Positions 1 to 64,000 of a stretch of DNA of 64,000 nt are shown one piece after another. The notes under the pieces are model-generated. The model had not been told where the DNA came from. It made no database searches and was given only the letters and a program-made list of their open reading frames with translations. Both the position numbers and the translations under genes were made by a program. Position 1 is the first letter of the stretch. Each line of letters starts with the position of its first letter. The stretch comes from Candidatus Eiseniibacteriota bacterium. Lineage in GTDB: Bacteria > Eisenbacteria > RBG-16-71-46 > CAIMUX01 > VGJL01. The stretch spans positions 1,280,001 through 1,344,000 of the forward strand of contig CAWBWI010000001.1 in the NCBI GenBank assembly GCA_963792585.1, given 5' to 3'.

Positions 1-1
1 G

Positions 2-535
2 ATGGACAAAGGCACCTTCAAGCTCTTGGTCGCCCCGATCATGGCCTTCGGCAAGAATGGAGCAGACGATGAGTTCGGCGTAGCCGCCCGCGGAGGGTAC
101 GGATTCACCGAACGCTTCGACGCCGAAGCCAAGCTCGGCTTCTTCGAGAACGGCACGTACGCCGGCGCGGACGGCGAGTTCTGGATCCTGCAGGGCAAGG
201 AGAAGGATGCCGGACTGGATGTCTCATTGACCGGAGGCGTGCATTGGATGTTCGGGAAGAAAGGGGCCCTCGACACCATGGGGTTCGACGTCACGCCCTT
301 GTTGAGCGGGCACGTGAACAAGAGTATCGAGCTGTGCGGCGCCCTGGATGCCTCGTTCGAGTCGATCAATGATGCGCCGAAGGGCGTCGACGACACGTTC
401 ACGAGAGTGCACCTCGTACCTGGAATCGAGTACCGCCTGTCCGATTCCGCCGATCTGGTCGGTGAGATCGGCATCGGGCTCAACGACGATTCGTATACCT
501 ACGCGGGTATCGGCGTCGCGTTCTACCTCCGCTAA
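2..535 (+). CDS. Outer-membrane beta-barrel-like protein (probably 5'-truncated by window edge)
   Basis: Alternating amphipathic beta-strand pattern; ends ...GIGVAFYLR, an aromatic C-terminal strand typical of OM barrels. Confidence 0.55.
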   Translation: MDKGTFKLLVAPIMAFGKNGADDEFGVAARGGYGFTERFDAEAKLGFFENGTYAGADGEFWILQGKEKDAGLDVSLTGGVHWMFGKKGALDTMGFDVTPLLSGHVNKSIELCGALDASFESINDAPKGVDDTFTRVHLVPGIEYRLSDSADLVGEIGIGLNDDSYTYAGIGVAFYLR

Positions 536-547
536 CAAGGACGTGAC

Positions 548-760
548 ATGAAGACCATTGGAATTGTCCTCGTCATCCTGGGAGTTCTCGCGCTGATCTA
601 TGGCGGAATCACCTACAACAAGAACCGCACTGTGCTCGAGGTGGGTTCGATGAAGGTCACCGCCACGGAACGCAAGAGCATTCCCGTCCCGGCAATCGTT
701 GGTGTGGTCGTGCTGCTCGGCGGCGCCGGCCTTCTGGTGATGGGCAGCCGCCGTACCTAG
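548..760 (+). CDS. Small two-TM membrane protein (DUF3185-like)
   Basis: 70 aa with two hydrophobic helices; AAGGA RBS upstream. Confidence 0.65.
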   Translation: MKTIGIVLVILGVLALIYGGITYNKNRTVLEVGSMKVTATERKSIPVPAIVGVVVLLGGAGLLVMGSRRT

Positions 761-856
761 TCTCTCGGATCTTCGCCGGTCTCGGCCGCGCGACCGCCCA
801 AGTTGGTCGCTGATCCATGGCCGGCAGAGGGAAGGTCCGCAACACAGGAGGAAACC

Positions 857-1411
857 ATGCGTTCGGCAACAGTCCTGTCCCTTCTGATCATCTCCATGGT
901 CGGCTGGGGCGTATCAGCAAGCGGGCAGACCCCGTCGACGTCGACGGAGCGGCCCCTGACCCTGATTCCTACCAAGCTTCAGGAACTCAATGAACTCCGG
1001 ATCGATACCGGAAAGAAGGCGGTGCTCGCCGACGGCACCATGAGTGACGTCTATGTGAAGCACTTCCCGGCGGAGGGAAACACCTACCTCAACTTCCACG
1101 TCGACGTCGCCACGGAGGCTGGTCCGTTCGTCCTGCGCCACGAGGGGATTCGACTGGAAGGCCCGACGGCAAAGGGAGCGACGCCGGGGATCGCTTCCTT
1201 CACCCCCCTGGATTGGTTCCTGGACACCGGTGCGGAGGAACTGCGCGGAGATTCGCTGACCGTGAAGGACAAGGCGCTCGTGCAGTTCACCATCGAGGTG
1301 CCGAAGGCGGGCATGGACGATCTGACGCTCTTCGTGCATTTGCAGCGTATCGGGACCGTCCGGGAGATCCGTGAACGGATCACCCAGGATGGAGGAACGC
1401 AGAAGCAATAG
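857..1411 (+). CDS. Secreted hypothetical protein
   Basis: AGGAGG RBS then ATG 857; signal peptide MRSATVLSLLIISMVGWGVSASG. Confidence 0.7.
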   Translation: MRSATVLSLLIISMVGWGVSASGQTPSTSTERPLTLIPTKLQELNELRIDTGKKAVLADGTMSDVYVKHFPAEGNTYLNFHVDVATEAGPFVLRHEGIRLEGPTAKGATPGIASFTPLDWFLDTGAEELRGDSLTVKDKALVQFTIEVPKAGMDDLTLFVHLQRIGTVREIRERITQDGGTQKQ

Positions 1412-1563
1412 GGGCGCCCCAGGACGATCGAGGTCCTAGCCAAGACGATGCATTCGTGCCAGTCTCACCTGTTCGGGCGAATGCCCGGAAACACGCCTGC
1501 GCGACGCGACGCGCAGGCTTCCGGCGTTGTCGGGCAAGGAGTCGGGATGGCAGGAGGATCCGC

Positions 1564-1920
1564 ATGAATCCTGAGGTCCTCGAGGAGATCGGACGAGAGA
1601 TCGAGCGCCTGCGCCGCCGGCATGCGGGGCTCATGCGCGAACGACCGGACGCGCGGGAGGTGATCGCCCGATGGGTCATCGAAGTGAGCGGCCTCTGCTG
1701 GTTCGTGCCCCTCGAGGACGTGGTCGAAGCCGACATCGATGTGGAGATCACGAGCGAAGTCCTGGTTGTTCGCGCGAACAGGACCTGGCCTGAGCCCGCG
1801 GTTCTCGTGGGCATTCTTCCTGTCCCGCACGGGTTCGACCCCGATCGAGCGGCGATCCGGTTCACGGAAGAGACGCTGGAGGTCCGGATCCGGCGGGGCC
1901 AACACAGGGTCACGCGATGA
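1564..1920 (+). CDS. Hsp20/alpha-crystallin-like small protein
   Basis: [24 protein letters not shown]...[25 protein letters not shown] resembles the Hsp20 beta-sandwich; ATGA overlap with dnaJ. Confidence 0.6.
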
Positions 1921-2996
1921 GGAACTACTACGAAGTCCTCGGCGTCCGGAATTCGGCAACCCCCGCAGAGCTCAAGAAGGCGTATCGCAGCCTCGCGCTG
2001 AAGTTCCATCCGGACAAGAACCCCGGCGATCGGAAGGCGGAAGAGAAGTTCAAGGAACTGGCCGGGGCCTACGAGATTCTCTCCGATCCCGAGAAGCGGA
2101 GGGAGTATGACGACACCTTGGCCGGCCGCGTTCCTACCGGAGACAGACCCGGCGGGCCCTTCGCCCCCGGCGGAGCCGGACCCTTCGAACCGGACGTCGA
2201 GTCGATGTCGGTCGAGGAGATTCTTCGCCGATTCGGTGACATCTTCGGAGGAGAGTTCGGAGAGCGGATCCACCAATCGCGCGGGGCGGCCCGCCCGGGG
2301 CACGATGCCGAGGTCGAACTCGAAGTCGACTTCCGCACGTCGGCCCTCGGGGGAAAGGTGTCCGTTTCCCTCTCGGGCGCGGTCCCCTGTCCGCGCTGCG
2401 CCGGACGGGGCGCGGTCGGCGATCATCCGGCCTGTTCGACCTGCCAGGGGAGCGGGCACGTCACCGCACAGTCCCGGGAGAAAGGACAGTTCTTCACGGT
2501 GACCCGTCCCTGCTCGATATGCCACGGCACCGGTATCGACCCCTCCAAGGTATGCCCGGAGTGTGGCGGCGAGGGCACGATCGAACGAACGCGCAAGCTC
2601 AATATCAGCATCCCCGAGGGAACGGAGGATGGGACCATCCTCCGCCTGGCGGGTCTTGGAGGAGCCGGGACCGGGGGCGGTCCGTCCGGCGATCTACTGG
2701 TCCACGTTCACGTGCGCACCGATCCGGTCTTCCACCGTGAGGGCAACGACGTTCACTCCGAGGTCGCCGTTCCCGTTGCCATCGCGGCGCTCGGGGGCAA
2801 GGCGCCCATGCAGACACTTCGCGGGCGGGTCAATCTGACCATTCCGCCCGGAACCTCCTCGGGAACCCGGCTCATCCTGCGGGGCCAGGGCATCCGTGGA
2901 GGAGATCACGTCGCGCGCGTCATCCTCACCGTGCCCGCAGACCTCACCCCGAGACAGCGGGAGCTGTTCGAGGAGTTGAGGAAGAGCGGCGTCTGA
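1917..2996 (+). CDS. dnaJ: DnaJ chaperone
   Basis: J-domain with HPD motif; four CxxCxGxG repeats ([32 protein letters not shown]); C-terminal DnaJ domain. Confidence 0.9.
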
Positions 2997-3017
2997 ATGC
3001 TCGAGGAAGGGGTAAGC

Positions 3018-5006
3018 ATGAATGACCGCGACAGGACGTGCATCAACACCCTCCGCATGCTCGCCGTCGACATGGTCGAAGAGGCCGCATCCGGCCACCC
3101 GGGCCTGCCCCTCGGCGCCGCCCCCATGGCCTACGTCTTGTGGGATCGATTCCTGCGCCATGATCCAAGGGATCCGAGTTGGCCGGATCGGGACCGCTTC
3201 ATCCTCTCGGCCGGGCACGGCAGCGCCCTCCTCTACGCGCTCCTCCACATGACCGGTTACGATCTGGCGCTCGATGAGCTGCGGCGTTTCCGTCAATGGG
3301 GCAGCCGCACGCCCGGGCATCCGGAGTCCCATCACACCCCCGGAGTGGAAGCCACCACGGGACCGCTCGGCCAGGGCTTCGCCATGGGTGTCGGGATGGC
3401 GATGGCCGAGGCGCACCTGGCGCGGCTCGTCAATCGGCCGGACTTCCCCGTGGTCGCCCATCACACCTATGGAATCGTTTCGGACGGAGACCTGATGGAG
3501 GGGATTTCCTCCGAGGCCGCCTCCCTGGCGGGCAGGCTGGCGCTGGGTCGCCTCATCTATCTCTACGATGACAACCACATCTCGATCGAAGGCGACACCG
3601 ATCTGGCCTTCACCGAGGACGTGCGGGCGCGCTTCGAGGCCTACGGCTGGCAGACGCTGCGCGTGCCCGACGGCAATGATCTCGATGCGATCGACCTGGC
3701 GATTCGACAGGCCCTCGCCGATCGCGCTCACCCATCCCTGATCCTCGTGCGCAACCACATCGGCTACGGCAGCCCGAAGCAAGACTCCGCCTCCGCTCAC
3801 GGCGAGCCCCTCGGCGCGGAAGCGACCCGGGCGACGAAACAGACGCTCGGGTGGCCTTTGAGTCCCCCATTCCACGTGCCCGACGAAGCCCGCTCCCACC
3901 TGGGCTCCGCCGTCGAGCGCGGCGCACGGGCGCACGCGGAATGGAACTCGCTGGTCGATGCGTTCGGTTCGGCCCATCCCGAGTCGGCGGCGCTCTACGC
4001 GAGGATTCGGCAGGGCGAGCTTCCGAAAGACTGGGATCTCGACCTCCCAAGATTCTCCGAGAAACCGATCGCGACGCGGGATGCCTCCGGCCGGACGTTG
4101 AACATCCTCGCCGCCCGCCTTCCCGAGCTGGTCGGCGGATCGGCCGATCTGGCACCGTCCACGAAGACCCTGATCGAGAACGCGGCGGATTTCGATCCGA
4201 TGAAGCATGCCGGATCGAACATCCACTTCGGCGTCCGCGAGCACGCGATGGGTGGATGCCTGAACGGCATCGCGCTGCACGGCGGTCTCATTCCCTTCGG
4301 GGCGACTTTCTTGATCTTCTCGGACTACATGCGACCCTCCGTGCGTCTGGCCGCGATGATGCAGACCCATGTGATCTTCGTCTACACGCACGACAGTATC
4401 GGCCTCGGCGAGGATGGGCCGACCCACCAACCCGTCGAGCAACTGATGGCCCTGCGCGCGATCCCCGGCCTCACCGTCATCCGTCCTGCGGATGGGAATG
4501 AAACCGTGGCGGCGTGGCGTCTGGCGATTTCGCGCCGCGGGCCCGTGGCCATCGTGCTGAGCCGTCAGAAGCTGCCCACACTGGACGCGTCCCCCGACGC
4601 GATCGCCGCAGGCGTGCCCCGCGGCGGGTACGTGCTCGTCGATTCGAAGGACGGGCCGCCGGAGATCGTCCTCCTGGGCACCGGATCCGAGGTGTGCCTG
4701 TTGACCGCCGCGCAACCTCGGCTCGCCGAGAAAGGGGTAAAGGCGCGGGTGGTCTCGTTCCCTTCCTTCGAGCTCTTCGACGCGCAACCCGAAGCGTACC
4801 GTCAGGGGGTATTGCCCCCCGAAATCCCGAGAATCGCAGTCGAGGCGGGCGTAACAAGGGGATGGCACGAGTACGTGGGTGATCGAGGCGCCGTGATCGG
4901 CCTCGACCGCTTCGGCGCCTCGGCGCCCGGCGAGATCGTCATGCGAGAGATGGGATTCACGCCGGAGCGGGTCGTCGAGCGCGCGATGCGGCTCTTGGGG
5001 CGGTAG
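3018..5006 (+). CDS. tkt: Transketolase
   Basis: [25 protein letters not shown] (TPP motif), [18 protein letters not shown]. Confidence 0.97.
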
Positions 5007-5058
5007 CCGCTCGAATCCTACAGGAGAGCGGTATGGAACTCGAAGCGAGGAGGCTCCC

Positions 5059-5967
5059 ATGGAACTTGGGATGATCGGGCTTGGACGGATGGGCGGCATG
5101 ATGACCGAGAGGCTCCTTCGGGGCGGCCATGCCCTCGTCGGCTTCGACCGGAGTCCGGAAGCCATCGATCGCGTGAAGAAGCTGGGCGCTCGGGGCGCGG
5201 ATTCGCCCGCCTCGCTCTGCAAGCAGCTCGTACCGCGTCGCGCAGTCTGGCTGATGGTGCCGTCCGGCGATGCCGTCGATCGCACGATCGAGGAACTCCT
5301 GCCCCTCCTGACCCCCGGGGACGTCGTCATCGACGGCGGGAACAGCAACTTCAAGGATACGATTCGCCGCGCCGCGATGCTCGAGGCGCGCGGATTCGCG
5401 ATGGTCGATTGCGGGACGAGCGGCGGCATCTGGGGTTTGACCGGCGGCTACAGCCTCATGATCGGCGGCAACTCGGAAGCGGTCGCGTGGTTGCGTCCGA
5501 TCTTCGAAACGCTCGCCCCCGCCCCGGACCGCGGATGGGGACATGTGGGCGGCAGCGGGGCGGGGCATCTCGTGAAGATGGTCCATAACGGGATCGAGTA
5601 CGGCATGATGCAGGCCTACGCCGAGGGCTTCGCAATTCTCCGTGCGAAGGAGGAATACGGCCTCGACCTCTCGCAGGTCTCGGAGATCTGGCGACATGGA
5701 AGCGTCGTCCGCTCCTGGCTCCTCGATCTCCTCGCCCAGGCGATTGCAGAGAATCCCGACATGAAAGGGATCGCGCCCGAGGTGGCGGACTCCGGGGAGG
5801 GACGCTGGACCGTATTCGAGGCGATCGACAGCAATGTCCCCGCCCCCGTCATCACCCTGTCCCTGATCGAACGGATCCGCTCGCGCGATCGAGACTCGTA
5901 CACCGACCGGCTCCTGGCCGCGATGCGCCGCGCCTTCGGCGGCCATCCGGTCAAGACGGAGCCGTAG
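5059..5967 (+). CDS. gnd: Decarboxylating 6-phosphogluconate dehydrogenase (short form)
   Basis: GLGRMG Rossmann motif, DGGNS, VKMVHNGIEYG, VADSGEGRW, MRRAFGGH. Confidence 0.93.
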   Translation: MELGMIGLGRMGGMMTERLLRGGHALVGFDRSPEAIDRVKKLGARGADSPASLCKQLVPRRAVWLMVPSGDAVDRTIEELLPLLTPGDVVIDGGNSNFKDTIRRAAMLEARGFAMVDCGTSGGIWGLTGGYSLMIGGNSEAVAWLRPIFETLAPAPDRGWGHVGGSGAGHLVKMVHNGIEYGMMQAYAEGFAILRAKEEYGLDLSQVSEIWRHGSVVRSWLLDLLAQAIAENPDMKGIAPEVADSGEGRWTVFEAIDSNVPAPVITLSLIERIRSRDRDSYTDRLLAAMRRAFGGHPVKTEP

Positions 5968-5968
5968 G

Positions 5969-7426
5969 ATGAAGCTCGCGGTGCCGGAGGCGTGTCTCTT
6001 CGTGATCTTCGGGGCCCGCGGGGACCTCGCCCGTCGCAAGCTGATCCCGGCGCTTTGCAGGGTGCTCGCCCCGAAAGAACGCCGGGATCGAATCCACATT
6101 CTTGGCGTCGGCACACCCTCCGACATCAGCCACGAGAAGTTCCGCATGCTCGCCCGCGATGCTCTTCGGGAGGCCGGGGTTCCGCCGGAGGTGACATCCA
6201 GTTGGTGCGACCGTTGCGTGCACTACCATTCGATCGGGGCCCAGAACACGGAAGACTACGCGACGCTCGCGCGCGCGATCGCCGAGATCGAGGAACGCAA
6301 CGACCTGCCGGGAAACCGCGTCTTCTACCTCGCACTCCCGCCGCAGGTCTTCGTCCCGACGATCACCGCCCTCGGGAAGACGGGCCTCAACCGTGGCCCC
6401 GGCTGGACCCGGGTGGTCGTGGAGAAACCTTTCGGCCGCGATCTCGCGTCGGCCATCGCACTGAACCAGGCCATCCACGAGTATTTCGACGAGTCTCAGG
6501 TCTACCGGATCGATCATTATCTCGGCAAGGAAACGGTGCAGAATCTCCTGGTCTTTCGATTCGCGAACGCGGTATTCGAATCGATCTGGAACCGGGATCG
6601 GATCGAGAGCGTGCAGATCACCGTCGCGGAGGACCTCGGGGTCGAACATCGAGGGCGTTATTACGAGGGCGCCGGCGCCTTGCGTGACATGGTCCAGAAC
6701 CACCTCACCCAGTTGCTCACGATGATCGCGATGGAGATCCCCTCCGCCTTCGACGCGGAGGCGATCCGGGCGGAGAAGATCAAGATCCTGCGCTCACTCT
6801 CCCCGATCCGACCGGAAGACGTCGTCTTCGGGCAGTACGGCGCGGGAACGATCGACGGGACCGCGGTACCGGCCTACCGAGACGAGCCGGATGTCGCGCC
6901 CAACTCCTCGACCGAGACGTTTGTCGCCCTGCGTCTGGAGGTCGCCAACTGGCGCTGGTACGGCGTCCCGTTCTTCCTGCGGACCGGAAAGCGACTCCTG
7001 CGCCAAGCGACGGAGATCGTCGTGCGCTTCCGCTGCCCGCCTGTCTCCATCTTCAAGGAACTCCCCGCACGCGCAGTCTCCTCCAATGTTCTGGTCATCA
7101 CGATCCAGCCGGACGAAGGATTCGAACTTGGCTTCCAGGTCAAGGCGCCCGGCCAGCCGCTCGACATCGTTCAGCAGTTCCTTCGCTTCCGCTACAGCGA
7201 GACGTTCCAGCGTCTGCCGGAAGCCTATGAGACCCTCCTGCTCGATGTGATGCTCGGTGACCAGACGCTCTTCGTCTGGTCGGAGGTCGCCGAGGCGGCG
7301 TGGCGGATCTATGCGCCGTGCATCGACACGCCCCCACCCGTCCATTCATATGCGGCAGGGACCTGGGGGCCTGCGGAGGCGGATCAACTCGTGGCCCGCG
7401 CGGGTCATGAGTGGCTTCAGCCGTGA
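5969..7426 (+). CDS. zwf: Glucose-6-phosphate dehydrogenase
   Basis: GARGDLA, EKPFG, RIDHYLGKE, RDMVQNHL, LRTGKR. Confidence 0.97.
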   Translation: MKLAVPEACLFVIFGARGDLARRKLIPALCRVLAPKERRDRIHILGVGTPSDISHEKFRMLARDALREAGVPPEVTSSWCDRCVHYHSIGAQNTEDYATLARAIAEIEERNDLPGNRVFYLALPPQVFVPTITALGKTGLNRGPGWTRVVVEKPFGRDLASAIALNQAIHEYFDESQVYRIDHYLGKETVQNLLVFRFANAVFESIWNRDRIESVQITVAEDLGVEHRGRYYEGAGALRDMVQNHLTQLLTMIAMEIPSAFDAEAIRAEKIKILRSLSPIRPEDVVFGQYGAGTIDGTAVPAYRDEPDVAPNSSTETFVALRLEVANWRWYGVPFFLRTGKRLLRQATEIVVRFRCPPVSIFKELPARAVSSNVLVITIQPDEGFELGFQVKAPGQPLDIVQQFLRFRYSETFQRLPEAYETLLLDVMLGDQTLFVWSEVAEAAWRIYAPCIDTPPPVHSYAAGTWGPAEADQLVARAGHEWLQP

Positions 7427-8181
7427 CATCCGAGATCCGCATCTACTCCGATTCCGACACTCTCGGCGCGGCGGCGGCCCGGGCGGTCGCGGAGCGCATC
7501 GTGACGCGGCTGTCCCACGCGGAGACCTTTGCGATCGCCCTCGCGGGAGGGCGATCGCCGATCAACACCTACCGATATCTCGCGACGACACACCGGGATG
7601 CAATCCCATGGACGCGGGTCCACTTCTTCTGGAGCGATGAGCGGTATGTCCCGCCCGACGATCCCGCCAGCAATTACGGTGTCGCAAAGGCGGAGCTTCT
7701 CGGTCGCGTGCCCGTGCCCGTCGAAAACGTTCACCCGATGTCGACGCAGGAGCGCGACGCCGATGCGGCGGCGGCTGGCTACGAGTCGATCCTGCGTCGG
7801 GAGTTCGGTCCCGATGGTCCGATCTTCGATCTCACGCTCCTCGGGCTGGGGACCGAAGGACACACGGCATCGCTGTTCCCCGGATCGTCGGCGTTGGGAG
7901 AGACGCGCCGATGGGTCATGCCCGCGCTCGCGCCGGCAACGCCCGCGCAGCGGCTGACGCTCACGCTCCGCGCCCTGAACCTGTCGCGTGAGATCTACTT
8001 CATCGTGGCGGGCGCGGAGAAGGCTCCCGCCCTGGCGGCCGCATATCATCGTACGGCCTCGCCGGCGGACTGCCCGGCAGCCGGAGTGCGCCCGACCGCG
8101 GGCAGGACCGTCTGGTGGGTCGATGTCGCAGCGGCCGCCCGTCTGCGGGCGATGCCGGCGCCGGACGATCCCCAACGGTGA
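7411..8181 (+). CDS. pgl: 6-phosphogluconolactonase
   Basis: ALAGGRSP, SDERYVP, SNY, LGLGTEGHTASLFP; follows zwf. Confidence 0.93.
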   Translation: MASAVTSEIRIYSDSDTLGAAAARAVAERIVTRLSHAETFAIALAGGRSPINTYRYLATTHRDAIPWTRVHFFWSDERYVPPDDPASNYGVAKAELLGRVPVPVENVHPMSTQERDADAAAAGYESILRREFGPDGPIFDLTLLGLGTEGHTASLFPGSSALGETRRWVMPALAPATPAQRLTLTLRALNLSREIYFIVAGAEKAPALAAAYHRTASPADCPAAGVRPTAGRTVWWVDVAAAARLRAMPAPDDPQR

Positions 8182-8320
8182 CCCGCGGATTTGCCGGCGC
8201 GTAGCGGCGGCAATCCAATCCGCGGATTCTCGTATCACCTCGAGGCATCGGCCGACTGCCAGAGAGGGGCCGGTATGCCCTCGATCGCCGCAGGTCATGT
8301 CGAACGCGGGAGAAGTCTCG

Positions 8321-10918
8321 ATGAAACCGTCCATTTCCATCATCGCGTGCGGCGGGCTCATTCTCGGCGCCGCTGTCTCCACGATCTCCGCCGCGCGTCT
8401 CTTCGACACGTCGACCACATTCGTCACCGGCTCCTATCCGGAAGGCTTCTATCCGCATGCTTCGCGGGTCGCGGACATCAACAATGACGGGAGACCCGAT
8501 TACGTCGCGTCCAACCACTGGTTCTCGAACAACGTCTCCGTGATGTTGCACGACGCCGGGGCCGGCTACCTCGCCCCGAGCTTCCTCACGATCGACTTGA
8601 GCTCGATCGGCGTCGAAGTGGCTGATTTCACGGGTGATGGCCTCCCCGACATCCTCGCATCGAATACCGGATCGAACTATCAAGGAAGCACCGTTTCCCT
8701 GCTGCGCAACCTTGGGGGCGGGGCCTTTGCCCCACGGCAGACTTTCGCGGCGGTTGCGGGTCCGACCGAAATTGTCGCGGCGGATTTCGACGGCGACGAC
8801 GATACCGACGCTGCTGTCGCAGGGTATGGTCCTTCCGGACAGGGGACACGGATCGCCATCCTCCGCAACAACGGATCGGGGGGTTTCCTCGCCCCCACGC
8901 TCATCACGGTCGGGATCGGCCCCTCGGATCTCGAGGCCGGCGACTTGAATGCCGATGGCCGTCCCGATCTCGTCGTGGCGCGCGATACCTTCAAGCTCAC
9001 CGTCCTGCTGAACGTGGGCAACGGAGCCTTCGCGGCGCCCGTCGACTATGTCACCCAGGATCAGCAATGGGCGGGTGACTTCTTCGCCAATGCCGAGTTG
9101 AGCGACGTCGACCGCGACGGTGACCTCGATGTCTACTGCTCGAGCACGCGCACCCAAATCGATGCCGACTACGGCGCCATTTGCGTGCTGAAGAACCAGG
9201 GAAATGGAACCCTCGGCAACCGCAGTTCCATCGTCCTCCCTCGCTATCTTGGCGGAGCGGTCGATATCGCAGTCGCAGACGTGACGAACGATACGTGGCC
9301 CGACCTGCTCACCGCGCATACCGGAAACGGCGGTTGGGTGGTCACCCCCTCGCTCGGAGGGGGCGCGTTCGGCCCCGGCTTCGAGTACGCCGGCGGAAAT
9401 GACCCGATGAAGATCGCGGCGGCGGATGCCGACGCGGATGGGGATCTCGATGCGCTCGTGCTCAATCGCTACTCGCTCACCCTGGGCGTTCACCTGAACA
9501 GAGGCAATGGCACCTTCCTCGAGCCGGGCGGACGGGATCTCGAGCCGCTCTGCGGGTGGATGGATGCGGGCGACATCGACGGCGACGGTGACCTGGACGT
9601 TGTCTCCAGCTTTGCGTACGCCGGCGGAGGCGGGCTGTCCTTGATCCGGAACAACGGTGACGGCACGTTCACGCCGAGGCAGAATTACACCGGCCCGCGG
9701 GGCGCCATGACGCCACGTTTCGACGACCTCGACGGCGATTCGGATCTCGATCTTGTCTGGGCATTCGACCCCACGTCCCCGCCCTACGATTTCGTGGTGC
9801 GGCTCAATGACGGCAGCGGGAACTTTGGCGCGCCGACTTCGTGGCAGGTCGGCACGTGCGGCACCGGCGACCTGATCACCATGGACGTCGACCAGGACGG
9901 CGATCGCGACGTCCTGCTCACCGACTGGCTCGGCTGCGGCGGCATCGACAGCCCTTGGGTCTGGATCCGCCGTAACAACGGGGACGCGACCTTCGGCCCG
10001 CCGTATCGCCTGGTCTACGTGACGGATCCGAAGGAGATGGACGCGGCCGATTTCGATGGAGACGGAGAGGATGATCTGGCCACGTTGCACGCGGACGGGA
10101 TCAAGCTGGTTCACCCGATCGGCGATGGGCTGTTCGGGCCGCCGACGGGATACCCGGTGCCGGATCCTCCGTATGGGTTGGTCGCAGCCGACCTCGATGG
10201 CGACGGATTCCCCGATATCGCCACGGCCAATATCCGCGGCGCATGGGAAGGCACGATCTCGATCTTCATGAATGACGGCACCGGGATCCTGGGCGCCCCC
10301 TCGACGATCCGCTCCGCCTTCTCGACGGAGGTTTCTCCGATCGGCCAGATTCTGGCGGAAGACGCCGATCAGGACGGCGACCGGGATCTGCTGCTGATGA
10401 GCTATGGCGGGCAGGACCTTCTCGTCTACGAAAACGACGGTCAGGGCGGGTTCGCCCTTCAGGGCCGTTACGTGGTCGGCGCCGCGCCGGGCGACTTCCG
10501 CTGCCTCGACTTCACCGGAGACGGCAAGCCGGACTTCGGCGCCGTCATCGGGCTGCCGCCGGCCAATCTCAACAAGCGATTCGTGGTGGCCGCCGGGATC
10601 CAGACCGACCCCGCGGCGGTCGACGAAGCCGGGACGAGAAGCCCGTCCGCGCTGGTCTCCCACGGTCCCAATCCATTCAGGGACTTCACCCGAGTGGGAT
10701 TCCGTCTTCCGGCGAGGACTCCGGTGCGGCTCGCGGCATACGACGTGGCCGGGAGGGAGGTCGCATCCCTGCTCGACGGCGTTCTCGGCGCCGGGGAACA
10801 TCTGGTGACATGGGATGGGGCGGACCGGTCCGGGGCGCGACTCGCCGCGGGCGTCTACCTGATGCGGCTGATCACGGATGGCGGGACAGCCTCCCTGAGG
10901 CTCGTCGTGATGCCCTGA
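8321..10918 (+). CDS. Secreted FG-GAP/VCBS-repeat beta-propeller protein with C-terminal FlgD/Ig-like sorting domain
   Basis: Signal peptide; many DxxxDGxxD repeats; C-terminal PNPF...YDVAGREV...WDG...GVY. Confidence 0.88.
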   Translation: MKPSISIIACGGLILGAAVSTISAARLFDTSTTFVTGSYPEGFYPHASRVADINNDGRPDYVASNHWFSNNVSVMLHDAGAGYLAPSFLTIDLSSIGVEVADFTGDGLPDILASNTGSNYQGSTVSLLRNLGGGAFAPRQTFAAVAGPTEIVAADFDGDDDTDAAVAGYGPSGQGTRIAILRNNGSGGFLAPTLITVGIGPSDLEAGDLNADGRPDLVVARDTFKLTVLLNVGNGAFAAPVDYVTQDQQWAGDFFANAELSDVDRDGDLDVYCSSTRTQIDADYGAICVLKNQGNGTLGNRSSIVLPRYLGGAVDIAVADVTNDTWPDLLTAHTGNGGWVVTPSLGGGAFGPGFEYAGGNDPMKIAAADADADGDLDALVLNRYSLTLGVHLNRGNGTFLEPGGRDLEPLCGWMDAGDIDGDGDLDVVSSFAYAGGGGLSLIRNNGDGTFTPRQNYTGPRGAMTPRFDDLDGDSDLDLVWAFDPTSPPYDFVVRLNDGSGNFGAPTSWQVGTCGTGDLITMDVDQDGDRDVLLTDWLGCGGIDSPWVWIRRNNGDATFGPPYRLVYVTDPKEMDAADFDGDGEDDLATLHADGIKLVHPIGDGLFGPPTGYPVPDPPYGLVAADLDGDGFPDIATANIRGAWEGTISIFMNDGTGILGAPSTIRSAFSTEVSPIGQILAEDADQDGDRDLLLMSYGGQDLLVYENDGQGGFALQGRYVVGAAPGDFRCLDFTGDGKPDFGAVIGLPPANLNKRFVVAAGIQTDPAAVDEAGTRSPSALVSHGPNPFRDFTRVGFRLPARTPVRLAAYDVAGREVASLLDGVLGAGEHLVTWDGADRSGARLAAGVYLMRLITDGGTASLRLVVMP

Positions 10919-11087
10919 GCTTCCGCGTGAGTCGGGCAACCGCGGGCGCGCCCCGCAGGCGCACCCCCGGCGATGGCTGACCGCGTCTTGCGGGGATCGA
11001 GCTTACCGCGAGCGGACCACGCGGACCGGCTCGATCCCTGTCTGCTCCTCTTGAAACGGGCACGGTGAAGCCCGCGCCGGATCCGCG

Positions 11088-12249
11088 TCACTCCCCGTAT
11101 TGGAGATCCAGGCTGTAGTCCACGTCGTCGGTCCAGAAACGAATCTGGATCAAGGCTTGGCCGTCGGTCTCGGAGGTCACCTGGAGCACTATGGGATTGT
11201 CCGTTCCTTCGGATCGGGCCGTATTCCCGCTCGGTGGAATCAGCTCGACGCGACGGTGCGCCCCCTCCCCACCGGAGATCGTCGCGTCCAAAGTCATGGT
11301 CAAGGCCTGTCCTGCGGCCATCGCAATCGTGTAGAAGTCCTGGTCGACGTCGCACCCGCGAAGTCCCGTATGGAGTCCGGCCGTCAGAGGGGCCGCCATG
11401 TCGCGGAAATCATTGTCCTCGAACGCGTCGTCGTCGCACGGATCGCCGGCCGTCACAGCCAGGTCATAGAGAACGTACTCCCCGGGGTCCAGCCCGTAGC
11501 TGCTGTAGATCTCCACGAAGTAGGTGCCCGGAAGGAAGGTGTAGCTGTAGTCCGGGGTTTCGCCGGGACGCGCCGAAGTTCCGAGGGTCGCATAGTACTC
11601 GTGCGGGCCGCGCATGAAGTGGATCTGCCAGCCCGGGTAGTCGGTCGTATCCGCGGAGGCATCATGGATCAGCGTCGACACCGTGATCCTGCTGGTGGCG
11701 TCAACGTCCAGGCGATAGATGTCCTTGTCTTCGTCGCAAATACTCAGGGACCGGCGGACTCTCCCGATGGTCACCGGCTGAGGCGGATTCCACGTCCGGG
11801 TTCGGCTCGAGCGCGTCCGCGATGTGCGCGCAGTCGTCGACCCCCGTCTGGAAGCTGCGGGTGAACGGCTCCACCCCGTTGCCCGCGAGATCGACCGCCG
11901 TCTGCGTCACGAAGATCGTGTGCGCAGACCCCGCGGCGAGGAGCGTGTCGAGCGTGACCGTCGCGGTCAGGTTCGCGGGATCGTACTCGACGTGCCCGTG
12001 GGAGGAATAGCCGGCGACCCCCACGGACGCCGCGGTCAGTGAAGCGGGGTCCATCGCCTCCGAGAAGGTCACCGTGATCGGCACGACGAGCCCGACATCG
12101 GTCGCGTTGGCCACCGGGGTCGCGGATACGACCGTCGGGGCCACCGTGTCGCCCGGGCCGGTTTCATCCGCCACGCGGTCGCGGCCGCCGCAGGACAGGC
12201 AGATGGTGCAGAGCGCCAGGAGCGCCGTGATCTCCAGTTTCCCCGTCAT
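11088..12249 (-). CDS. Lipoprotein with Ig-like (Big_5/SbsA) and pre-peptidase C-terminal-like domains; frameshifted near 11780
   Basis: Lipobox ...CLSC; DTVAPTVVSATP...FSEAMDPASL; continues in another frame (11088-11774) with DDDAFEDND/DQDFY repeats. Confidence 0.7.
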
Positions 12250-12314
12250 GGCTTCCCTCCTTCGGACGTCGGCATCGTCCGGCGCGGCCCGCAGCTCCCG
12301 GGGAAAGCCCGCGA

Positions 12315-13994
12315 TCAGTTCCGAACGAGCTTCCGGTACTTGATCCGGTGAGGCTGAAGAGCTTCCGCGCCGAGGCGGCGCTTCTTGTCCTCTTCGTATT
12401 CCTGGAAGTTCCCCTCGAACCAATGGACCCTGCTCTCGTCCTCGAATCCGAGGATGTGGGTCGCGATCCGGTCGAGGAACCAGCGATCGTGACTGATCAC
12501 GACGACGCAGCCGGCGAACTCGATGAGAGCCTCCTCGAGGGCGCGCAGCGTGTCGACGTCGAGGTCGTTCGTCGGCTCGTCGAGGAGCAGCAGGTTTCCG
12601 CCGCTCTTCAAGAGCTTGGCGAGATGGACACGGTTCCGCTCGCCGCCGGACAGGTCGCCGACCTTCTTCTGCTGGTCGGATCCCTTGAAGCCGAACCAGG
12701 CGCAGTAGGCCCGGCTGTTCACCTCGCGCTTGCCGAGGGGAACCACGTCGCTCCCCCCCGAGATCTCCTGCCAGACCGAATTGGCCGGGGCGAGCGCGTC
12801 CCGCACCTGGTCCACATAGGAAATCGAGACGGTCTCCCCCACCTTGAGGACCCCCGAATCGGGATGCTCCTGGCCCACGATCATGCGAAAGAGGGTCGTC
12901 TTGCCGGCCCCGTTGGGACCGATCACGCCGACGATGCCGCCCTTGGGCAACGAGAAGCTCATCCCGTCGACCAGGAGTCGATCGCCGAATCCCTTCCTGA
13001 CGTCCTCTGCCACGACGACGACATCGCCGAGTCGGGGTCCCGGCGGGATCACGATTTCAGCCGTCTGCTCCTGCTTCTCCATGTCCTGATTGAGCAGCTC
13101 TTCGTAAGCGGATAGGCGTGCCTTTCCTTTCGCCTGGCGCGCGCGCGGACTCATCCGCACCCACTCGAGTTCCCGGCTGAGGGTGCGCAAGCGCTTCGTC
13201 TCGGCCTTCTGCTCGTTGCGCAGGCGCTCCTCTTTCTGTTGGAGCCAGGAGGAGTAGTTGCCCTCCCAGGGGATGCCGTGGCCGCGGTCGAGTTCGAGGA
13301 TCCAGCCGGCGACGTTGTCGAGGAAGTAGCGGTCGTGCGTGACGGCGACGATTGTCCCGGGGAAGTCCTTCAAGTGCTGCTCCAGCCAGGCGACCGACTC
13401 GGCGTCGAGGTGGTTCGTCGGCTCGTCCAGTAGCAGCAGATCCGGCTGTTGCAGGAGGACGCGGCAAAGGGCCACGCGACGGCGTTCGCCGCCGGAGAGG
13501 TTCGTCACCTCCGCGTCTCCGGGAGGGCAGCGCAACGCGTCCATCGCGATCTCGATCTTCCGGTCCAGTTCCCAGCCTTCCCCGTGCTCGATCTTCTCCT
13601 GGACATCCCCCTGCTCCTGGATCAGGCGATCCATCTCCTCCGGCTCCATCGGCTCCGCGAAACGGGCGCTGATCTCCTCGAAGTGCCGCAGGAGGTCTCG
13701 CATCTCGGAGACTCCCTCTTCGATGTTCTCCTTCACCGTCTTCGCAGGGTCGAGCACCGGCTCTTGCGGGAGGTAGGCGATCTTGATGTCGGGACCGGGC
13801 GTGGCCTCGCCGAGATGGGCCGTGTCCTCCCCGGCCATGATCCGCAGCAATGAGGACTTGCCCGCGCCGTTGAGGCCGAGCACGCCGATCTTCGCCCCGT
13901 AGAAGAACGAGAGCGAGATGTCGCGCAGCACGACCTTGTCGGGCGGATGGACCTTCCCGACCTTACGCATGGTGAAGATGAACGGACCCGCCAC
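12315..13994 (-). CDS. ettA: Energy-dependent translational throttle ABC-F protein
   Basis: [11 protein letters not shown]-terminus, [22 protein letters not shown], two ABC domains, [15 protein letters not shown] linker, PHRIKYRKL end. Confidence 0.95.
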
Positions 13995-14067
13995 AAGGAC
14001 CTCCTGCTCATTTGTCGATCGGCCGGACCAGAGGAGATCCTAGCGCGTTCGTGCGCATGTTGCGCCG

Positions 14068-15747
14068 GTGGAATCCCGCCGCCAGGGCTTCCGACGTCGA
14101 GCCGGTGAGCGCTCCCCGCCATGGCTTGCGGGGTTCGGGGGGGAATCGGTACCCTCCGCCATCGTGGAAGCGATTCGATCATCCCGCAGCGGCTGGTACC
14201 TCGCGGCCGGAATCGCCATCGTGGACCTCATCGTGCGCCTGCTCGTCGCACTGCGACCCCTCGAATACATCGACGGCATGACGGTTCCTGATGATGCCTA
14301 CATCTCGCTAACGATCGCCCGAAACATCGCCCGCGGGCTCGGGCCCCTCTTCGGGACGGCCCACACGAACGGCTTCCAACCCCTGTATGTCTTTCTCGCC
14401 GCTCCGTTCTTCCGCTGGTTCCCGGGAAACCCCGAGACCCCGGTGCACGCCGCACTTGTGCTCCTGTGCATCCTGGATGCGGTAGCGCTCCTTTTGCTCT
14501 GCCGATTCCTGACAAGGATAGGTCGCTCTTCGCTCGCGCTCCTTGCCTTGGGGACGGTCTGGGTCTTCAATCCCTACGCGGTGAAGACGACGGTGAACGG
14601 GTTGGAGACATCCATGTCGGTCGCGGCGCTCGCGGCGACACTGCTCGCATTCACCCATTACAGAGCGGCCCCGACAGCGCGTGAGGACGCCCGGCGTGCG
14701 CTCCTGCTTGGGTTCTGCGCCGGGGTGGCGATCCTGGCCCGGATCGACAACGTCTTCCTGCTTCTCGCGATCTGGCTTCTCGTCCTTTCGAGGCACTCGC
14801 GACCTTGGGCTCCGCGCCGGCTCATTCGAGCGACCCTTCTCATCGCCGCGCCGGCGATCCTGGTCAATATTCCTTGGTGGATCTACTCGTTGCACTACAC
14901 CGGAGATGTCTTTCCGATCAGCGGCAAAGCGGTGCGGTACCAGTCCCTCGCGCTCGTGGACCACGCACCGACGCTCGGAAACTGGTATCTACCCCTGCTC
15001 GGCCGGTCGCTCAAGATCCTGCTCTTCGGGAACCGGGTGGCGATCGCGGGTGGTCTGATCCTCGGCCTCCTCCTCATCGTGCGGGAGGGACGCTCGGGGC
15101 TCGCGGCGGCGGCTTCATGGCTGCGAGAGCTTTCTCCCCTGGCGTGGCACGCTCTCTTCCTCGTCCTCGCTTACTCCCTCTTCGTCTTCACGCCATGGTT
15201 TTTCCCGCGATACCTCGCTCCGACGATGGCCTTCTTCGCGCTCGGCTTCGCGTGCATGGCCGATGGATTCCGGTCACGGATCGCCAATCCGCAGACCCGG
15301 CAGACGTTCGCAATCCTGCTGCTCGTCCTGGCCGCGGCCCTCAATTTCGGTCGCAGCGAATTCCGCCAGTTCTACACATCGAAGGACAACGTGACGCAGG
15401 GGTACATGAATCTGGGTCTTTGGGCGCGCCAGCAGTTCCCGGACGGCACCCGGATCGGGAGCATGCAGAGCGGCGCACTCGCCTACTTCGCGGACAATCT
15501 CACGGTCATCAATCTGGACGGCGTCGTGAACCGCCCATGTTACGACATGCTGGTGCGCAAGCAGGGCATCGAGTACATCCGCGAGAGCGGAACGCAGTAT
15601 GTGGTCGATTGGCTCGAGAACATCGAACACCTTCGAAAGGAATCGGCGTCATGGCGCGAGGACGATCTGATCCCGCTTGGCCGGATCGACGGCTTCGGGA
15701 CCTGGCGTCACAACTGGTTTCTCTTCAGGGTGAATGATCGCCGCTGA
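14068..15747 (+). CDS. Polytopic GT-C fold glycosyltransferase-like membrane protein
   Basis: PDDAYISLTIARNI, TNGFQPLY, NGLET, LARID, NLDGVVN; about 11 TM segments; start codon uncertain. Confidence 0.75.
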   Translation: MESRRQGFRRRAGERSPPWLAGFGGESVPSAIVEAIRSSRSGWYLAAGIAIVDLIVRLLVALRPLEYIDGMTVPDDAYISLTIARNIARGLGPLFGTAHTNGFQPLYVFLAAPFFRWFPGNPETPVHAALVLLCILDAVALLLLCRFLTRIGRSSLALLALGTVWVFNPYAVKTTVNGLETSMSVAALAATLLAFTHYRAAPTAREDARRALLLGFCAGVAILARIDNVFLLLAIWLLVLSRHSRPWAPRRLIRATLLIAAPAILVNIPWWIYSLHYTGDVFPISGKAVRYQSLALVDHAPTLGNWYLPLLGRSLKILLFGNRVAIAGGLILGLLLIVREGRSGLAAAASWLRELSPLAWHALFLVLAYSLFVFTPWFFPRYLAPTMAFFALGFACMADGFRSRIANPQTRQTFAILLLVLAAALNFGRSEFRQFYTSKDNVTQGYMNLGLWARQQFPDGTRIGSMQSGALAYFADNLTVINLDGVVNRPCYDMLVRKQGIEYIRESGTQYVVDWLENIEHLRKESASWREDDLIPLGRIDGFGTWRHNWFLFRVNDRR

Positions 15748-15838
15748 TCCGGAGCCGTTCCCCTGCCGGCCGGCGTGAGACGCGATCGCCTGCCTGCTGA
15801 AGAGGGAAGCGCCCCGTAGGGACGTGGCCCTGCCTATC

Positions 15839-16372
15839 TCAGTTCGTCGAGAACCACAATCGGTCAGGGAGCACCGTCCAGACCGTGACCCGGACCTTCT
15901 TCCACGGCTCGGCCTGCGGATCGACGGACGAGATTGCCATCTGAATCGACAGCCCCTGGTCCATCATCATCGCGATCGGCTGGTTGCACCCGCGCGGCAA
16001 ATAGCCGATCCGGGCCCCCTCGCTCGAGTAGAGGGCGACCGCCCAGCAATCGTACGGATTCCCGCTCTCACGAATAGGCACGAGGGCGGCCCCGACCTCG
16101 AGCCGCCGCAGAACCTTCGGGTGCATCCCGTGGTGGTGTTGGAACCCGGCAACGAAGACGGAGGCGAGGATCACCAGATGCTCGGGGCAGAAGGGAGCCG
16201 GACTGTCCGTGCCGGAAGCGGACGAAGCGGAGGCTCCGTCATCTCCCCGAGAAGCCGGCCGTGCGCCGGTCCCTTCCCCGAGTCGGTCCCCCGCTCCCGT
16301 CGACGGTCGCGCCGCGTCTGCGGCCTTCCGATTCTCTACAAGACGACGCCACCGCTCGTTCTCTTGATCCAT
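15839..16372 (-). CDS. Stand-alone HIRAN domain protein
   Basis: VAGFQHH...RESGNPYDCWAVALY...IGYLPR HIRAN signature. Confidence 0.8.
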   Translation of the reverse strand: MDQENERWRRLVENRKAADAARPSTGAGDRLGEGTGARPASRGDDGASASSASGTDSPAPFCPEHLVILASVFVAGFQHHHGMHPKVLRRLEVGAALVPIRESGNPYDCWAVALYSSEGARIGYLPRGCNQPIAMMMDQGLSIQMAISSVDPQAEPWKKVRVTVWTVLPDRLWFSTN

Positions 16373-16423
16373 TGATACCCTCCCTCATGCCATGTTGCGG
16401 GGATCACAAGGGAAGGGTACCGG

Positions 16424-16456
16424 GCGGGGGGTGACATCCGTTAACACCCCCCCCGC
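16424..16456. terminator. GC-rich hairpin, probable terminator of the minus-strand gene ending at 16483
   Basis: GCGGGGGGTG-N11-CACCCCCCCCGC inverted repeat. Confidence 0.5.
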
Positions 16457-16482
16457 GCGCAGGCCGGCGGATGGGACCCGAA

Positions 16483-17970
16483 TCAGCGTGCCAGGGTCAG
16501 CTTCCCCGTCTGCGTCGCCGATCCGGTCAGCAATCGGTAGTAGTAGACTCCGTCTGCTAGGCCATCCGTGTCGAACTCCACGGTCTTTCTCCCCGGTCCT
16601 TGCACCTCGTTCACGAGGAGCCCGACGGTGCGTCCCGTCACGCCATGGACTTGGAGCGAGACGTGGGCCCGCGCGGGGATGGTATAGGCAATTGTCGTCC
16701 ACGCCTTGCAGGGGTTCGGGGAGTTCTGTTCGAGAATCGTCACCTTCGTGTCGACGCCCTCGACATCCGGCGCCGCCGCGGACGCAGCCTGGTTCAGCCT
16801 GGCCGTGGAGCCGCCGACCACGAAGACGCTCAAATCCGATCCGAGGATGATGGCATTGGCGTAGCTGCCGGGCGTGGTCGCCGTCCAGGCGGAAGAACCA
16901 TCGCTGTTCACCTTGCAGACCGCCATCTCCGTCAGCGTGCCGGCGGCGAGATAGATGTTGTCGAGCGGATCCATCACCAAGTGCGCGTGCATGAGAAGGG
17001 CGTACGGACCGTCCGCATTCGGATTCGTCCATACGATGTCGCCGTTTCCATCGGTCTTCAGAAAGGACGCGCCCCCCGATCCCTGGTTGGGGAACCCACA
17101 GATGACAGGCTGATTGTCGCTACCGACTTCAACGCGGAAGGCGGCCAGGTCGTAGACCCGCGACCAGAGGAGGCTGCCGGATGGCGAGATCTTCTTGAGC
17201 TCGGTCCCGCCGTTGAACACATACTCGGCGTGGACGAGGTAGGTGTTGCCGAAAGCGTCTCCATCGGCGTCACCCACCGTAACGCTGTTCACTCCCGGGA
17301 AGCTCCAGACCTTGTTTCCGCTCCGGTCGATCTTCGCGTACCCGTTGACGCTCCCGAAGATGGCCCGGGCGGCGATGACGATGCCGCTATCGGGTGAGAA
17401 CTTGAAGTTGACCGGCGCGCCGATCCCATCCCCATCGAAGTACGACCACACGGCCGTCCCATCGGGGGCGAACTTCTTGACCTTGGTGACAAAGCCCGAC
17501 TGCCCGCTCCCCATGCCGAGGACGTAGATGTTGTCCTCTTCGTCGACAAGACACTTCTTCGTGTAGCTGCCGTCGAACGAGTTTTCGTAGACCACCCGCC
17601 ACACGAGGTCGCCGGACGGATTGAACTTCATCAGGATGGATGCCGCGTTGACCGGGTTCGAGTATCCCGACATCAGGGTGCCCGTCACGAGGATGTTGTT
17701 CTGGTGATCCGTCGCGACCCAGGTGGCCTTCTCCCAATTGCTGTTGCTCGTCTGGTCGAACTTCGCTTCCCACTGAAACGCGCCGTCGGCGTTTCGCTTG
17801 GTCAGGAGGATGTCCCCCGCAGGATTGTAGTCATAGCTGACGGTGTAGACGTTCGCCGCGGAGTCCAGGGCCACGGACACGCCCTCCGTGTCCACAACCC
17901 AGTCGACACTGACCTGCCCAAGCGCGGCCACCGGAAGCATCAGAACCGCCAGCACAATCGCAATCTTCAA
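16483..17970 (-). CDS. Secreted beta-propeller (SBBP-like) protein with C-terminal T9SS-A/FlgD-like domain
   Basis: GGAGGA RBS before TTG 17970; signal peptide; repeated DxxxNxYV...K.....G...W blades; LEQNSPNP...GVYYYRL. Confidence 0.8.
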   Translation of the reverse strand: MKIAIVLAVLMLPVAALGQVSVDWVVDTEGVSVALDSAANVYTVSYDYNPAGDILLTKRNADGAFQWEAKFDQTSNSNWEKATWVATDHQNNILVTGTLMSGYSNPVNAASILMKFNPSGDLVWRVVYENSFDGSYTKKCLVDEEDNIYVLGMGSGQSGFVTKVKKFAPDGTAVWSYFDGDGIGAPVNFKFSPDSGIVIAARAIFGSVNGYAKIDRSGNKVWSFPGVNSVTVGDADGDAFGNTYLVHAEYVFNGGTELKKISPSGSLLWSRVYDLAAFRVEVGSDNQPVICGFPNQGSGGASFLKTDGNGDIVWTNPNADGPYALLMHAHLVMDPLDNIYLAAGTLTEMAVCKVNSDGSSAWTATTPGSYANAIILGSDLSVFVVGGSTARLNQAASAAAPDVEGVDTKVTILEQNSPNPCKAWTTIAYTIPARAHVSLQVHGVTGRTVGLLVNEVQGPGRKTVEFDTDGLADGVYYYRLLTGSATQTGKLTLAR

Positions 17971-18231
17971 GAGTTCCTCCCCAGTTTCATCCCTCGGTCC
18001 ATCCATTCAGGTTGCTCTCTAGAGCAGTGACGCATTTGGGAGCTTTGATACATGGCGAAATTCGCAACACTTCCACGGCGCGAGAGCCCGTTCGTGGCCC
18101 ACGGGCAGGCGCATCCCCGGGTACCGGGTGCCCTGGTCGTGATCAGGGTCGTCGACGCGGTCGTTGTTGAATCGCCCGGCCGGGCGCACGGAAGTCACAG
18201 TTGGGACGCCAAGGGGCGTCCCCCCTCGAAG

Positions 18232-19233
18232 CTAGTCGATCTTCACGATCTTTCGGTGGAATCGGGTCACGACCGTGGGATCGGGATAGAGCGTTGTGGT
18301 CGCCTCCGCCTTGCCGCCGTAGTCGAACAGGCTTAGAACGTAGCGGATGCTCTCGAGTCGCGCCAACTTTTTGTTGTTTGCACGGACGATCACCCACGGA
18401 CTGAACGAGGTATGGGTCCGGCTGAACATCTGCTCCTTGTACAGCGTGTAGGTATCCCACAGCTCCTGGGCCCGTTCGTCGATGGGGCTCAGCTTCCACT
18501 GCTTGAGCGGATTGGCGCGCCGCGCCTCGAAGCGGCCGAGTTGCTCCTCCCGTGAGATGGAGAACCAGAACTTGATGATGGCGACGCCGTCCTCATAGAG
18601 CATGTGCTCGAATTCCGGCACCTGCTGCATGAACCGCTCGTATTCGGCTTGGGTGCAGAAGCCGTTGACCGGTTCGACGACGGCGCGGTTGTACCAGCTC
18701 CGGTCGAAGAAGACGATCTCGCCTGGATTCGGCAGCTGCTTCGCGTATCGCTGGAAGTACCACTGGCCGCGCTCTTCTTCCGTCGGCTTCGGCAACGCCA
18801 CGACACGCATCGCGCGTGGATTGAGGTGCTCGATGAAGCGCCGGATCGTACCGCCCTTGCCGGCGGCGTCGCGTCCTTCGAGAACGACGGCGATCCGCTT
18901 CCCATTCCCTTGCACCCATCTCTGCAGCTTCACCAACTCGATCTGCAGCGCTTCCAGCTCCTCGTCATAGTGCAGGACCTGGAGGACTCCCTTGAGCTTC
19001 ACCTGTCGCTCGCGGAGGAGCGCGATCAACCCTGCCTTGGTGTTCACGCGGGAGAGGTCGTCCTCCGTCAGTACGACCCCGGAATCCCCGATCGCGCGCT
19101 TGTGGTCCTTCGTGCGCGGGTCCGGGATCTCGGACGCTTGGTCCCTTCCCGTTCGAACGAGCTTCGGCCCCGATGCGGGGGCGGCAGCCGCCCGATCGGT
19201 CGGCTTCCGCACGGCATTCCCACGACCCTTCAT
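18232..19233 (-). CDS. ppk2: Polyphosphate kinase 2
   Basis: EGRDAAGKGG, PKPTEEERGQWYFQRY, FDRSWYNRA, WKLSPID. Confidence 0.95.
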   Translation of the reverse strand: MKGRGNAVRKPTDRAAAAPASGPKLVRTGRDQASEIPDPRTKDHKRAIGDSGVVLTEDDLSRVNTKAGLIALLRERQVKLKGVLQVLHYDEELEALQIELVKLQRWVQGNGKRIAVVLEGRDAAGKGGTIRRFIEHLNPRAMRVVALPKPTEEERGQWYFQRYAKQLPNPGEIVFFDRSWYNRAVVEPVNGFCTQAEYERFMQQVPEFEHMLYEDGVAIIKFWFSISREEQLGRFEARRANPLKQWKLSPIDERAQELWDTYTLYKEQMFSRTHTSFSPWVIVRANNKKLARLESIRYVLSLFDYGGKAEATTTLYPDPTVVTRFHRKIVKID

Positions 19234-19460
19234 TCTCGTATTCTCCAGAGGCGCACGCTCGGCGCCCGGCCTCTACGTATCCATCGCCAACATGGACTCT
19301 CCCCATCTCGCAATCGACTGCCGACGGGAACATATTGAGATCTATCGTGATCGGCGCCGGGCGGATGACGAGCGCGTCCCGGTATTGCGATCGATTGCGA
19401 TGAGACGCGTGAAGGCAGGCTTGGGGCCTGCCCCCGCGTGAACTGCGGCTACGGACGGGC

Positions 19461-21653
19461 TTATCGGCTAAGCACGACCTTGGCAGCCTTCGCGGATCGG
19501 TCCGTCGAGAAGCGGATGAAATAGACGCCGTCGGGGGCGCGGCGTCCCGCTCCGGTCGCACCGTCCCACACGATCGTCCCCGCGACGGCGCCGTCGCCCC
19601 TGCCTTGTTCGAGGACGGCAACGCGCCGTCCCTGGGCGTCGAGCACATCGCAGCGCAATGCGCCCGGACGCGGGAGGCTGTACTCGACCTCGACCTTCGG
19701 GCCCAGTGTCCCGCGCACGCGTAGCGCGATGTCCCCCCGATCGCCGCCCGGCGAAAGCGGATCCCCCGCCGCTGCGGGGTCGATGCGCGTCACCTTCATG
19801 ATGACGGCGCTGCCTCCTCCGACCCAGAAGCCGTCCGCGACCGGGTAGAGACAGGAGCCGGCGGTCGTGGAGGGAAGCACGATGGAATCCCAGGTCGCCC
19901 CTCCATCCTCGGTGACGAAGATCGTCCCATCGTGGTGCCAGCTGTCGCGGGTCGCCGCGCCATGGAGCGCGTCGGAGAATGCCAGGTCATAGGCGTTCTC
20001 GGACCAGACGCGCGTCCAGGATCCGCCCCCGTTGGTGGTGCGGTAGATCCCTCCGCTGTTGTAGACCGCGGCCAGCCCCACAAGGGAATCATGCCAGTGG
20101 ATCTGCCATGTCCACGATGGAAGACCGGTGACGCCGATCGCCGCCCACGAGGCTCCGCCGTCGGTGGTCTTGAACATCCTGGGACTGCCGCCTGTGTAGC
20201 CCGACGCGAATCCGAGGTTCTCATCGACAAATGAAATCCCCGTGAGCCCACCGGAGGAGGGGATTCCGTTGCTCCTCTGCTCCCAGGTCACTCCGTAGTC
20301 CGTCGTTCGATAGACGCGGGACTGCGTCTGCCCCGTCACGGCCGCGAATGCGATGCCGGCCGCGGGGACCGACAAATTGAACGCCCTTCCATTCGTTGGG
20401 TTGTTCGGAATCGCGACGGGAAGCCAGTTCTGACCGCCGTTCGTGGTTCGCCACATTTGACCGTAGTCTCCGGCGACGACGGCCCGGTCCGCGTCCCAGT
20501 ACTCGATCGCCTGGGTGAATGCGATCTGCGGGCCCGTCGGGTCCTCGGACCAGGTCGCGCCGCCGTCATCGGTGTGAAACCAATGCAGGGGTGGCGATGT
20601 GTCGGTGCCCGCGGCACCCTGTCCGCTCGGCCCCACGCCGATCGCGCCGATCTCTCCCCGCAGTCCGGTGACCGCCGTGTGCGTCGCGTTGCTCCAGGTC
20701 GCGCCGGCATCGGACGAGCGGAAGGCGTCTCCTTCGTCGGAGACGGCCACCATGGCTCCGTCGGGGAGCAGGTCGATGTCGAGGAATCCGCCACCGCCCG
20801 CCTGAAGCGAGACATCCCAGTTGTGCCCGCCGTCCGTCGTCTCGAAGATCGAGGCACCCTCGAGATTCGTCACGACAAACCAGTGGTCCGCGGAAAGCAG
20901 GGCGACATTCCCCATGTAGACGACGTTGGAGGCCGGGAACTCGTCGGCCCAGGTCGCGCCTGCGTTCGTCGTGCGCCAGATCGCGAAGTCACTCAGGATG
21001 ACACCGTGTTGCGCGTCCGTGAAGAAGACTTCATTGAAGATCTGGTTGTCCGGTACCCCGCTGAGAGGCAACCAGGTCTGACCACCGTTGGTCGTGCGTC
21101 GCGCGAGGAAGGAGCCGAGGACGTAGCCGTTGGACGGATCGAGCCAGAGCTGCTCATGCAGATCTTGCGCGCCTGGAGACGCGAGCATGGTCCAGGTCAC
21201 TCCTGCGTCGGTCGAGCGAAGGACTTGTCCGTCGTCCCCCGCTGCGCAGAGGATGGTGCTCGAGACCCGCTCGAGGTCGTTGAGTGTTCCGGTGGAGGGA
21301 TTCGTCACGGGCGACCACGACGCTCCCGAATCGGCCGAGCGGAAGACCCCGGGGGAAGCGCCGACGGCCAGAAGCTCTCCTGAGCCGAGGCTGAGGACAT
21401 CCTGCAAGTCGATCGTGAATCCGGGGAACAGATTCCGGCTCACCCACGAGGCGCCCCCATCCGTCGTCACGAGGACCGCGCCACGATCGCCGACAGCCCA
21501 GCCGGTCGCGGCATCCTGGAAGTCCGCGCCCCGCAGGGCATTGCCCTGCGGTGTCGGAAGGGCCCAACTGAATTGGTATTCGGTCGCGGCGGCGGAAGTG
21601 CTGAGGGCCGCGCACGCCAGAACGGCCATCGTGAGAGCGACATGGAACCGCAT
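19461..21653 (-). CDS. Secreted YCF48/BNR-repeat protein with C-terminal FlgD-like domain
   Basis: Signal peptide; PTPQGNAL start; many TxDGGxxW Asp-box repeats; WDG...GVYFIR. Confidence 0.85.
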   Translation of the reverse strand: MRFHVALTMAVLACAALSTSAAATEYQFSWALPTPQGNALRGADFQDAATGWAVGDRGAVLVTTDGGASWVSRNLFPGFTIDLQDVLSLGSGELLAVGASPGVFRSADSGASWSPVTNPSTGTLNDLERVSSTILCAAGDDGQVLRSTDAGVTWTMLASPGAQDLHEQLWLDPSNGYVLGSFLARRTTNGGQTWLPLSGVPDNQIFNEVFFTDAQHGVILSDFAIWRTTNAGATWADEFPASNVVYMGNVALLSADHWFVVTNLEGASIFETTDGGHNWDVSLQAGGGGFLDIDLLPDGAMVAVSDEGDAFRSSDAGATWSNATHTAVTGLRGEIGAIGVGPSGQGAAGTDTSPPLHWFHTDDGGATWSEDPTGPQIAFTQAIEYWDADRAVVAGDYGQMWRTTNGGQNWLPVAIPNNPTNGRAFNLSVPAAGIAFAAVTGQTQSRVYRTTDYGVTWEQRSNGIPSSGGLTGISFVDENLGFASGYTGGSPRMFKTTDGGASWAAIGVTGLPSWTWQIHWHDSLVGLAAVYNSGGIYRTTNGGGSWTRVWSENAYDLAFSDALHGAATRDSWHHDGTIFVTEDGGATWDSIVLPSTTAGSCLYPVADGFWVGGGSAVIMKVTRIDPAAAGDPLSPGGDRGDIALRVRGTLGPKVEVEYSLPRPGALRCDVLDAQGRRVAVLEQGRGDGAVAGTIVWDGATGAGRRAPDGVYFIRFSTDRSAKAAKVVLSR

Positions 21654-21764
21654 GGACGGAAACCTCCTTTGTTTGGTCGCAGATTCGTTCCAAAACGATG
21701 GCAAGCAGTCGTGCTTGCGGCCGCTCCGATACGAAGCGCGAGAAGGAAAAGAGCGAGCCTAACC

Positions 21765-21793
21765 TTGTGAGTCCACCTGATATGTCCTACAAT
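21765..21793 (+). promoter_or_regulatory. Putative sigma70 promoter
   Basis: TTGTGA-17 bp-TACAAT upstream of the CDS at 21881. Confidence 0.45.
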
Positions 21794-21880
21794 TAAGAGG
21801 GTTTTGATCGGCCACCGACTTCGCGAAAGGGTGTGTCGCGGGTGAGGTTGCGCCGGTCCTCACGAAAGGGGTGCACTTCG

Positions 21881-23626
21881 ATGCTTCGCAGAATGTTTGG
21901 CGTTTCCCTGCTCTTGGCGGCCGGCCTGTGGATCGCGTGGGGACCGGTCCACGCACAGGGCTGGACGAACATCCGGCTCAACTCCGACACGTCCACCCAG
22001 TTGCAGAATGAGCAGCAGATCGTCGTCAACCCGACCAATCCGTTGCAGCTCGCCGCTGTCTGGAGGGATTTCCGACTCGGATACAGGCAGATCGGATACG
22101 GCTACTCGACCGATGGCGGGCAGACCTGGACCAACCCCGGCCTGTTCGTCGATCCGCACTATGCGAACGACAGCGATCCGGCTCTGGCCGTCTCGGCGAC
22201 CGGGACCTTCTATGCGATGCTGCTCGCATACACGGGTAACACGAACCTGCCGAACGGAATGCTCTGCTACCGCAGCGTCAACGGCGGCATGACCTGGGAA
22301 GAGCGTGGGTTCGCCATCAACGGCGTCCCGAACGTCTTCGAAGACAAGGAGCTGATCGCATGCGATCGGTCCTTCACACCGCGGCGCGGGCGGCTCTACT
22401 GCGTCTGGGACCGCTTCAATGAGACGAACATCTACTGCGTCGCGAGCGGAGACGAGGGCGCGACCTGGACGCCCGCCGTCCGCGTAAGCAATCAGTCCAG
22501 CAACCAGTTCCCGTGCCCCGCTGTGGGGCCGGACGGGACCCTCTACGTCGCCTGGACGTACTACGGCGGCTACCTGCGGTTGGACAAGTCAACCGACGGC
22601 GGCGCGACGTTCGGCAGCGATGTGAACATCACGAGCATCTACAACCCCGCCCCGACCCTGAACGGCGGCGTTGATGCGATTTGCAGCCCCGCACTGGACG
22701 TCGATATCACGGGCGGCCCATTCAACGGTCGGCTCTACGTGGTCTACCTGAATCGGGTGAACAACGACTACGACATCTACATCCGCCATTCGATCGATCA
22801 CGGCGCGACGTGGTCGACCGCCCGTCGGATCAACGACGACACCGTCAACAACGGGCGCGATCAGTTCCACCCGTGGATGACCGTCGACAACACGGGTACC
22901 CTCTCCGCGGTCTGGCTGGACCGGAGGCAGGACCCCGCGAATCTGCAATGGCACTGCTACATGAGTCAGAGCACCGACGGTGGCATGACCTGGAGCGCGA
23001 ACCAGCAGATCTCCACGATGCCGTCCGACCCTGGTCAGATGATGGCCGGCGGGGCGCCGACGATCGACTACGAGGCGGATCGCGCGGCGAAGATGGCGCG
23101 GGGACCGGTCCTCAAGTCGGGACGGACGGAAGGAGACCAAGCTCTCGAAGAGGACAATCGGCACGGAGATCCCCATAACGATCAGGATCAGGATCAGACG
23201 CGCGCCGGTGTGATCGGTGAGTACATCGGGATCGCGTCCTATGACGGTTATGCGACGCCGGTGTGGACCGACACCCGCAACGGCAATCAGGATACCTATG
23301 CGGCATTCGATGCCGCGGTGATGGCCGTGAACGAGCAGGGAGCGCAGGCGACGGACCACATCCTGGTCGTCGCACCCAACCCGGCGAGCGGTCCGGTGGG
23401 GCTGGCCTATCGGGTACCCAGCGATGGCTGGGTCGGCCTCGAAGTGGTCGACGTCAACGGGCGCAGGGTTCGAACCCTGGTTGCCCGAAATCTCCGCGCC
23501 GGAGACTACCACTTCATCTGGGATCGCACGGACCAGGTGGGGCAGGACGCGGCTGCAGGGACATACTACCTTCGCTATACCGCTCCGGGAGTCGAGAGAA
23601 GCGCCTCGGTTCAGGTGATCCGGTAG
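21881..23626 (+). CDS. Secreted sialidase-family/BNR-repeat protein with FlgD-like C-terminal domain
   Basis: Signal peptide; STDGGxTW Asp-boxes; SDPALA, DKELI, DQFHPW, IGEYIG; APNP...WD...GTYY. Confidence 0.82.
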   Translation: MLRRMFGVSLLLAAGLWIAWGPVHAQGWTNIRLNSDTSTQLQNEQQIVVNPTNPLQLAAVWRDFRLGYRQIGYGYSTDGGQTWTNPGLFVDPHYANDSDPALAVSATGTFYAMLLAYTGNTNLPNGMLCYRSVNGGMTWEERGFAINGVPNVFEDKELIACDRSFTPRRGRLYCVWDRFNETNIYCVASGDEGATWTPAVRVSNQSSNQFPCPAVGPDGTLYVAWTYYGGYLRLDKSTDGGATFGSDVNITSIYNPAPTLNGGVDAICSPALDVDITGGPFNGRLYVVYLNRVNNDYDIYIRHSIDHGATWSTARRINDDTVNNGRDQFHPWMTVDNTGTLSAVWLDRRQDPANLQWHCYMSQSTDGGMTWSANQQISTMPSDPGQMMAGGAPTIDYEADRAAKMARGPVLKSGRTEGDQALEEDNRHGDPHNDQDQDQTRAGVIGEYIGIASYDGYATPVWTDTRNGNQDTYAAFDAAVMAVNEQGAQATDHILVVAPNPASGPVGLAYRVPSDGWVGLEVVDVNGRRVRTLVARNLRAGDYHFIWDRTDQVGQDAAAGTYYLRYTAPGVERSASVQVIR

Positions 23627-23664
23627 GCGTTCTCGCAGGATTCCGCAGCGCGGCATCGAAAGGA

Positions 23665-23693
23665 CCGCCGGTGGGGCATGACCCTACCGGCGG
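23665..23693. terminator. Hairpin after the sialidase-like gene
   Basis: CCGCCGGTGGGG-CATGA-CCCTACCGGCGG. Confidence 0.5.
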
Positions 23694-23713
23694 CCCCATT
23701 CACGGCGAGAGGT

Positions 23714-24020
23714 TCACTGCTCTTGGGCAGTGATCTCCACCGCGCGCGATTCCTGGGACCTGCCGTCGGGACCGACCATTTCCATGAACATGGTGAGGGT
23801 GTACTCGGTCTCGCTGACCCAGCGAATCTCCTCGCGAACGACAATCTCCTTCCCCCGCGCAGGGTCAATCGATGCCCATCCCCTCGAAGGGCATCCCTGC
23901 GGTCTCCCCCTTGCAGGTGCCCTTCAGCTGGCGGCCACGGAGGATCCACTCGTAGGTCGATGGTCCCATAGTGACCACGGGTTCAAGAGCGGGAGGAATC
24001 CAAAGCTCCCATCGCCATAA
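23714..24020 (-). pseudogene. DUF1579-like gene remnant
   Basis: Minus-strand fragments EWILRGRQLKGTCKGETAGMPFEGMG and, in another frame, VREEIRWVSETEYTLTMFMEMVGPDG...EIT; middle part missing. Confidence 0.45.
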
Positions 24021-24113
24021 CCGATGAACAACTAGCATGTTACTGAATAGGACCTGGCCGAGTCTGGACTGCGGCAAGCCTCCCGAAGCGGCGGCGGCCA
24101 CAGTCAGCCTTGC

Positions 24114-24142
24114 TTGACAATTGGGACACCGGTGCTTATACT
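24114..24142 (+). promoter_or_regulatory. Near-consensus sigma70 promoter for the PEP-CTERM gene
   Basis: TTGACA-17 bp-TATACT. Confidence 0.7.
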
Positions 24143-24287
24143 TAGTTTCAATTCTACGGAGCCTGCGGGGTCGCAGAGCTGTTCTTCTCCAAGCTTCACG
24201 CTCAGCGGAATACTCATGTACGGACTGGGCTGAAGATCGGAGACAGGCAAGTGCCGGTCCCAGCACCGGAGAGACGGAGCGCGTGAG

Positions 24288-25043
24288 ATGTCGAAATTGG
24301 GCAAAATCTCGTTGGTCGGATTAATCGTGGCTTTTGCGATGTCGGCGGGAGTCACGCCCTCAGAGGCGTTGATGGTGGATCTGACGACCCTTGGAGCCGG
24401 CGGCTCCATCGGAAACGCGTTTTTCACGCAGGTCAACCATCAGGTGGCCGGTACGGGCGTCAGAGACACCTTCGTTCGAATCGAGAAGAGCGATTGGGAG
24501 CGCGGCATGAACACCGACGGCTCCTATTCGATGGACGAAGTCGCCGGCAGCACGCATTCGATCCGTGTGAGTGATTTCGGAAGGGTCGACCGCGGCGGCG
24601 TGGAGTCGATTCGCTTCCTTCTCAACGTCAACCAGATGGACACGAACCCCCTCGTCTCCCTGGACAAGATGAAGATCTTCGTAGCGCCCAGCGGAGACTA
24701 TCATTCGATCGCGGAACTCAACGACTACGGCACGCTGATCTACGAGATCGGCCAGAGCAACAGGGTCAAGCTCAACTCCGCACTCGAGACGGAGGATGCC
24801 GTCGGCGACATGTTCGCCTACCTCCCATCCAATTTGTTCGCCGGGCACGAAAACGAGTTCCTCTATCTCTACTCGGGTTTTGGTTACAGCGGTGGGAGCC
24901 TGAGCACCAACTCTCGCTGGGAAGAGTGGGCCAATGTCGACCCGCAAGTCCTGACCCCAGTGCCTGAGCCGGCCAGCCTGCTCCTCCTCGGGGGCGGCCT
25001 GATCAGCAGCATGCTATTCCTCCGCCGTCGTCGGTCTGCATAG
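24288..25043 (+). CDS. PEP-CTERM sorting domain protein
   Basis: Signal peptide; C-terminal PVPEPASLLLLGGGLISSMLFLRRRRSA. Confidence 0.92.
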   Translation: MSKLGKISLVGLIVAFAMSAGVTPSEALMVDLTTLGAGGSIGNAFFTQVNHQVAGTGVRDTFVRIEKSDWERGMNTDGSYSMDEVAGSTHSIRVSDFGRVDRGGVESIRFLLNVNQMDTNPLVSLDKMKIFVAPSGDYHSIAELNDYGTLIYEIGQSNRVKLNSALETEDAVGDMFAYLPSNLFAGHENEFLYLYSGFGYSGGSLSTNSRWEEWANVDPQVLTPVPEPASLLLLGGGLISSMLFLRRRRSA

Positions 25044-25074
25044 GCGACGAGAGCGGCATTCGAGTCACAGACTC

Positions 25075-25109
25075 AAGACCGGGGCGGCAGAAGATGCCGC
25101 TCCGGTCTT
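25075..25109 (+). terminator. Intrinsic terminator-like hairpin
   Basis: AAGACCGGGGCGGCA-GAAGA-TGCCGCTCCGGTCTT followed by CATTT. Confidence 0.65.
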
Positions 25110-25162
25110 CATTTGTGGCATCCTACCGGGCGGTCTCCGGAACACGACCCCGGCACGCCATC

Positions 25163-25191
25163 TTGACGCTCTCGTAAGGCCCTCCTACATT
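25163..25191 (+). promoter_or_regulatory. Putative sigma70 promoter for the OmpA gene
   Basis: TTGACG-17 bp-TACATT. Confidence 0.55.
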
Positions 25192-25255
25192 CGAGCCGAT
25201 ACTCAGATCAGAATGGTCCGGCAAGAGCCGCCCTCACCGCGCTTGGAGGTACTCA

Positions 25256-26485
25256 ATGCGCAGATTCTCATCCCCTCTGACCCTCGTCCTGCTGACGCTG
25301 TTCCTGGGCGCTCTGGCGCTGCCCGCCAGCGGCCAGTTCAAGGGCCTCAAAGACAAGGTCAAGGCCAAGGCCCAGCAGAAGGCCGACGAGAAGATCGACA
25401 AGAAGATCGACGAAGCCACCGAGGGATCGCAAACGGATGAGGCGGGCACCGAGAGTGAGGCCGAGGCGCCCGCCGAAGGAGAGTCGGCGCCGCCCGCGTC
25501 GACCGGTGGTACGGCCACCGCGGAAGACATGACGCTCTACACGAAGTACGACTTCGTCCCGGGCGATAAGGTGATCTTCTTCGACGACCTGTCGTCCGAT
25601 GAACTCGGCGAGTTTCCATCGCGGTGGAAGCTCGACGAGGGCGTCTTCGAAGTCGCCAAGCAGCATGGGCAGCCGTGGATCCTCTGCACCGATGAGGGGA
25701 AGATCCGCCCCAAGATCGCGACCGGTCCCCTTCCCGACAAGTACACCGTGGAGCTGGATTTCTACACCAAGGGCGGCGAAGCCAAGGGCCACTGGTTCTT
25801 CATCAACTGGATCGACGCGGAGGACCGGGAGATCGGGAGTTTCATGATTCAGGACCACGATCACACCCGGCTCAGAATCAATGACAAGGATCTCGCGAGC
25901 AAACAACTGGCGGGGTACCTCAAGCCCGGCAAGCACACGATGCGGGTCATGGCGACCAAGACCACGATGAAGTGCTACATCGATCAGGAGCGGGTAGCGA
26001 ACGTCCCCGCTGTCGATGGATTCTCACCGGTCAGCCTCCAAGTACACTTCGACCCCTGGAAGGACGAGCCGGACAACCCGATGTTGGGGGGCGCATTCCG
26101 GTACGCGGAGGGCGGGAAGACCCTCAAACAACAGCTCGACGAGGCCGGCAAGATCGTGACGCACGGGATTCTCTTCGATTCGGGATCCGATCGGATCAAG
26201 GCCGAGTCGTTCAAGACGCTCGCTGACATCGGCGGGCTCCTGACCGAGAATGCGGCGTTGCGCCTCTCGATCGAGGGACACACGGACGCCGACGGCGCCG
26301 ACGACGCGAACATGACTCTCTCTCAGAAGCGAGCCGAGTCGGTGAAGGCCTATCTGTCAGGCAACTACAAGATCGATGCAGCCCGCCTCGAGACCAAGGG
26401 GTGGGGTGAGAGCAAGGCGATCGACATCAACGACACCGCGGAAGGAAAGGCGAACAACCGCCGGGTGGAGTTAGTGAAGCTCTGA
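25256..26485 (+). CDS. OmpA-family peptidoglycan-binding protein
   Basis: Signal peptide; YDFVPG..FFDD; GILFDSGS, IEGHTD, LSQKRAESVK, NRRVE. Confidence 0.9.
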   Translation: MRRFSSPLTLVLLTLFLGALALPASGQFKGLKDKVKAKAQQKADEKIDKKIDEATEGSQTDEAGTESEAEAPAEGESAPPASTGGTATAEDMTLYTKYDFVPGDKVIFFDDLSSDELGEFPSRWKLDEGVFEVAKQHGQPWILCTDEGKIRPKIATGPLPDKYTVELDFYTKGGEAKGHWFFINWIDAEDREIGSFMIQDHDHTRLRINDKDLASKQLAGYLKPGKHTMRVMATKTTMKCYIDQERVANVPAVDGFSPVSLQVHFDPWKDEPDNPMLGGAFRYAEGGKTLKQQLDEAGKIVTHGILFDSGSDRIKAESFKTLADIGGLLTENAALRLSIEGHTDADGADDANMTLSQKRAESVKAYLSGNYKIDAARLETKGWGESKAIDINDTAEGKANNRRVELVKL

Positions 26486-26532
26486 CGCAGCGGGCAGAAC
26501 CGTCAACCCCACGGAGGTCCGCGGCCGATTCG

Positions 26533-28478
26533 CTACGGCTTGCGGACCTCTTCGATGATGCGGATGACGATGTTCTCCTTCTCCCGCACCGTCCGCGGAA
26601 CCAGCTTGCCGTTGACGAAGACCATCGGGACGCCCGTGAGCCCGAGAGCCTGTGCGGCGCGCGCATCTTCGTTGATCGCTTCGGTCACCTCGGGCTTCTG
26701 CATTTCCGCGAACAGCTTCGTCGGATCGAGCCCAGCGGCCCGCGTCGCGTCACGGAGGGATTCGTCCGTGAAGGACTGCAGGTTGCGCATGAGCCAGTCG
26801 TGGATCTTCCAGTAGGCGTCCGCTCCGCCGAGCGAGCCCGCCGCCTCCGCCGCCTTCGCCGCCTTCCCCGCCAGGGGGTGCACGGCTTCCGGCCGCAGCT
26901 TCGCGGGCAGCGTGGGGTTGCTGGTCGGATCGATCGGATAGTGGCGGAAGGTGTACTTGATCCCCGACTTCCCCCTGATGTAGTCGCGCACCGCGATGTC
27001 CATCGCCGCGGTGTACGGCTCCTGGAAGTCACCGAAGACAACGACATCGGCCCCCTGGATCCGGCAGGGGCATCCCGAGCGACCACGCCCGTCGATCGAT
27101 CGGAAACGCCCGGACCGGCTGTTCCCGCCAATCGTCGACGTATTTCTGAAGCGCGAGCACCGGTCGATCGGCGCCTGCCGTGAGCGGGGACGGGTTCTTC
27201 GCCGTGACCTCCTCGATCGTCTTCTTCAGGGCCCCGGGAACCTGCCAACCTTTGAACTCGACGCCGTTGACGAAGATCATCGGCGTGAAGAAGAGCCCGA
27301 GGGCGATCCCTTCCTCGCAATCCGACTGGACGCGACGAAGCGTCTCCGCGCCCGTCATGACGGCAACGAATGACTCGACGCTATAGCCCATCTGGGTGAG
27401 GGCGGACTTGAGCTCGGCGTCGGTGAACGTGCCGGAGCGTCCGAAGAGCCAGCGGTGCATCTCCCAGAAGCCCTCATCCCCGGTGAGAATCCCCGCAGCC
27501 TCGGCGGCGCGCGCCGCCCAGCACGCGTTCGGGTGCATCGAGGTCTTGGCGTACCGATTGCAGGGCACGCCGGGGGAGGCTTCCGCGCACATCGGGAAGT
27601 GCATGATCGAGAGCGAGACGTCCTTGCGCGAGGCGAGGATCGCCTCGATCTCCCCCTCGATCCGCTTGCAGTCGGGACACTGATAGTCGGTCAGCATCAC
27701 GACCCGGATCGGGCATGTTTCCGGGCCAAGTCGATAGCGTCCCGTGAAACCGGTGCGACCCCACCTATCGACGACGCGCCCCTCGTTCGGCGACTCGCGC
27801 CTGCGCGAGGATCTGCTCGGTCGACGCGCGCCGCTCCCCCTCGGCCTTCGCGCGCTGATCTCGCTCGAAGCGGGCGTTCGCCACTCCGAGCGCGATGGAG
27901 ACCGCCAGGAAGGCGCACGCCGCCACACCGCCCACCCGATCGAACTGAGCCTGCGTCATGCGAGGACCTCCCGTTTCGATCGTCGCGCCGCCCCGCGCGC
28001 CTCGACTTCGATCATGAGAAGGGTGGCCAGATTCACCGCGTGGATACCGGCGCAGTAGGGACACAGCTTGCGAAGCGCGATCATTACGAAGATGAACAGC
28101 AGCGACGCGGCAGCCCCGAGACGAAGCAGCCAGATCGCAGGCAAGGGAACTGCGGGGCGAGCCAACCCACCCGATGAGCAGGGCGACGAAGTAGGCCACT
28201 CCCACGAAGGAGACAGGCCAGCCGATCCCCGGCAGCGAGCCCCATCGTGTCGCCTCGAGGGCCTCGCAATCGCTCTTGGGGCCGCACCCGGGGAGCCCGC
28301 CGCCGAAGTGCTTCGACACGAGGAAGATCGACAGGATGACGGCGGCTGCGAGGAGCGCTGTGATCGGCCAACCTGCGGCGTCCGAGATCCGGATCGACCG
28401 GATACGCCCCGTTTGAGTGGGACCAGGGTCCCGTCGCGTCGTCTGCTTCGTCACCCAGCTACTCCCCTTCCCGACCAA
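26533..28478 (-). CDS. VKOR + two DsbA/thioredoxin-fold domain fusion; several frameshifts
   Basis: VKOR loop cysteines (PGCGPKSDC) and CPYC; DsbA DYQCPDC, HFPM, TPMIFVNG; second DsbA-like domain with HYP and GVPMVFVNG; spread over four ORF-track fragments. Confidence 0.75.
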
Positions 28479-28684
28479 ATCCGACGGATACCGGCTCCGT
28501 CCGGCGAGGCGTCTTCCGTCACGTCCCCATCCGCAATGGATAGTACATCAATCGGGCCCCGCGAATGCCATGAGGGCATCGTCTCCGGGGCTGGTCCCGA
28601 AGCCGGATGGACCGTAGAATGATGACGCAATCGAATCGACCGATGATCCGATCGACGCGTCGGTCGGACGGGGTTTTGCAGCCT

Positions 28685-31452
28685 ATGATCGAGCCGCGAA
28701 TCCGGCGATCTCTCAGCATCCTCTTCCTCTCGGCGGCTGCGTCCACTGCCGTCCGAGGTGCCGATGCAGGATCGGTGTCCCCATGGATTGCCCGAATCGA
28801 CTCCCTGAGGGTCGAGAGTCGAGCCGAATCGGCGCTCTCCGTCATTGCCGAAGCACTGCCGATCGCAGAGTCATCGGCGGATTCGACTCTCATCCTCGAA
28901 CTGTGGGTCCGTCAGGGGGAGTTGCAGAGCTCGCTCGGCTTCGCCCGCGAGGGCGAAGCCGTCCTCCGGAGGGCATTGGGTCTCGCCCGGGCCCGGGACG
29001 ACACGGCGAAGGCCTGCGTCGCGCTGCGGTGGCTCAGCGTCGCTGTCGGATCCCAGGGACGCACCGATGAGGCCGCGCAGTTCTGTCGCGTCCTCCTCTC
29101 CCTCGCGCAGACGCGCCGGGACAGGATCCACGAGGCATGGGCGCGCGTGGGCCTGGCCTGGAGCGCGGAGACGATCGGACGAGGCGACGAAGCGCTCGAG
29201 GAGTATCGGCTCGCGTCCGACCTCTTCCACGAGGGCGGCGCCCAACGGGGTGAGGCATGGGCGCGAAACGGCCTGGGGAACGCCCTGGCCGGAATGGGCC
29301 GGTACGACGAGGCGCGCAGGAGCTATCGCGAGGCGGAAGATCTCGCGGAGCGGGCCGGCTATCGGATGGTGGAAGGCCTGGCCGCCAACAACCTCGGGAC
29401 GCTCGAGTACCTACTCGGCGACCCGGGCGCGGCCGTCGAGCATTTCCGCCGCGCGCTCCTGGTCAGGCGAGAGATCCCGAACGTCCGCGAGTGGATCATC
29501 CCGTGTCTGAACCTCGCCCTCTGCGATGCGGACCTTGGCAGACTCGATGCGGCGAGCGACTCGCTGACGGCCATGATCGCCGTGTGCCGCGAAGGGGGCT
29601 ACGCGGATCTCGCCGCGAAGGTAACCAACCAACTTGCCCAGACGCGCGGACTCCAAGGTCGGGCCCGGGAGGCGCGATCGCTCTATCGGTCGACGATCGC
29701 GATGGGCGCGAGGGTCCCGATGAAGAACCGCGTCGAGGCGGCTACGGGGTTGGCCGAGTCGCTCCGGGAGGCCGACAGCACGATCGTGGCACTCCGATTG
29801 CTCGAGCAGACGCTCGCCTGGTTGGACGAGCGGTCGGATCCCACCTGGCGCATCCACATCGACGTCGGGATCGGGGAAGCGAGCCTCGATTTGAAGGATG
29901 CCCCGGGCGCGCTCCCCCACCTGCGGAGGGCGGTCGCGGATGCGCGGCGTTTGAGCCTTCCCGCCATCCACGAGCAGGCGTTGCTCGATCTGGGACGCGC
30001 GTGGCGCGAGGTGAACCGTCCGGACAGCGCGCTCGCGGCCTGGAGCGAAGCCGCCCGCCTGTGGGAAGAAGTTCGCGGCGCTGCATCCGAGCCCGAGTGG
30101 AGGGAAGTCCGCGGCGCTCAGGCGCGTTCCCTGTGCACGGACATGACGTCTCTCCTCCTGGGAGGTGATGCCGGACCCGATCGCCTTCGCGAGGCCTATG
30201 ATCGGGCGCAGAGGTTCAAGACGCGGACCCTGATCGAGAGGATGCAGGGCCCGGCGGGGAAGGCGCGGCCGCCGGATTCGATCGCCACCCTCGAGCGTCT
30301 GCAGGGGGCCATACTCGACTCGAATGAGGTCCTGCTCGACTTCTTCCTCGGGCCGCGCGTCTCATACCTGTTCGCCGTCTCCAGGGATTCGAGCCGGGTC
30401 GCCGTGCTTCCCCCGAGAAGACACTCTCTGCGATGGTCCTCCTCTACCACGACCTGCTTCGGACCCCTCCTTCGGGAGTCGGTTCTCTCCGGGCAATCGA
30501 CGAAGCGGGCCGCAAACTCCACGCCGTGCTGCTTGCCGACGTGCAGGACTTCGTCCGGACACGGCGCAGAATCTACGTATCGCCGGATGGAGTGCTGAAT
30601 CTCATCCCATTCGGTCCGACCGGCACGAGCGATTCTGCCGAATCCGAGTGGATCCGCATCCCCTCGGCCACGGTGCTCGACCTGCTTCGCTCCCGCGCGC
30701 GGCCAACGCAGGAGACGCCGTGCAGTGTCCTCGCATACGCCGACAAGCGTGGCCCCTCGGGCGACCTTCCGGGGGCCGAGCAGGAGGTCGAGCACCTTGT
30801 CAGCAGGTACAGGGACACCGAGGCGCGATTCCTGACGGAAAGGGACACGGTCCGTCTCGATGAGCTGGCCGTCGCGCGCTCGGTTCTACACTTCGCGTCG
30901 CACAGCGAGGCGAACGACCAGCGACCATGGCTCTCGAAGATCGGGCTCGGCGGAGCCGGCCTGAGAGCCGACCAGATCGCGGCGGCACGGATCCCCGTCC
31001 CGCTCGCCGTCCTCGCCTCCTGCCAGACCCAGCATGGACGGGTTCTTTCCGGAGAAGGGACGCTCGGCCTGTCCGCCGCCCTGCTCTCGGCCGGTTCGGA
31101 GTGCGTTGTCGCCACCATTTGGCCCGTGGACGATCGGATCACCGCGCACCTGATGCGCGAGTTCTACGCGGGACTCGCTTCCGGACGGACCGTGGCCGGG
31201 GCGCTCCGCCGGGCACAGGCGGAGATTCGACGCGGTGACCGGACGTCCCACCCCTTCTACTGGGCGGGATTCGTTGCGATCGGGCGGGGGGAACTACGGA
31301 TCCCCCTTCGGGTTCGAACGCAAACCTGGGCCAACCTCGCCGCCATCGCGGCAGGGGCGACGCTTCCGCTTCTTGTCCTGATCCTGTGGTTGCGGAGGTC
31401 CCGACGGAAGCGCTCTGTGATCTTCGGGCCGGGGAAGCGTCTCATGGGATGA
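28685..31452 (+). CDS. TPR + CHAT (caspase-like) protease with C-terminal TM anchor; frameshift near 30414
   Basis: TPR repeats; SPDGVLNLIPF, LPGAEQEV, LHFASHS, LASCQT, TIWPVDD, HPFYWAGF; a C5 run at 30410-30414 needs one more C to join frames. Confidence 0.82.
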
Positions 31453-32051
31453 CGAAGCAAGAGCTGGAAGCGCTCCCTGACGAGGAGCTGCTCCGGATCG
31501 GGAGGCGGGATCCCGGGGATCCGCTCGGATCCCGTGCGGTCTCCACCCTGCTGGAGCGCTATCAGGATCGGGTGTACGTATGGTGCTATCGGCTCGTGCG
31601 CGACCACGACCAGGCGCTGGACATGTCTCAGGATGTTCTGCTGAACGCATATCGACGCCTGGGCACGTTCGAGGGGCGATCGGGCTTTGCATCATGGCTC
31701 TTCGTGATCGCGCGCAATCGCTGTCTCAGCGCGCTTCGCCGACCGTCCCTGATATGGGAGGACGAAGGCGCCCTCGATCAGATCGAGGGGCCGAGCGCGC
31801 CGCCCGACGAGGAGTTCGAGAGAAGGCTCGACGAGGAGGAGGTCCTGAATCTGATCCGCATCCACCTGGATCCGATCGAACGCGAGGCGCTGTGGTTGCG
31901 GTGTTACGAGGGCATGCCGGTGGATGAGATCACGCGACTCCTTCGGATCGACGCCGCTACCGGGGCCCGGTCCGTGATCCAGAGGGCGCGGCGAAAGCTC
32001 CGCGCGGTTCTTCGTCAATCCGAATCGGCCGACCCGACACAAGGAGGTTGA
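31449..32051 (+). CDS. ECF RNA polymerase sigma factor
   Basis: LLERYQDRVY..C, DMSQDVLL, FASWLFVIARN, region 4 HTH; ATGA overlap with the CHAT gene. Confidence 0.9.
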   Translation: MTKQELEALPDEELLRIGRRDPGDPLGSRAVSTLLERYQDRVYVWCYRLVRDHDQALDMSQDVLLNAYRRLGTFEGRSGFASWLFVIARNRCLSALRRPSLIWEDEGALDQIEGPSAPPDEEFERRLDEEEVLNLIRIHLDPIEREALWLRCYEGMPVDEITRLLRIDAATGARSVIQRARRKLRAVLRQSESADPTQGG

Positions 32052-32059
32052 GGACAGCG

Positions 32060-32734
32060 ATGAACCGGGATTGCCCCGCGATCGAGAGCTTCGAGGAATT
32101 GCTCTCCTTGGAACCGGAGGATCCGCGACGGCTCCACCTGGACCACTGCCCGCGTTGCCATGCGCGCGTCACCGCATTCACGGCGTTCATGGACGTCCAT
32201 CCACTCCCGGCAGGGGTCCGGATGGATGAGGCGCGCCGGCGCCTCTCCGACGCGATCCAGCGGGAGAGCGAGACTCGATCGGGCGGCACGCGCTCGTTTC
32301 CCTCCCCGTTTTCCTGGTTTCGGTTCGGCCGCCTCGTCTGGAAGCCGGCCCTGGGCTTTGCGACCCTCCTCCTTATCGGCGGCCTCTTCCTGCGCGGTGG
32401 TGACCGCGGCGTCGACACCCCCCCGGTCCTTAGGGACGCAGGGCCCCCGCAGGCCACGGGCGCTCCCCTCGTGAGCGACCGGGCGGCGGGCGGGGCGATC
32501 CGGTTGCGTTGGCGCTCGATCCCGGCCTCGGAGGCCTACCGGGTCCTCATCTACGGCACCGACTTGATCGAGCTGTCTCGGCTCGAAGCCGGCCGGGATA
32601 CGACCATCGTACTTTCACCGGGAGTGCTTGCACGGCTCGGCGAATCGGACACTTCGATCATCTGGCGGGTGGCCGCCCTTCGTATGGGTGACGAGATCTC
32701 CGTCTCACCGCCCGCAACCCTCCTCTTGCCGTAG
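32060..32734 (+). CDS. Putative zinc-binding anti-sigma factor (TM plus extracytoplasmic domain)
   Basis: HLDHCPRC (HxxxCxxC) motif, one TM helix, directly follows the ECF sigma. Confidence 0.78.
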   Translation: MNRDCPAIESFEELLSLEPEDPRRLHLDHCPRCHARVTAFTAFMDVHPLPAGVRMDEARRRLSDAIQRESETRSGGTRSFPSPFSWFRFGRLVWKPALGFATLLLIGGLFLRGGDRGVDTPPVLRDAGPPQATGAPLVSDRAAGGAIRLRWRSIPASEAYRVLIYGTDLIELSRLEAGRDTTIVLSPGVLARLGESDTSIIWRVAALRMGDEISVSPPATLLLP

Positions 32735-32892
32735 ATCCCAACCGGGCATCGACGGAATCCTCCGACTACGGCAGCGAATCCGTCTGATTCCGCGCGGCCG
32801 GCAATGGTCAAGCAGGCTGGGACGGCCTGACCGAATCCGGCGGGCGCGTGGGCAGGCCTTCGCCGCGGCAAGTCAATCGGGGAACGCTCCGA

Positions 32893-33543
32893 TCAGGGCT
32901 TCTTCTTCAGGCGGTCGCGAAAGTGCTCACGGAACTTCGCGACCTTCGGGGCGATCACGATGCGGCAGTAGGACTGGTTCGCGTTGGCGGCGTAGTACTC
33001 CTGATGGTAGTCCTCGGCCTTGTAGAAGGCCTCGAACGGTGTCAGCTGGGTCACGATCGGATCGTCCCAGATCTTCTGATCCCTGATCTCCTTCATGATC
33101 TGTTCCGCGACGAGCTTCTGGTCGGGCCCGCGGTGGAAGATCGCCGATCGGTATTGCGTCCCCTGATCGGCCCCCTGCCGATTCATGGTCGTCGGGTCGT
33201 GAATCGTGAAGAAGACCCGTAATACATCGGCCAGGGAGATGACGTGCGGATCGAAGGTGAGCTGCACGACCTCGGCATGACCGGTCTCCCCACCGCAGAC
33301 CTCTTTGTAGCTGGGATCGGGGACGAATCCCCCGGAGTAGCCGGACTCGACGCTTTCCACTCCCTCCAGCTCATCGAAGACCGCCTCGAGGCACCAGAAA
33401 CAGCCACCTCCCAGCGTGATCATCTCTCGCTTCGGGCTCGGTGGAACCGCGTTCATCTCAGCTTCCCCCATCGTCTTTCCCGGCGCGCCGACGACGGCGG
33501 CGATGGCCCCGGCGACGACGAGCGCCCTCATTCGCATCTTCAT
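32893..33543 (-). CDS. msrA: Peptide methionine sulfoxide reductase A with signal-like N-terminus
   Basis: GGGCFWC, GETGHAE, HDPTT.NRQG.D.GTQYRS, AEDYHQEYY. Confidence 0.95.
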   Translation of the reverse strand: MKMRMRALVVAGAIAAVVGAPGKTMGEAEMNAVPPSPKREMITLGGGCFWCLEAVFDELEGVESVESGYSGGFVPDPSYKEVCGGETGHAEVVQLTFDPHVISLADVLRVFFTIHDPTTMNRQGADQGTQYRSAIFHRGPDQKLVAEQIMKEIRDQKIWDDPIVTQLTPFEAFYKAEDYHQEYYAANANQSYCRIVIAPKVAKFREHFRDRLKKKP

Positions 33544-33767
33544 GTTGGAACTCGCTCCTGTTCGTGGCCGGGGCGTCGCGGGAGAGCGGATGCGCTTCCA
33601 GTCCGAACCACTCAGTCTACCCGATCGGTTGTGGTCAACGGACTGGTGTTTGTATGATGGTTGGTCCGGCACCGGAGGGGATGCACGGGTCCACCGCCCC
33701 CGTGGGCATTCTGGCTGCCGTCGCACGGATATGGTGCTTTCCCCGCGAAGGGGGAGCGGAGGAGATC

Positions 33768-34562
33768 TTGACCGAGAAGACCGCGCCCTCCGGCCTCGTA
33801 CAACTCGAACGCTATCTCCACGACGAACGCTCGGTCATTCTCACGGCCGGTGACTTCTCGGAGACATTCGACGCATGGCTACGCCACTGCCAGCTCTGGC
33901 AGAGCGAGCCCGACGGGCTCGCCAGCGTCCTCATGCGGCAGGGGTTGGCGGCGGCAGCCCTTCACCTGGCCAACCGTCCAAACGACGAGATCGTAGGTTG
34001 GACGCTGAACCTGCAAAGGCCTCCAACGAACGTCTTCCTGACCGGCGACGTGCGCAAGGCGACCGTCACCGGTCGCGTCTATACCGAGGGGGTCAGAACG
34101 GCCGACCACAGCCGTCTATTCGTGCAAACCTCGCGTTCCTCTCAGCCGGAGCCGTTCCAGAGCGCCATCGACGTCTCGGGCTTCGACCTGCTGGAGATCT
34201 TCGAGCAGTACTACGACCGATCGGAACAGAATCCGGCTAGGTTCTTCGAGCTGGAGGACAACCGCTTCGCGATGGTGCTCGGTCTTCCAGGCGTCGACCG
34301 GGCCTGGATCCAGGGCCTACAGCCCAGATCCTTCGCGGAGATCCTGGTCGCCGCGCGTTCGATCGATGGCCGTGCGTTTCGATTCGAGTGCGGCTGCAGC
34401 CCCGCGAAGATGCTCCGGGCGCTCCGATCCATCTTCCTGGAGGATCCCGAGGACCTCTTCCAGGGCGAGGATCGAGTAGAAACCTCGTGCCCCCGGTGCG
34501 GCCGCCGCTGGTGGGTCACGCGGGAGCAGTTCCACGCCTCCGGCGACGGGCAGGTCGGCTAA
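33768..34562 (+). CDS. hslO: Hsp33-family redox-regulated chaperone (divergent)
   Basis: YYDRSEQNP, C-terminal CGCS...CPRC zinc centre; GGAGGAG RBS before TTG. Confidence 0.75.
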   Translation: MTEKTAPSGLVQLERYLHDERSVILTAGDFSETFDAWLRHCQLWQSEPDGLASVLMRQGLAAAALHLANRPNDEIVGWTLNLQRPPTNVFLTGDVRKATVTGRVYTEGVRTADHSRLFVQTSRSSQPEPFQSAIDVSGFDLLEIFEQYYDRSEQNPARFFELEDNRFAMVLGLPGVDRAWIQGLQPRSFAEILVAARSIDGRAFRFECGCSPAKMLRALRSIFLEDPEDLFQGEDRVETSCPRCGRRWWVTREQFHASGDGQVG

Positions 34563-34672
34563 ACCCAAGGCCCGCCCTCCCGCGAAGTTGGACCCGCTCC
34601 CCGTTTTCTCATGAACGCCCCCGGTTCCCCTTCCGTCTTAGGCCTGAGGGCGCAGCCGAAAGGAGGCCTCCA

Positions 34673-35443
34673 ATGGCAAGAAGTGGTAGCCCCACGCGAA
34701 ATCGTTTCCTGGTCGTCATCGGTGCGTTGGCCTCGCTCGTCGGCGGGGCGACGCTCGTGATTCCGACTCCCACCCTGGCGGACGAACCGCAGTCGAAGCT
34801 GGAACGGCAGATCAACGTCACACAAAGGCTGCTCGACGAGATGCTCGTGGACAGCCCCAACTTTCTCGTCTCGGGACATGAGGTGACGGAAGGCGTCGAG
34901 ATCGAGGACTATGGCGCATTCTTCACCTTCCGGGCTTCCCTCACCGGTTGGGGCTGGGAGCCGGGTCGCTTCGGACGCTCGCTCGACTTCTGGCCCTTCA
35001 ACGGCGGCAAGCGGAACGTTGTCGTCATCAAGGGCGACAAGGACAAGGGCGGCGAGAAGGAGATCTCGATTGGCGACGGCAGCATCGTCATCAAGGACGG
35101 CGAGGTCTACATGAAAGAGGGTGGCAAGACCCGCAAGCTGTCGGGGAAAGACGGCGCCGACGTCGTCGACGAGAAGCAGTACCGCGCCGACCAATTGAAG
35201 AAGTACGAGGCGGCGAAGGAAGAACTGATTCGGTTCATGCTGGATTACGGAGAGACTCTGAAAGCGTTGCCGGCCGGTCAGTCGGTCCGCATCGTGGCCC
35301 GGATGACCGATCTCGACCTTCCCGAAGGGCACGAGGTCCGCTCGTTGACCCTGAAGGCGTCGATCGACGATTTGCGCGCATACGGCGATGGGCGGTTGGG
35401 CGAGAGCGCCGCGCGGGCCAAGATCACCGTCAAGGAATCGTAG
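34673..35443 (+). CDS. Secreted hypothetical protein
   Basis: AAGGAGG RBS; signal peptide; strong codon bias. Confidence 0.7.
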   Translation: MARSGSPTRNRFLVVIGALASLVGGATLVIPTPTLADEPQSKLERQINVTQRLLDEMLVDSPNFLVSGHEVTEGVEIEDYGAFFTFRASLTGWGWEPGRFGRSLDFWPFNGGKRNVVVIKGDKDKGGEKEISIGDGSIVIKDGEVYMKEGGKTRKLSGKDGADVVDEKQYRADQLKKYEAAKEELIRFMLDYGETLKALPAGQSVRIVARMTDLDLPEGHEVRSLTLKASIDDLRAYGDGRLGESAARAKITVKES

Positions 35444-35479
35444 GGATCACAGCCAAGCGCTTCTTCCGATTCCGACAGG

Positions 35480-35518
35480 CAGCCCCCGCTCGCCACCTAC
35501 GGTCGCGGACGGGGGCTG
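35480..35518. terminator. Hairpin between convergent genes
   Basis: CAGCCCCCG...CGGGGGCTG inverted repeat. Confidence 0.45.
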
Positions 35519-35578
35519 TGCCGTCCCCGAAACTGGAAATTCGCGTTGCGTGGCGCGCGGGCGCCGGCAGCCCACGAA

Positions 35579-36121
35579 TCACCCCGGAAGATCGTCCCCC
35601 GCCCTCAGGATGTCTCGAAATGCGGACTCGGGACCGTCGGAATCGATGGGCCGACCCTCACGACGTCTCTTGCGGAAGAACTCCTTCAGCAGACCGGCCG
35701 ACTCCGACTCGAGAATGCCGCCCACCACGCGTACGCGATGGTTGAGTCCGCCGAGCTCCGGAATGTCCACGACCGAGCCACACGCCCCGAACTTCGGCTC
35801 GCGGGGCCCGAAGAAGACCGTCTCGATCCGGGCAAGGTGGATTGCGCCGATGCACATCACGCAGGGCTCGACCGTCACATATGCATGGGCGCCCGGCAGG
35901 CGCCAGCTGCCGAGGGTTGCCGACGCCGCGGTCAGTGCGAGGATTTCCGCGTGTGCGGTCGGGTCCTGGAGCGACTCCACGCGGTTGTGTCCCCGGCCGA
36001 TCACCCGCCCTTCATGGACGATGACGCAGCCGACCGGGACTTCTCCCTCGGACGCCGCCTCCTCCGCCTCCCGGAGCGCTTGGCGCATCCAACGCTCGGT
36101 CTCGGAGGCGAAGTCCATCAT
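35579..36121 (-). CDS. tadA: tRNA adenosine(34) deaminase
   Basis: EVPVGCVIV, DPTAHAE, EPCVMC, PKFGACGS, FFRKRR. Confidence 0.92.
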   Translation of the reverse strand: MMDFASETERWMRQALREAEEAASEGEVPVGCVIVHEGRVIGRGHNRVESLQDPTAHAEILALTAASATLGSWRLPGAHAYVTVEPCVMCIGAIHLARIETVFFGPREPKFGACGSVVDIPELGGLNHRVRVVGGILESESAGLLKEFFRKRRREGRPIDSDGPESAFRDILRAGDDLPG

Positions 36122-36870
36122 TTGGGCCCGCCGTTCGTCGGCCCCGCGCCCGGCTTGTCGGGCAGGCTCTCGATCAGGGTCCTCACCACGCTCTCGGCGA
36201 CCTGCTGGGGATCGGGCGGAGCCGGCGCGAGTTTGTCGGCGCGCTCGGTTCGCTCGACGCCATCGGACCGGTAGACGCCCGAACCGGCCCCATCCCCGTG
36301 CCGATAGTGCGGCGACTCGCGCCGCTCCATCTTGTCACCCTTCCAGGCGAGCGTGCCGTTATTCCCCTCGTAGATCAGGAGCGAGACGCCGATCTCGGTA
36401 AACGAGTTCCCCTCGCTCTGCCAATCGACCTGCTCCATCCGCCACTGAGTCAGTTCCCCGACGATGATCCCGTCGATTCCGATCTTCCTGGTCAATCCCT
36501 TCAGGACGATCGGATCCACCGTGTGCTTGTCCCGCCACAGGCGGACCACCTTGTCGAGTTCTCCTTCCACCCCCTCTTTGCGGGCGCGCGAGCGACACCC
36601 CGGTTCGTCGACGATGAGGAACTTCTGCTGTCCGCCCATGATGTAGGACTTCAGAAGCTCCTCGGTGGTCGGCACCCCGACGGGATCGGGGACGAGGCTC
36701 GCCACGCCCAGGTAGCCGATCGTCTCGAGCTTGAGCGTGGCGTACTCCGGTGCGTGGAAGATCGCATCGGGTTCGGCGGTCATTTGGTTGCCGGTCGTCG
36801 TCGCCTTGCAGCCGCCCATCAGGGCGAGCAGGGCAAGCGGAAGCAGAACGGCTTTCGACAGGGACTTCAT
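36118..36870 (-). CDS. Lipoprotein, hypothetical (CsgG/GNA1162-like fold possible)
   Basis: Lipobox LMGGC; GGAGG RBS; ATGA overlap with tadA. Confidence 0.7.
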   Translation of the reverse strand: MKSLSKAVLLPLALLALMGGCKATTTGNQMTAEPDAIFHAPEYATLKLETIGYLGVASLVPDPVGVPTTEELLKSYIMGGQQKFLIVDEPGCRSRARKEGVEGELDKVVRLWRDKHTVDPIVLKGLTRKIGIDGIIVGELTQWRMEQVDWQSEGNSFTEIGVSLLIYEGNNGTLAWKGDKMERRESPHYRHGDGAGSGVYRSDGVERTERADKLAPAPPDPQQVAESVVRTLIESLPDKPGAGPTNGGPK

Positions 36871-36924
36871 CCTCGCGCCTCCTGACGTGGAGCCTTCACG
36901 GGTGGGATTTCGATGGGGGGACCT

Positions 36925-36967
36925 TGCGCCCAGGAGGATTTGAACCCCCAACCTTCTGATCCGTAGT
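36925..36967 (-). mobile_element. att junction: displaced 3' half of tRNA-Arg(ACG)
   Basis: Minus strand ACTACGGATCAGAAGGTTGGGGGTTCAAATCCTCCTGGGCGCA gives the anticodon loop (ACG), T-arm and acceptor 3' strand; tRNA similarity stops at the anticodon loop; integrase is 0.7 kb away. Confidence 0.88.
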
Positions 36968-36977
36968 GAGAAAAGAC

Positions 36978-37184
36978 GCTACCCTACGGAGTCTCCTGGA
37001 ATCTCGACTACCCATCGCAACCTTTCTATTGACCCTGTGTTCACTGGGTCCGAAGCTACCATGCGAAGTCAGGAGGTTTCGGGGGCTGCCAGCATCGAAA
37101 TGCTACCCAGGCGCTACCCAGCGAACCCTCTGACCCAGTCAGGCAGGCGAACCCCGAAACCCGCTACCCAAGATACTGGGTAGC
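36978..37184. repeat. GCTACCCA repeats, putative integrase arm-type sites
   Basis: GCTACCCT 36978, ACTACCCA 37007, GCTACCCAG at 37102 and 37113, GCTACCCA 37163 inverted with TGGGTAGC 37177. Confidence 0.65.
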
Positions 37185-37290
37185 ACCGGGGGAGGGAAAG
37201 CGATGTTCAAAGGGAATCGGTGGGCAGCTACAAGGGGTAGTGAACCGACCGCTCCCAGGCAACAAGCCCTGTTGAGGAGGACCGATCGCC

Positions 37291-37653
37291 ATGGCTGAGA
37301 TCATTGACTTCCGCACCGCCGTAGACAAGCTCCATAGCCCAAAGCAAGCGGCACGCCAAAGCGAGCCCGCTAACCCGGGAGCCATATACGTTCCCAAACG
37401 CCCCAATCCCGACACCCCGCGCACGAGGGTAATTCCCGAGGGGCTCATGCGGCACTGGTATATCTGGTGCTTGGCGCATGAGCTGACCGGTGGAGTCGCC
37501 GCAATCGGCAAACAGAGGGTGGGTTATTGCGACACCTCTCGGTGGTTCTGCGAGAGCCTTCAGGACGTGATGCATAAGTTCCCCCCCACGGAGGAGCAGA
37601 AGGATCGGTTCCGCGGATGGTTCAACAGCCCGTTCGTGGAGCCGTCAAAGTGA
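37291..37653 (+). CDS. Hypothetical protein coupled to the integrase
   Basis: GAGGAGG RBS; GTGA overlap with the integrase start. Confidence 0.6.
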   Translation: MAEIIDFRTAVDKLHSPKQAARQSEPANPGAIYVPKRPNPDTPRTRVIPEGLMRHWYIWCLAHELTGGVAAIGKQRVGYCDTSRWFCESLQDVMHKFPPTEEQKDRFRGWFNSPFVEPSK

Positions 37654-38909
37654 AGTTCACCGACCGGCAGGTACTGAACCTGAAATGCCGACCGGAGCGG
37701 TACGAGGTGTGGGAGGCGCGGGGGCTTGGTCTCCGAGTCTCCCCCACCGGCCGCAAGACCTGGATTTTCCTCTACCGATTCCACGGCCGACCCCGCCGCA
37801 TGACCCTCGGCCACTATCCCGATCTATCGGTCGCCGAAGCGCACAAGAAGCACGCGGCCCACCTGGTCGATGTCGAGAAGGGCATCGACCCGGGCGCCGT
37901 CGCTATCGAGACGAAGCGGGAACTCAGGAAAGCCGAGACCATCAAGGACCTGGTCGAGGACTACATCAAGCTCTATGCGAAGCCGAACAAGAGGAGCTGG
38001 CGGGACGACGAATGGATGCTCGAGCGGGAGGTTGTCCCTCTGTGGGGCAATCGCAAGGCGCGAGAAATCACCAGGCGCGACGTGGTCCGGCTGCTCGATG
38101 CGATCGTCGACGGATCCCGGAAGGTCACGGCCCCGACAACTGCGCGCAAGCATAGCCCACGCAAGAAACGAGCCCCGCGGCCGGCCCCGTACCTCGCGAA
38201 TCGGGTCTTCGCCTGTGTGCGTAAGATGTTCGCTTGGGCAGTCTCCAGGGACATGCTCCCCACCTCCCCATGCCTCTACGTCCCCCGGCCGGCGCCGGAA
38301 CGAACCCGAGACCGCGTCCTGACCGAGGAGGAGCTCACGAAGCTCTGGCGAGCCCTCCAAGCCGCTCCCGCAACGGATCGGGTCCACTACGTCGTCCAGC
38401 TCGTCTTGTGCACAGGACAGAGGCCCGGAGAGGTTCTCGGCGCCCGATGGGAGGAGATCGACCAAGAGGCAGGATGGTGGACGATACCCGCGGAGCGAAG
38501 CAAGAACGGCAAGGTTCATCGCGTACCGATCACGCCCCTCGTTGACGAGTTGCTGGAGGCGGCCCGCGCTCTCGACCCTGATAGTCCCTGGGTCGTCCCA
38601 TCGACGCGGGTGGCGAAGAAGAAGTATCCACTCCAGGAGAGTTCCCCCCGCAGGTGGATCGAATGCTTCCGGGCGGCTACGGGCGTCGAGAAGTTTCGGC
38701 CGCATGACCTCAGGAGAACGGCAGCCACGGGCATGACGGAGCTCGGGGTCCCCCGCTTCATCGTGGGCCGGCTCCTCAACCACTCAGAGGGTGGGGACGT
38801 CACTGCGATCTATGACAGAAACCAGTATGACAAGGAGAAGCGGGAAGCCCTCGAGCGATGGTGCGACCGGCTCGGCAATCTGTCGGTCTTTGCGGGGAAT
38901 GCCAAATGA
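37650..38909 (+). CDS. Tyrosine integrase, P4/IntA type with N-terminal arm-binding domain
   Basis: GLGLRVSPTGRKTW...MTLGHYPDLSVAEA; catalytic TGQRPGE, KN, HDLRRT, LNH, IY. Confidence 0.95.
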   Translation: MKFTDRQVLNLKCRPERYEVWEARGLGLRVSPTGRKTWIFLYRFHGRPRRMTLGHYPDLSVAEAHKKHAAHLVDVEKGIDPGAVAIETKRELRKAETIKDLVEDYIKLYAKPNKRSWRDDEWMLEREVVPLWGNRKAREITRRDVVRLLDAIVDGSRKVTAPTTARKHSPRKKRAPRPAPYLANRVFACVRKMFAWAVSRDMLPTSPCLYVPRPAPERTRDRVLTEEELTKLWRALQAAPATDRVHYVVQLVLCTGQRPGEVLGARWEEIDQEAGWWTIPAERSKNGKVHRVPITPLVDELLEAARALDPDSPWVVPSTRVAKKKYPLQESSPRRWIECFRAATGVEKFRPHDLRRTAATGMTELGVPRFIVGRLLNHSEGGDVTAIYDRNQYDKEKREALERWCDRLGNLSVFAGNAK

Positions 38910-39433
38910 AGAGGAAGAACCCAGCGGAGGGCCCCGGGAAGCCGAAAAGGCAGCGGGAGGTCACTCCCGGAACGCGCGAGACGGAAGGGTTCATGAGCGA
39001 GAAAGCTATCTTTGAGCTACAGATGGCTCGAGGACTCTACATGGGTGGAAGTCGGATCGAGATTCTCAGGGCTGCGGTGGTGGCGCTTGCCGAGATCGGG
39101 TATGGCGATCTCGCAGGGGAACTCCTCGATATCTACGAGCGCTGGAAGGGCGGCAAAGTGCTGTGCCTAGGAGAAGCGTTTGGGATTCCGCATAGACGCA
39201 AGCCGCCGGCAGCGCAGTTCCAGATCGTCCGCTACAAGGGTGTGAGATGCACTCGAGGTGATGCAATCTTCCATCAGGTCGTGAAGTTGCGACGCGCAGG
39301 CACGACGCGCGAAGTCGCGTTCGAGAAGGTCGCCGAGTGCCACAAGCTCAGCGACAGCAAGGTCCAGAAGATCTACGACGCGACGAGGAAGCTGCTGCGC
39401 GAAGGGCTCCGTCGCGACCCGGAGAAGCTGTAG
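38906..39433 (+). CDS. Hypothetical protein with possible C-terminal HTH
   Basis: ATGA overlap; TREVAFEKVAECHKLSDSKVQKIY; start may be 38993. Confidence 0.6.
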   Translation: MKRKNPAEGPGKPKRQREVTPGTRETEGFMSEKAIFELQMARGLYMGGSRIEILRAAVVALAEIGYGDLAGELLDIYERWKGGKVLCLGEAFGIPHRRKPPAAQFQIVRYKGVRCTRGDAIFHQVVKLRRAGTTREVAFEKVAECHKLSDSKVQKIYDATRKLLREGLRRDPEKL

Positions 39434-39544
39434 ATCCGCACCTAAGAACACACACGATAACCCCCTCTTACGTGTTCGGTGGATCTCCGTCTAGTTCCGT
39501 AGCCTCCCCCTTGGAGTCACGCATAGCTCCAAGGAGGGATTGAA

Positions 39545-39742
39545 ATGACACGGTTCATCAGGATGCCCCAGGTCCTCGAAGTCACCGGCGCATCTGAAAG
39601 CACGATCTATCGCTGGGAAGCCGAGGGCAGCTTCCCCAAGCGGGTGAAGCTCGGGAAGCGCGCAATCGGTTGGGATGCGCGCGAAGTCGAGCGGTGGGCG
39701 GAAGATCGCGCGAAGAGCTCGTCCGATGCCTCCCGCGGATAG
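39545..39742 (+). CDS. alpA: AlpA-family regulator/excisionase
   Basis: FIRMPQVLEVTGASESTIYRW...FPKRVKLGKRAIGWDAREVERW. Confidence 0.92.
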   Translation: MTRFIRMPQVLEVTGASESTIYRWEAEGSFPKRVKLGKRAIGWDAREVERWAEDRAKSSSDASRG

Positions 39743-39938
39743 CGCAGCCGACCTCAACTTGCTCTGTCTCCCGCGCCACGAGGCGAGCTTTGGGACCGTT
39801 CAGGTTGGTTACCCGGCCGGGATCCGGCTCGCGGAAGCGATCGTGGGTCGCGAGACGGGCGTCAAGCTGCTCCCTGGAGAGACGGAACTCGCGGTCATGC
39901 GCAGCGGATGGTTGCAGCTCTCGGCGGTGGAGAGATGA
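39726..39938 (+). CDS. Small hypothetical protein
   Basis: Fills the gap between alpA and the helicase; ATGA overlap with the next gene. Confidence 0.45.
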   Translation: MPPADSAADLNLLCLPRHEASFGTVQVGYPAGIRLAEAIVGRETGVKLLPGETELAVMRSGWLQLSAVER

Positions 39939-41455
39939 GCACCGCGGCGGCACCGGCGGCAACAGAGCGCCGCCTTGACGAAGAGGAACTGCTCGGCTCC
40001 ATCTTGTTCGCTCCCGAGCACCTCGAAGCTGTTCGGCACAAGCTGCGACCGTCACACTTCGATGACCCGCACCTAGGCGAGCTCTACGGAGTCATGTTGC
40101 GCATCCCGCACCTCACACCCCAGGGCATCCTCGAGAGCCTGGGGAAACGCACCGTAGCCCCTCCTCCGGGGCTTTCATGGCTTGTCTACCTCTCTACCCT
40201 CGAAGATGCGGGAATGGTGCTCTCGGGGGCTTCGATCGTGGCTCATTCGAAGGCGATCATTGCTCGAGCGCTGGATCGGCGCAGGCGGGAAGTCCTACTC
40301 CGTGCCGGGAGCATCGGAGCGAACGGAGACGACCTCGCCGCGGGTGCGGCATTCATTCGCCGGGACCTTGAGGACATCGAAAGGGAGGCGGGGCCAGTGC
40401 TCGCCGCATCTATCCTCCAAGCCAGCCGAAGCTACGCGGAGACAGTCACGGACCCGACGCCGAGACCGACAAGCCTCTTGGGTGACGGACTCTTCTGTGC
40501 GCGCTGCATCGGAGAGATTCACGGGCCCGATGGATCCCGCAAGAGTCAAGGCGCTTTGCAGCTACTACTCTCAGCCTCCATCGGGCGCCCGTTCGCCGGG
40601 ATCGCCACCATCCCCACCGGGATTCGCTGCGGCTATGTCTCTATCGAAGATGAGATCGACGTGGTACGCGAGCGGCTCCAGACGCTTGCCCTCGGAATGG
40701 GGTTGACCGAGGCGGAGGAAGCCCTCGCAACCGAGAACCTGCATATCCTGGCAAGCCCCTACCTGCCCGACGATCCAGAATTCGACGTCACGGAGGATAC
40801 ATCCCAGGAAGCGCTCGAGCAGTGGATTCGAGCACACGAGCTGCGCCTGGTCGTGATCGACCACCTCGAGGCGGCTGCGCCGTCCCTGGAGTCGGAAAAC
40901 GACCTGCGCCCCGTCTCGAGGCCGAGCATCAGGATCGCACGCCGGACGGGCTGCGGGATCCTATGGGCTCACCATGATCGAAAGGCCCAGCAAGGTGTCA
41001 AGGGTCGGGACCGGGGCGCGTCTCGTGGGGACAGCCGCTTCGCCGCGCGTTGCCGATTCCGCATCCACTCCGAGGTGATCGGAGACGAGAACCCCGATGG
41101 GACCAAGATCCGGTGGACGTTCGAGAAGTCCACCCGGGCAGCAACCCCCAGACCTGTCTACTTCATCCACCGCAAGGACCAACCCCTCGAGCAGACGGAT
41201 GCCCCCGAGCGGTCGAGAGAGAAGGCCGCGAGCCGCAAGGCTGCTACACGCGAAATCATCCGGGAAGCAGGGCCCGCAGGTATTTCGCCGGCCGAGTTGC
41301 AAGTGCTCCTCGGTGTGTCTGCAAAGACCGTGGTGGCGTATGTCGCAAGCCTCGGGGACGTGGTAACGACCGGAACAACCACCAACCGAAGATACAAACT
41401 TCGGGGTACGGGAGTTTCGTCCTGCGGATCTCCCGAAGATGGCGCAATCGCATGA
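39935..41455 (+). CDS. Replication protein: DnaB N-terminal-like + AAA_25 (RecA/RepA-type helicase) + C-terminal wHTH
   Basis: EEELLGSIL...LRPSHFDDPH; variant Walker A GPDGSRKS; YVSIED; LVVIDHL; HHDRK; RGDS. Confidence 0.8.
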   Translation: MSTAAAPAATERRLDEEELLGSILFAPEHLEAVRHKLRPSHFDDPHLGELYGVMLRIPHLTPQGILESLGKRTVAPPPGLSWLVYLSTLEDAGMVLSGASIVAHSKAIIARALDRRRREVLLRAGSIGANGDDLAAGAAFIRRDLEDIEREAGPVLAASILQASRSYAETVTDPTPRPTSLLGDGLFCARCIGEIHGPDGSRKSQGALQLLLSASIGRPFAGIATIPTGIRCGYVSIEDEIDVVRERLQTLALGMGLTEAEEALATENLHILASPYLPDDPEFDVTEDTSQEALEQWIRAHELRLVVIDHLEAAAPSLESENDLRPVSRPSIRIARRTGCGILWAHHDRKAQQGVKGRDRGASRGDSRFAARCRFRIHSEVIGDENPDGTKIRWTFEKSTRAATPRPVYFIHRKDQPLEQTDAPERSREKAASRKAATREIIREAGPAGISPAELQVLLGVSAKTVVAYVASLGDVVTTGTTTNRRYKLRGTGVSSCGSPEDGAIA

Positions 41456-41470
41456 TAAACAAGACGATAT

Positions 41471-41560
41471 GGGAACTCTAGGAGATGGTGTCCTTGGGAG
41501 GTCGCAAAGGGTTTGGGGAACTCCCAACTCCGGGAGTTCACCCTATAGGGTCCCGAAGTT
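41471..41560. repeat. Putative replication origin (iterons plus palindrome)
   Basis: GGGAACTC at 41471 and 41516, AACTCC-G-GGAGTT inverted repeat, perfect palindrome CCCTATAGGG 41541-41550, immediately after the rep gene. Confidence 0.55.
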
Positions 41561-41590
41561 GTTTCTCCCAAAGCTGGAGGGCTCCGCGCC

Positions 41591-41833
41591 GTGCCCGATC
41601 CACCCCATTTCCTGCTCGCGTCCGACCTATCCAGGCGATGGGGCGTGCCCCCCTGGATGATCCACCGATGGCGACGGGCAGGACTGGGCCCGGCGTGGCA
41701 GAGGATCGGCGCGCGCGTTTTCTACCGCCTGCCCGCCGTGGAGGCATGGGAGGCCGGACCAATGCGCGGGATCAGCGTGCGGGCACGTGGGCGGGTGCGG
41801 CAAGCCCTTCAGGAAAGACACGGGTCCTTTTGA
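41591..41833 (+). CDS. Small HTH DNA-binding protein (excisionase-like)
   Basis: GGAGG RBS; FLLASDLSRRWGV...RWRRAGLGPAWQRIGARVFYRLPAVEAWE. Confidence 0.75.
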   Translation: MPDPPHFLLASDLSRRWGVPPWMIHRWRRAGLGPAWQRIGARVFYRLPAVEAWEAGPMRGISVRARGRVRQALQERHGSF

Positions 41834-41920
41834 CGGGATTCCAGGTGGGTGACGCGCAAGCGCTGAATTCATGCAGCGTGGACAAGTTCGACCGGTTGAC
41901 ACCGGTTGACACCGATGACC
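41822..41920 (+). other. Candidate lambda-type cos region (cosQ-like heptamer plus downstream repeats)
   Basis: GGGTCCT(TT) at 41822 equals lambda cosQ; tandem ACCGGTTGAC x2 at 41891-41910 resembles terminase-binding repeats. Confidence 0.45.
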
Positions 41921-41956
41921 GGGCCGCAGGTTCTCGATCGGCATGGGAGAGGAACG

Positions 41957-42610
41957 ATGGAACCACACGGGTCCCCTGATCCTTGGGTCGCGGAGCGCAT
42001 CCAACTCGTTGCGCCAGACGCCTTGAGACCCTACGCGGCCAACCCACGGACCCACAGCGAGGAGCAGGTCGCCCGCATCGCCGCGAGCATCATCGAGCGG
42101 GGCTTCACCAACCCTATCCTGGTTGACAGCGAGGGAGGGGTGATCGCCGGCCACGGTCGACTCCTGGCAGCCAAGAAGCTCGGGCTGGAACACGTCCCGG
42201 TGATCGAGTTGGGCCACCTGAGCCCAGCCCAGAGGCGCGCCCTGGTCATCGCGGACAACAAGCTGGCCCTGGATGCAGGGTGGGATGAGCCGCTCCTGCA
42301 GGCGGAGCTGAGGGCGCTGGAGGCGGACGGCCTGACCCTCGCTTCTGCGGGATTCTCGGATGGGGAGCTGGCAGAGATGGAGGCTCGGCTCTTCGCGCCA
42401 CCCGAGCATGACGGGGACCTCGGCGGGTCACCGGGCCTCGGGACCCCGGTCATCTCCTTCACGATCATCTTCGACGATCAGGAGCAGCAGGACTACTGGT
42501 TCGCCTTCGTCCGCTGGCTCAAGGGCGTGCCCAGCGCCCCGGATGCCACGGTCGCCTCGAGGTTGATCGCCTACCTGCAGGCAGTCTCTGACACGAGGCG
42601 GCAAAGGTGA
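41957..42610 (+). CDS. ParB/Srx N-terminal domain protein of the type usually fused to phage methylases; methylase domain absent here
   Basis: PYAANPRTHSEEQVARIAASI..GFTNPILVD...IAGHGRLLAAKKLG...ADNKLALDAGWD. Confidence 0.88.
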   Translation: MEPHGSPDPWVAERIQLVAPDALRPYAANPRTHSEEQVARIAASIIERGFTNPILVDSEGGVIAGHGRLLAAKKLGLEHVPVIELGHLSPAQRRALVIADNKLALDAGWDEPLLQAELRALEADGLTLASAGFSDGELAEMEARLFAPPEHDGDLGGSPGLGTPVISFTIIFDDQEQQDYWFAFVRWLKGVPSAPDATVASRLIAYLQAVSDTRRQR

Positions 42611-43659
42611 GCCGGCAGAAGGTCTACCTCGAGACGGACGTTCTCACGGAGGCTCGGCGCCGGATGCACCACGTCTACGACATCTTCGACTCCGTGGTCG
42701 TCATGTTCTCAGGCGGGAAGGACTCCCTGGCGACCCTCCATCTGGTCAAGGGCGTTGCCGCGGAGCGCGGAATCGGGACCGTCAACGTGATCTTCAGGGA
42801 CGAGGAGCTGATCCCGGAGTCCGTGATTGACCTCGTGGACTCCTACCGGCAGCTCCCGTGGATCAGGATGCTCTGGTTCGCCGTTCCCCTGCGGTCCAGC
42901 GAGTACGTCCTGGGCGTCGCCAAGGAGTACATCCAGTGGGACCCCGCTCGGCGACACGTTCGGCCCGCGCCCCCGTGGGCGATCCGCCTGCCCGAGGGCG
43001 ACAGGCGGGTGTTCGATCAGTACACGATGGACGAACTCGAGGCGACCTACTTCCGCGGGAAGATCGCATTCGTCACCGGCATCCGAGCGGATGAGTCCCT
43101 TATCCGCTACCGATCCTGTGTGAACAAGCTCAATGAGAACTACATCGTGGCGAGCCTGGCCAGCCGCAACGTCCAGCTGGTCAGGCCGATCTACGACTGG
43201 ACGGAGAATGACGTCTTCAAGTTCTTCATGGACCACGGCGTCACCTACTGCCCTCTGTACGACCATCAGCTCTGGGCCGGCACGGCCCTGAGAGTCAGCA
43301 CGCCTCTGCACTCTGAGGCATCCAAGCGGTTCCACACTCTGAAGCTCTACGCGCCCACCCTCTATGCCCAGGTGATCGACGTCTTCCCGGAGATGCTCAC
43401 CCACGAGCGGTACTACCGGGACCTGGACCGAGCTTCGATCATCGAGCAGTACGGCAAGAGCTTCGATGGGGTGAGGGCGTGGATCTTCGAACACATCGAG
43501 GATGAGAAGGTTCAACGCCAGGCCCTCATGCGTCTGGATCACATCCGCACCGCCGCCCGCCGATCCCCAGGGAGCTACCCGGCCGATTACGTCCTGAAGT
43601 ACATGATGAGCGGAACGTACAAGCGCAACATCCTACCGCTGAGGAAGGAGAAACCATGA
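42607..43659 (+). CDS. PAPS-reductase-like PP-loop protein (IbrA/YbdN family)
   Basis: DVLTEARRRM, FSGGKDS, GIRADES..R, PIYDW, RVSTP. Confidence 0.88.
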   Translation: MSRQKVYLETDVLTEARRRMHHVYDIFDSVVVMFSGGKDSLATLHLVKGVAAERGIGTVNVIFRDEELIPESVIDLVDSYRQLPWIRMLWFAVPLRSSEYVLGVAKEYIQWDPARRHVRPAPPWAIRLPEGDRRVFDQYTMDELEATYFRGKIAFVTGIRADESLIRYRSCVNKLNENYIVASLASRNVQLVRPIYDWTENDVFKFFMDHGVTYCPLYDHQLWAGTALRVSTPLHSEASKRFHTLKLYAPTLYAQVIDVFPEMLTHERYYRDLDRASIIEQYGKSFDGVRAWIFEHIEDEKVQRQALMRLDHIRTAARRSPGSYPADYVLKYMMSGTYKRNILPLRKEKP

Positions 43660-43874
43660 AAGGCACGCCAAGCCCGGAGGAGCACCCAATGCCGGAGCCA
43701 CTGCTGACCGTGGGCTATATCGCGCGGCTCTTCGGAGTTCCGGTCTCGTGGGTCTACTCGAAAGCGGAGCAGGGCGAGATCCCGAGCTACAAGATCGGCC
43801 GATACCGCCGCTTCGTTCGCGCCGAGATTGAGGCCTGGTTGGAGACGCAGAAGCAAGGAGGGGTCCGAGAATGA
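43656..43874 (+). CDS. HTH_17/excisionase-family DNA-binding protein
   Basis: LLTVGYIARLFGV..SWVY...GEIPSYKIGRYRRF...EIEAWL. Confidence 0.85.
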   Translation: MKGTPSPEEHPMPEPLLTVGYIARLFGVPVSWVYSKAEQGEIPSYKIGRYRRFVRAEIEAWLETQKQGGVRE

Positions 43875-44440
43875 AGAGCTCACCTCCCGAACTCTGCCAG
43901 AGCGATGACGGCACATCGAGCGAGTGCCCCGATCCCATCAATCGGGTCCGCTGGAGACCGGCCGGCGAGCTTGACGCCAACTTCTGGAACCCAAATGTCG
44001 TCTTCAACCCCGAGCTGCGCCTTCTCGAGCAGAACATCCTGAGGCATGGCTGGATCCAACCCATCCTCGTGAACCCCAACGGCATCATCATCGACGGCTT
44101 CCACCGCTGGCGCCTGAGCCTGGAGAGCAAGGCCCTGCAGGAGCGCTACCACGGGATGGTCCCGTGCGTGGTCCTCGAGATGACGGACGGAGACGCCATG
44201 CTCCTGACCGTCCGGATGAACCGGGCGCGTGGCACCCACGTCGCCGGCAGAATGGCGACCCTCGTCCAGCGGCTCCTCGATGAACATCACTACGCGCCCG
44301 AGCAGATCGCGGCGGAGATCGGCGCGACCGCCGATGAAGTCGCGCTGCTTTCACAGAAGAACGTGTTCAAGGCTCGCAACCTCCCGGCCTACCGATACAG
44401 CAAGGCATGGGTCCCAACGGAAGATGGGAAACGCTCCTGA
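43871..44440 (+). CDS. ParB-like nuclease domain protein (IbrB/YbdM family)
   Basis: ANFWNPN, GWIQPIL, IIDGFHR, TVRMNRARGTH. Confidence 0.88.
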   Translation: MKSSPPELCQSDDGTSSECPDPINRVRWRPAGELDANFWNPNVVFNPELRLLEQNILRHGWIQPILVNPNGIIIDGFHRWRLSLESKALQERYHGMVPCVVLEMTDGDAMLLTVRMNRARGTHVAGRMATLVQRLLDEHHYAPEQIAAEIGATADEVALLSQKNVFKARNLPAYRYSKAWVPTEDGKRS

Positions 44441-44609
44441 ACTCCGCGCTCTGATTGGCGCATGTGAAGGTGCTCTTGAACTGCAGGATTCACAATACAT
44501 TCAGGACGCGCGCAGAATCCTGAACTCTGCACTCATCATGGAAACAAAGATGGCGAATGACGTTGCACTCCCGACTCAGCGTCCGAGACTTATAGCAAGG
44601 AGGTGCAGC

Positions 44610-44939
44610 ATGCACACTGACACGATGCAGTTGCAGTTGACGAGTGAGAGCGCGGTTGACCGATTCGGACTGGCCTTCGCCGAGGCCTGCATGAAGGCGA
44701 CCGTCGATGAGGCACTCCGGCGCGGGTGGACCGGCGAGCGGTTGAGAGCAGAGGCGGAGCGGTTCTGTGACGTGATCCGCGAGGAGGCGGTCATTGAAGT
44801 GAAGTGGGTTGCTGACCAGGGGCGTGAGGTTCTCGACCTGGTGGACGCGGGCAGGATGGGCCCCGGGTACCTGGACATCACCTTCAAGGCCGGCGTCGCC
44901 GCAGTGGTAGCCAGGTCCATGAAGCGGATGGAGGCCTAA
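44610..44939 (+). CDS. Hypothetical phage protein
   Basis: AAGGAGG RBS before ATG 44610. Confidence 0.65.
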   Translation: MHTDTMQLQLTSESAVDRFGLAFAEACMKATVDEALRRGWTGERLRAEAERFCDVIREEAVIEVKWVADQGREVLDLVDAGRMGPGYLDITFKAGVAAVVARSMKRMEA

Positions 44940-44942
44940 CCG

Positions 44943-45188
44943 ATGAGGGCCTGCGAAGTGTTCGAGATTGAGCAGGACGAGCGCCCGACGGGACGCTACG
45001 CCTGCGGCGAGGCCTTCAATGCGAGTAGGCGCTGGCTGCGCCGCGTGGAGAGGGAAGGGCGCAGAGTCCGCCGTTACACGCTTGACGCGGCTTTTGACGC
45101 GATCCCCGAAGGCACCGAGTTGTGGGCCTTCCCTAACGGTGGAGGCTGGTCCCTGTGGGCGGTGGTGAAGCCAAGGCGGGAGAGCTGA
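44943..45188 (+). CDS. Small hypothetical phage protein
   Basis: GGAGG RBS; tight operon spacing. Confidence 0.6.
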   Translation: MRACEVFEIEQDERPTGRYACGEAFNASRRWLRRVEREGRRVRRYTLDAAFDAIPEGTELWAFPNGGGWSLWAVVKPRRES

Positions 45189-45189
45189 G

Positions 45190-45855
45190 ATGGCGTCCGG
45201 AATGTTCACCTACTGGCTCGAAGGACGGGACAACCCGGCCGATCCGTGGAGGCGGTTGAAGAGCGCAGAGTTCCAAGCCCGTGGCGACTCCAGGGCTCTG
45301 CAGCTGTTCCGGACAGCGAAGCGGAGGCCGACCTACCGACTCTGGAAGCTGCGGTTGATGTGCGATGAGGGGAACGGGTTGAGCGGGCAGGTGGGGTCCG
45401 AAGTGACACGGGCGACATACCGGAAGGAGGTTCCAGTGGAAGACCCGGGAGCGGTCAAGCTCCAAGCAGTGGACTACGAGGCGGCCAGCAAATACAAATC
45501 CGCGGCTGCCAGGGAGCACGTGAGCATCTCAGAGACGCAACGCACTTACTGGTTCTATGTGGTCAAGGGAGATGAGGGAGTGGTCGGCGTTGTGGGTTTG
45601 ATGCTGGTGTCCGGGGGCGCAGTGAGGATCAAGGGGGTCTACATACAGAAGGAGTTCCGAGGTCAGGGGATCGGGACCGCGGTGACGGACGCACTTGAGA
45701 CACACGCGGTCAATGAACTCCATGCAACGACGATCGAGGCCTACGCCTACAACCGGGCCTTCTACGAGGGGCGCAGCTACGAGGCGGTCGGAACGCGGCC
45801 GAACGGTGCGGTGCTGCTGCGCAAGAGGTGCAACGCATCCGCGGAGGCGAAGTGA
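45190..45855 (+). CDS. GNAT-family acetyltransferase (possible internal start GTG 45436)
   Basis: VVGVVGL...IKGVYIQKEFRGQGIGTA...FYEGRSY (motif A R/QxxGxG); AAGGAGG before in-frame GTG 45436. Confidence 0.82.
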   Translation: MASGMFTYWLEGRDNPADPWRRLKSAEFQARGDSRALQLFRTAKRRPTYRLWKLRLMCDEGNGLSGQVGSEVTRATYRKEVPVEDPGAVKLQAVDYEAASKYKSAAAREHVSISETQRTYWFYVVKGDEGVVGVVGLMLVSGGAVRIKGVYIQKEFRGQGIGTAVTDALETHAVNELHATTIEAYAYNRAFYEGRSYEAVGTRPNGAVLLRKRCNASAEAK

Positions 45856-46160
45856 ACCTGCTACTCAAGACCTGGGGGCACGAGATTGCACCCCTGGATC
45901 CTGATTCGGACATTCGATGCACGGGGGTTCAACCGAAGAAGGGCGAGCCGCGGTGCTCCGCGCGTGCGGTCTACCGCGCATGGGCGTGTTACGTGACCGG
46001 TCCGCGAGGACGCCACGGGCGGCGATCCATGAACTACTGCCCCGAGTGCGTCACGAAGTGGGCGCGCTGGATGGAGATTGATCCACCAGTCGTGAAGATG
46101 GACGAGATTGAAACCGAGGACCTGACGGTCACGGTGAACGGAGAGGAGGCACCCTTTTGA
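45852..46160 (+). CDS. Small Cys-containing hypothetical protein
   Basis: GTGA overlap; C...C...CPEC potential Zn ligands. Confidence 0.55.
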   Translation: MNLLLKTWGHEIAPLDPDSDIRCTGVQPKKGEPRCSARAVYRAWACYVTGPRGRHGRRSMNYCPECVTKWARWMEIDPPVVKMDEIETEDLTVTVNGEEAPF

Positions 46161-46903
46161 GCACGCGGCGTGAGCGATTAGAGCGTAGGGCGGAGCGGCG
46201 CCGGCAGTGGGCGGGGCGCGCGAGCCACAAGTCCGCGGCTGGATTCGAGAGCGCCCGGAGGATCGCCGACGCGATCCCCTTCGGGCAACCGATCCTAGTT
46301 GGGCACCATTCGGAGCGGCACGCGCGCCGGGACCAGGAGCGGATCGAGAACGGAATGCGCAAGGGGTGCGAGATGGCCACGAAGGCTAAGGACCACCTTT
46401 CGAAGGCGGACGGGATCGAGGCGGCGCTCGAGCGGGCGGTCTTCGATGACGATCCGGACGCGATTGAGCGCCTCGAGGAACGCATCGCGAAACTGACCGC
46501 GAAGCGGGACCTGATGAAGGCCGCGAACGCATGGTGGAAGAAGCATGCAACGATGGCCGGGTTCGAAGGCGTCACACCGGAGCGGGCGGCCCGGATGGAT
46601 GACGACATCCGAGCATCCTGGGACAAGCGGCCCTGGCCTCCCTACTCCCTGACGAACATCGGCGCGCGCATCCGGACGGATCAGAAGCGAATCGAACAGG
46701 TGAGGGCGCGCCAGGCACGTCTTGAGAAGGCGGAGGAGGCCGGCGTCTTGGTCGAAGATGCCGGCGAGGGCTACGTCCGCGTGACGTTCCCGGAGTTCCC
46801 CGGCCGCGAGATCATCCAGGGGCTTAAGGCTGCGGGGTTCTGGTGGAGCAATCCAAGCTGGGCCGGAAAGGCTGAGAACCTTCCGGAAGGGGTGAGGCCA
46901 TGA
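46157..46903 (+). CDS. DUF3560 domain protein
   Basis: IPFGQPILVGHHSERHARR; DDPDAIERLEERIAKL; LKAAGFWWS. Confidence 0.85.
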   Translation: MSTRRERLERRAERRRQWAGRASHKSAAGFESARRIADAIPFGQPILVGHHSERHARRDQERIENGMRKGCEMATKAKDHLSKADGIEAALERAVFDDDPDAIERLEERIAKLTAKRDLMKAANAWWKKHATMAGFEGVTPERAARMDDDIRASWDKRPWPPYSLTNIGARIRTDQKRIEQVRARQARLEKAEEAGVLVEDAGEGYVRVTFPEFPGREIIQGLKAAGFWWSNPSWAGKAENLPEGVRP

Positions 46904-47205
46904 CGACTCCCGAACAGCTCGAACGGTTCCGCGCGCTCCTCGAGCAGGAGCAGAACGAGAAACTCGCGAGGGATTACCCGGGTGTCGGCCCCTACATCGC
47001 GGAGGTAAAGCTCGGCTCCAAGTTCGCGAAAGTGGACATCGGGCCACCGAGCAACATGAGCGGCCGCTACATGGTCGAGCTCGGAACAGGCGACATCTAC
47101 GGGATCAAGGGCTACGGCGTGGTCCACCGCGGGCACAGGTACGGGAACATCCAACACGTCGAGCAATGGGACTGGAGCGGCTACACCGGATGGAGGCGCC
47201 CTTGA
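46900..47205 (+). CDS. Small phage protein
   Basis: ATGA overlap; GSKFAKV...MVELGTGDIY...RYGNI pattern resembles small phage proteins. Confidence 0.65.
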   Translation: MTTPEQLERFRALLEQEQNEKLARDYPGVGPYIAEVKLGSKFAKVDIGPPSNMSGRYMVELGTGDIYGIKGYGVVHRGHRYGNIQHVEQWDWSGYTGWRRP

Positions 47206-47636
47206 AGCCCTATAACGGCTTCACACCGGAGCAGAGGCTGAAGGCGCTCTACTGGCTGCGCAAGCAGCAGAAGGATGGTCTGAGAGCACGGCCGGTGATC
47301 TGCGATGTCTGTGGACAGACTCAAGGTACGATCGATGACCACTCAGAGGACTACAGCGAACCGTTCGGCGACAACATCGGACGCTTCGGGCTCTGCTTCC
47401 GCTGCCACATGATCGTCCACTGCCGATTTCGATCCCCGGAATCCTTTGAGACCTACAGGCGACTGATCATGACGGGCATCCGATTCGCACCGGTATATGG
47501 CAGGAACTTCAAAGTGATTGTAGGCGAGCACCTCGACAACCAACTGACCCCGACGTTCACGACGCATGCGCCCCCGGACACGGACCTCCTGGAGAGAATC
47601 GCCGCCGGCGAGTTCGGACCGAAAACGGGAGACTGA
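47202..47636 (+). CDS. HNH-like zinc-binding protein upstream of the terminase
   Basis: CDVC...DDHSEDYS...LCFRCHMIVH; TTGA overlap. Confidence 0.6.
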   Translation: MKPYNGFTPEQRLKALYWLRKQQKDGLRARPVICDVCGQTQGTIDDHSEDYSEPFGDNIGRFGLCFRCHMIVHCRFRSPESFETYRRLIMTGIRFAPVYGRNFKVIVGEHLDNQLTPTFTTHAPPDTDLLERIAAGEFGPKTGD

Positions 47637-47640
47637 GCGC

Positions 47641-48147
47641 GTGGCCAGAGAGCTGGTAAACCAGGCTGAGTACGCTCGCCGGCGAGGAGTGAGCCGGCAG
47701 GCCGTCTCCAAGGCTATCCGGAGCGGGCGCATCAAGCTGGTACGCGGCAAGATCGACACCACGCTGGCGGACGCTCAATGGCGCGCCAATACGGACCCGG
47801 CGCCCGAGTTCGGGGTCAAAGACGTCGATGAGGGACCCAAGGCGAAGGAGGGGCTCCCTCCGTCGAGCTTGAGCTACACCACGAGCCGGGCGATTCGGGA
47901 GGCTTACAGCGCTCGCCTCACCCGCCTTGAGTATGAGGAAAAGGTCGGGGAGCTGATCAGCGCGGACAAAGTCAGGCTCCAGGCTTTCAACTCCGCGCGA
48001 AGGGCGCGGGACCTGCTCCTCGCGATCCCGGACCGGGTGGCCCCGATCGTTGCCGGGATCCCCGATCAACTTGAGTGCCACCGCATCCTGCTTCAGGAAA
48101 TCCACCGCGTCTGCGATGAGTTGAGCAATGCCCCCCCCAGAGATTGA
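47641..48147 (+). CDS. Terminase small subunit (Nu1-like)
   Basis: NQAEYARRRGVSRQAVSKAI winged HTH; RLEYEEKVGELI...ARDLLLAIPDR; overlaps TerL. Confidence 0.82.
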   Translation: MARELVNQAEYARRRGVSRQAVSKAIRSGRIKLVRGKIDTTLADAQWRANTDPAPEFGVKDVDEGPKAKEGLPPSSLSYTTSRAIREAYSARLTRLEYEEKVGELISADKVRLQAFNSARRARDLLLAIPDRVAPIVAGIPDQLECHRILLQEIHRVCDELSNAPPRD

Positions 48148-49984
48148 GGTCTACGAATCCGCATTCGCCGAAGGGTGGGCAGCGGAGCCCATCCTCACGG
48201 TCAGCGAATGGGCGGACGCCCACCGGATGCTCTCCTCGAAGGCCAGCTCGGAGGCGGGACACTGGAGGACGGACCGGACCCCGTACCTCCGGGAGATCAT
48301 GGACAGCCTGAGCGCCGTCGATCCCGTCCAACGGGTGGTCTTCATGAAGGGCTCCCAGCTCGGAGCCACGGAATGCGGGAACAACTGGATCGGCTACATC
48401 GTCCACCATGCTCCCGGCCCGGCGCTCATGGTCCAACCGACCGTGGAGATCGCCCGCAGGGTGAGCAAGCAGCGCCTCGCGCCCATGATTGAGGCGACCG
48501 CGGTGCTCAGTAAGCGGGTTTCGGAGCCGAGGTCCAGGGACTCAGGGAATACGACCTTCGTCAAGGAGTTCCCAGGAGGTCTGCTGATCCTCACCGGATC
48601 CAACTCTGGCGCCGGCCTACGGTCCATGCCGATCCGCTACCTGTTCTGCGATGAGATCGATGAGTACCCCGGCGATGTCGACGGCCAGGGGGATCCGATC
48701 AGTCTCGCGGAGAAGAGGACCGCGACCTTCGCTCGGCGGAAGGTGTTCCTTGTGAGCACCCCGACGATCATGGACTTCTCCCGCATCGAGCGGGAGTTCA
48801 AGCGCTCTGACCAGCGTCGGTACTACGTTCCCTGCCCCGGGTGCGGGAACTTCGACTGGATCCGCTGGGAGAACGTCCACTGGCAGGAGGGTGAGCCGGA
48901 GACGGTCACGCTCGCATGCGTCGCGTGCGGGGAGCTGGTCTCGGAGGGTCAGAAGACGGAGATGCTCGCTCGAGGGGAGTGGCGACCGACCGCGGGTGGC
49001 GACGGCCGGACCCGAGGCTACCACCTGAGCGGTCTCTACTCTCCCGTCGGCTGGAACTCATGGGAGGCGATCGTCCGGGAGTTCATCTCCGCCAAGCAGG
49101 ACCCGTTCAAGCTCAAGACCTGGATCAACACGATCCTCGGGGAGACCTGGGAGGAGAGAGGCGAGACGGTCAATGACTCCGTGCTCTTCGCCCGCCGGGA
49201 GGAGTATCCCGCGGAGGCCCCAGCCGGCGCCCTCGTCCTGACTGCCGGCGTGGACATCCAGGATGACCGGATCGAGCTGGAGGTCGTCGGCTGGGGGCCC
49301 GGCGAGGAGAGTTGGGCAATTGACTACCGCGTCCTTTATGGCAGCCCGGGCGAGCAGCCGGTGTGGACGGCGCTATCGGACTTCTTCGAGCAGACCTACG
49401 AGAACGAGGCCGGGGAGAGGGTGCGTGTCTCCGCTGCCTGCATTGACTCCGGCGGTCACCATACTCAGAACGTCTATCACTTCTGCCGGAGCCGGCGGGC
49501 CCGGCGGATCTTCGCGATCAAGGGAGTGTCCGGTGTCGGTCGCCCCGTCGTCTCCTCTCCGATGCATCGCAGGAGCGGTCGCAACCGGCGCCCCGTGGAG
49601 CTGTTCATGGTCGGCGTGGATGAGGCAAAGGGTCTGATCTACTCCCGCCTGAGGCTCAAGGAGCCCGGCCCAGGCTACTGCCACTTCCCCATCCGGAAGG
49701 AATTCGACGAGGAGTACTTCGCCCAGCTGGCGGCCGAGAAGATCATGACCCGATATCACAAGGGGTTCCCACGGCGCGAGTGGGTCAAGACCCGTCCACG
49801 GAACGAGGCTCTGGATTGCCGGGTCTACGCTCTTGCAGCATTGGAGCTATTGAATCCTGTATGGCCGGCGCTTGTGAGGCGAGCGGCGGAGCGGGCGGCA
49901 GCAAGATTAGGCCCGCCGAAGCCGGCGGCAACGAGGGAGCCGCTCCGGCGGTCGCAGAGAAGGAACTGGGTCAACTCGTGGTAG
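48128..49984 (+). CDS. Phage terminase large subunit, lambda GpA family
   Basis: TVSEWAD, TPYLREIMD, KGSQLGAT, CDEID, STPT, CPGC/CVAC, AGVDIQDDR, IDSGG, RNEALDC. Confidence 0.95.
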   Translation: MPPPEIEVYESAFAEGWAAEPILTVSEWADAHRMLSSKASSEAGHWRTDRTPYLREIMDSLSAVDPVQRVVFMKGSQLGATECGNNWIGYIVHHAPGPALMVQPTVEIARRVSKQRLAPMIEATAVLSKRVSEPRSRDSGNTTFVKEFPGGLLILTGSNSGAGLRSMPIRYLFCDEIDEYPGDVDGQGDPISLAEKRTATFARRKVFLVSTPTIMDFSRIEREFKRSDQRRYYVPCPGCGNFDWIRWENVHWQEGEPETVTLACVACGELVSEGQKTEMLARGEWRPTAGGDGRTRGYHLSGLYSPVGWNSWEAIVREFISAKQDPFKLKTWINTILGETWEERGETVNDSVLFARREEYPAEAPAGALVLTAGVDIQDDRIELEVVGWGPGEESWAIDYRVLYGSPGEQPVWTALSDFFEQTYENEAGERVRVSAACIDSGGHHTQNVYHFCRSRRARRIFAIKGVSGVGRPVVSSPMHRRSGRNRRPVELFMVGVDEAKGLIYSRLRLKEPGPGYCHFPIRKEFDEEYFAQLAAEKIMTRYHKGFPRREWVKTRPRNEALDCRVYALAALELLNPVWPALVRRAAERAAARLGPPKPAATREPLRRSQRRNWVNSW

Positions 49985-50057
49985 TAGCCGATCATGCAGA
50001 TCGCTGCACTTCGCCTGGTGGCGCCGAGCAGCCCAACCGTGGACGCTCGCAATCTTC

Positions 50058-51704
50058 TTACGGTACACGCAGGTAGTGTCCGCGAATCGAACGGACCGCG
50101 GAGATTGCCTCTTGAAGAAGCTGGACCATGATTCCCGACTTTCGCCTGGAATCGACTCCGAATTTCGCGACAGCTTTCCCGTATCCGGCGCCCTTCCGGT
50201 GACCGGACCCTGTCGACCGCAAGTGCTGAAGGTCGCGAAGGAATCGAACCACCCCCTCATCCTCGTCGAATCCTGTGGATACGAAAAAGACCCTGAGCTT
50301 CTCAATCCCCTTAGCTTCCGCTGAGATCTCGCCCGCGCGCGCTTCTATTTCCTTTTCGTTCAGATAATCGATCAGTAGCTTCGTGAGACACAGCACTTGC
50401 TCATCCAACTCCGCCTGCGAATTCGTCACAGGTATCCTCAGCGTATTGAGCAGGTGCGCGTCACCGGGCGATAGTGGCAGAAACAGAGGCCAACCATATT
50501 GTCTCTCCCAGTCAGCTACCAGACACTCGTATTCCTCTCTGAATACGAGGTCCGGTGATTGCGCATCCGTGGGCTCAGCCATGAAGCTCCGCTGGAAGTT
50601 CGTCCGGCTGATGCCGCTTCTAGGTGGGATGTTGAATGAGCGCCAGTGAAGCCGTTCCTCGTACGGCAGGTCCCGTCCGAGATCACCGAGAAACACAACA
50701 ACGTGTGATTCCAGATCGTTGTCTATTTGACAACTCCAGAGGCCAAGACACTCCAGGCTTCCGTCTAAGACTGTATATCGCTCAGGCTCAGCGAAGTACT
50801 TCCCGAGGACCTCACGGCGAAAGTAGACCGGTGTCAGGTAGTTGGCCGCGCCGGGCTTGCCACCGAAGTAGTCGCCGAGTGCTTCGGGATCCGATGTGTG
50901 CTCGACTGCTTCACCGTTCGAATCAACACCTACAATGAACGAAACTGAAGGGCCGCCTGTATCCTCATCGAACGGTGCCACGCCCGCCCGTTCGCGGGGG
51001 GGCGGTTTGAGAATGACCTTGCCAAGTATTCGTGAGAGAGTCACATAGTCTTCCCGAAGGTCACAAGCTTCTACAGTGCGCCTCCATCTTGACGAACTGC
51101 CGCGCTCAACATGCCTTCGGTCGGCCTCCGGAACCTGATCAATAGGGATCCTCGACCACCGAACGGAGTCGATGTAGATTGCGAGGTGCAACGCTGAGCC
51201 TGCCTGAAACTGATGGATGTACCTCGTCTGTGCCCGCACCTCTGTAGCGCCAAGCTGCGCGACATCGATTTCACGGCCCGAGGAGTCAAACGCGAGCAAG
51301 AGACCGCGGGGCCTGTCCTCCGCCAAGTTGTGATACAGTCGGAATTCCTCGGCAAGTTCGCAGTACTGCGGAAACGCTCCGTGAAACGAGCGGCAGAGAA
51401 CGAGGGGTCTGACCCCATCTGACTCACCAAATCGGTGATAGGTCGTGGCCTCTTGGCCGCCGCACGAGGTCTGGATGAAGCCCGGTCTTCCCTCCCCAAT
51501 CCGCAGATCCCAGCCTTCATCGTCGAGGGCGCGCTCGGCAGCATCTCCGTCCAAGAGAGCACACCAAACTCCGAATCGACTTGATCCGTCTTCTCGACTC
51601 ACGTAGAGGGTCTGCCACTGTTCCCTGCCAATAGACCCAAGTAGCTCGCCCATGATGTCGAGTTGGAGAAGGAATGCAATGCTATCAGTCGCCGGTTTGT
51701 CCAT
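50058..51704 (-). CDS. Putative defence protein with C-terminal HEPN-like motif
   Basis: 548 aa; YLTPVYFRREVLGKY...LGDLGRDLPY.E..HW; helical C-terminus with LQHLRSTGSGH (Rx5H). Confidence 0.6.
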   Translation of the reverse strand: MDKPATDSIAFLLQLDIMGELLGSIGREQWQTLYVSREDGSSRFGVWCALLDGDAAERALDDEGWDLRIGEGRPGFIQTSCGGQEATTYHRFGESDGVRPLVLCRSFHGAFPQYCELAEEFRLYHNLAEDRPRGLLLAFDSSGREIDVAQLGATEVRAQTRYIHQFQAGSALHLAIYIDSVRWSRIPIDQVPEADRRHVERGSSSRWRRTVEACDLREDYVTLSRILGKVILKPPPRERAGVAPFDEDTGGPSVSFIVGVDSNGEAVEHTSDPEALGDYFGGKPGAANYLTPVYFRREVLGKYFAEPERYTVLDGSLECLGLWSCQIDNDLESHVVVFLGDLGRDLPYEERLHWRSFNIPPRSGISRTNFQRSFMAEPTDAQSPDLVFREEYECLVADWERQYGWPLFLPLSPGDAHLLNTLRIPVTNSQAELDEQVLCLTKLLIDYLNEKEIEARAGEISAEAKGIEKLRVFFVSTGFDEDEGVVRFLRDLQHLRSTGSGHRKGAGYGKAVAKFGVDSRRKSGIMVQLLQEAISAVRSIRGHYLRVP

Positions 51705-52614
51705 CTGCTCTCCGATCGCGCCCGGTTCGAGACTGGACCGCGTACCACTGGAGTAGTTGCCTCACCCGACACGCGACCATCGCGCTGTCGAACTCGATAT
51801 AGATGACCATATCGCCATCACAAGGATGCGGCAACGAGCCTTCAGTCTACTCAGCAGAGCCCTCCTTGACCTGTCCTCATGCGACGGTACCACCAACCCA
51901 TCGTATTCTCGGGGGCGGGCCCCCTGGGTCCAGTCTGTGCCGATGGCACCGCCGTGCGGACTCTCGAGCGCCGATGAATGGTCGATGGAAGGCGCCGTGG
52001 CGAGTCCAGTCGCGCACGCGCCTGAGTTGGGACAACGGGGGACCGACTTTGCGCTCCCCGAATCACGGCAGCTCCCCCACCACCCCGATCCACGTGTCAC
52101 CAATGACGCCACCTGCCACCGGAGCTGTGCCCACGCTCCTCGCCCGAAACGAACGCAAGCGCTGGTGGAGCCCTCAGGCCGACGCCTGACGATTGATGAC
52201 ATCTACGACCAGGTCCGTCACGTCCGAAGGACCGCGCAGCGCACGGGCAGCCCTTACCCGCGGGAGCGCTTCGGATGACGAGGCGCTGTCGGAACGGCGG
52301 CCGCGCCGAGCCAGGATGAAGTCCACTGGGTAGATGGAATGCACGCGACTTCCGGATACGAACGCGTGGCTTTCCTTCAGCGCACGTGCCTCTTGTCCCG
52401 TGCCTTTCCGTTACCCTGAGACGGGCGGTTCACCGCTTAGTACAGCATTCCACAAGTTCGGTGACTTGTTCATCGACACTCCCCCGCCCGACGTAGCTCG
52501 CCTTGCCCTTCCAGCCTGCGCACCAGCCGCGCCAGATCCCGCCGAGCCCTCGGGGTAGGCGACCGCATCTCCAGAGCCGGCGATCGACTTCCGGCAGGGC
52601 GGCGGCGGATTCGC

Positions 52615-53541
52615 TCAGGGTCCCGGTTCGAGGCGGACCTTGGCCAAGTCTTCCTCAAGATGGAGGAGGTAGCGTCCGGTTACAGCCGGGAAGTTCTCAG
52701 AGCTCACGACGTACGTGAGCTCGAAGTCACCAGGACCTTCGAATCGCGGCGCATAGGCGCCCGAGTCCGTGAAGAGGCTGAACTGCGGGACGAGCGACGC
52801 TTGGTGAGGAATCCAGACCGCGTCGAATTGCCGGTCCATGGCCGGGCGGATGACCGCTGTCGGTTCCACGTATCCCGCCCACTTCGTCTCGACGATCCGA
52901 AGCGGGATGTCGTCTCCATCGGGCAGACGTCGAATCCGGTCGAGGTAGACGTAGCAACCGAGGGCCGGGCGCCACCGGTTGAGGTTTGCGACCCGGACAT
53001 GGAAGAACCGGCCGGTCCCCCGGGCCCCGACCTGGGCGTCTGTGTACTCGGCAGGGTCACGCTCCATCCGCAGCACGTTCTTCCAATTCGGTTTCCACTG
53101 CGGGGCGGCTAGGATCGACTTCCGGATCAGATCGACGAGCACGGCTCGATTCGAGAACTCCACGGGGTTCGCCTGGATCGCCTGCATCATGCCGTCGAGC
53201 TTCAGGGCACCGCCTTCCCGGAAGCAAAGCGCATCGAGCTCGAGAAACGACGCGAGAGCGAGTTCCTGATGGCAGAACAGCGAGCCGCGACAGCGCTCGT
53301 CGCCGGCAGAGCTGACCTCCTCCCGGCAGAAATCCACGAAGAGAAAGTACTCGGAGGTCCGCAGGTGCTCGAAGATGTTCTCCCGCAGGCCGAGGAGACT
53401 GTGCTGTTCGACGGCGACGTATGCGTCGTAGTGCAACTTGTCGACGAGCAGCCGCTCGATTTCTCGCGCGATGACCCGCTCCTCGTCGTCCTTCTGGCCG
53501 CAGCTCACAAAGACCTTGGCCTGAGGTGCTGTCCCATCCAT
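52615..53541 (-). CDS. TIR-like/nucleoside-deoxyribosyltransferase-like N-terminal domain plus beta-sandwich C-terminal domain
   Basis: KVFVSCG...IFEHLRTSEYFLFV...SLFCHQELALA (Glu at catalytic position); GGAGGG RBS. Confidence 0.65.
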   Translation of the reverse strand: MDGTAPQAKVFVSCGQKDDEERVIAREIERLLVDKLHYDAYVAVEQHSLLGLRENIFEHLRTSEYFLFVDFCREEVSSAGDERCRGSLFCHQELALASFLELDALCFREGGALKLDGMMQAIQANPVEFSNRAVLVDLIRKSILAAPQWKPNWKNVLRMERDPAEYTDAQVGARGTGRFFHVRVANLNRWRPALGCYVYLDRIRRLPDGDDIPLRIVETKWAGYVEPTAVIRPAMDRQFDAVWIPHQASLVPQFSLFTDSGAYAPRFEGPGDFELTYVVSSENFPAVTGRYLLHLEEDLAKVRLEPGP

Positions 53542-53705
53542 CGTGATCGGACCCTCCAGATCGCTGGGGCCTTCCTCCGCAGTTGGGAGCCGTGCCGATT
53601 GGCCCCCACTTCAGCTGGGCGCAGTGTACCATGGCCTCCGGTCGGCAAAGGCGTTGCCCGCCGACCAGGTTCCCCGACCAGATCGCAGAGCATGGAGAGC
53701 GGAAC

Positions 53706-54161
53706 ATGCGTCACGCGACGACGGAGTCGCGGCAGGCCGTCGCTCGAGCGCGTTTCTTTCTCGATGGGGCGAAGACCTGTTCCGGTGATGCCCACGTGGA
53801 GTTCGAAGCCTACATTGAGGCCGCGATCATCTTCTCCCGAGCGGCGCTCCATCGTACTCACACGAAGTACCGGCACCACCCTGGGTGTCCGAATTGGTGG
53901 CACTCACTCGCCGGCAACCCCGCGGTGAAGTTCTTCCGGAACGAGCGCGATTGGATCCTGAAGGAGGCGCCACCGAAGATCAGGCAGATCGTGTTTCTGG
54001 CCGGCGCTGGAAGTTCGGATCCGCCGTACCAGCCGGGGCGCGCGACCGAGCATTACTTCTTCGAGACGGGTGTCCCAGCCATCGTCACGGTCGAGCGACA
54101 TCTCACCACCCTCGAGCAGCTGATCCGGGACGCAGATGGGCGCTTCGCCTCTGTCCCTTGA
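53706..54161 (+). CDS. Small helical hypothetical protein (HEPN-like fold possible)
   Basis: ARFFLD...FEAYIEAAIIFSRA...KFFRNERDWILKE. Confidence 0.55.
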   Translation: MRHATTESRQAVARARFFLDGAKTCSGDAHVEFEAYIEAAIIFSRAALHRTHTKYRHHPGCPNWWHSLAGNPAVKFFRNERDWILKEAPPKIRQIVFLAGAGSSDPPYQPGRATEHYFFETGVPAIVTVERHLTTLEQLIRDADGRFASVP

Positions 54162-54458
54162 GATCCCGTTCATAGGAGACTCAACTCGCCGGTGCGTTGG
54201 CGGCCTCACGACTGGAAAGAGGCGCTGGATCTCGAGGTCCACTGCCTGGCTGCCCTCTACATCGTCCGGTCGACGTCCGTGAAGGAGCTGCCGGAGCGTG
54301 TCGCTGCGCCAGCGTTGAAGCCCCAGGTCTCCGCGCCGCTTATATCAGAAACGCCTGAACCGATCGCACACCTATGTGGCCGAATCGATGTTTGGCGGGG
54401 CAGAAGGGCATTCGGGTTGAACGTGCCAAGGCGCGCCTTCAGCCATCAGGCCATCCGT

Positions 54459-55644
54459 TCAGTGGCGCCGAGGCCCCCGTGCCGCCCGCCGCTGGGCTCC
54501 TCTTGGCGCCAGGACCACTTCTGGTTCACAGCGTTTCTTGCAGAACGTCACTCGAATCTCTGGCACGCCATTTTGGCAGATCGTCCATCTCTCCTCGATG
54601 TCCTTGGCGTTGGCAGTTCGAGTCAGATGGTGTATCAAGCCGCTCTCGCGAATGATCGGCGGACTCGTCAGAACGCTTTCGATCTGCGCGGCAGTCAGGT
54701 TCCCATCATCATCGCTTGGAGCCGGGAGTCGGTCCACCAGGTGGCCAACGCTCCGCGAGGAGTACTCGAAATCACTCTTGGCCACGAACTGCAGCAGCGC
54801 TAGCGGCACGGTCCACGATTGGAGCCGCCTAAAGCGCTGGGATAACAGAGATAGAAACACCAGCAACTTATCGACTTGCCGATTCGCCTTCGTCCTGTCG
54901 AAACCAGGCAACCCGACATGGCCAGCATTGATGCGCGATCGCAGGTCGGGCAACTTCGGCCAGTCCCTCAATCGATCGTCCTCCTGTGACAGCCAGTCAT
55001 CGGAAACCAGCAGGTCCGACACCTCCTCACGACTTCCGGCCAAGGCAATGACTACCTTTCCCAATCGGAGAACACTTCCCCGCACTGGAATCTCACCGTC
55101 CCAGAGGATGGGCAACAGAATCGATGCGTGACGGGGGTTGGTGTCGAAATTCATCGAGAAAGAGCAGTGGCAGCTTGTTACGGACCCGAAGATTGCGGAC
55201 CGCCTCTACCGTCGGAACGAAATCCTCGACACTCTGAATGCTGGCCATGTTGAACGCGACGTAGTTGTCGTTCAGCTCTTCCATTGCTTTCGCCAGGGAC
55301 TCAACGAAGAACGACTTGCCTGTTCCCGGAGGCGCGGTAATCAGGAAGCTGAGGGGCCGGTGCAGCGTCAGGTCGTGTGAGTAGTTGTCGATCACTCCAT
55401 GGATCCGTCTGATATCCTCCCGGTGCTTTCGATCGAGGGTCGCATAGTCGCACTTCTCGTGAATCCGGCTGTGGTGAAAGGCCCTGCATATGTGGAATGA
55501 GGTAGCTGATCTGGACTTCAGCTCCAACAGGCTGGCTAATGCCGAAGCGACTGAGTCATCCGGTTCGGGGGCAATCTCACTCGAGCCATGGGCAGGAACC
55601 GCGATCCGCCCTTCCAGTGCTTCCTTGATATCCTCGATCGTCAC
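54459..55644 (-). CDS. AAA+ ATPase, frameshifted just after Walker B (near 55148)
   Basis: PLSFLITAPPGTGKSF, FNMAS, PLLFLDEF then DTNP...LPILWDG, KLPDLRSRIN; removing one T from GAATTTCGAC restores DEFD. Confidence 0.75.
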
Positions 55645-56934
55645 CTCGATCCCTCCGTTCGTCCAAACGCCCGCCATCCGTGTTCCCCACAGCAGCAAGT
55701 GCCAGAAGGCCTGAGAGAGTCTCGCTTGCCATGCGGTCGGACGCAAGATGCGAGTTACTCTGAGGAGTTTTGCGAGCCGGAAGAGCGAGTCGTCTGGCGC
55801 TTGCAAAGCAGGGAGCCCAATGTCGCCTAGCACGTGGCACGGCCGACAATTTCGCGACCACATTCCGCGCCCCCGCAACGTCTGAAGGCACATCATCTTG
55901 CATTCCGATTCTGCTTCCTATGCGCGGCCAAGAGCCGGTCACTGAGGATGCGTCAAGCACGGGCCCCACCCCAACGGGGAGTCGCCAGATGAAGTCCACG
56001 AAGGACCTGCTCGACGAAGGCCGGGGGCGCGCCAAGACTCGGTTCGCCGAGAGGAAAGGGATCGAGGCGCGGAGCTTTTCCATTCGCCGCGAAACCCAAT
56101 GCTCCAACGACGAGATCAGGCATCAGGCCACGGGGCACGGACCCAATGACAAGCTCCGCGTCATAGTCGATCCCACGACGGACGGCACGACAGACGACAT
56201 CCTCCTCTAGGCACCGTCCACGGACCTCGACCTGCAGTTCAAGGGCGCCCTGAAGATCGAGGAGAGGCCGACGCTGTTCACCGACGAGCGGGCAGCCAAG
56301 TAGTAGGCGTTCGGTCGACTGACCGCGATGCGAGTGGGTCAGGCGATCCTGAGCGCCGGACGCGCAAACTTGGAAACGCGGATCGACCGGCTCACGATGC
56401 ATGGTTTTGCTTGGAAGTTGGTGCTCAAGTCGGCCCTGCCGTGCGGGGTGAAGTGACCGTGGCTTCCACCACCGCCCGCGAGCCGCGTTTCGGCCTCCGG
56501 GGCAATCAGGTGTTCTGGAATGCCAGAGGGACGATCGTCTCAGCCTGCTTCCATTCCCCCTACCCCGGGTCCGACACCTGCGTATGGGAGGGGAGGGAAC
56601 GGATCACCCCCGAAATGATGGCCAAGATCGATTGTCACCGGGGACGCGTCGGGTGCGAAGGCTCCCGCAAGACGCCCGTCGAATCGTGCCTTGGGCCACC
56701 AACCGAGTAGAGCGTGAAGACGACCGAGTCGCGGAACCCCAAAACAGCGACCGCCAAGCCGCGAAAGCCCGCCGTGGCGGCGCCGCGGCACGACGAGCCG
56801 ATGGCCAAGGCCATCCTCAAGGGGATCCAGAACGAAGCATAGGGCACAACTCTCAGCAACATGCTCCCGATAACGTCTCAAGCAGCCAAGGAGTCGTCGC
56901 AGTTTACGGTCTTGGCCGGAAGTTCCCCGACGGA

Positions 56935-57909
56935 TCACTCGCTGAGGCTGGTCGGCTCGAATCGATCCCGCCAGCTATGACCTGCCTGAACGGCCAGGCC
57001 GTCGGGCTGATAGCCAGATTCAGCGATCTCACGGTGTGCTTCCTCAGCGGCTGCCCGCGCCACTGCCCACTGCTCATGGAACAGGAACTTCCCGACCGCG
57101 GGGTGGATGCTCACGGCCAAGTCTGGCCCGTCGATCCTCAGGAACTCCCCGGTTCTGCTCAGCATCCGATCACGATCACTGGAATGGACGTCGCCCCCGA
57201 CCACCTCCACCAGCGGTTCGTAGTAGCGACGCCAGGCATCGTGCCCCAGCGATACCTCGATCCGATTCCCTTCGCTTGGAACAGGATCGCGCCAATAGAA
57301 GTGCAAAACGTCGCCGCGTAGGTAGGTGACTGCCCCGACGTGTAGGCTGCAGGCCGTGCCGTTCACGCTCACCAGGCGGAGTGCTTGGTCCTTGGCCTTC
57401 TGTCGAGCTTCCCGAGTGGGAGGGCTGACACGCCCCTTGCACTCGAAGGCATGCCATCGCCCTGTTCCGACCTCCTGACCAACCAGGTCGGGTCTTGAAC
57501 GCCCCGCTAGGACTGGATCCAGCGCGGGGCGAAACACATCAAGATGAAGGAGCCAGGGTGTGTTCAAGAGTCGAGCCGCAATGAGCTTGCAGAAGCTCAT
57601 CCCCAGGAAGTAGTTCACGGCGCCCTTTTCTGTGGGATCGAGGGTCCTCGCTGCGCTTGTCCTTCGTAATCGATGGGCCGCCGGGCTGCTCTGCTCCAGC
57701 GCCATCCGGACCAACGACCAGCGGAAGACAGCCTCGTAAAGCGATGCGTCCCCATGGCGAAACACATACTGCCGGTTGGGACGCCCGACCGTGACGGCGG
57801 CCCATAGGATCTCATTCCAGGTTACTGGCAGGTCGGCGGTCCCGTTTGCCACAGAGCCCGGTGGGAAGTCTTCTGTCTCGTATGGGATCCGGAGCTGTCC
57901 AGCCGGCAT
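56935..57909 (-). CDS. PD-(D/E)xK-type nuclease
   Basis: EKGAVNYFLG, RPDLVG...WHAFECKGR...AKDQA. Confidence 0.72.
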   Translation of the reverse strand: MPAGQLRIPYETEDFPPGSVANGTADLPVTWNEILWAAVTVGRPNRQYVFRHGDASLYEAVFRWSLVRMALEQSSPAAHRLRRTSAARTLDPTEKGAVNYFLGMSFCKLIAARLLNTPWLLHLDVFRPALDPVLAGRSRPDLVGQEVGTGRWHAFECKGRVSPPTREARQKAKDQALRLVSVNGTACSLHVGAVTYLRGDVLHFYWRDPVPSEGNRIEVSLGHDAWRRYYEPLVEVVGGDVHSSDRDRMLSRTGEFLRIDGPDLAVSIHPAVGKFLFHEQWAVARAAAEEAHREIAESGYQPDGLAVQAGHSWRDRFEPTSLSE

Positions 57910-57949
57910 CAGCCCATCCCCCGACAATTCGCGGCTACTCGCGCGCTCC

Positions 57950-60900
57950 TCACGAAGCCAACACCTGCACGAACTCCGCGACAACAGCGATCTCGTTCTT
58001 GTCCACGTTTTGGAGAACGAGCGGCTCGAATCGCGCGTCCGTGCTGTCTGGCTTCAGGCGGATGATGCCGTGCCGCCATCCGCCGTCCGGCGAGGCCACC
58101 TTCTCGCTCTCGTAGACCTTGACCGTGTAGTGACCTCCATGCTCCGGATCTGCAATGTCGCGGTGTTGGACCAGGAGAACCCGTCCCTGCCGGCTGCCGG
58201 CGACAGGCTGGCGGAAGATGCAGTAGGACCCGTTTGGGATTCGTCGGTTCATCGACTTTCCGACAAGTTGCGCCACGAACATGCCATCGGCGATTCTGCG
58301 GTCCGTTACTTCGAGCCACCCAAGCTCCTCAGGCACTTGGCCCTCACTGAATGCGCCGGCGGCAGCCCTGAGGTCATACACGGGAAGATGACGGACGAAC
58401 GGTTCGGCCGCCTGGCGAGGAACCAGGCGAAGAACCGGAGCCACGCGCAGAAGGTCCGAGCGGTCAAGACGCTCTGCCAAGTCCCGAAGACCCTGCTCAA
58501 TCCGTTCAGGCCAGAGGATCACCACGCGGTAGCCAAGCGCACGCAGACGTCGCTCCAGTTCATCGTCGCGACGCTGCACGTGCTCCTGGTGATGTGGGCT
58601 TCCGTGCACCCAGACCACGATTCGGTTCGGGTACAACAGGTCCGCCTCCGTGACAGCGATCCCCTCACCATCACGCACCACGCAGTGTTGCCCAGCGGGT
58701 TTCGGAAACCCACGCCGCTCGAGGTCCTCGATCACACCAGGCTCGGCTCCAATGGCGTTCGCCTTGAGCTCTTCCCAGCCGAGCTCCACATCCTCTCCCG
58801 TCAAGTCCAGATCTGATTCGAGCAGCCTCTGCAGCACCTCGACCACGCCCCGCCGATCGAGAAGATCGTGGTATCCCTGGTTATAGTATGAGAGCAGACA
58901 GTCGTAGCAGGCCCTCTCGCATGCGCCCTCGAGTTCCCGCCCCGATTCGGGGTCCACGTGGAGGAGCTCCAGCGCCCGACGCGCGGTGCGCCGCCACCCT
59001 TCCGCCTCCCATAGATTCCGTAGTAGACCCGTGCCACCTTCGTCTGTCTCGTAGAACAGAACGCGCTTCCGAGATCCCTCGCCCGGAACGTCGAAGAGGT
59101 GGGCTCCGAGCTCCGAGTCCTCCGCACCATACGCGATCTGGAATCCTCCGAGCAGCGCATATGCGAGCGACCAGCCAAACCGCTCGCCGTCATTGGGGGG
59201 GACGGGCAGCTCAAGGGTCACGAGATCGTGGACGCCGTGGACGTAGAGGAGCACTTCCCGGTGGATGTCTTCCTCGGTGCCGCCAGCCGGACACCGGTTG
59301 CGGCCGTTCTCATCCACGTGGGCCTCTTCACCCCCCTCGCTGGCAATCCATGCCCTGCAACGCTCGCAGTAGCGGAAACCGATCTTCGTCCGAGGCGCGG
59401 AGTCGCGATTGACGAGCAGCAGCTCTCCTTGGTGCGATCCCGTGACGGCTCCGAGTACGCCACTTACTTTCGCTCAAGAGTGATCCCTGCTGGGTCACCG
59501 GTCCGAGCCGGTAGTAGGGTCGGACATCGAAACCACGCCGCATCCGCTCTTCTTCATCCGCAGAAATGCGCCCCGACCGCCGAGCCACGGCATCCGGCAG
59601 CTCGAGCACGCGGTCCCGGGCGTGGGCGGCGAGCAGATTCGGCCGCAGATGTTGCAGGCCGCCGCCTGGTTGACCTGATCGCCCAGGAAGAAGTTGCCGC
59701 ACTCGCAGGTCTTGAGGCGGCTCCAGTGATGGGCCTGGCCGCGCGCCCGCGGCTGCGCCTTAGCAACCCGGTACCGCCCTCCGCGGAAGTAGATCATGTT
59801 GAGCGGCGCGAACTCGCGCAGCGCGATGGCCCGGGCTCGAGGCTTCGACTCTTTGCGGTCGGTGAAGTATGCGTTCGAAGCCCGGCGCGGGAATGCGTAG
59901 TTTGGCAGGAAACCCCGTGAGCCCAGGTAGCGGTAGGGATAGAAGTCCCCGTGCCCTTCGCGCATGTCGGCGAGCCGGGCGCTGACCGCCCGCTGCCGAA
60001 TCTCATCCTCGCGCGTGACGCCCGCGTGAGCTTGCCGGGCATGAATCTCGCGGAGCTCCTCCTGAAGGCGCCGATACTCCTCGCGGAAATCGTCGTGCGC
60101 CCGATCGAACTCCTCAGCAAAGCGATCCACGAGCCGCGCGAGGTCCGCCATGGGCACGCCGGCGCGCTCCAGCTCCTCACCAAAGGCATTCCGCGCCGCC
60201 TCGAGGATCGTCGGTCCCGCGCTCGCCACCTTGCGTGACAACTCCTCACCAAAGCTGTCGAACATCGGCAGCCCTGCGATGACATCGGCTTCGTTCTCCA
60301 TCCGCAAGTATTCGCGGCTCTTGCGAGGCAACCGGAGATCGGCGATCTCGAGCACCAGCGCGTTCACGTGTGCCTCGAGCAGCGATCGGTTGTCGAGGAG
60401 GAAACGCGGCGGGGCGATGCGTCCGGAGATCACGCGATCGGGAAAGCGGAAGAAGTACTGGTCGTGTCGACTATAGGGCCCGAAGGTGCCGCAGAAGGTA
60501 ACGATAATCGCGGGCTGGCCGTGGCGACCCGCCCGACCGTGTCGCTGAGCGTAGTTCGCCGGCGAGGGCGGGACGTTGCGTAGAAACACCGCCGAGAGGC
60601 CGCCGATGTCGACTCCGAGCTCCATGGTCGGCGTACAGACGAGGACGTTTAGAGGATCATCCGGCTTCTGGAAGCCGGTCTCGTACTTTCGCCGGTCGTC
60701 GCCTGATACCGCCGCGGAGTGCTCCTGAGCCAGGACTCGGGGTCGAGCCTCCGGCGGGAGGGTGTACTCGGCTCGGAAGAAGTGTGGACCCCATTCCTGC
60801 TCCCGTAGCTCTACCTTGATGCAGTTGGGACACGGTTGTGGGCGAGTCAGCTCCCAGCGCAGACGGCAGCGCGGGCAAACGAGCGCCGTTCGATCTACGC

Positions 60901-63721
60901 AGGCGCGGAGAAGTACGCGTCCCTCGGAAAGCAGCAGATACCGCCCCCCACGTCCCTGTCGCTGGACGAGCAACTGCACTTCCCTGCTGCCGAGCAGCGT
61001 CGCCAGCGTGCGCACAATCCCACGCGCCGCATCCGCGTCCACGCCCAGCTGGCAACGTAGCCAGCGCACGAGGGGCGGCTGGTAGGGAGACCCTTCCACC
61101 CCGGCGAGCCGCCGCACCTGGAAGTTCCAATCGTCCGCGGGAAGCTCGTCGCTGAAGACCGTGGGGCGGAACGGCGGCATCCCATCCTCGTGAAAGAGCA
61201 CGTCGGGATTGAGGCGCGCGATGACGCTGGAGCGTACTTCGTCTGCATCGAGGAGAATGTCCGAGTCCAAGGCGCCGGCACGGCGGAATGTATCGAGAAA
61301 CACACGCAGGAGATCACCGCGGCTTTCGCGGGGCACGCCCGTCAGGGCACGATCCATCCAGAAGGCATCGTCGCGCGCGAGGTCGTTCAGGCCGTCGTAC
61401 CCCACCGAGAGGAGTCCCACCATCTCGAGGCTCGGCTGAACCCGCCGCGGCCGGCCGATCAGTTCGCCGATCGCCCCGAGCCCGAGGTAACGCTTGTAAG
61501 CGGCCTCCACGCCTCGCGCAGCCCGTCCCACGCGGACGTCGGCCTCGGGCGCGAAGGGCGGCAGCGTCGCGGAGTCGCTCATCGACTCGAAGGCGACCCG
61601 CCCGGTGTCCACGAGTGTCACCTCGCCGGCCCTCGTCAACCCGCTGTGGAGCGCCCGGCGGAAGTGCATCCGGTGGTCAACGTCTGTGAGATGGGCCGAC
61701 TGGAAGGCGGCGTCCTGTTGGTTGTCGGTAAAGGCGATCACGCGCGACTTCACTGGATCACGAAGCTCGCTGATCGTACGAGTGACAAGGAGATCTGTAG
61801 CCGTCGCGCGACCCACCGCCCCGACGACGGAGAACTTGTTGAACTCACGAATCCGCCGATCGTAGTGGATGCCACAGAATGGACAGAGGAGGAGCGGCGC
61901 CTCGACGAGTGCCATGTCGCGCGTGGCGCCATGTCCGCAGTCCGTGCCAACACCGGCGCACGCCGGGCACACGGAGACGTTCCGTGGGACGGCGCCTTCC
62001 ATCCCGGCACGCGGCTGCCCGTTCCTCCTGACAGCCGCCTCGTCAGGAGGCGCAATGTCTGGATCCCAGGGCTCTGGAAAGACATAGACTGCGCGGGCGC
62101 CCTGTTCGGGCTCACCCCCCGCGAAATCACGCGGGGCGAACCGCTGGCCCCCCGGCTCCTCACGCAGCTCGGCCACCGCACACTCGACGCCGCACGCGGC
62201 GCAGAATACTAGCGGGAAGGCCGGAACGTTCTCGTCCGCCTCGCATTCAGCACAGACCCGCGCCCCGCTCGCCGAAAGATGCCAGTTGCCAAGGCACGCG
62301 GTCACTGGCTGTCCCTGGCTGAAGAAAGTGTGGGCCTTCGAAAGAAGAAGAGGCACATCCGTGCCCTCCGGGCTTGGAACGTGGGTTTGTTCAGCCGTGA
62401 CAATGGCCGCAAGGAGCTCACGCGAGGCATCAGCCGCGCTTGCGTCTGGCCGTCGGGTGTCCCGGTACAAGGCGACCAGGTCGTCCCAGGCGCGCCCCGG
62501 GGAGGGTCCACATTCCTCGTCGGGGACGAGACTCCGTTCAAGGAAACTGACGGTCGCTTGGCGCCGCAGGTCCTCAGCCGTAGCGTCCGCGCGGCCGCAG
62601 AGCGCGTCCCTGAGGCGATGCGTGGCACCCGGGTCACCGCGGACCGCACGGCGGATCCACTCTTCCTCCATCAGGATCCGCTCCGGCAGGGGATCGGGTT
62701 CAGGCGGAGTGAGATGCGCGGCGTAGGTCTCGGAAACGACGTCGTCAGGAGAGAACATCTCACCAAACAGGTCGGAGGCGAAGCGGGCGACCGAGGCGCG
62801 CGACGCCTCTGGTGACCCGCTGTCGATTGTGGCCGATGTGCCGACGCACCGCAGTTTCCCACGAGTCTTCGTGTGTTCCTTGAGCCGCCGAACCAGGCAG
62901 GCCACGTCTGCGCCGCCGCGGCCCGAATGCGTGTGGATCTCATCAAGGACCAGAAAGCGAAGATCCGAGAGCTGTCCGAAGGGGAACACCGAGCGGTCCT
63001 CGAAGCGGGTGAGGATCAGCTCGAGCATCACATAGTTCGTGATTAGGATGTCGGCACCACAGCCGTCGCGCAGGTCTTGCCGGGAGATCACCTCGGAGTC
63101 CCAGGGGGTGTCCCGCCCGGTCGCCTCGCGAAACGCACGGAGCGCCGACTCAGGGTCGTCGCGCAGATCCCTTGTGTAATTGCAGACGGTGAGCCCCGTG
63201 CCGACCAGCCGCTGGGCCAGGTCCTCGTACTGGGAGTTGGCGAGCGCGTTCATCGGGTAGATGAAGAGCGCCTTCACGCCGCGACGGTCGCGCGGCCCGA
63301 CGCCCTGCGCCTCGTTCGCGGTGAGCGCTGACGAGACCGCGGGTACGGCGAAGCAAAAGGACTTCCCTGACCCCGTGCCTGTCGCGACGACGCAGTTGCG
63401 CTGCTCGCGGAGCAGGACCCGCCATGCCTCGCTCTGGTGCCGGTAGGGCGCGATGGGGCCGCTCGATGGATCGTCGCGCTTACGGCGAAAGATGGCCGGA
63501 ATTCTGGCATGGAGCAGCCCCTCCGTGACTAAGATCTCCAAGCTCTCACCCGGCTGGAAACGGCGGCCGAGCGTGAGGAAGGGAGCCCGCCACAGGAAGC
63601 GCCCCTCCTCGATCCGCTCGTGGAGCCAGGCCCGGATCCGATCGTTCCGGATCGTCTGGTAGGTTTCGACGTAGCTCCGGTAGGCGCTCTGGAGCTCGCG
63701 GAAGACTTCGAGGGGATTCAT
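57950..63721 (-). CDS. SF2 DEAD/DEAH helicase + DUF1998 (MrfA-type Zn) + DUF559/Vsr-like nuclease + S24 peptidase fusion; frameshifts near 59640 and 59460
   Basis: PYRHQ, TGTGSGKS, YPMNALANSQ, DEIH, SAT, TPTMELGVDIG, QRHGRAGR; EGGTG...CERACYDCLLSYYNQ; ADLLY...VHGSPH...RD...LRALGYRV; AAG...KSM...TVK. Confidence 0.85.
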
Positions 63722-64000
63722 GCGATCCTCCGGTAGGCGGCGAGGCAATCCTTCTTGAACTTGTAGCTACCGTGCTCGCTGGTCTGGACCCGAGCCATCA
63801 CCTCAAAGGAGTCGAGAACGCTCTCGTACTGCGCGGCGGTGACCCCGTACGCGTGGGCGACGAGAGCGTCGAGTTCCACGTCCAGGGAATACCGTTCTTC
63901 CGGGTCCCACAGGTGGGGCTCGACTCCGAAGAGGCGCGCCACTGAGTGGCTTGTGAGCGAGAGCCTGCGAGCATGTTCGGCGATGCGTGAGTCGAGACCG
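63718..64000 (-). CDS. C-terminus of an Eco57I/type IIG-like (DrmMI-like) DNA methyltransferase, partial
   Basis: ELDALVAHAYGV...VLDSF...GSYKFK..CLAAY tail typical of such MTases; ATGA overlap with the helicase; catalytic motifs lie outside the window. Confidence 0.65.
   Translation of the reverse strand, partial: GLDSRIAEHARRLSLTSHSVARLFGVEPHLWDPEERYSLDVELDALVAHAYGVTAAQYESVLDSFEVMARVQTSEHGSYKFKKDCLAAYRRIA

Follow-up and report, generated by a model that had tools for sequence, protein, structure and literature searches.

A conserved five-gene phage cassette pairing two ParB-fold proteins with a PP-loop enzyme and a swappable transferase: a candidate system for marking and capping DNA

A conserved five-gene cassette is widespread in phages. 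It encodes a ParB-domain protein (ParB1), a PP-loop ATP pyrophosphatase, an IbrB-like ParB with a helix-turn-helix (HTH), a slot held by either a GNAT acetyltransferase or a methyltransferase, and an HNH-like protein. Its gene content and order, its folds, its missing sulfur-handling cysteines, the either-or slot and a usual place upstream of a terminase together suggest that it probably carries out ParB-assisted, ATP-driven marking of DNA, followed by addition of an acetyl or methyl cap, a function whose substrate and product we infer. The cassette likely builds and then caps a mark on phage DNA because, in the loci examined, the two transferases replace one another and are never found together. 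Neither a description of the cassette nor an experiment on any of its members was found in the literature searched, which covers the likely prior work incompletely.

The copy discussed here belongs to Candidatus Eiseniibacteriota bacterium (GCA_963792585.1, 84% complete), in a window of 64,000 nucleotides that is the whole stretch of DNA analysed (contig CAWBWI010000001.1, forward-strand positions 1,280,001 to 1,344,000). A left attachment repeat lies at 36924..36967 (no strand assigned) and consists of 44 bp of a tRNA-Arg ACG; its twin is found at C1:1352725-1352768, inside the intact tRNA and at about 72.7 kb in window coordinates, and these repeats delimit a 35.8-kb island. The island has a tyrosine integrase (37617..38909, +; PF00589, phrog_1), a terminase small subunit, TerS (47566..48147, +; phrog_57), and a gpA-type large subunit, TerL (48128..49984, +; PF05876, PF20454). 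TerL is its final phage-like gene and is followed by minus-strand cargo of the defence type. No head or portal gene lies downstream of TerL, and the portal family PF05136 has no match in the 84%-complete genome. Packaging of the element's own DNA, the stage at which modification had been proposed as possible, is thus not supported; the island being head-less, chromosomal or helper-packaged DNA would be the only DNA open to this copy.

The gene order given by the initial annotation (ParB-N, PP-loop, HTH, IbrB-like ParB, GNAT, TerS, TerL) was found in every feature, as were its overlaps (GTGA at the PP-loop start, ATGA at the HTH and IbrB starts) and the 750 bp between the IbrB stop (44440) and the start of the GNAT reading frame (45190). 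This is, to be sure, the most interrupted copy of the set examined, with an IbrB-to-slot distance of 1,053 bp against a median of 36, and a slot-to-HNH distance of 1,380 against 15. The excisionase-type HTH gene (43656..43874, +; PF12728, HTH_17) is an insertion private to this copy, absent from all 158 related loci, and has to be removed from the list of cassette components. Two small accessory frames of no known family (44538-44939 and 44943-45188, spanning 44538..45188, +) fill the 750-bp gap and recur in none of the 158 loci. Three more separate the GNAT from the HNH-like gene (45828..47205, +); the middle one, a DUF3560 protein (PF12083), is present in 5/158 loci and the other two in none.

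Across the family a terminase stands downstream in 60 of 85 clusters, so that the place ahead of a terminase claimed for the window copy is the usual one. These terminases fall into at least five PHROG classes, only 5 of the 60 being of the gpA type. The view that the cassette occupies a slot otherwise held by ParB-methylases at gpA terminases therefore survives in part: a sister element of the same genome does carry a ParB-N protein with an N6/N4 methylase ahead of TerS and a gpA-type TerL, and the slot is not specific to gpA. Nor is there strict exclusion of ParB-DNA-methylase fusions, which adjoin the cassette in two loci (L173 and L190). A neighbouring terminase is not indispensable either: in Rhizobium phage L338C the cassette genes sit amid ribonucleotide-reductase genes, with no terminase within the 15 kb shown.

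ParB1 (41957..42610, +, with an ATG start; PF02195, and phrog_723 over residues 9-210) joins a ParB N-terminal domain to a C-terminal domain (42440-42601) that matched no named family and is specific to the cassette, being found in 100 of the 104 clusters with enough upstream DNA. Models of ParB-methyltransferases align with it over their N-terminal portion (PADLOC MTase_II, 4-141 of its 436 positions; phrog_498). As had been proposed, it is a ParB-N protein of this type deprived of its methylase, the match being confined to residues 9-145 without PF01555. By alignment, it consists of a nucleotide-binding domain and a small C-terminal domain, with no HTH. Upstream, a cos-like site (41822..41850, +) carries a GGGTCCT motif at 41822-41828 which we take to resemble lambda cosQ; look-alikes precede ParB1 in all 3 of the gpA-type loci that could be scored and in 4 of 90 others, small numbers indeed. 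The second ParB, IbrB/YbdM-like (43871..44440, +), combines a CTPase-type domain (DGFHR) with an HTH; it matches phrog_2159 over residues 16-187 (E 7e-67), has ParB, Noc and Spo0J as its most closely related solved structures, and is present in 95 of 96 clusters.

The names of these proteins invite another explanation. IbrA and IbrB activate prophage eib genes, the original genetics reportedly being those of Sandt et al. 2002, and databases name the homologues 'co-activator of prophage gene expression IbrA/IbrB'. The PP-loop/ParB pair might then be a transcriptional switch co-activating late prophage genes, with the transferase tuning it, and the HTH of IbrB, the homology to YbdN/YbdM and the position of the cassette at the head of a late operon would all fit. 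This is nevertheless improbable: the lytic Arthrobacter phage Laroye and mycobacteriophage Phaedrus carry the cassette without any lysogenic switch context, a regulator would hardly need an ATP-pyrophosphatase site that never varies and a choice of two transferases, and prophage activation could be a by-product of DNA damage or marking. Bacillus subtilis phage 035JT001 is another carrier of the cassette.

The PP-loop enzyme (42607..43659, +), related to IbrA/YbdN, has the PAPS-reductase/FAD-synthase fold, as indicated by phrog_2302 (full-length, residues 1-349, E 1e-108) and by a structure model (pLDDT 91.7). SGGKDS forms residues 35-40, and the PP-loop is shared, together with six near-invariant arginines, by 113 diverse homologues. 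In the model the closest fold appears to be FAD synthase (Z 18.3, rmsd 3.2, 170 aligned), followed by CysD (Z 16.7), APS/PAPS reductases (Z 14-15) and TilS, GMP synthase and NAD synthetase (Z 11-13). The cysteines are telling. The protein has only two (171 and 215) and no CxxC, in agreement with the initial annotation, which had seen no obvious Fe-S cluster; the most conserved cysteine column of the 113 homologues reaches 61%. That annotation had named a true sulfonucleotide reductase as a finding that would count against its reading and, judged by the cysteines, the enzyme is not one. A PAPS/APS reductase acting as an auxiliary sulfur-metabolism gene among unrelated neighbours has in its favour a PF01507 score above cut-off (E 3e-14, 53.8 bits against 22.5), the PHROG label and the match to the CysH fold. 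It is nonetheless very improbable: ECG[LI]H, the C-terminal redox cysteine motif of CysH, occurs in 0/113 homologues and CxxC in 1/113, NCBIfam CysH models score 19-27 bits against cut-offs of 154-254, and the ParB, transferase and HNH neighbours are fixed. Moreover, the protein is the sole PF01507 match in the 84%-complete genome.

Phosphorothioation deserves the same scrutiny. Here the enzyme would draw on host sulfur and work as DndC, SspD or TdpC do; the backbone sulfur would be S-methylated or S-acetylated by the slot enzyme, or else the mark would simply bring the phage past Dnd/Ssp restriction. DndC-type profiles do match, weakly, tdpC alone reportedly suffices for phosphorothioation (PMC12914056), and a phage PAPS-reductase homologue is reported to help escape from Dnd (PMC13551039). 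Against this, the cassette family has neither the Fe-S centre of three cysteines nor the cysteine dyad that characterize DndC (PMC10853773); the score with TIGR03183 is 20.6 bits for a cut-off of 290.4; and no cysteine desulfurase or Dnd/Ssp NTPase is among the neighbour clusters listed, the 45 commonest. The P-loop proteins near the cassette are terminases and a phage helicase. We regard this reading as quite unlikely.

The fourth gene fills the swappable slot. In the window it is a GNAT acetyltransferase (45190..45855, +, domain 45436-45855; PF00583/PF13673), probably with a second, internal start (GTG at 45436, behind an AAGGAGG ribosome site) that would give the usual length of the family; the N-terminal extension is nonetheless kept in its closest homologue (P0122, 61% over 225 aa). 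All 40 slot GNATs match PF00583, and among solved structures the GNAT comes closest to enzymes that acetylate amino acids, amines and proteins. The alternative occupant is a SAM methyltransferase of 180 residues and of small-molecule type, with a small class I fold unlike that of N6/N4 DNA methylases; its model is similar to methyltransferases of small molecules and peptides, none of 50 entries standing out (Z 13-15). Among 231 loci, 86 have the GNAT only, 111 the methyltransferase only, none both and 34 neither; dereplication to 96 loci gives 40, 40, 0 and 16, whereas 16.7 joint loci would be expected under independence. A quick tree of the PP-loop protein implies 17 changes between the two, 12-13 of them forced by well-supported branches. 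Two loci (L003, with the GNAT, and L001, with the methyltransferase) are 92.6% identical over the 3,589 bp that run to the end of IbrB, and then differ at the slot.

It follows from this either-or occupancy with repeated swaps that the GNAT belongs to the cassette, and its predicted linkage to the PP-loop/ParB pair was borne out, in 48/158 PP-loop-seeded loci (BLAST) and 40/96 dereplicated ones. The label 'non-methyl' is wrong for the family since a SAM methyltransferase replaces the GNAT in 40/96 loci. In reverse tests, the PP-loop gene turned up in 45 of 49 loci seeded with the methyltransferase and in 60 of 75 seeded with the HNH-like gene. Loci without it are mostly at contig ends.

The fifth gene encodes a Zn-ribbon HNH-like protein (47202..47636, +; YNG..R..CxxC..HxEDY..CxxCH..H), found in 117/158 loci. 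It is the 'HNH' of the initial annotation, lying beyond 41957..45855. Of 46 members, 34 match the endonuclease family phrog_2340, the nearest named clusters are HNH, and there is a weak match to the HNH of IscB (E 0.015). C46, C49, H59, C77, C80, H81 and H85 are kept in 99-100% of 109 sequences, so that the Zn-binding CxxC pairs and the general-base histidine of HNH endonucleases are present; the residue preceding H59 is variable, with no conserved Asn, for which the conserved E61 could perhaps substitute. In 88 loci, 70 have both a cap gene and the HNH-like gene, 10 neither, 6 the HNH-like gene only and 2 the cap only, a co-occurrence that falls short of significance when kinship is taken into account (median sign-test p 0.06 over 9 independent pairs) and that plain linkage may cause.

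This last pairing bears on an unlikely alternative, counter-defence on a target other than DNA. The PP-loop enzyme would adenylate a nucleotide, a cofactor or a protein, and the slot enzyme would cap the product or silence the HNH-like protein as its immunity protein. FAD synthase, the closest fold, adenylates a small molecule; since the methyltransferase model is of small-molecule or peptide type, what is capped might be a metabolite or a protein, and the relatives of the GNAT agree. Over 70 loci the slot type changes 8 times on the HNH tree and 14 times on the PP-loop tree, hence follows the former more closely, a pattern that adjacency by itself can explain. However, both ParB-fold proteins, of which IbrB carries an HTH, accompany the enzyme in nearly every locus, and the six loci with the HNH-like gene and no cap are disallowed for a strict toxin-immunity pair.

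If DNA is the target, newly made phage DNA would be marked in two steps, a group being added and then capped. IbrB and ParB1 would serve as clamp and activator, loading the PP-loop enzyme on DNA, by analogy with the phage ParB of T-dioxygenases, a protein with nucleotide-binding and C-terminal domains that a dioxygenase needs on double-stranded DNA (PMC13229309). Like its closest folds, which are FAD synthase, CysD and the branch of DndC and TdpC, the enzyme would adenylate a phosphate-type oxygen, most simply on DNA. AMP would then be displaced by a non-sulfur nucleophile, as the enzyme lacks Fe-S or persulfide cysteines, and most simply by an amine, since GNATs and SAM methyltransferases both readily modify amines; no amine-donor gene is conserved among the 45 neighbour clusters listed. 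This exact chemistry is tentative, and unlikely to hold in detail. The cap would be optional, given the 16/96 loci without a cap gene, while the HNH-like protein might nick DNA for entry or cut DNA in the wrong state, the whole shielding phage DNA from host nucleases. A bolder version, more doubtful still, would make this a second DNA backbone modification besides phosphorothioate: a phosphate adenylated on a ParB clamp, AMP replaced by an amine, acetylation or methylation swapped in an arms race, and a matched HNH reading the cap. If true, phages would have a restriction-modification logic of their own.

Among known systems, Mu Mom shares the GNAT fold of the slot enzyme and, unlike the cassette, reportedly acts alone and tRNA-dependently; a Mom-like role for the GNAT is not supported, and its Pfam, PHROG and PDB matches include no Mom-named family. 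Phages finish certain hypermodifications by acetylating or methylating a primary amine on DNA, as in the acetylated aminomethyl-dU of PaMx11 or methylated preQ1 bases; in contrast, no thymidine or deazaguanine pathway gene is among the recurring cassette neighbours listed. The ParB-N/DNA-methyltransferase fusions that precede gpA terminases (phrog_498) have the same ParB-N type, and the same position in the sister element; the cassette lacks their N6/N4 methylase domain, its own methyltransferase having a different fold, and coexistence is possible. DndC, SspD, BrxP and TdpC use as modifying enzyme an ATP pyrophosphatase with the PAPS-reductase domain of the cassette PP-loop protein, as do all four phosphorothioate systems according to PMC12914056, where an adjacent P-loop NTPase of DndD/SspC/BrxC type is a criterion for such enzymes; Dnd systems also have a ParB-superfamily partner, DndB (PMC10853773). 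The cassette differs in being phage-borne, with an acetyl or methyl transferase next to it, and in having no Fe-S cysteines, dyad or desulfurase, nor any such NTPase among the 45 neighbour clusters listed.

Closer are YbdN/YbdM of E. coli K-12, kin of IbrA/IbrB (the comparison is with the K-12 proteins, not with IbrAB of ECOR-9), a homologous adjacent pair in the same order: the PP-loop protein is 28% identical to YbdN over 274 aa and the IbrB-like ParB 36% to YbdM over 165 aa. The phage families phrog_2302 and phrog_2159 are both matched full-length by the window pair. YbdN has a C-terminal DUF3440 domain (PF11922, E 2.6e-32), absent from the window protein at E 0.1, whereas the ParB1 C-terminal domain, the slot and the HNH family go with the cassette clade and were found in 0/38 more distant PP-loop loci. 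The genes of YbdN and YbdM lie on the chromosome under repression by CitR, and they are linked to citrate and sulfur-gene expression rather than to phage DNA (PMC9068703), which counts against our proposal. The ParB-dependent phage T-dioxygenases are comparable too: according to O'Toole et al. 2026 (PMC13229309), a phage ParB that has a nucleotide-binding and a C-terminal domain, though none for binding DNA, adjoins and activates a post-replicative DNA-modifying enzyme, often with terminases and endonucleases nearby. No 5mYOX dioxygenase is among the window frames scanned or the recurring neighbours listed; in its stead the cassette has a PP-loop protein with a modelled adenylyltransferase fold, and two ParBs.

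The cassette is a real and conserved unit: a first ParB gene (ParB1), a PP-loop enzyme gene and an IbrB-like ParB gene form its core, followed by a slot that holds either a GNAT acetyltransferase or a small SAM methyltransferase, and then by a Zn-ribbon HNH-like gene. In the window, the reading frames, overlaps and motifs reported in the initial annotation were all borne out. ParB1 lies at 41957-42610 (PF02195, phrog_723/498), the PP-loop gene at 42607-43659 (PF01507, phrog_2302), a helix-turn-helix (HTH) gene at 43656-43874 (PF12728) and the IbrB-like gene at 43871-44440 (phrog_2159, PF02195 below cut-off), all linked by GTGA/ATGA overlaps, and the GNAT frame (PF00583, phrog_1249) starts 750 bp further on. 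All have positive codon-usage scores, the lowest being that of the first 82 codons of the GNAT. This in-frame extension (45190-45435), perhaps a fused small accessory domain, is not conserved in the rest of the GNAT family. Because it is kept in the closest homologue (P0122) despite that lowest score, and because an AAGGAGG-GTG start stands at 45436, either start may be used. The window GNAT matched only four database proteins in total and none among 50,697 deposited phage records. A cos-type pattern had no exact match, and the accessory region showed no notable repeat array.

Across the 231 loci whose PP-loop gene is full length (re-fetched contigs included, in a set where seeding enriched the methyltransferase and the HNH gene), the slot holds the GNAT in 86 and the methyltransferase in 111, never both, and neither in 34, 13 of which end within 2 kb. 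The corresponding 127 clusters at 95% identity comprise 50 with GNAT, 50 with methyltransferase, one mixed, 16 with neither and 10 truncated. In the 96 representatives with 2.5 kb downstream, where 16.7 joint cases would be expected under independence, there were none (40 GNAT, 40 methyltransferase, 16 neither), with a Fisher p that exaggerates the significance because kin are not independent. A PP-loop tree built by a quick method requires 17 changes between the two enzymes, 12-13 of them forced by starred branches. In the mixed cluster the exchange is clean: up to the end of IbrB, L003 and L001 share 92.6% identity over 3,589 bp, then carry GNAT and methyltransferase, respectively, and realign within the HNH gene. 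Inspection by eye of the slot-empty loci listed revealed no third capping enzyme. In mycobacteriophages of subcluster B3, the three core genes (ParB1, PP-loop, IbrB) are retained directly before the terminase, as in Phaedrus (L014, 73-2606), and the 12 kb read there lack cap and HNH genes; such loci are a natural 'core only' control. Repeated replacement without co-occurrence is most simply explained by competition for one acceptor made by the core. The invariant core would produce a single acceptor, for which two unrelated transferases would compete, and an amine would suit both acetyl and methyl transfer; the either-or slot restricts the possible product.

Searches with the PP-loop sequence, alone or as an alignment, supplied the surveyed loci, to which four annotated phages were added and, later, loci found with alignments of the methyltransferase and of the HNH family. 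Close relatives are favoured, because only the best 80 of 354 confirmed viral matches and the best 80 of 169 metagenome matches were retained. In the 158 loci of the PP-loop-seeded set at 40% identity or more, BLAST recovered the window IbrB in 150, the HNH-like protein in 117 and the GNAT in 48, upholding the co-occurrence of GNAT and PP-loop enzyme that had been proposed; the window HTH and four accessory frames were found in none. A single gene order (ParB1, PP-loop, IbrB, slot, HNH-like) runs through the maps, with some shuffling. The HNH-like gene stays next to the cassette but on the opposite strand in 17 of 99 clusters (L026, L033, L065, L069-L075, L103, L104 and others). The reverse test was seeded from the methyltransferase and HNH families, the GNAT family having no conserved stretch suitable for seeding, and found the PP-loop gene in 45 of 49 and 60 of 75 loci, respectively. 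Three of the four misses in the former and most of the 15 in the latter fall at contig ends, and two loci (L244, L293) have no PP-loop gene despite more than 3 kb of upstream sequence. For the nearest homologue of the window GNAT, as for a member of the window's nearest PP-loop cluster, the record gives a contig of 195,114 bp, a hint of a possible second linked copy. In 38 PP-loop loci of more distant kinship, the GNAT, methyltransferase, HNH and C-terminal-domain families were all missing.

Throughout the HNH-like family the Zn-binding and histidine residues are invariant, but the site is unusual. Its gene is present in 70 of 72 loci with a filled slot versus 6 of 16 with an empty one, an association that is only suggestive once kinship is allowed for (median p 0.06). 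Slot type changes 8 times on the HNH tree against 14 on the PP-loop tree (70 loci, short alignment), a sorting that linkage alone could produce.

The cassette had been placed in the slot usually held by a ParB-methylase, before a gpA terminase. Scanning the first two long same-strand frames downstream in 85 clusters with 4 kb of sequence (76 with such frames, 9 without) revealed a large terminase in at least 60: phrog_2 in 20, phrog_38 in 12, phrog_9 in 11, phrog_979 in 9, gpA (phrog_15) in 5 and phrog_3717 in 3. The link to packaging genes therefore stands while its gpA specificity falls: with several terminase classes downstream, what the cassette is tied to is the beginning of the packaging operon. 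This link is not obligatory, Rhizobium phage L338C being an exception. Strict mutual exclusion with ParB-DNA-methylase fusions does not hold either, as such fusions adjoin the cassette in L173 and L190.

The window copy sits in a 35.8-kb island delimited by a 44-bp tRNA-Arg(ACG) repeat (window 36924-36967 and C1:1352725-1352768, C1 being a contig of this genome). The tRNA-Arg called at 36925-37003 is an attachment remnant, 44-48 bp of which match the intact tRNA-Arg(ACG) 35.8 kb away. The left half carries, in order, integrase, AlpA, AAA_25 helicase, the cassette, TerS and gpA TerL; the right half is minus-strand cargo. Its SNF2 helicase (DrmD-like), large N6-methylase (DrmMI-like) and DruE-like DEAD helicase genes, which resemble a DISARM/Druantia-type defence block, span window 57950-63748 and C1:1343718-1350369 (L236), the MZB-bearing C-terminal part of the DEAD helicase being a separate frame at 57950-59317. 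Several minus-strand frames at 50058-57984 (548, 308, 231 and 349 aa), where scanned, matched nothing in Pfam, PHROG or PADLOC and may be defence genes as yet unnamed. TerL is not followed by head genes, and no PF05136 portal was found in the genome, which is 84% complete. A second head-less element (C2:385031-403522 on another contig; L237, L238) combines a serine-recombinase-like gene, ParB-N, an N6/N4 methylase split over two overlapping frames, TerS, a gpA TerL 71% identical to that of the window and defence-type cargo, so the 'usual methylase slot' does exist within this genome. A lone TerS lies at C2:366305-366892, and two remoter terminase-like matches on C1 (285015-285581 and 1920653-1921549, 25-27% identity) are possible helper prophages or remnants. 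Neither the PP-loop protein nor the GNAT had a meaningful match in 60 related genomes. Two DNA runs contain window DNA in small shares, as short contigs spanning no cassette gene junction, and no RNA runs with it were listed.

The PP-loop model (pLDDT 91.7) matches, over residues 6-241, human FAD synthase best (Z 18.3), then CysD (16.7), APS/PAPS reductases (14-15) and TilS, NcsA, GMP and NAD synthetases (11-13). A TilS-like base modification is accordingly ranked lower, 11-13 against 17-18 for FAD synthase and CysD being a gap that is not decisive. Across 113 diverse homologues R19, SGGKDS, D65, E67, W111, R115, R119, GxRxxESxxR, PxxDW, D202, Y218, R229 and P261 are near-invariant, and the most conserved cysteine reaches at most 61%. 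ParB1 joins a variable ParB domain to a conserved 55-residue C-terminal domain (100 of 104 clusters), and IbrB a ParB-CTPase-like domain to an HTH; the core's partners have DNA-clamp folds. A serine-kinase role for IbrB was considered (DGxHR being presumably a SerK/SbnI-like motif), and none of 12 PDB hits was a SerK/SbnI-like structure. For the relatives' methyltransferase (phrog_11826), the model shows a minimal class I fold of the small-molecule type; its ARR motif is invariant, and no structural neighbour stands out.

To our knowledge, no biochemistry has been described for E. coli IbrAB/YbdNM, nor for hundreds of phage genes that bear the label 'PAPS reductase' and are counted as sulfur-metabolism genes. 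Phage DNA-modification systems linked to ParB and terminase, some of them lysidine-like, were reportedly predicted by Iyer et al. in 2013 (NAR), who may have anticipated the cassette. Literature searches over full texts yielded no description of the five genes or of the slot exchange; supplements, notably Dataset S10 of PMC13229309, could list such neighbourhoods. The accessible parts of PMC5513430 (on Laroye, mentioning neither PAPS nor ParB), PMC4490671, PMC8813620, PMC12839542 and 10.1101/2024.08.14.607894 hold no account of it; phage PAPS-reductase homologues are flagged generally as possible DNA modifiers in portions of PMC13551039 and of that same preprint.

The either-or slot, the DNA-clamp folds, a phage ParB of like layout that activates a DNA dioxygenase on double-stranded DNA (PMC13229309, in part) and the PAPS-reductase-domain DNA modifiers together lead us to favour, by a modest margin over even chances, a scheme in which DNA is marked at the cost of ATP and the mark may then receive an acetyl or methyl cap. 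The likeliest chemistry, phosphate adenylation with amine displacement, is itself rather improbable. Against such a capped mark, no amine-donor gene recurs among cassette neighbours, the transferases look like small-molecule enzymes, and the window copy is the most interrupted cassette found, in an element unable to build heads. Nature provides the controls, in cultured phages whose hosts are harmless for the methyl version (Laroye, 035JT001) and for the absence of adjacent cap and HNH genes (Phaedrus), the acetyl version being the window copy. If the mark is new, it would enlarge the range of anti-restriction chemistries and provide a DNA-labelling tool.

E. coli YbdN is 28% identical to the window PP-loop protein, which lacks DUF3440, and YbdM 36% identical to IbrB; YbdNM, according to the accessible text of PMC9068703, form a chromosomal operon under CitR, a further point against the capped mark. 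In each of the four phosphorothioate systems, DNA is modified by an enzyme with a PAPS-reductase domain (PMC12914056, available sections); DndC, one of these enzymes, requires cysteines (PMC10853773, likewise) that the window PP-loop family lacks.
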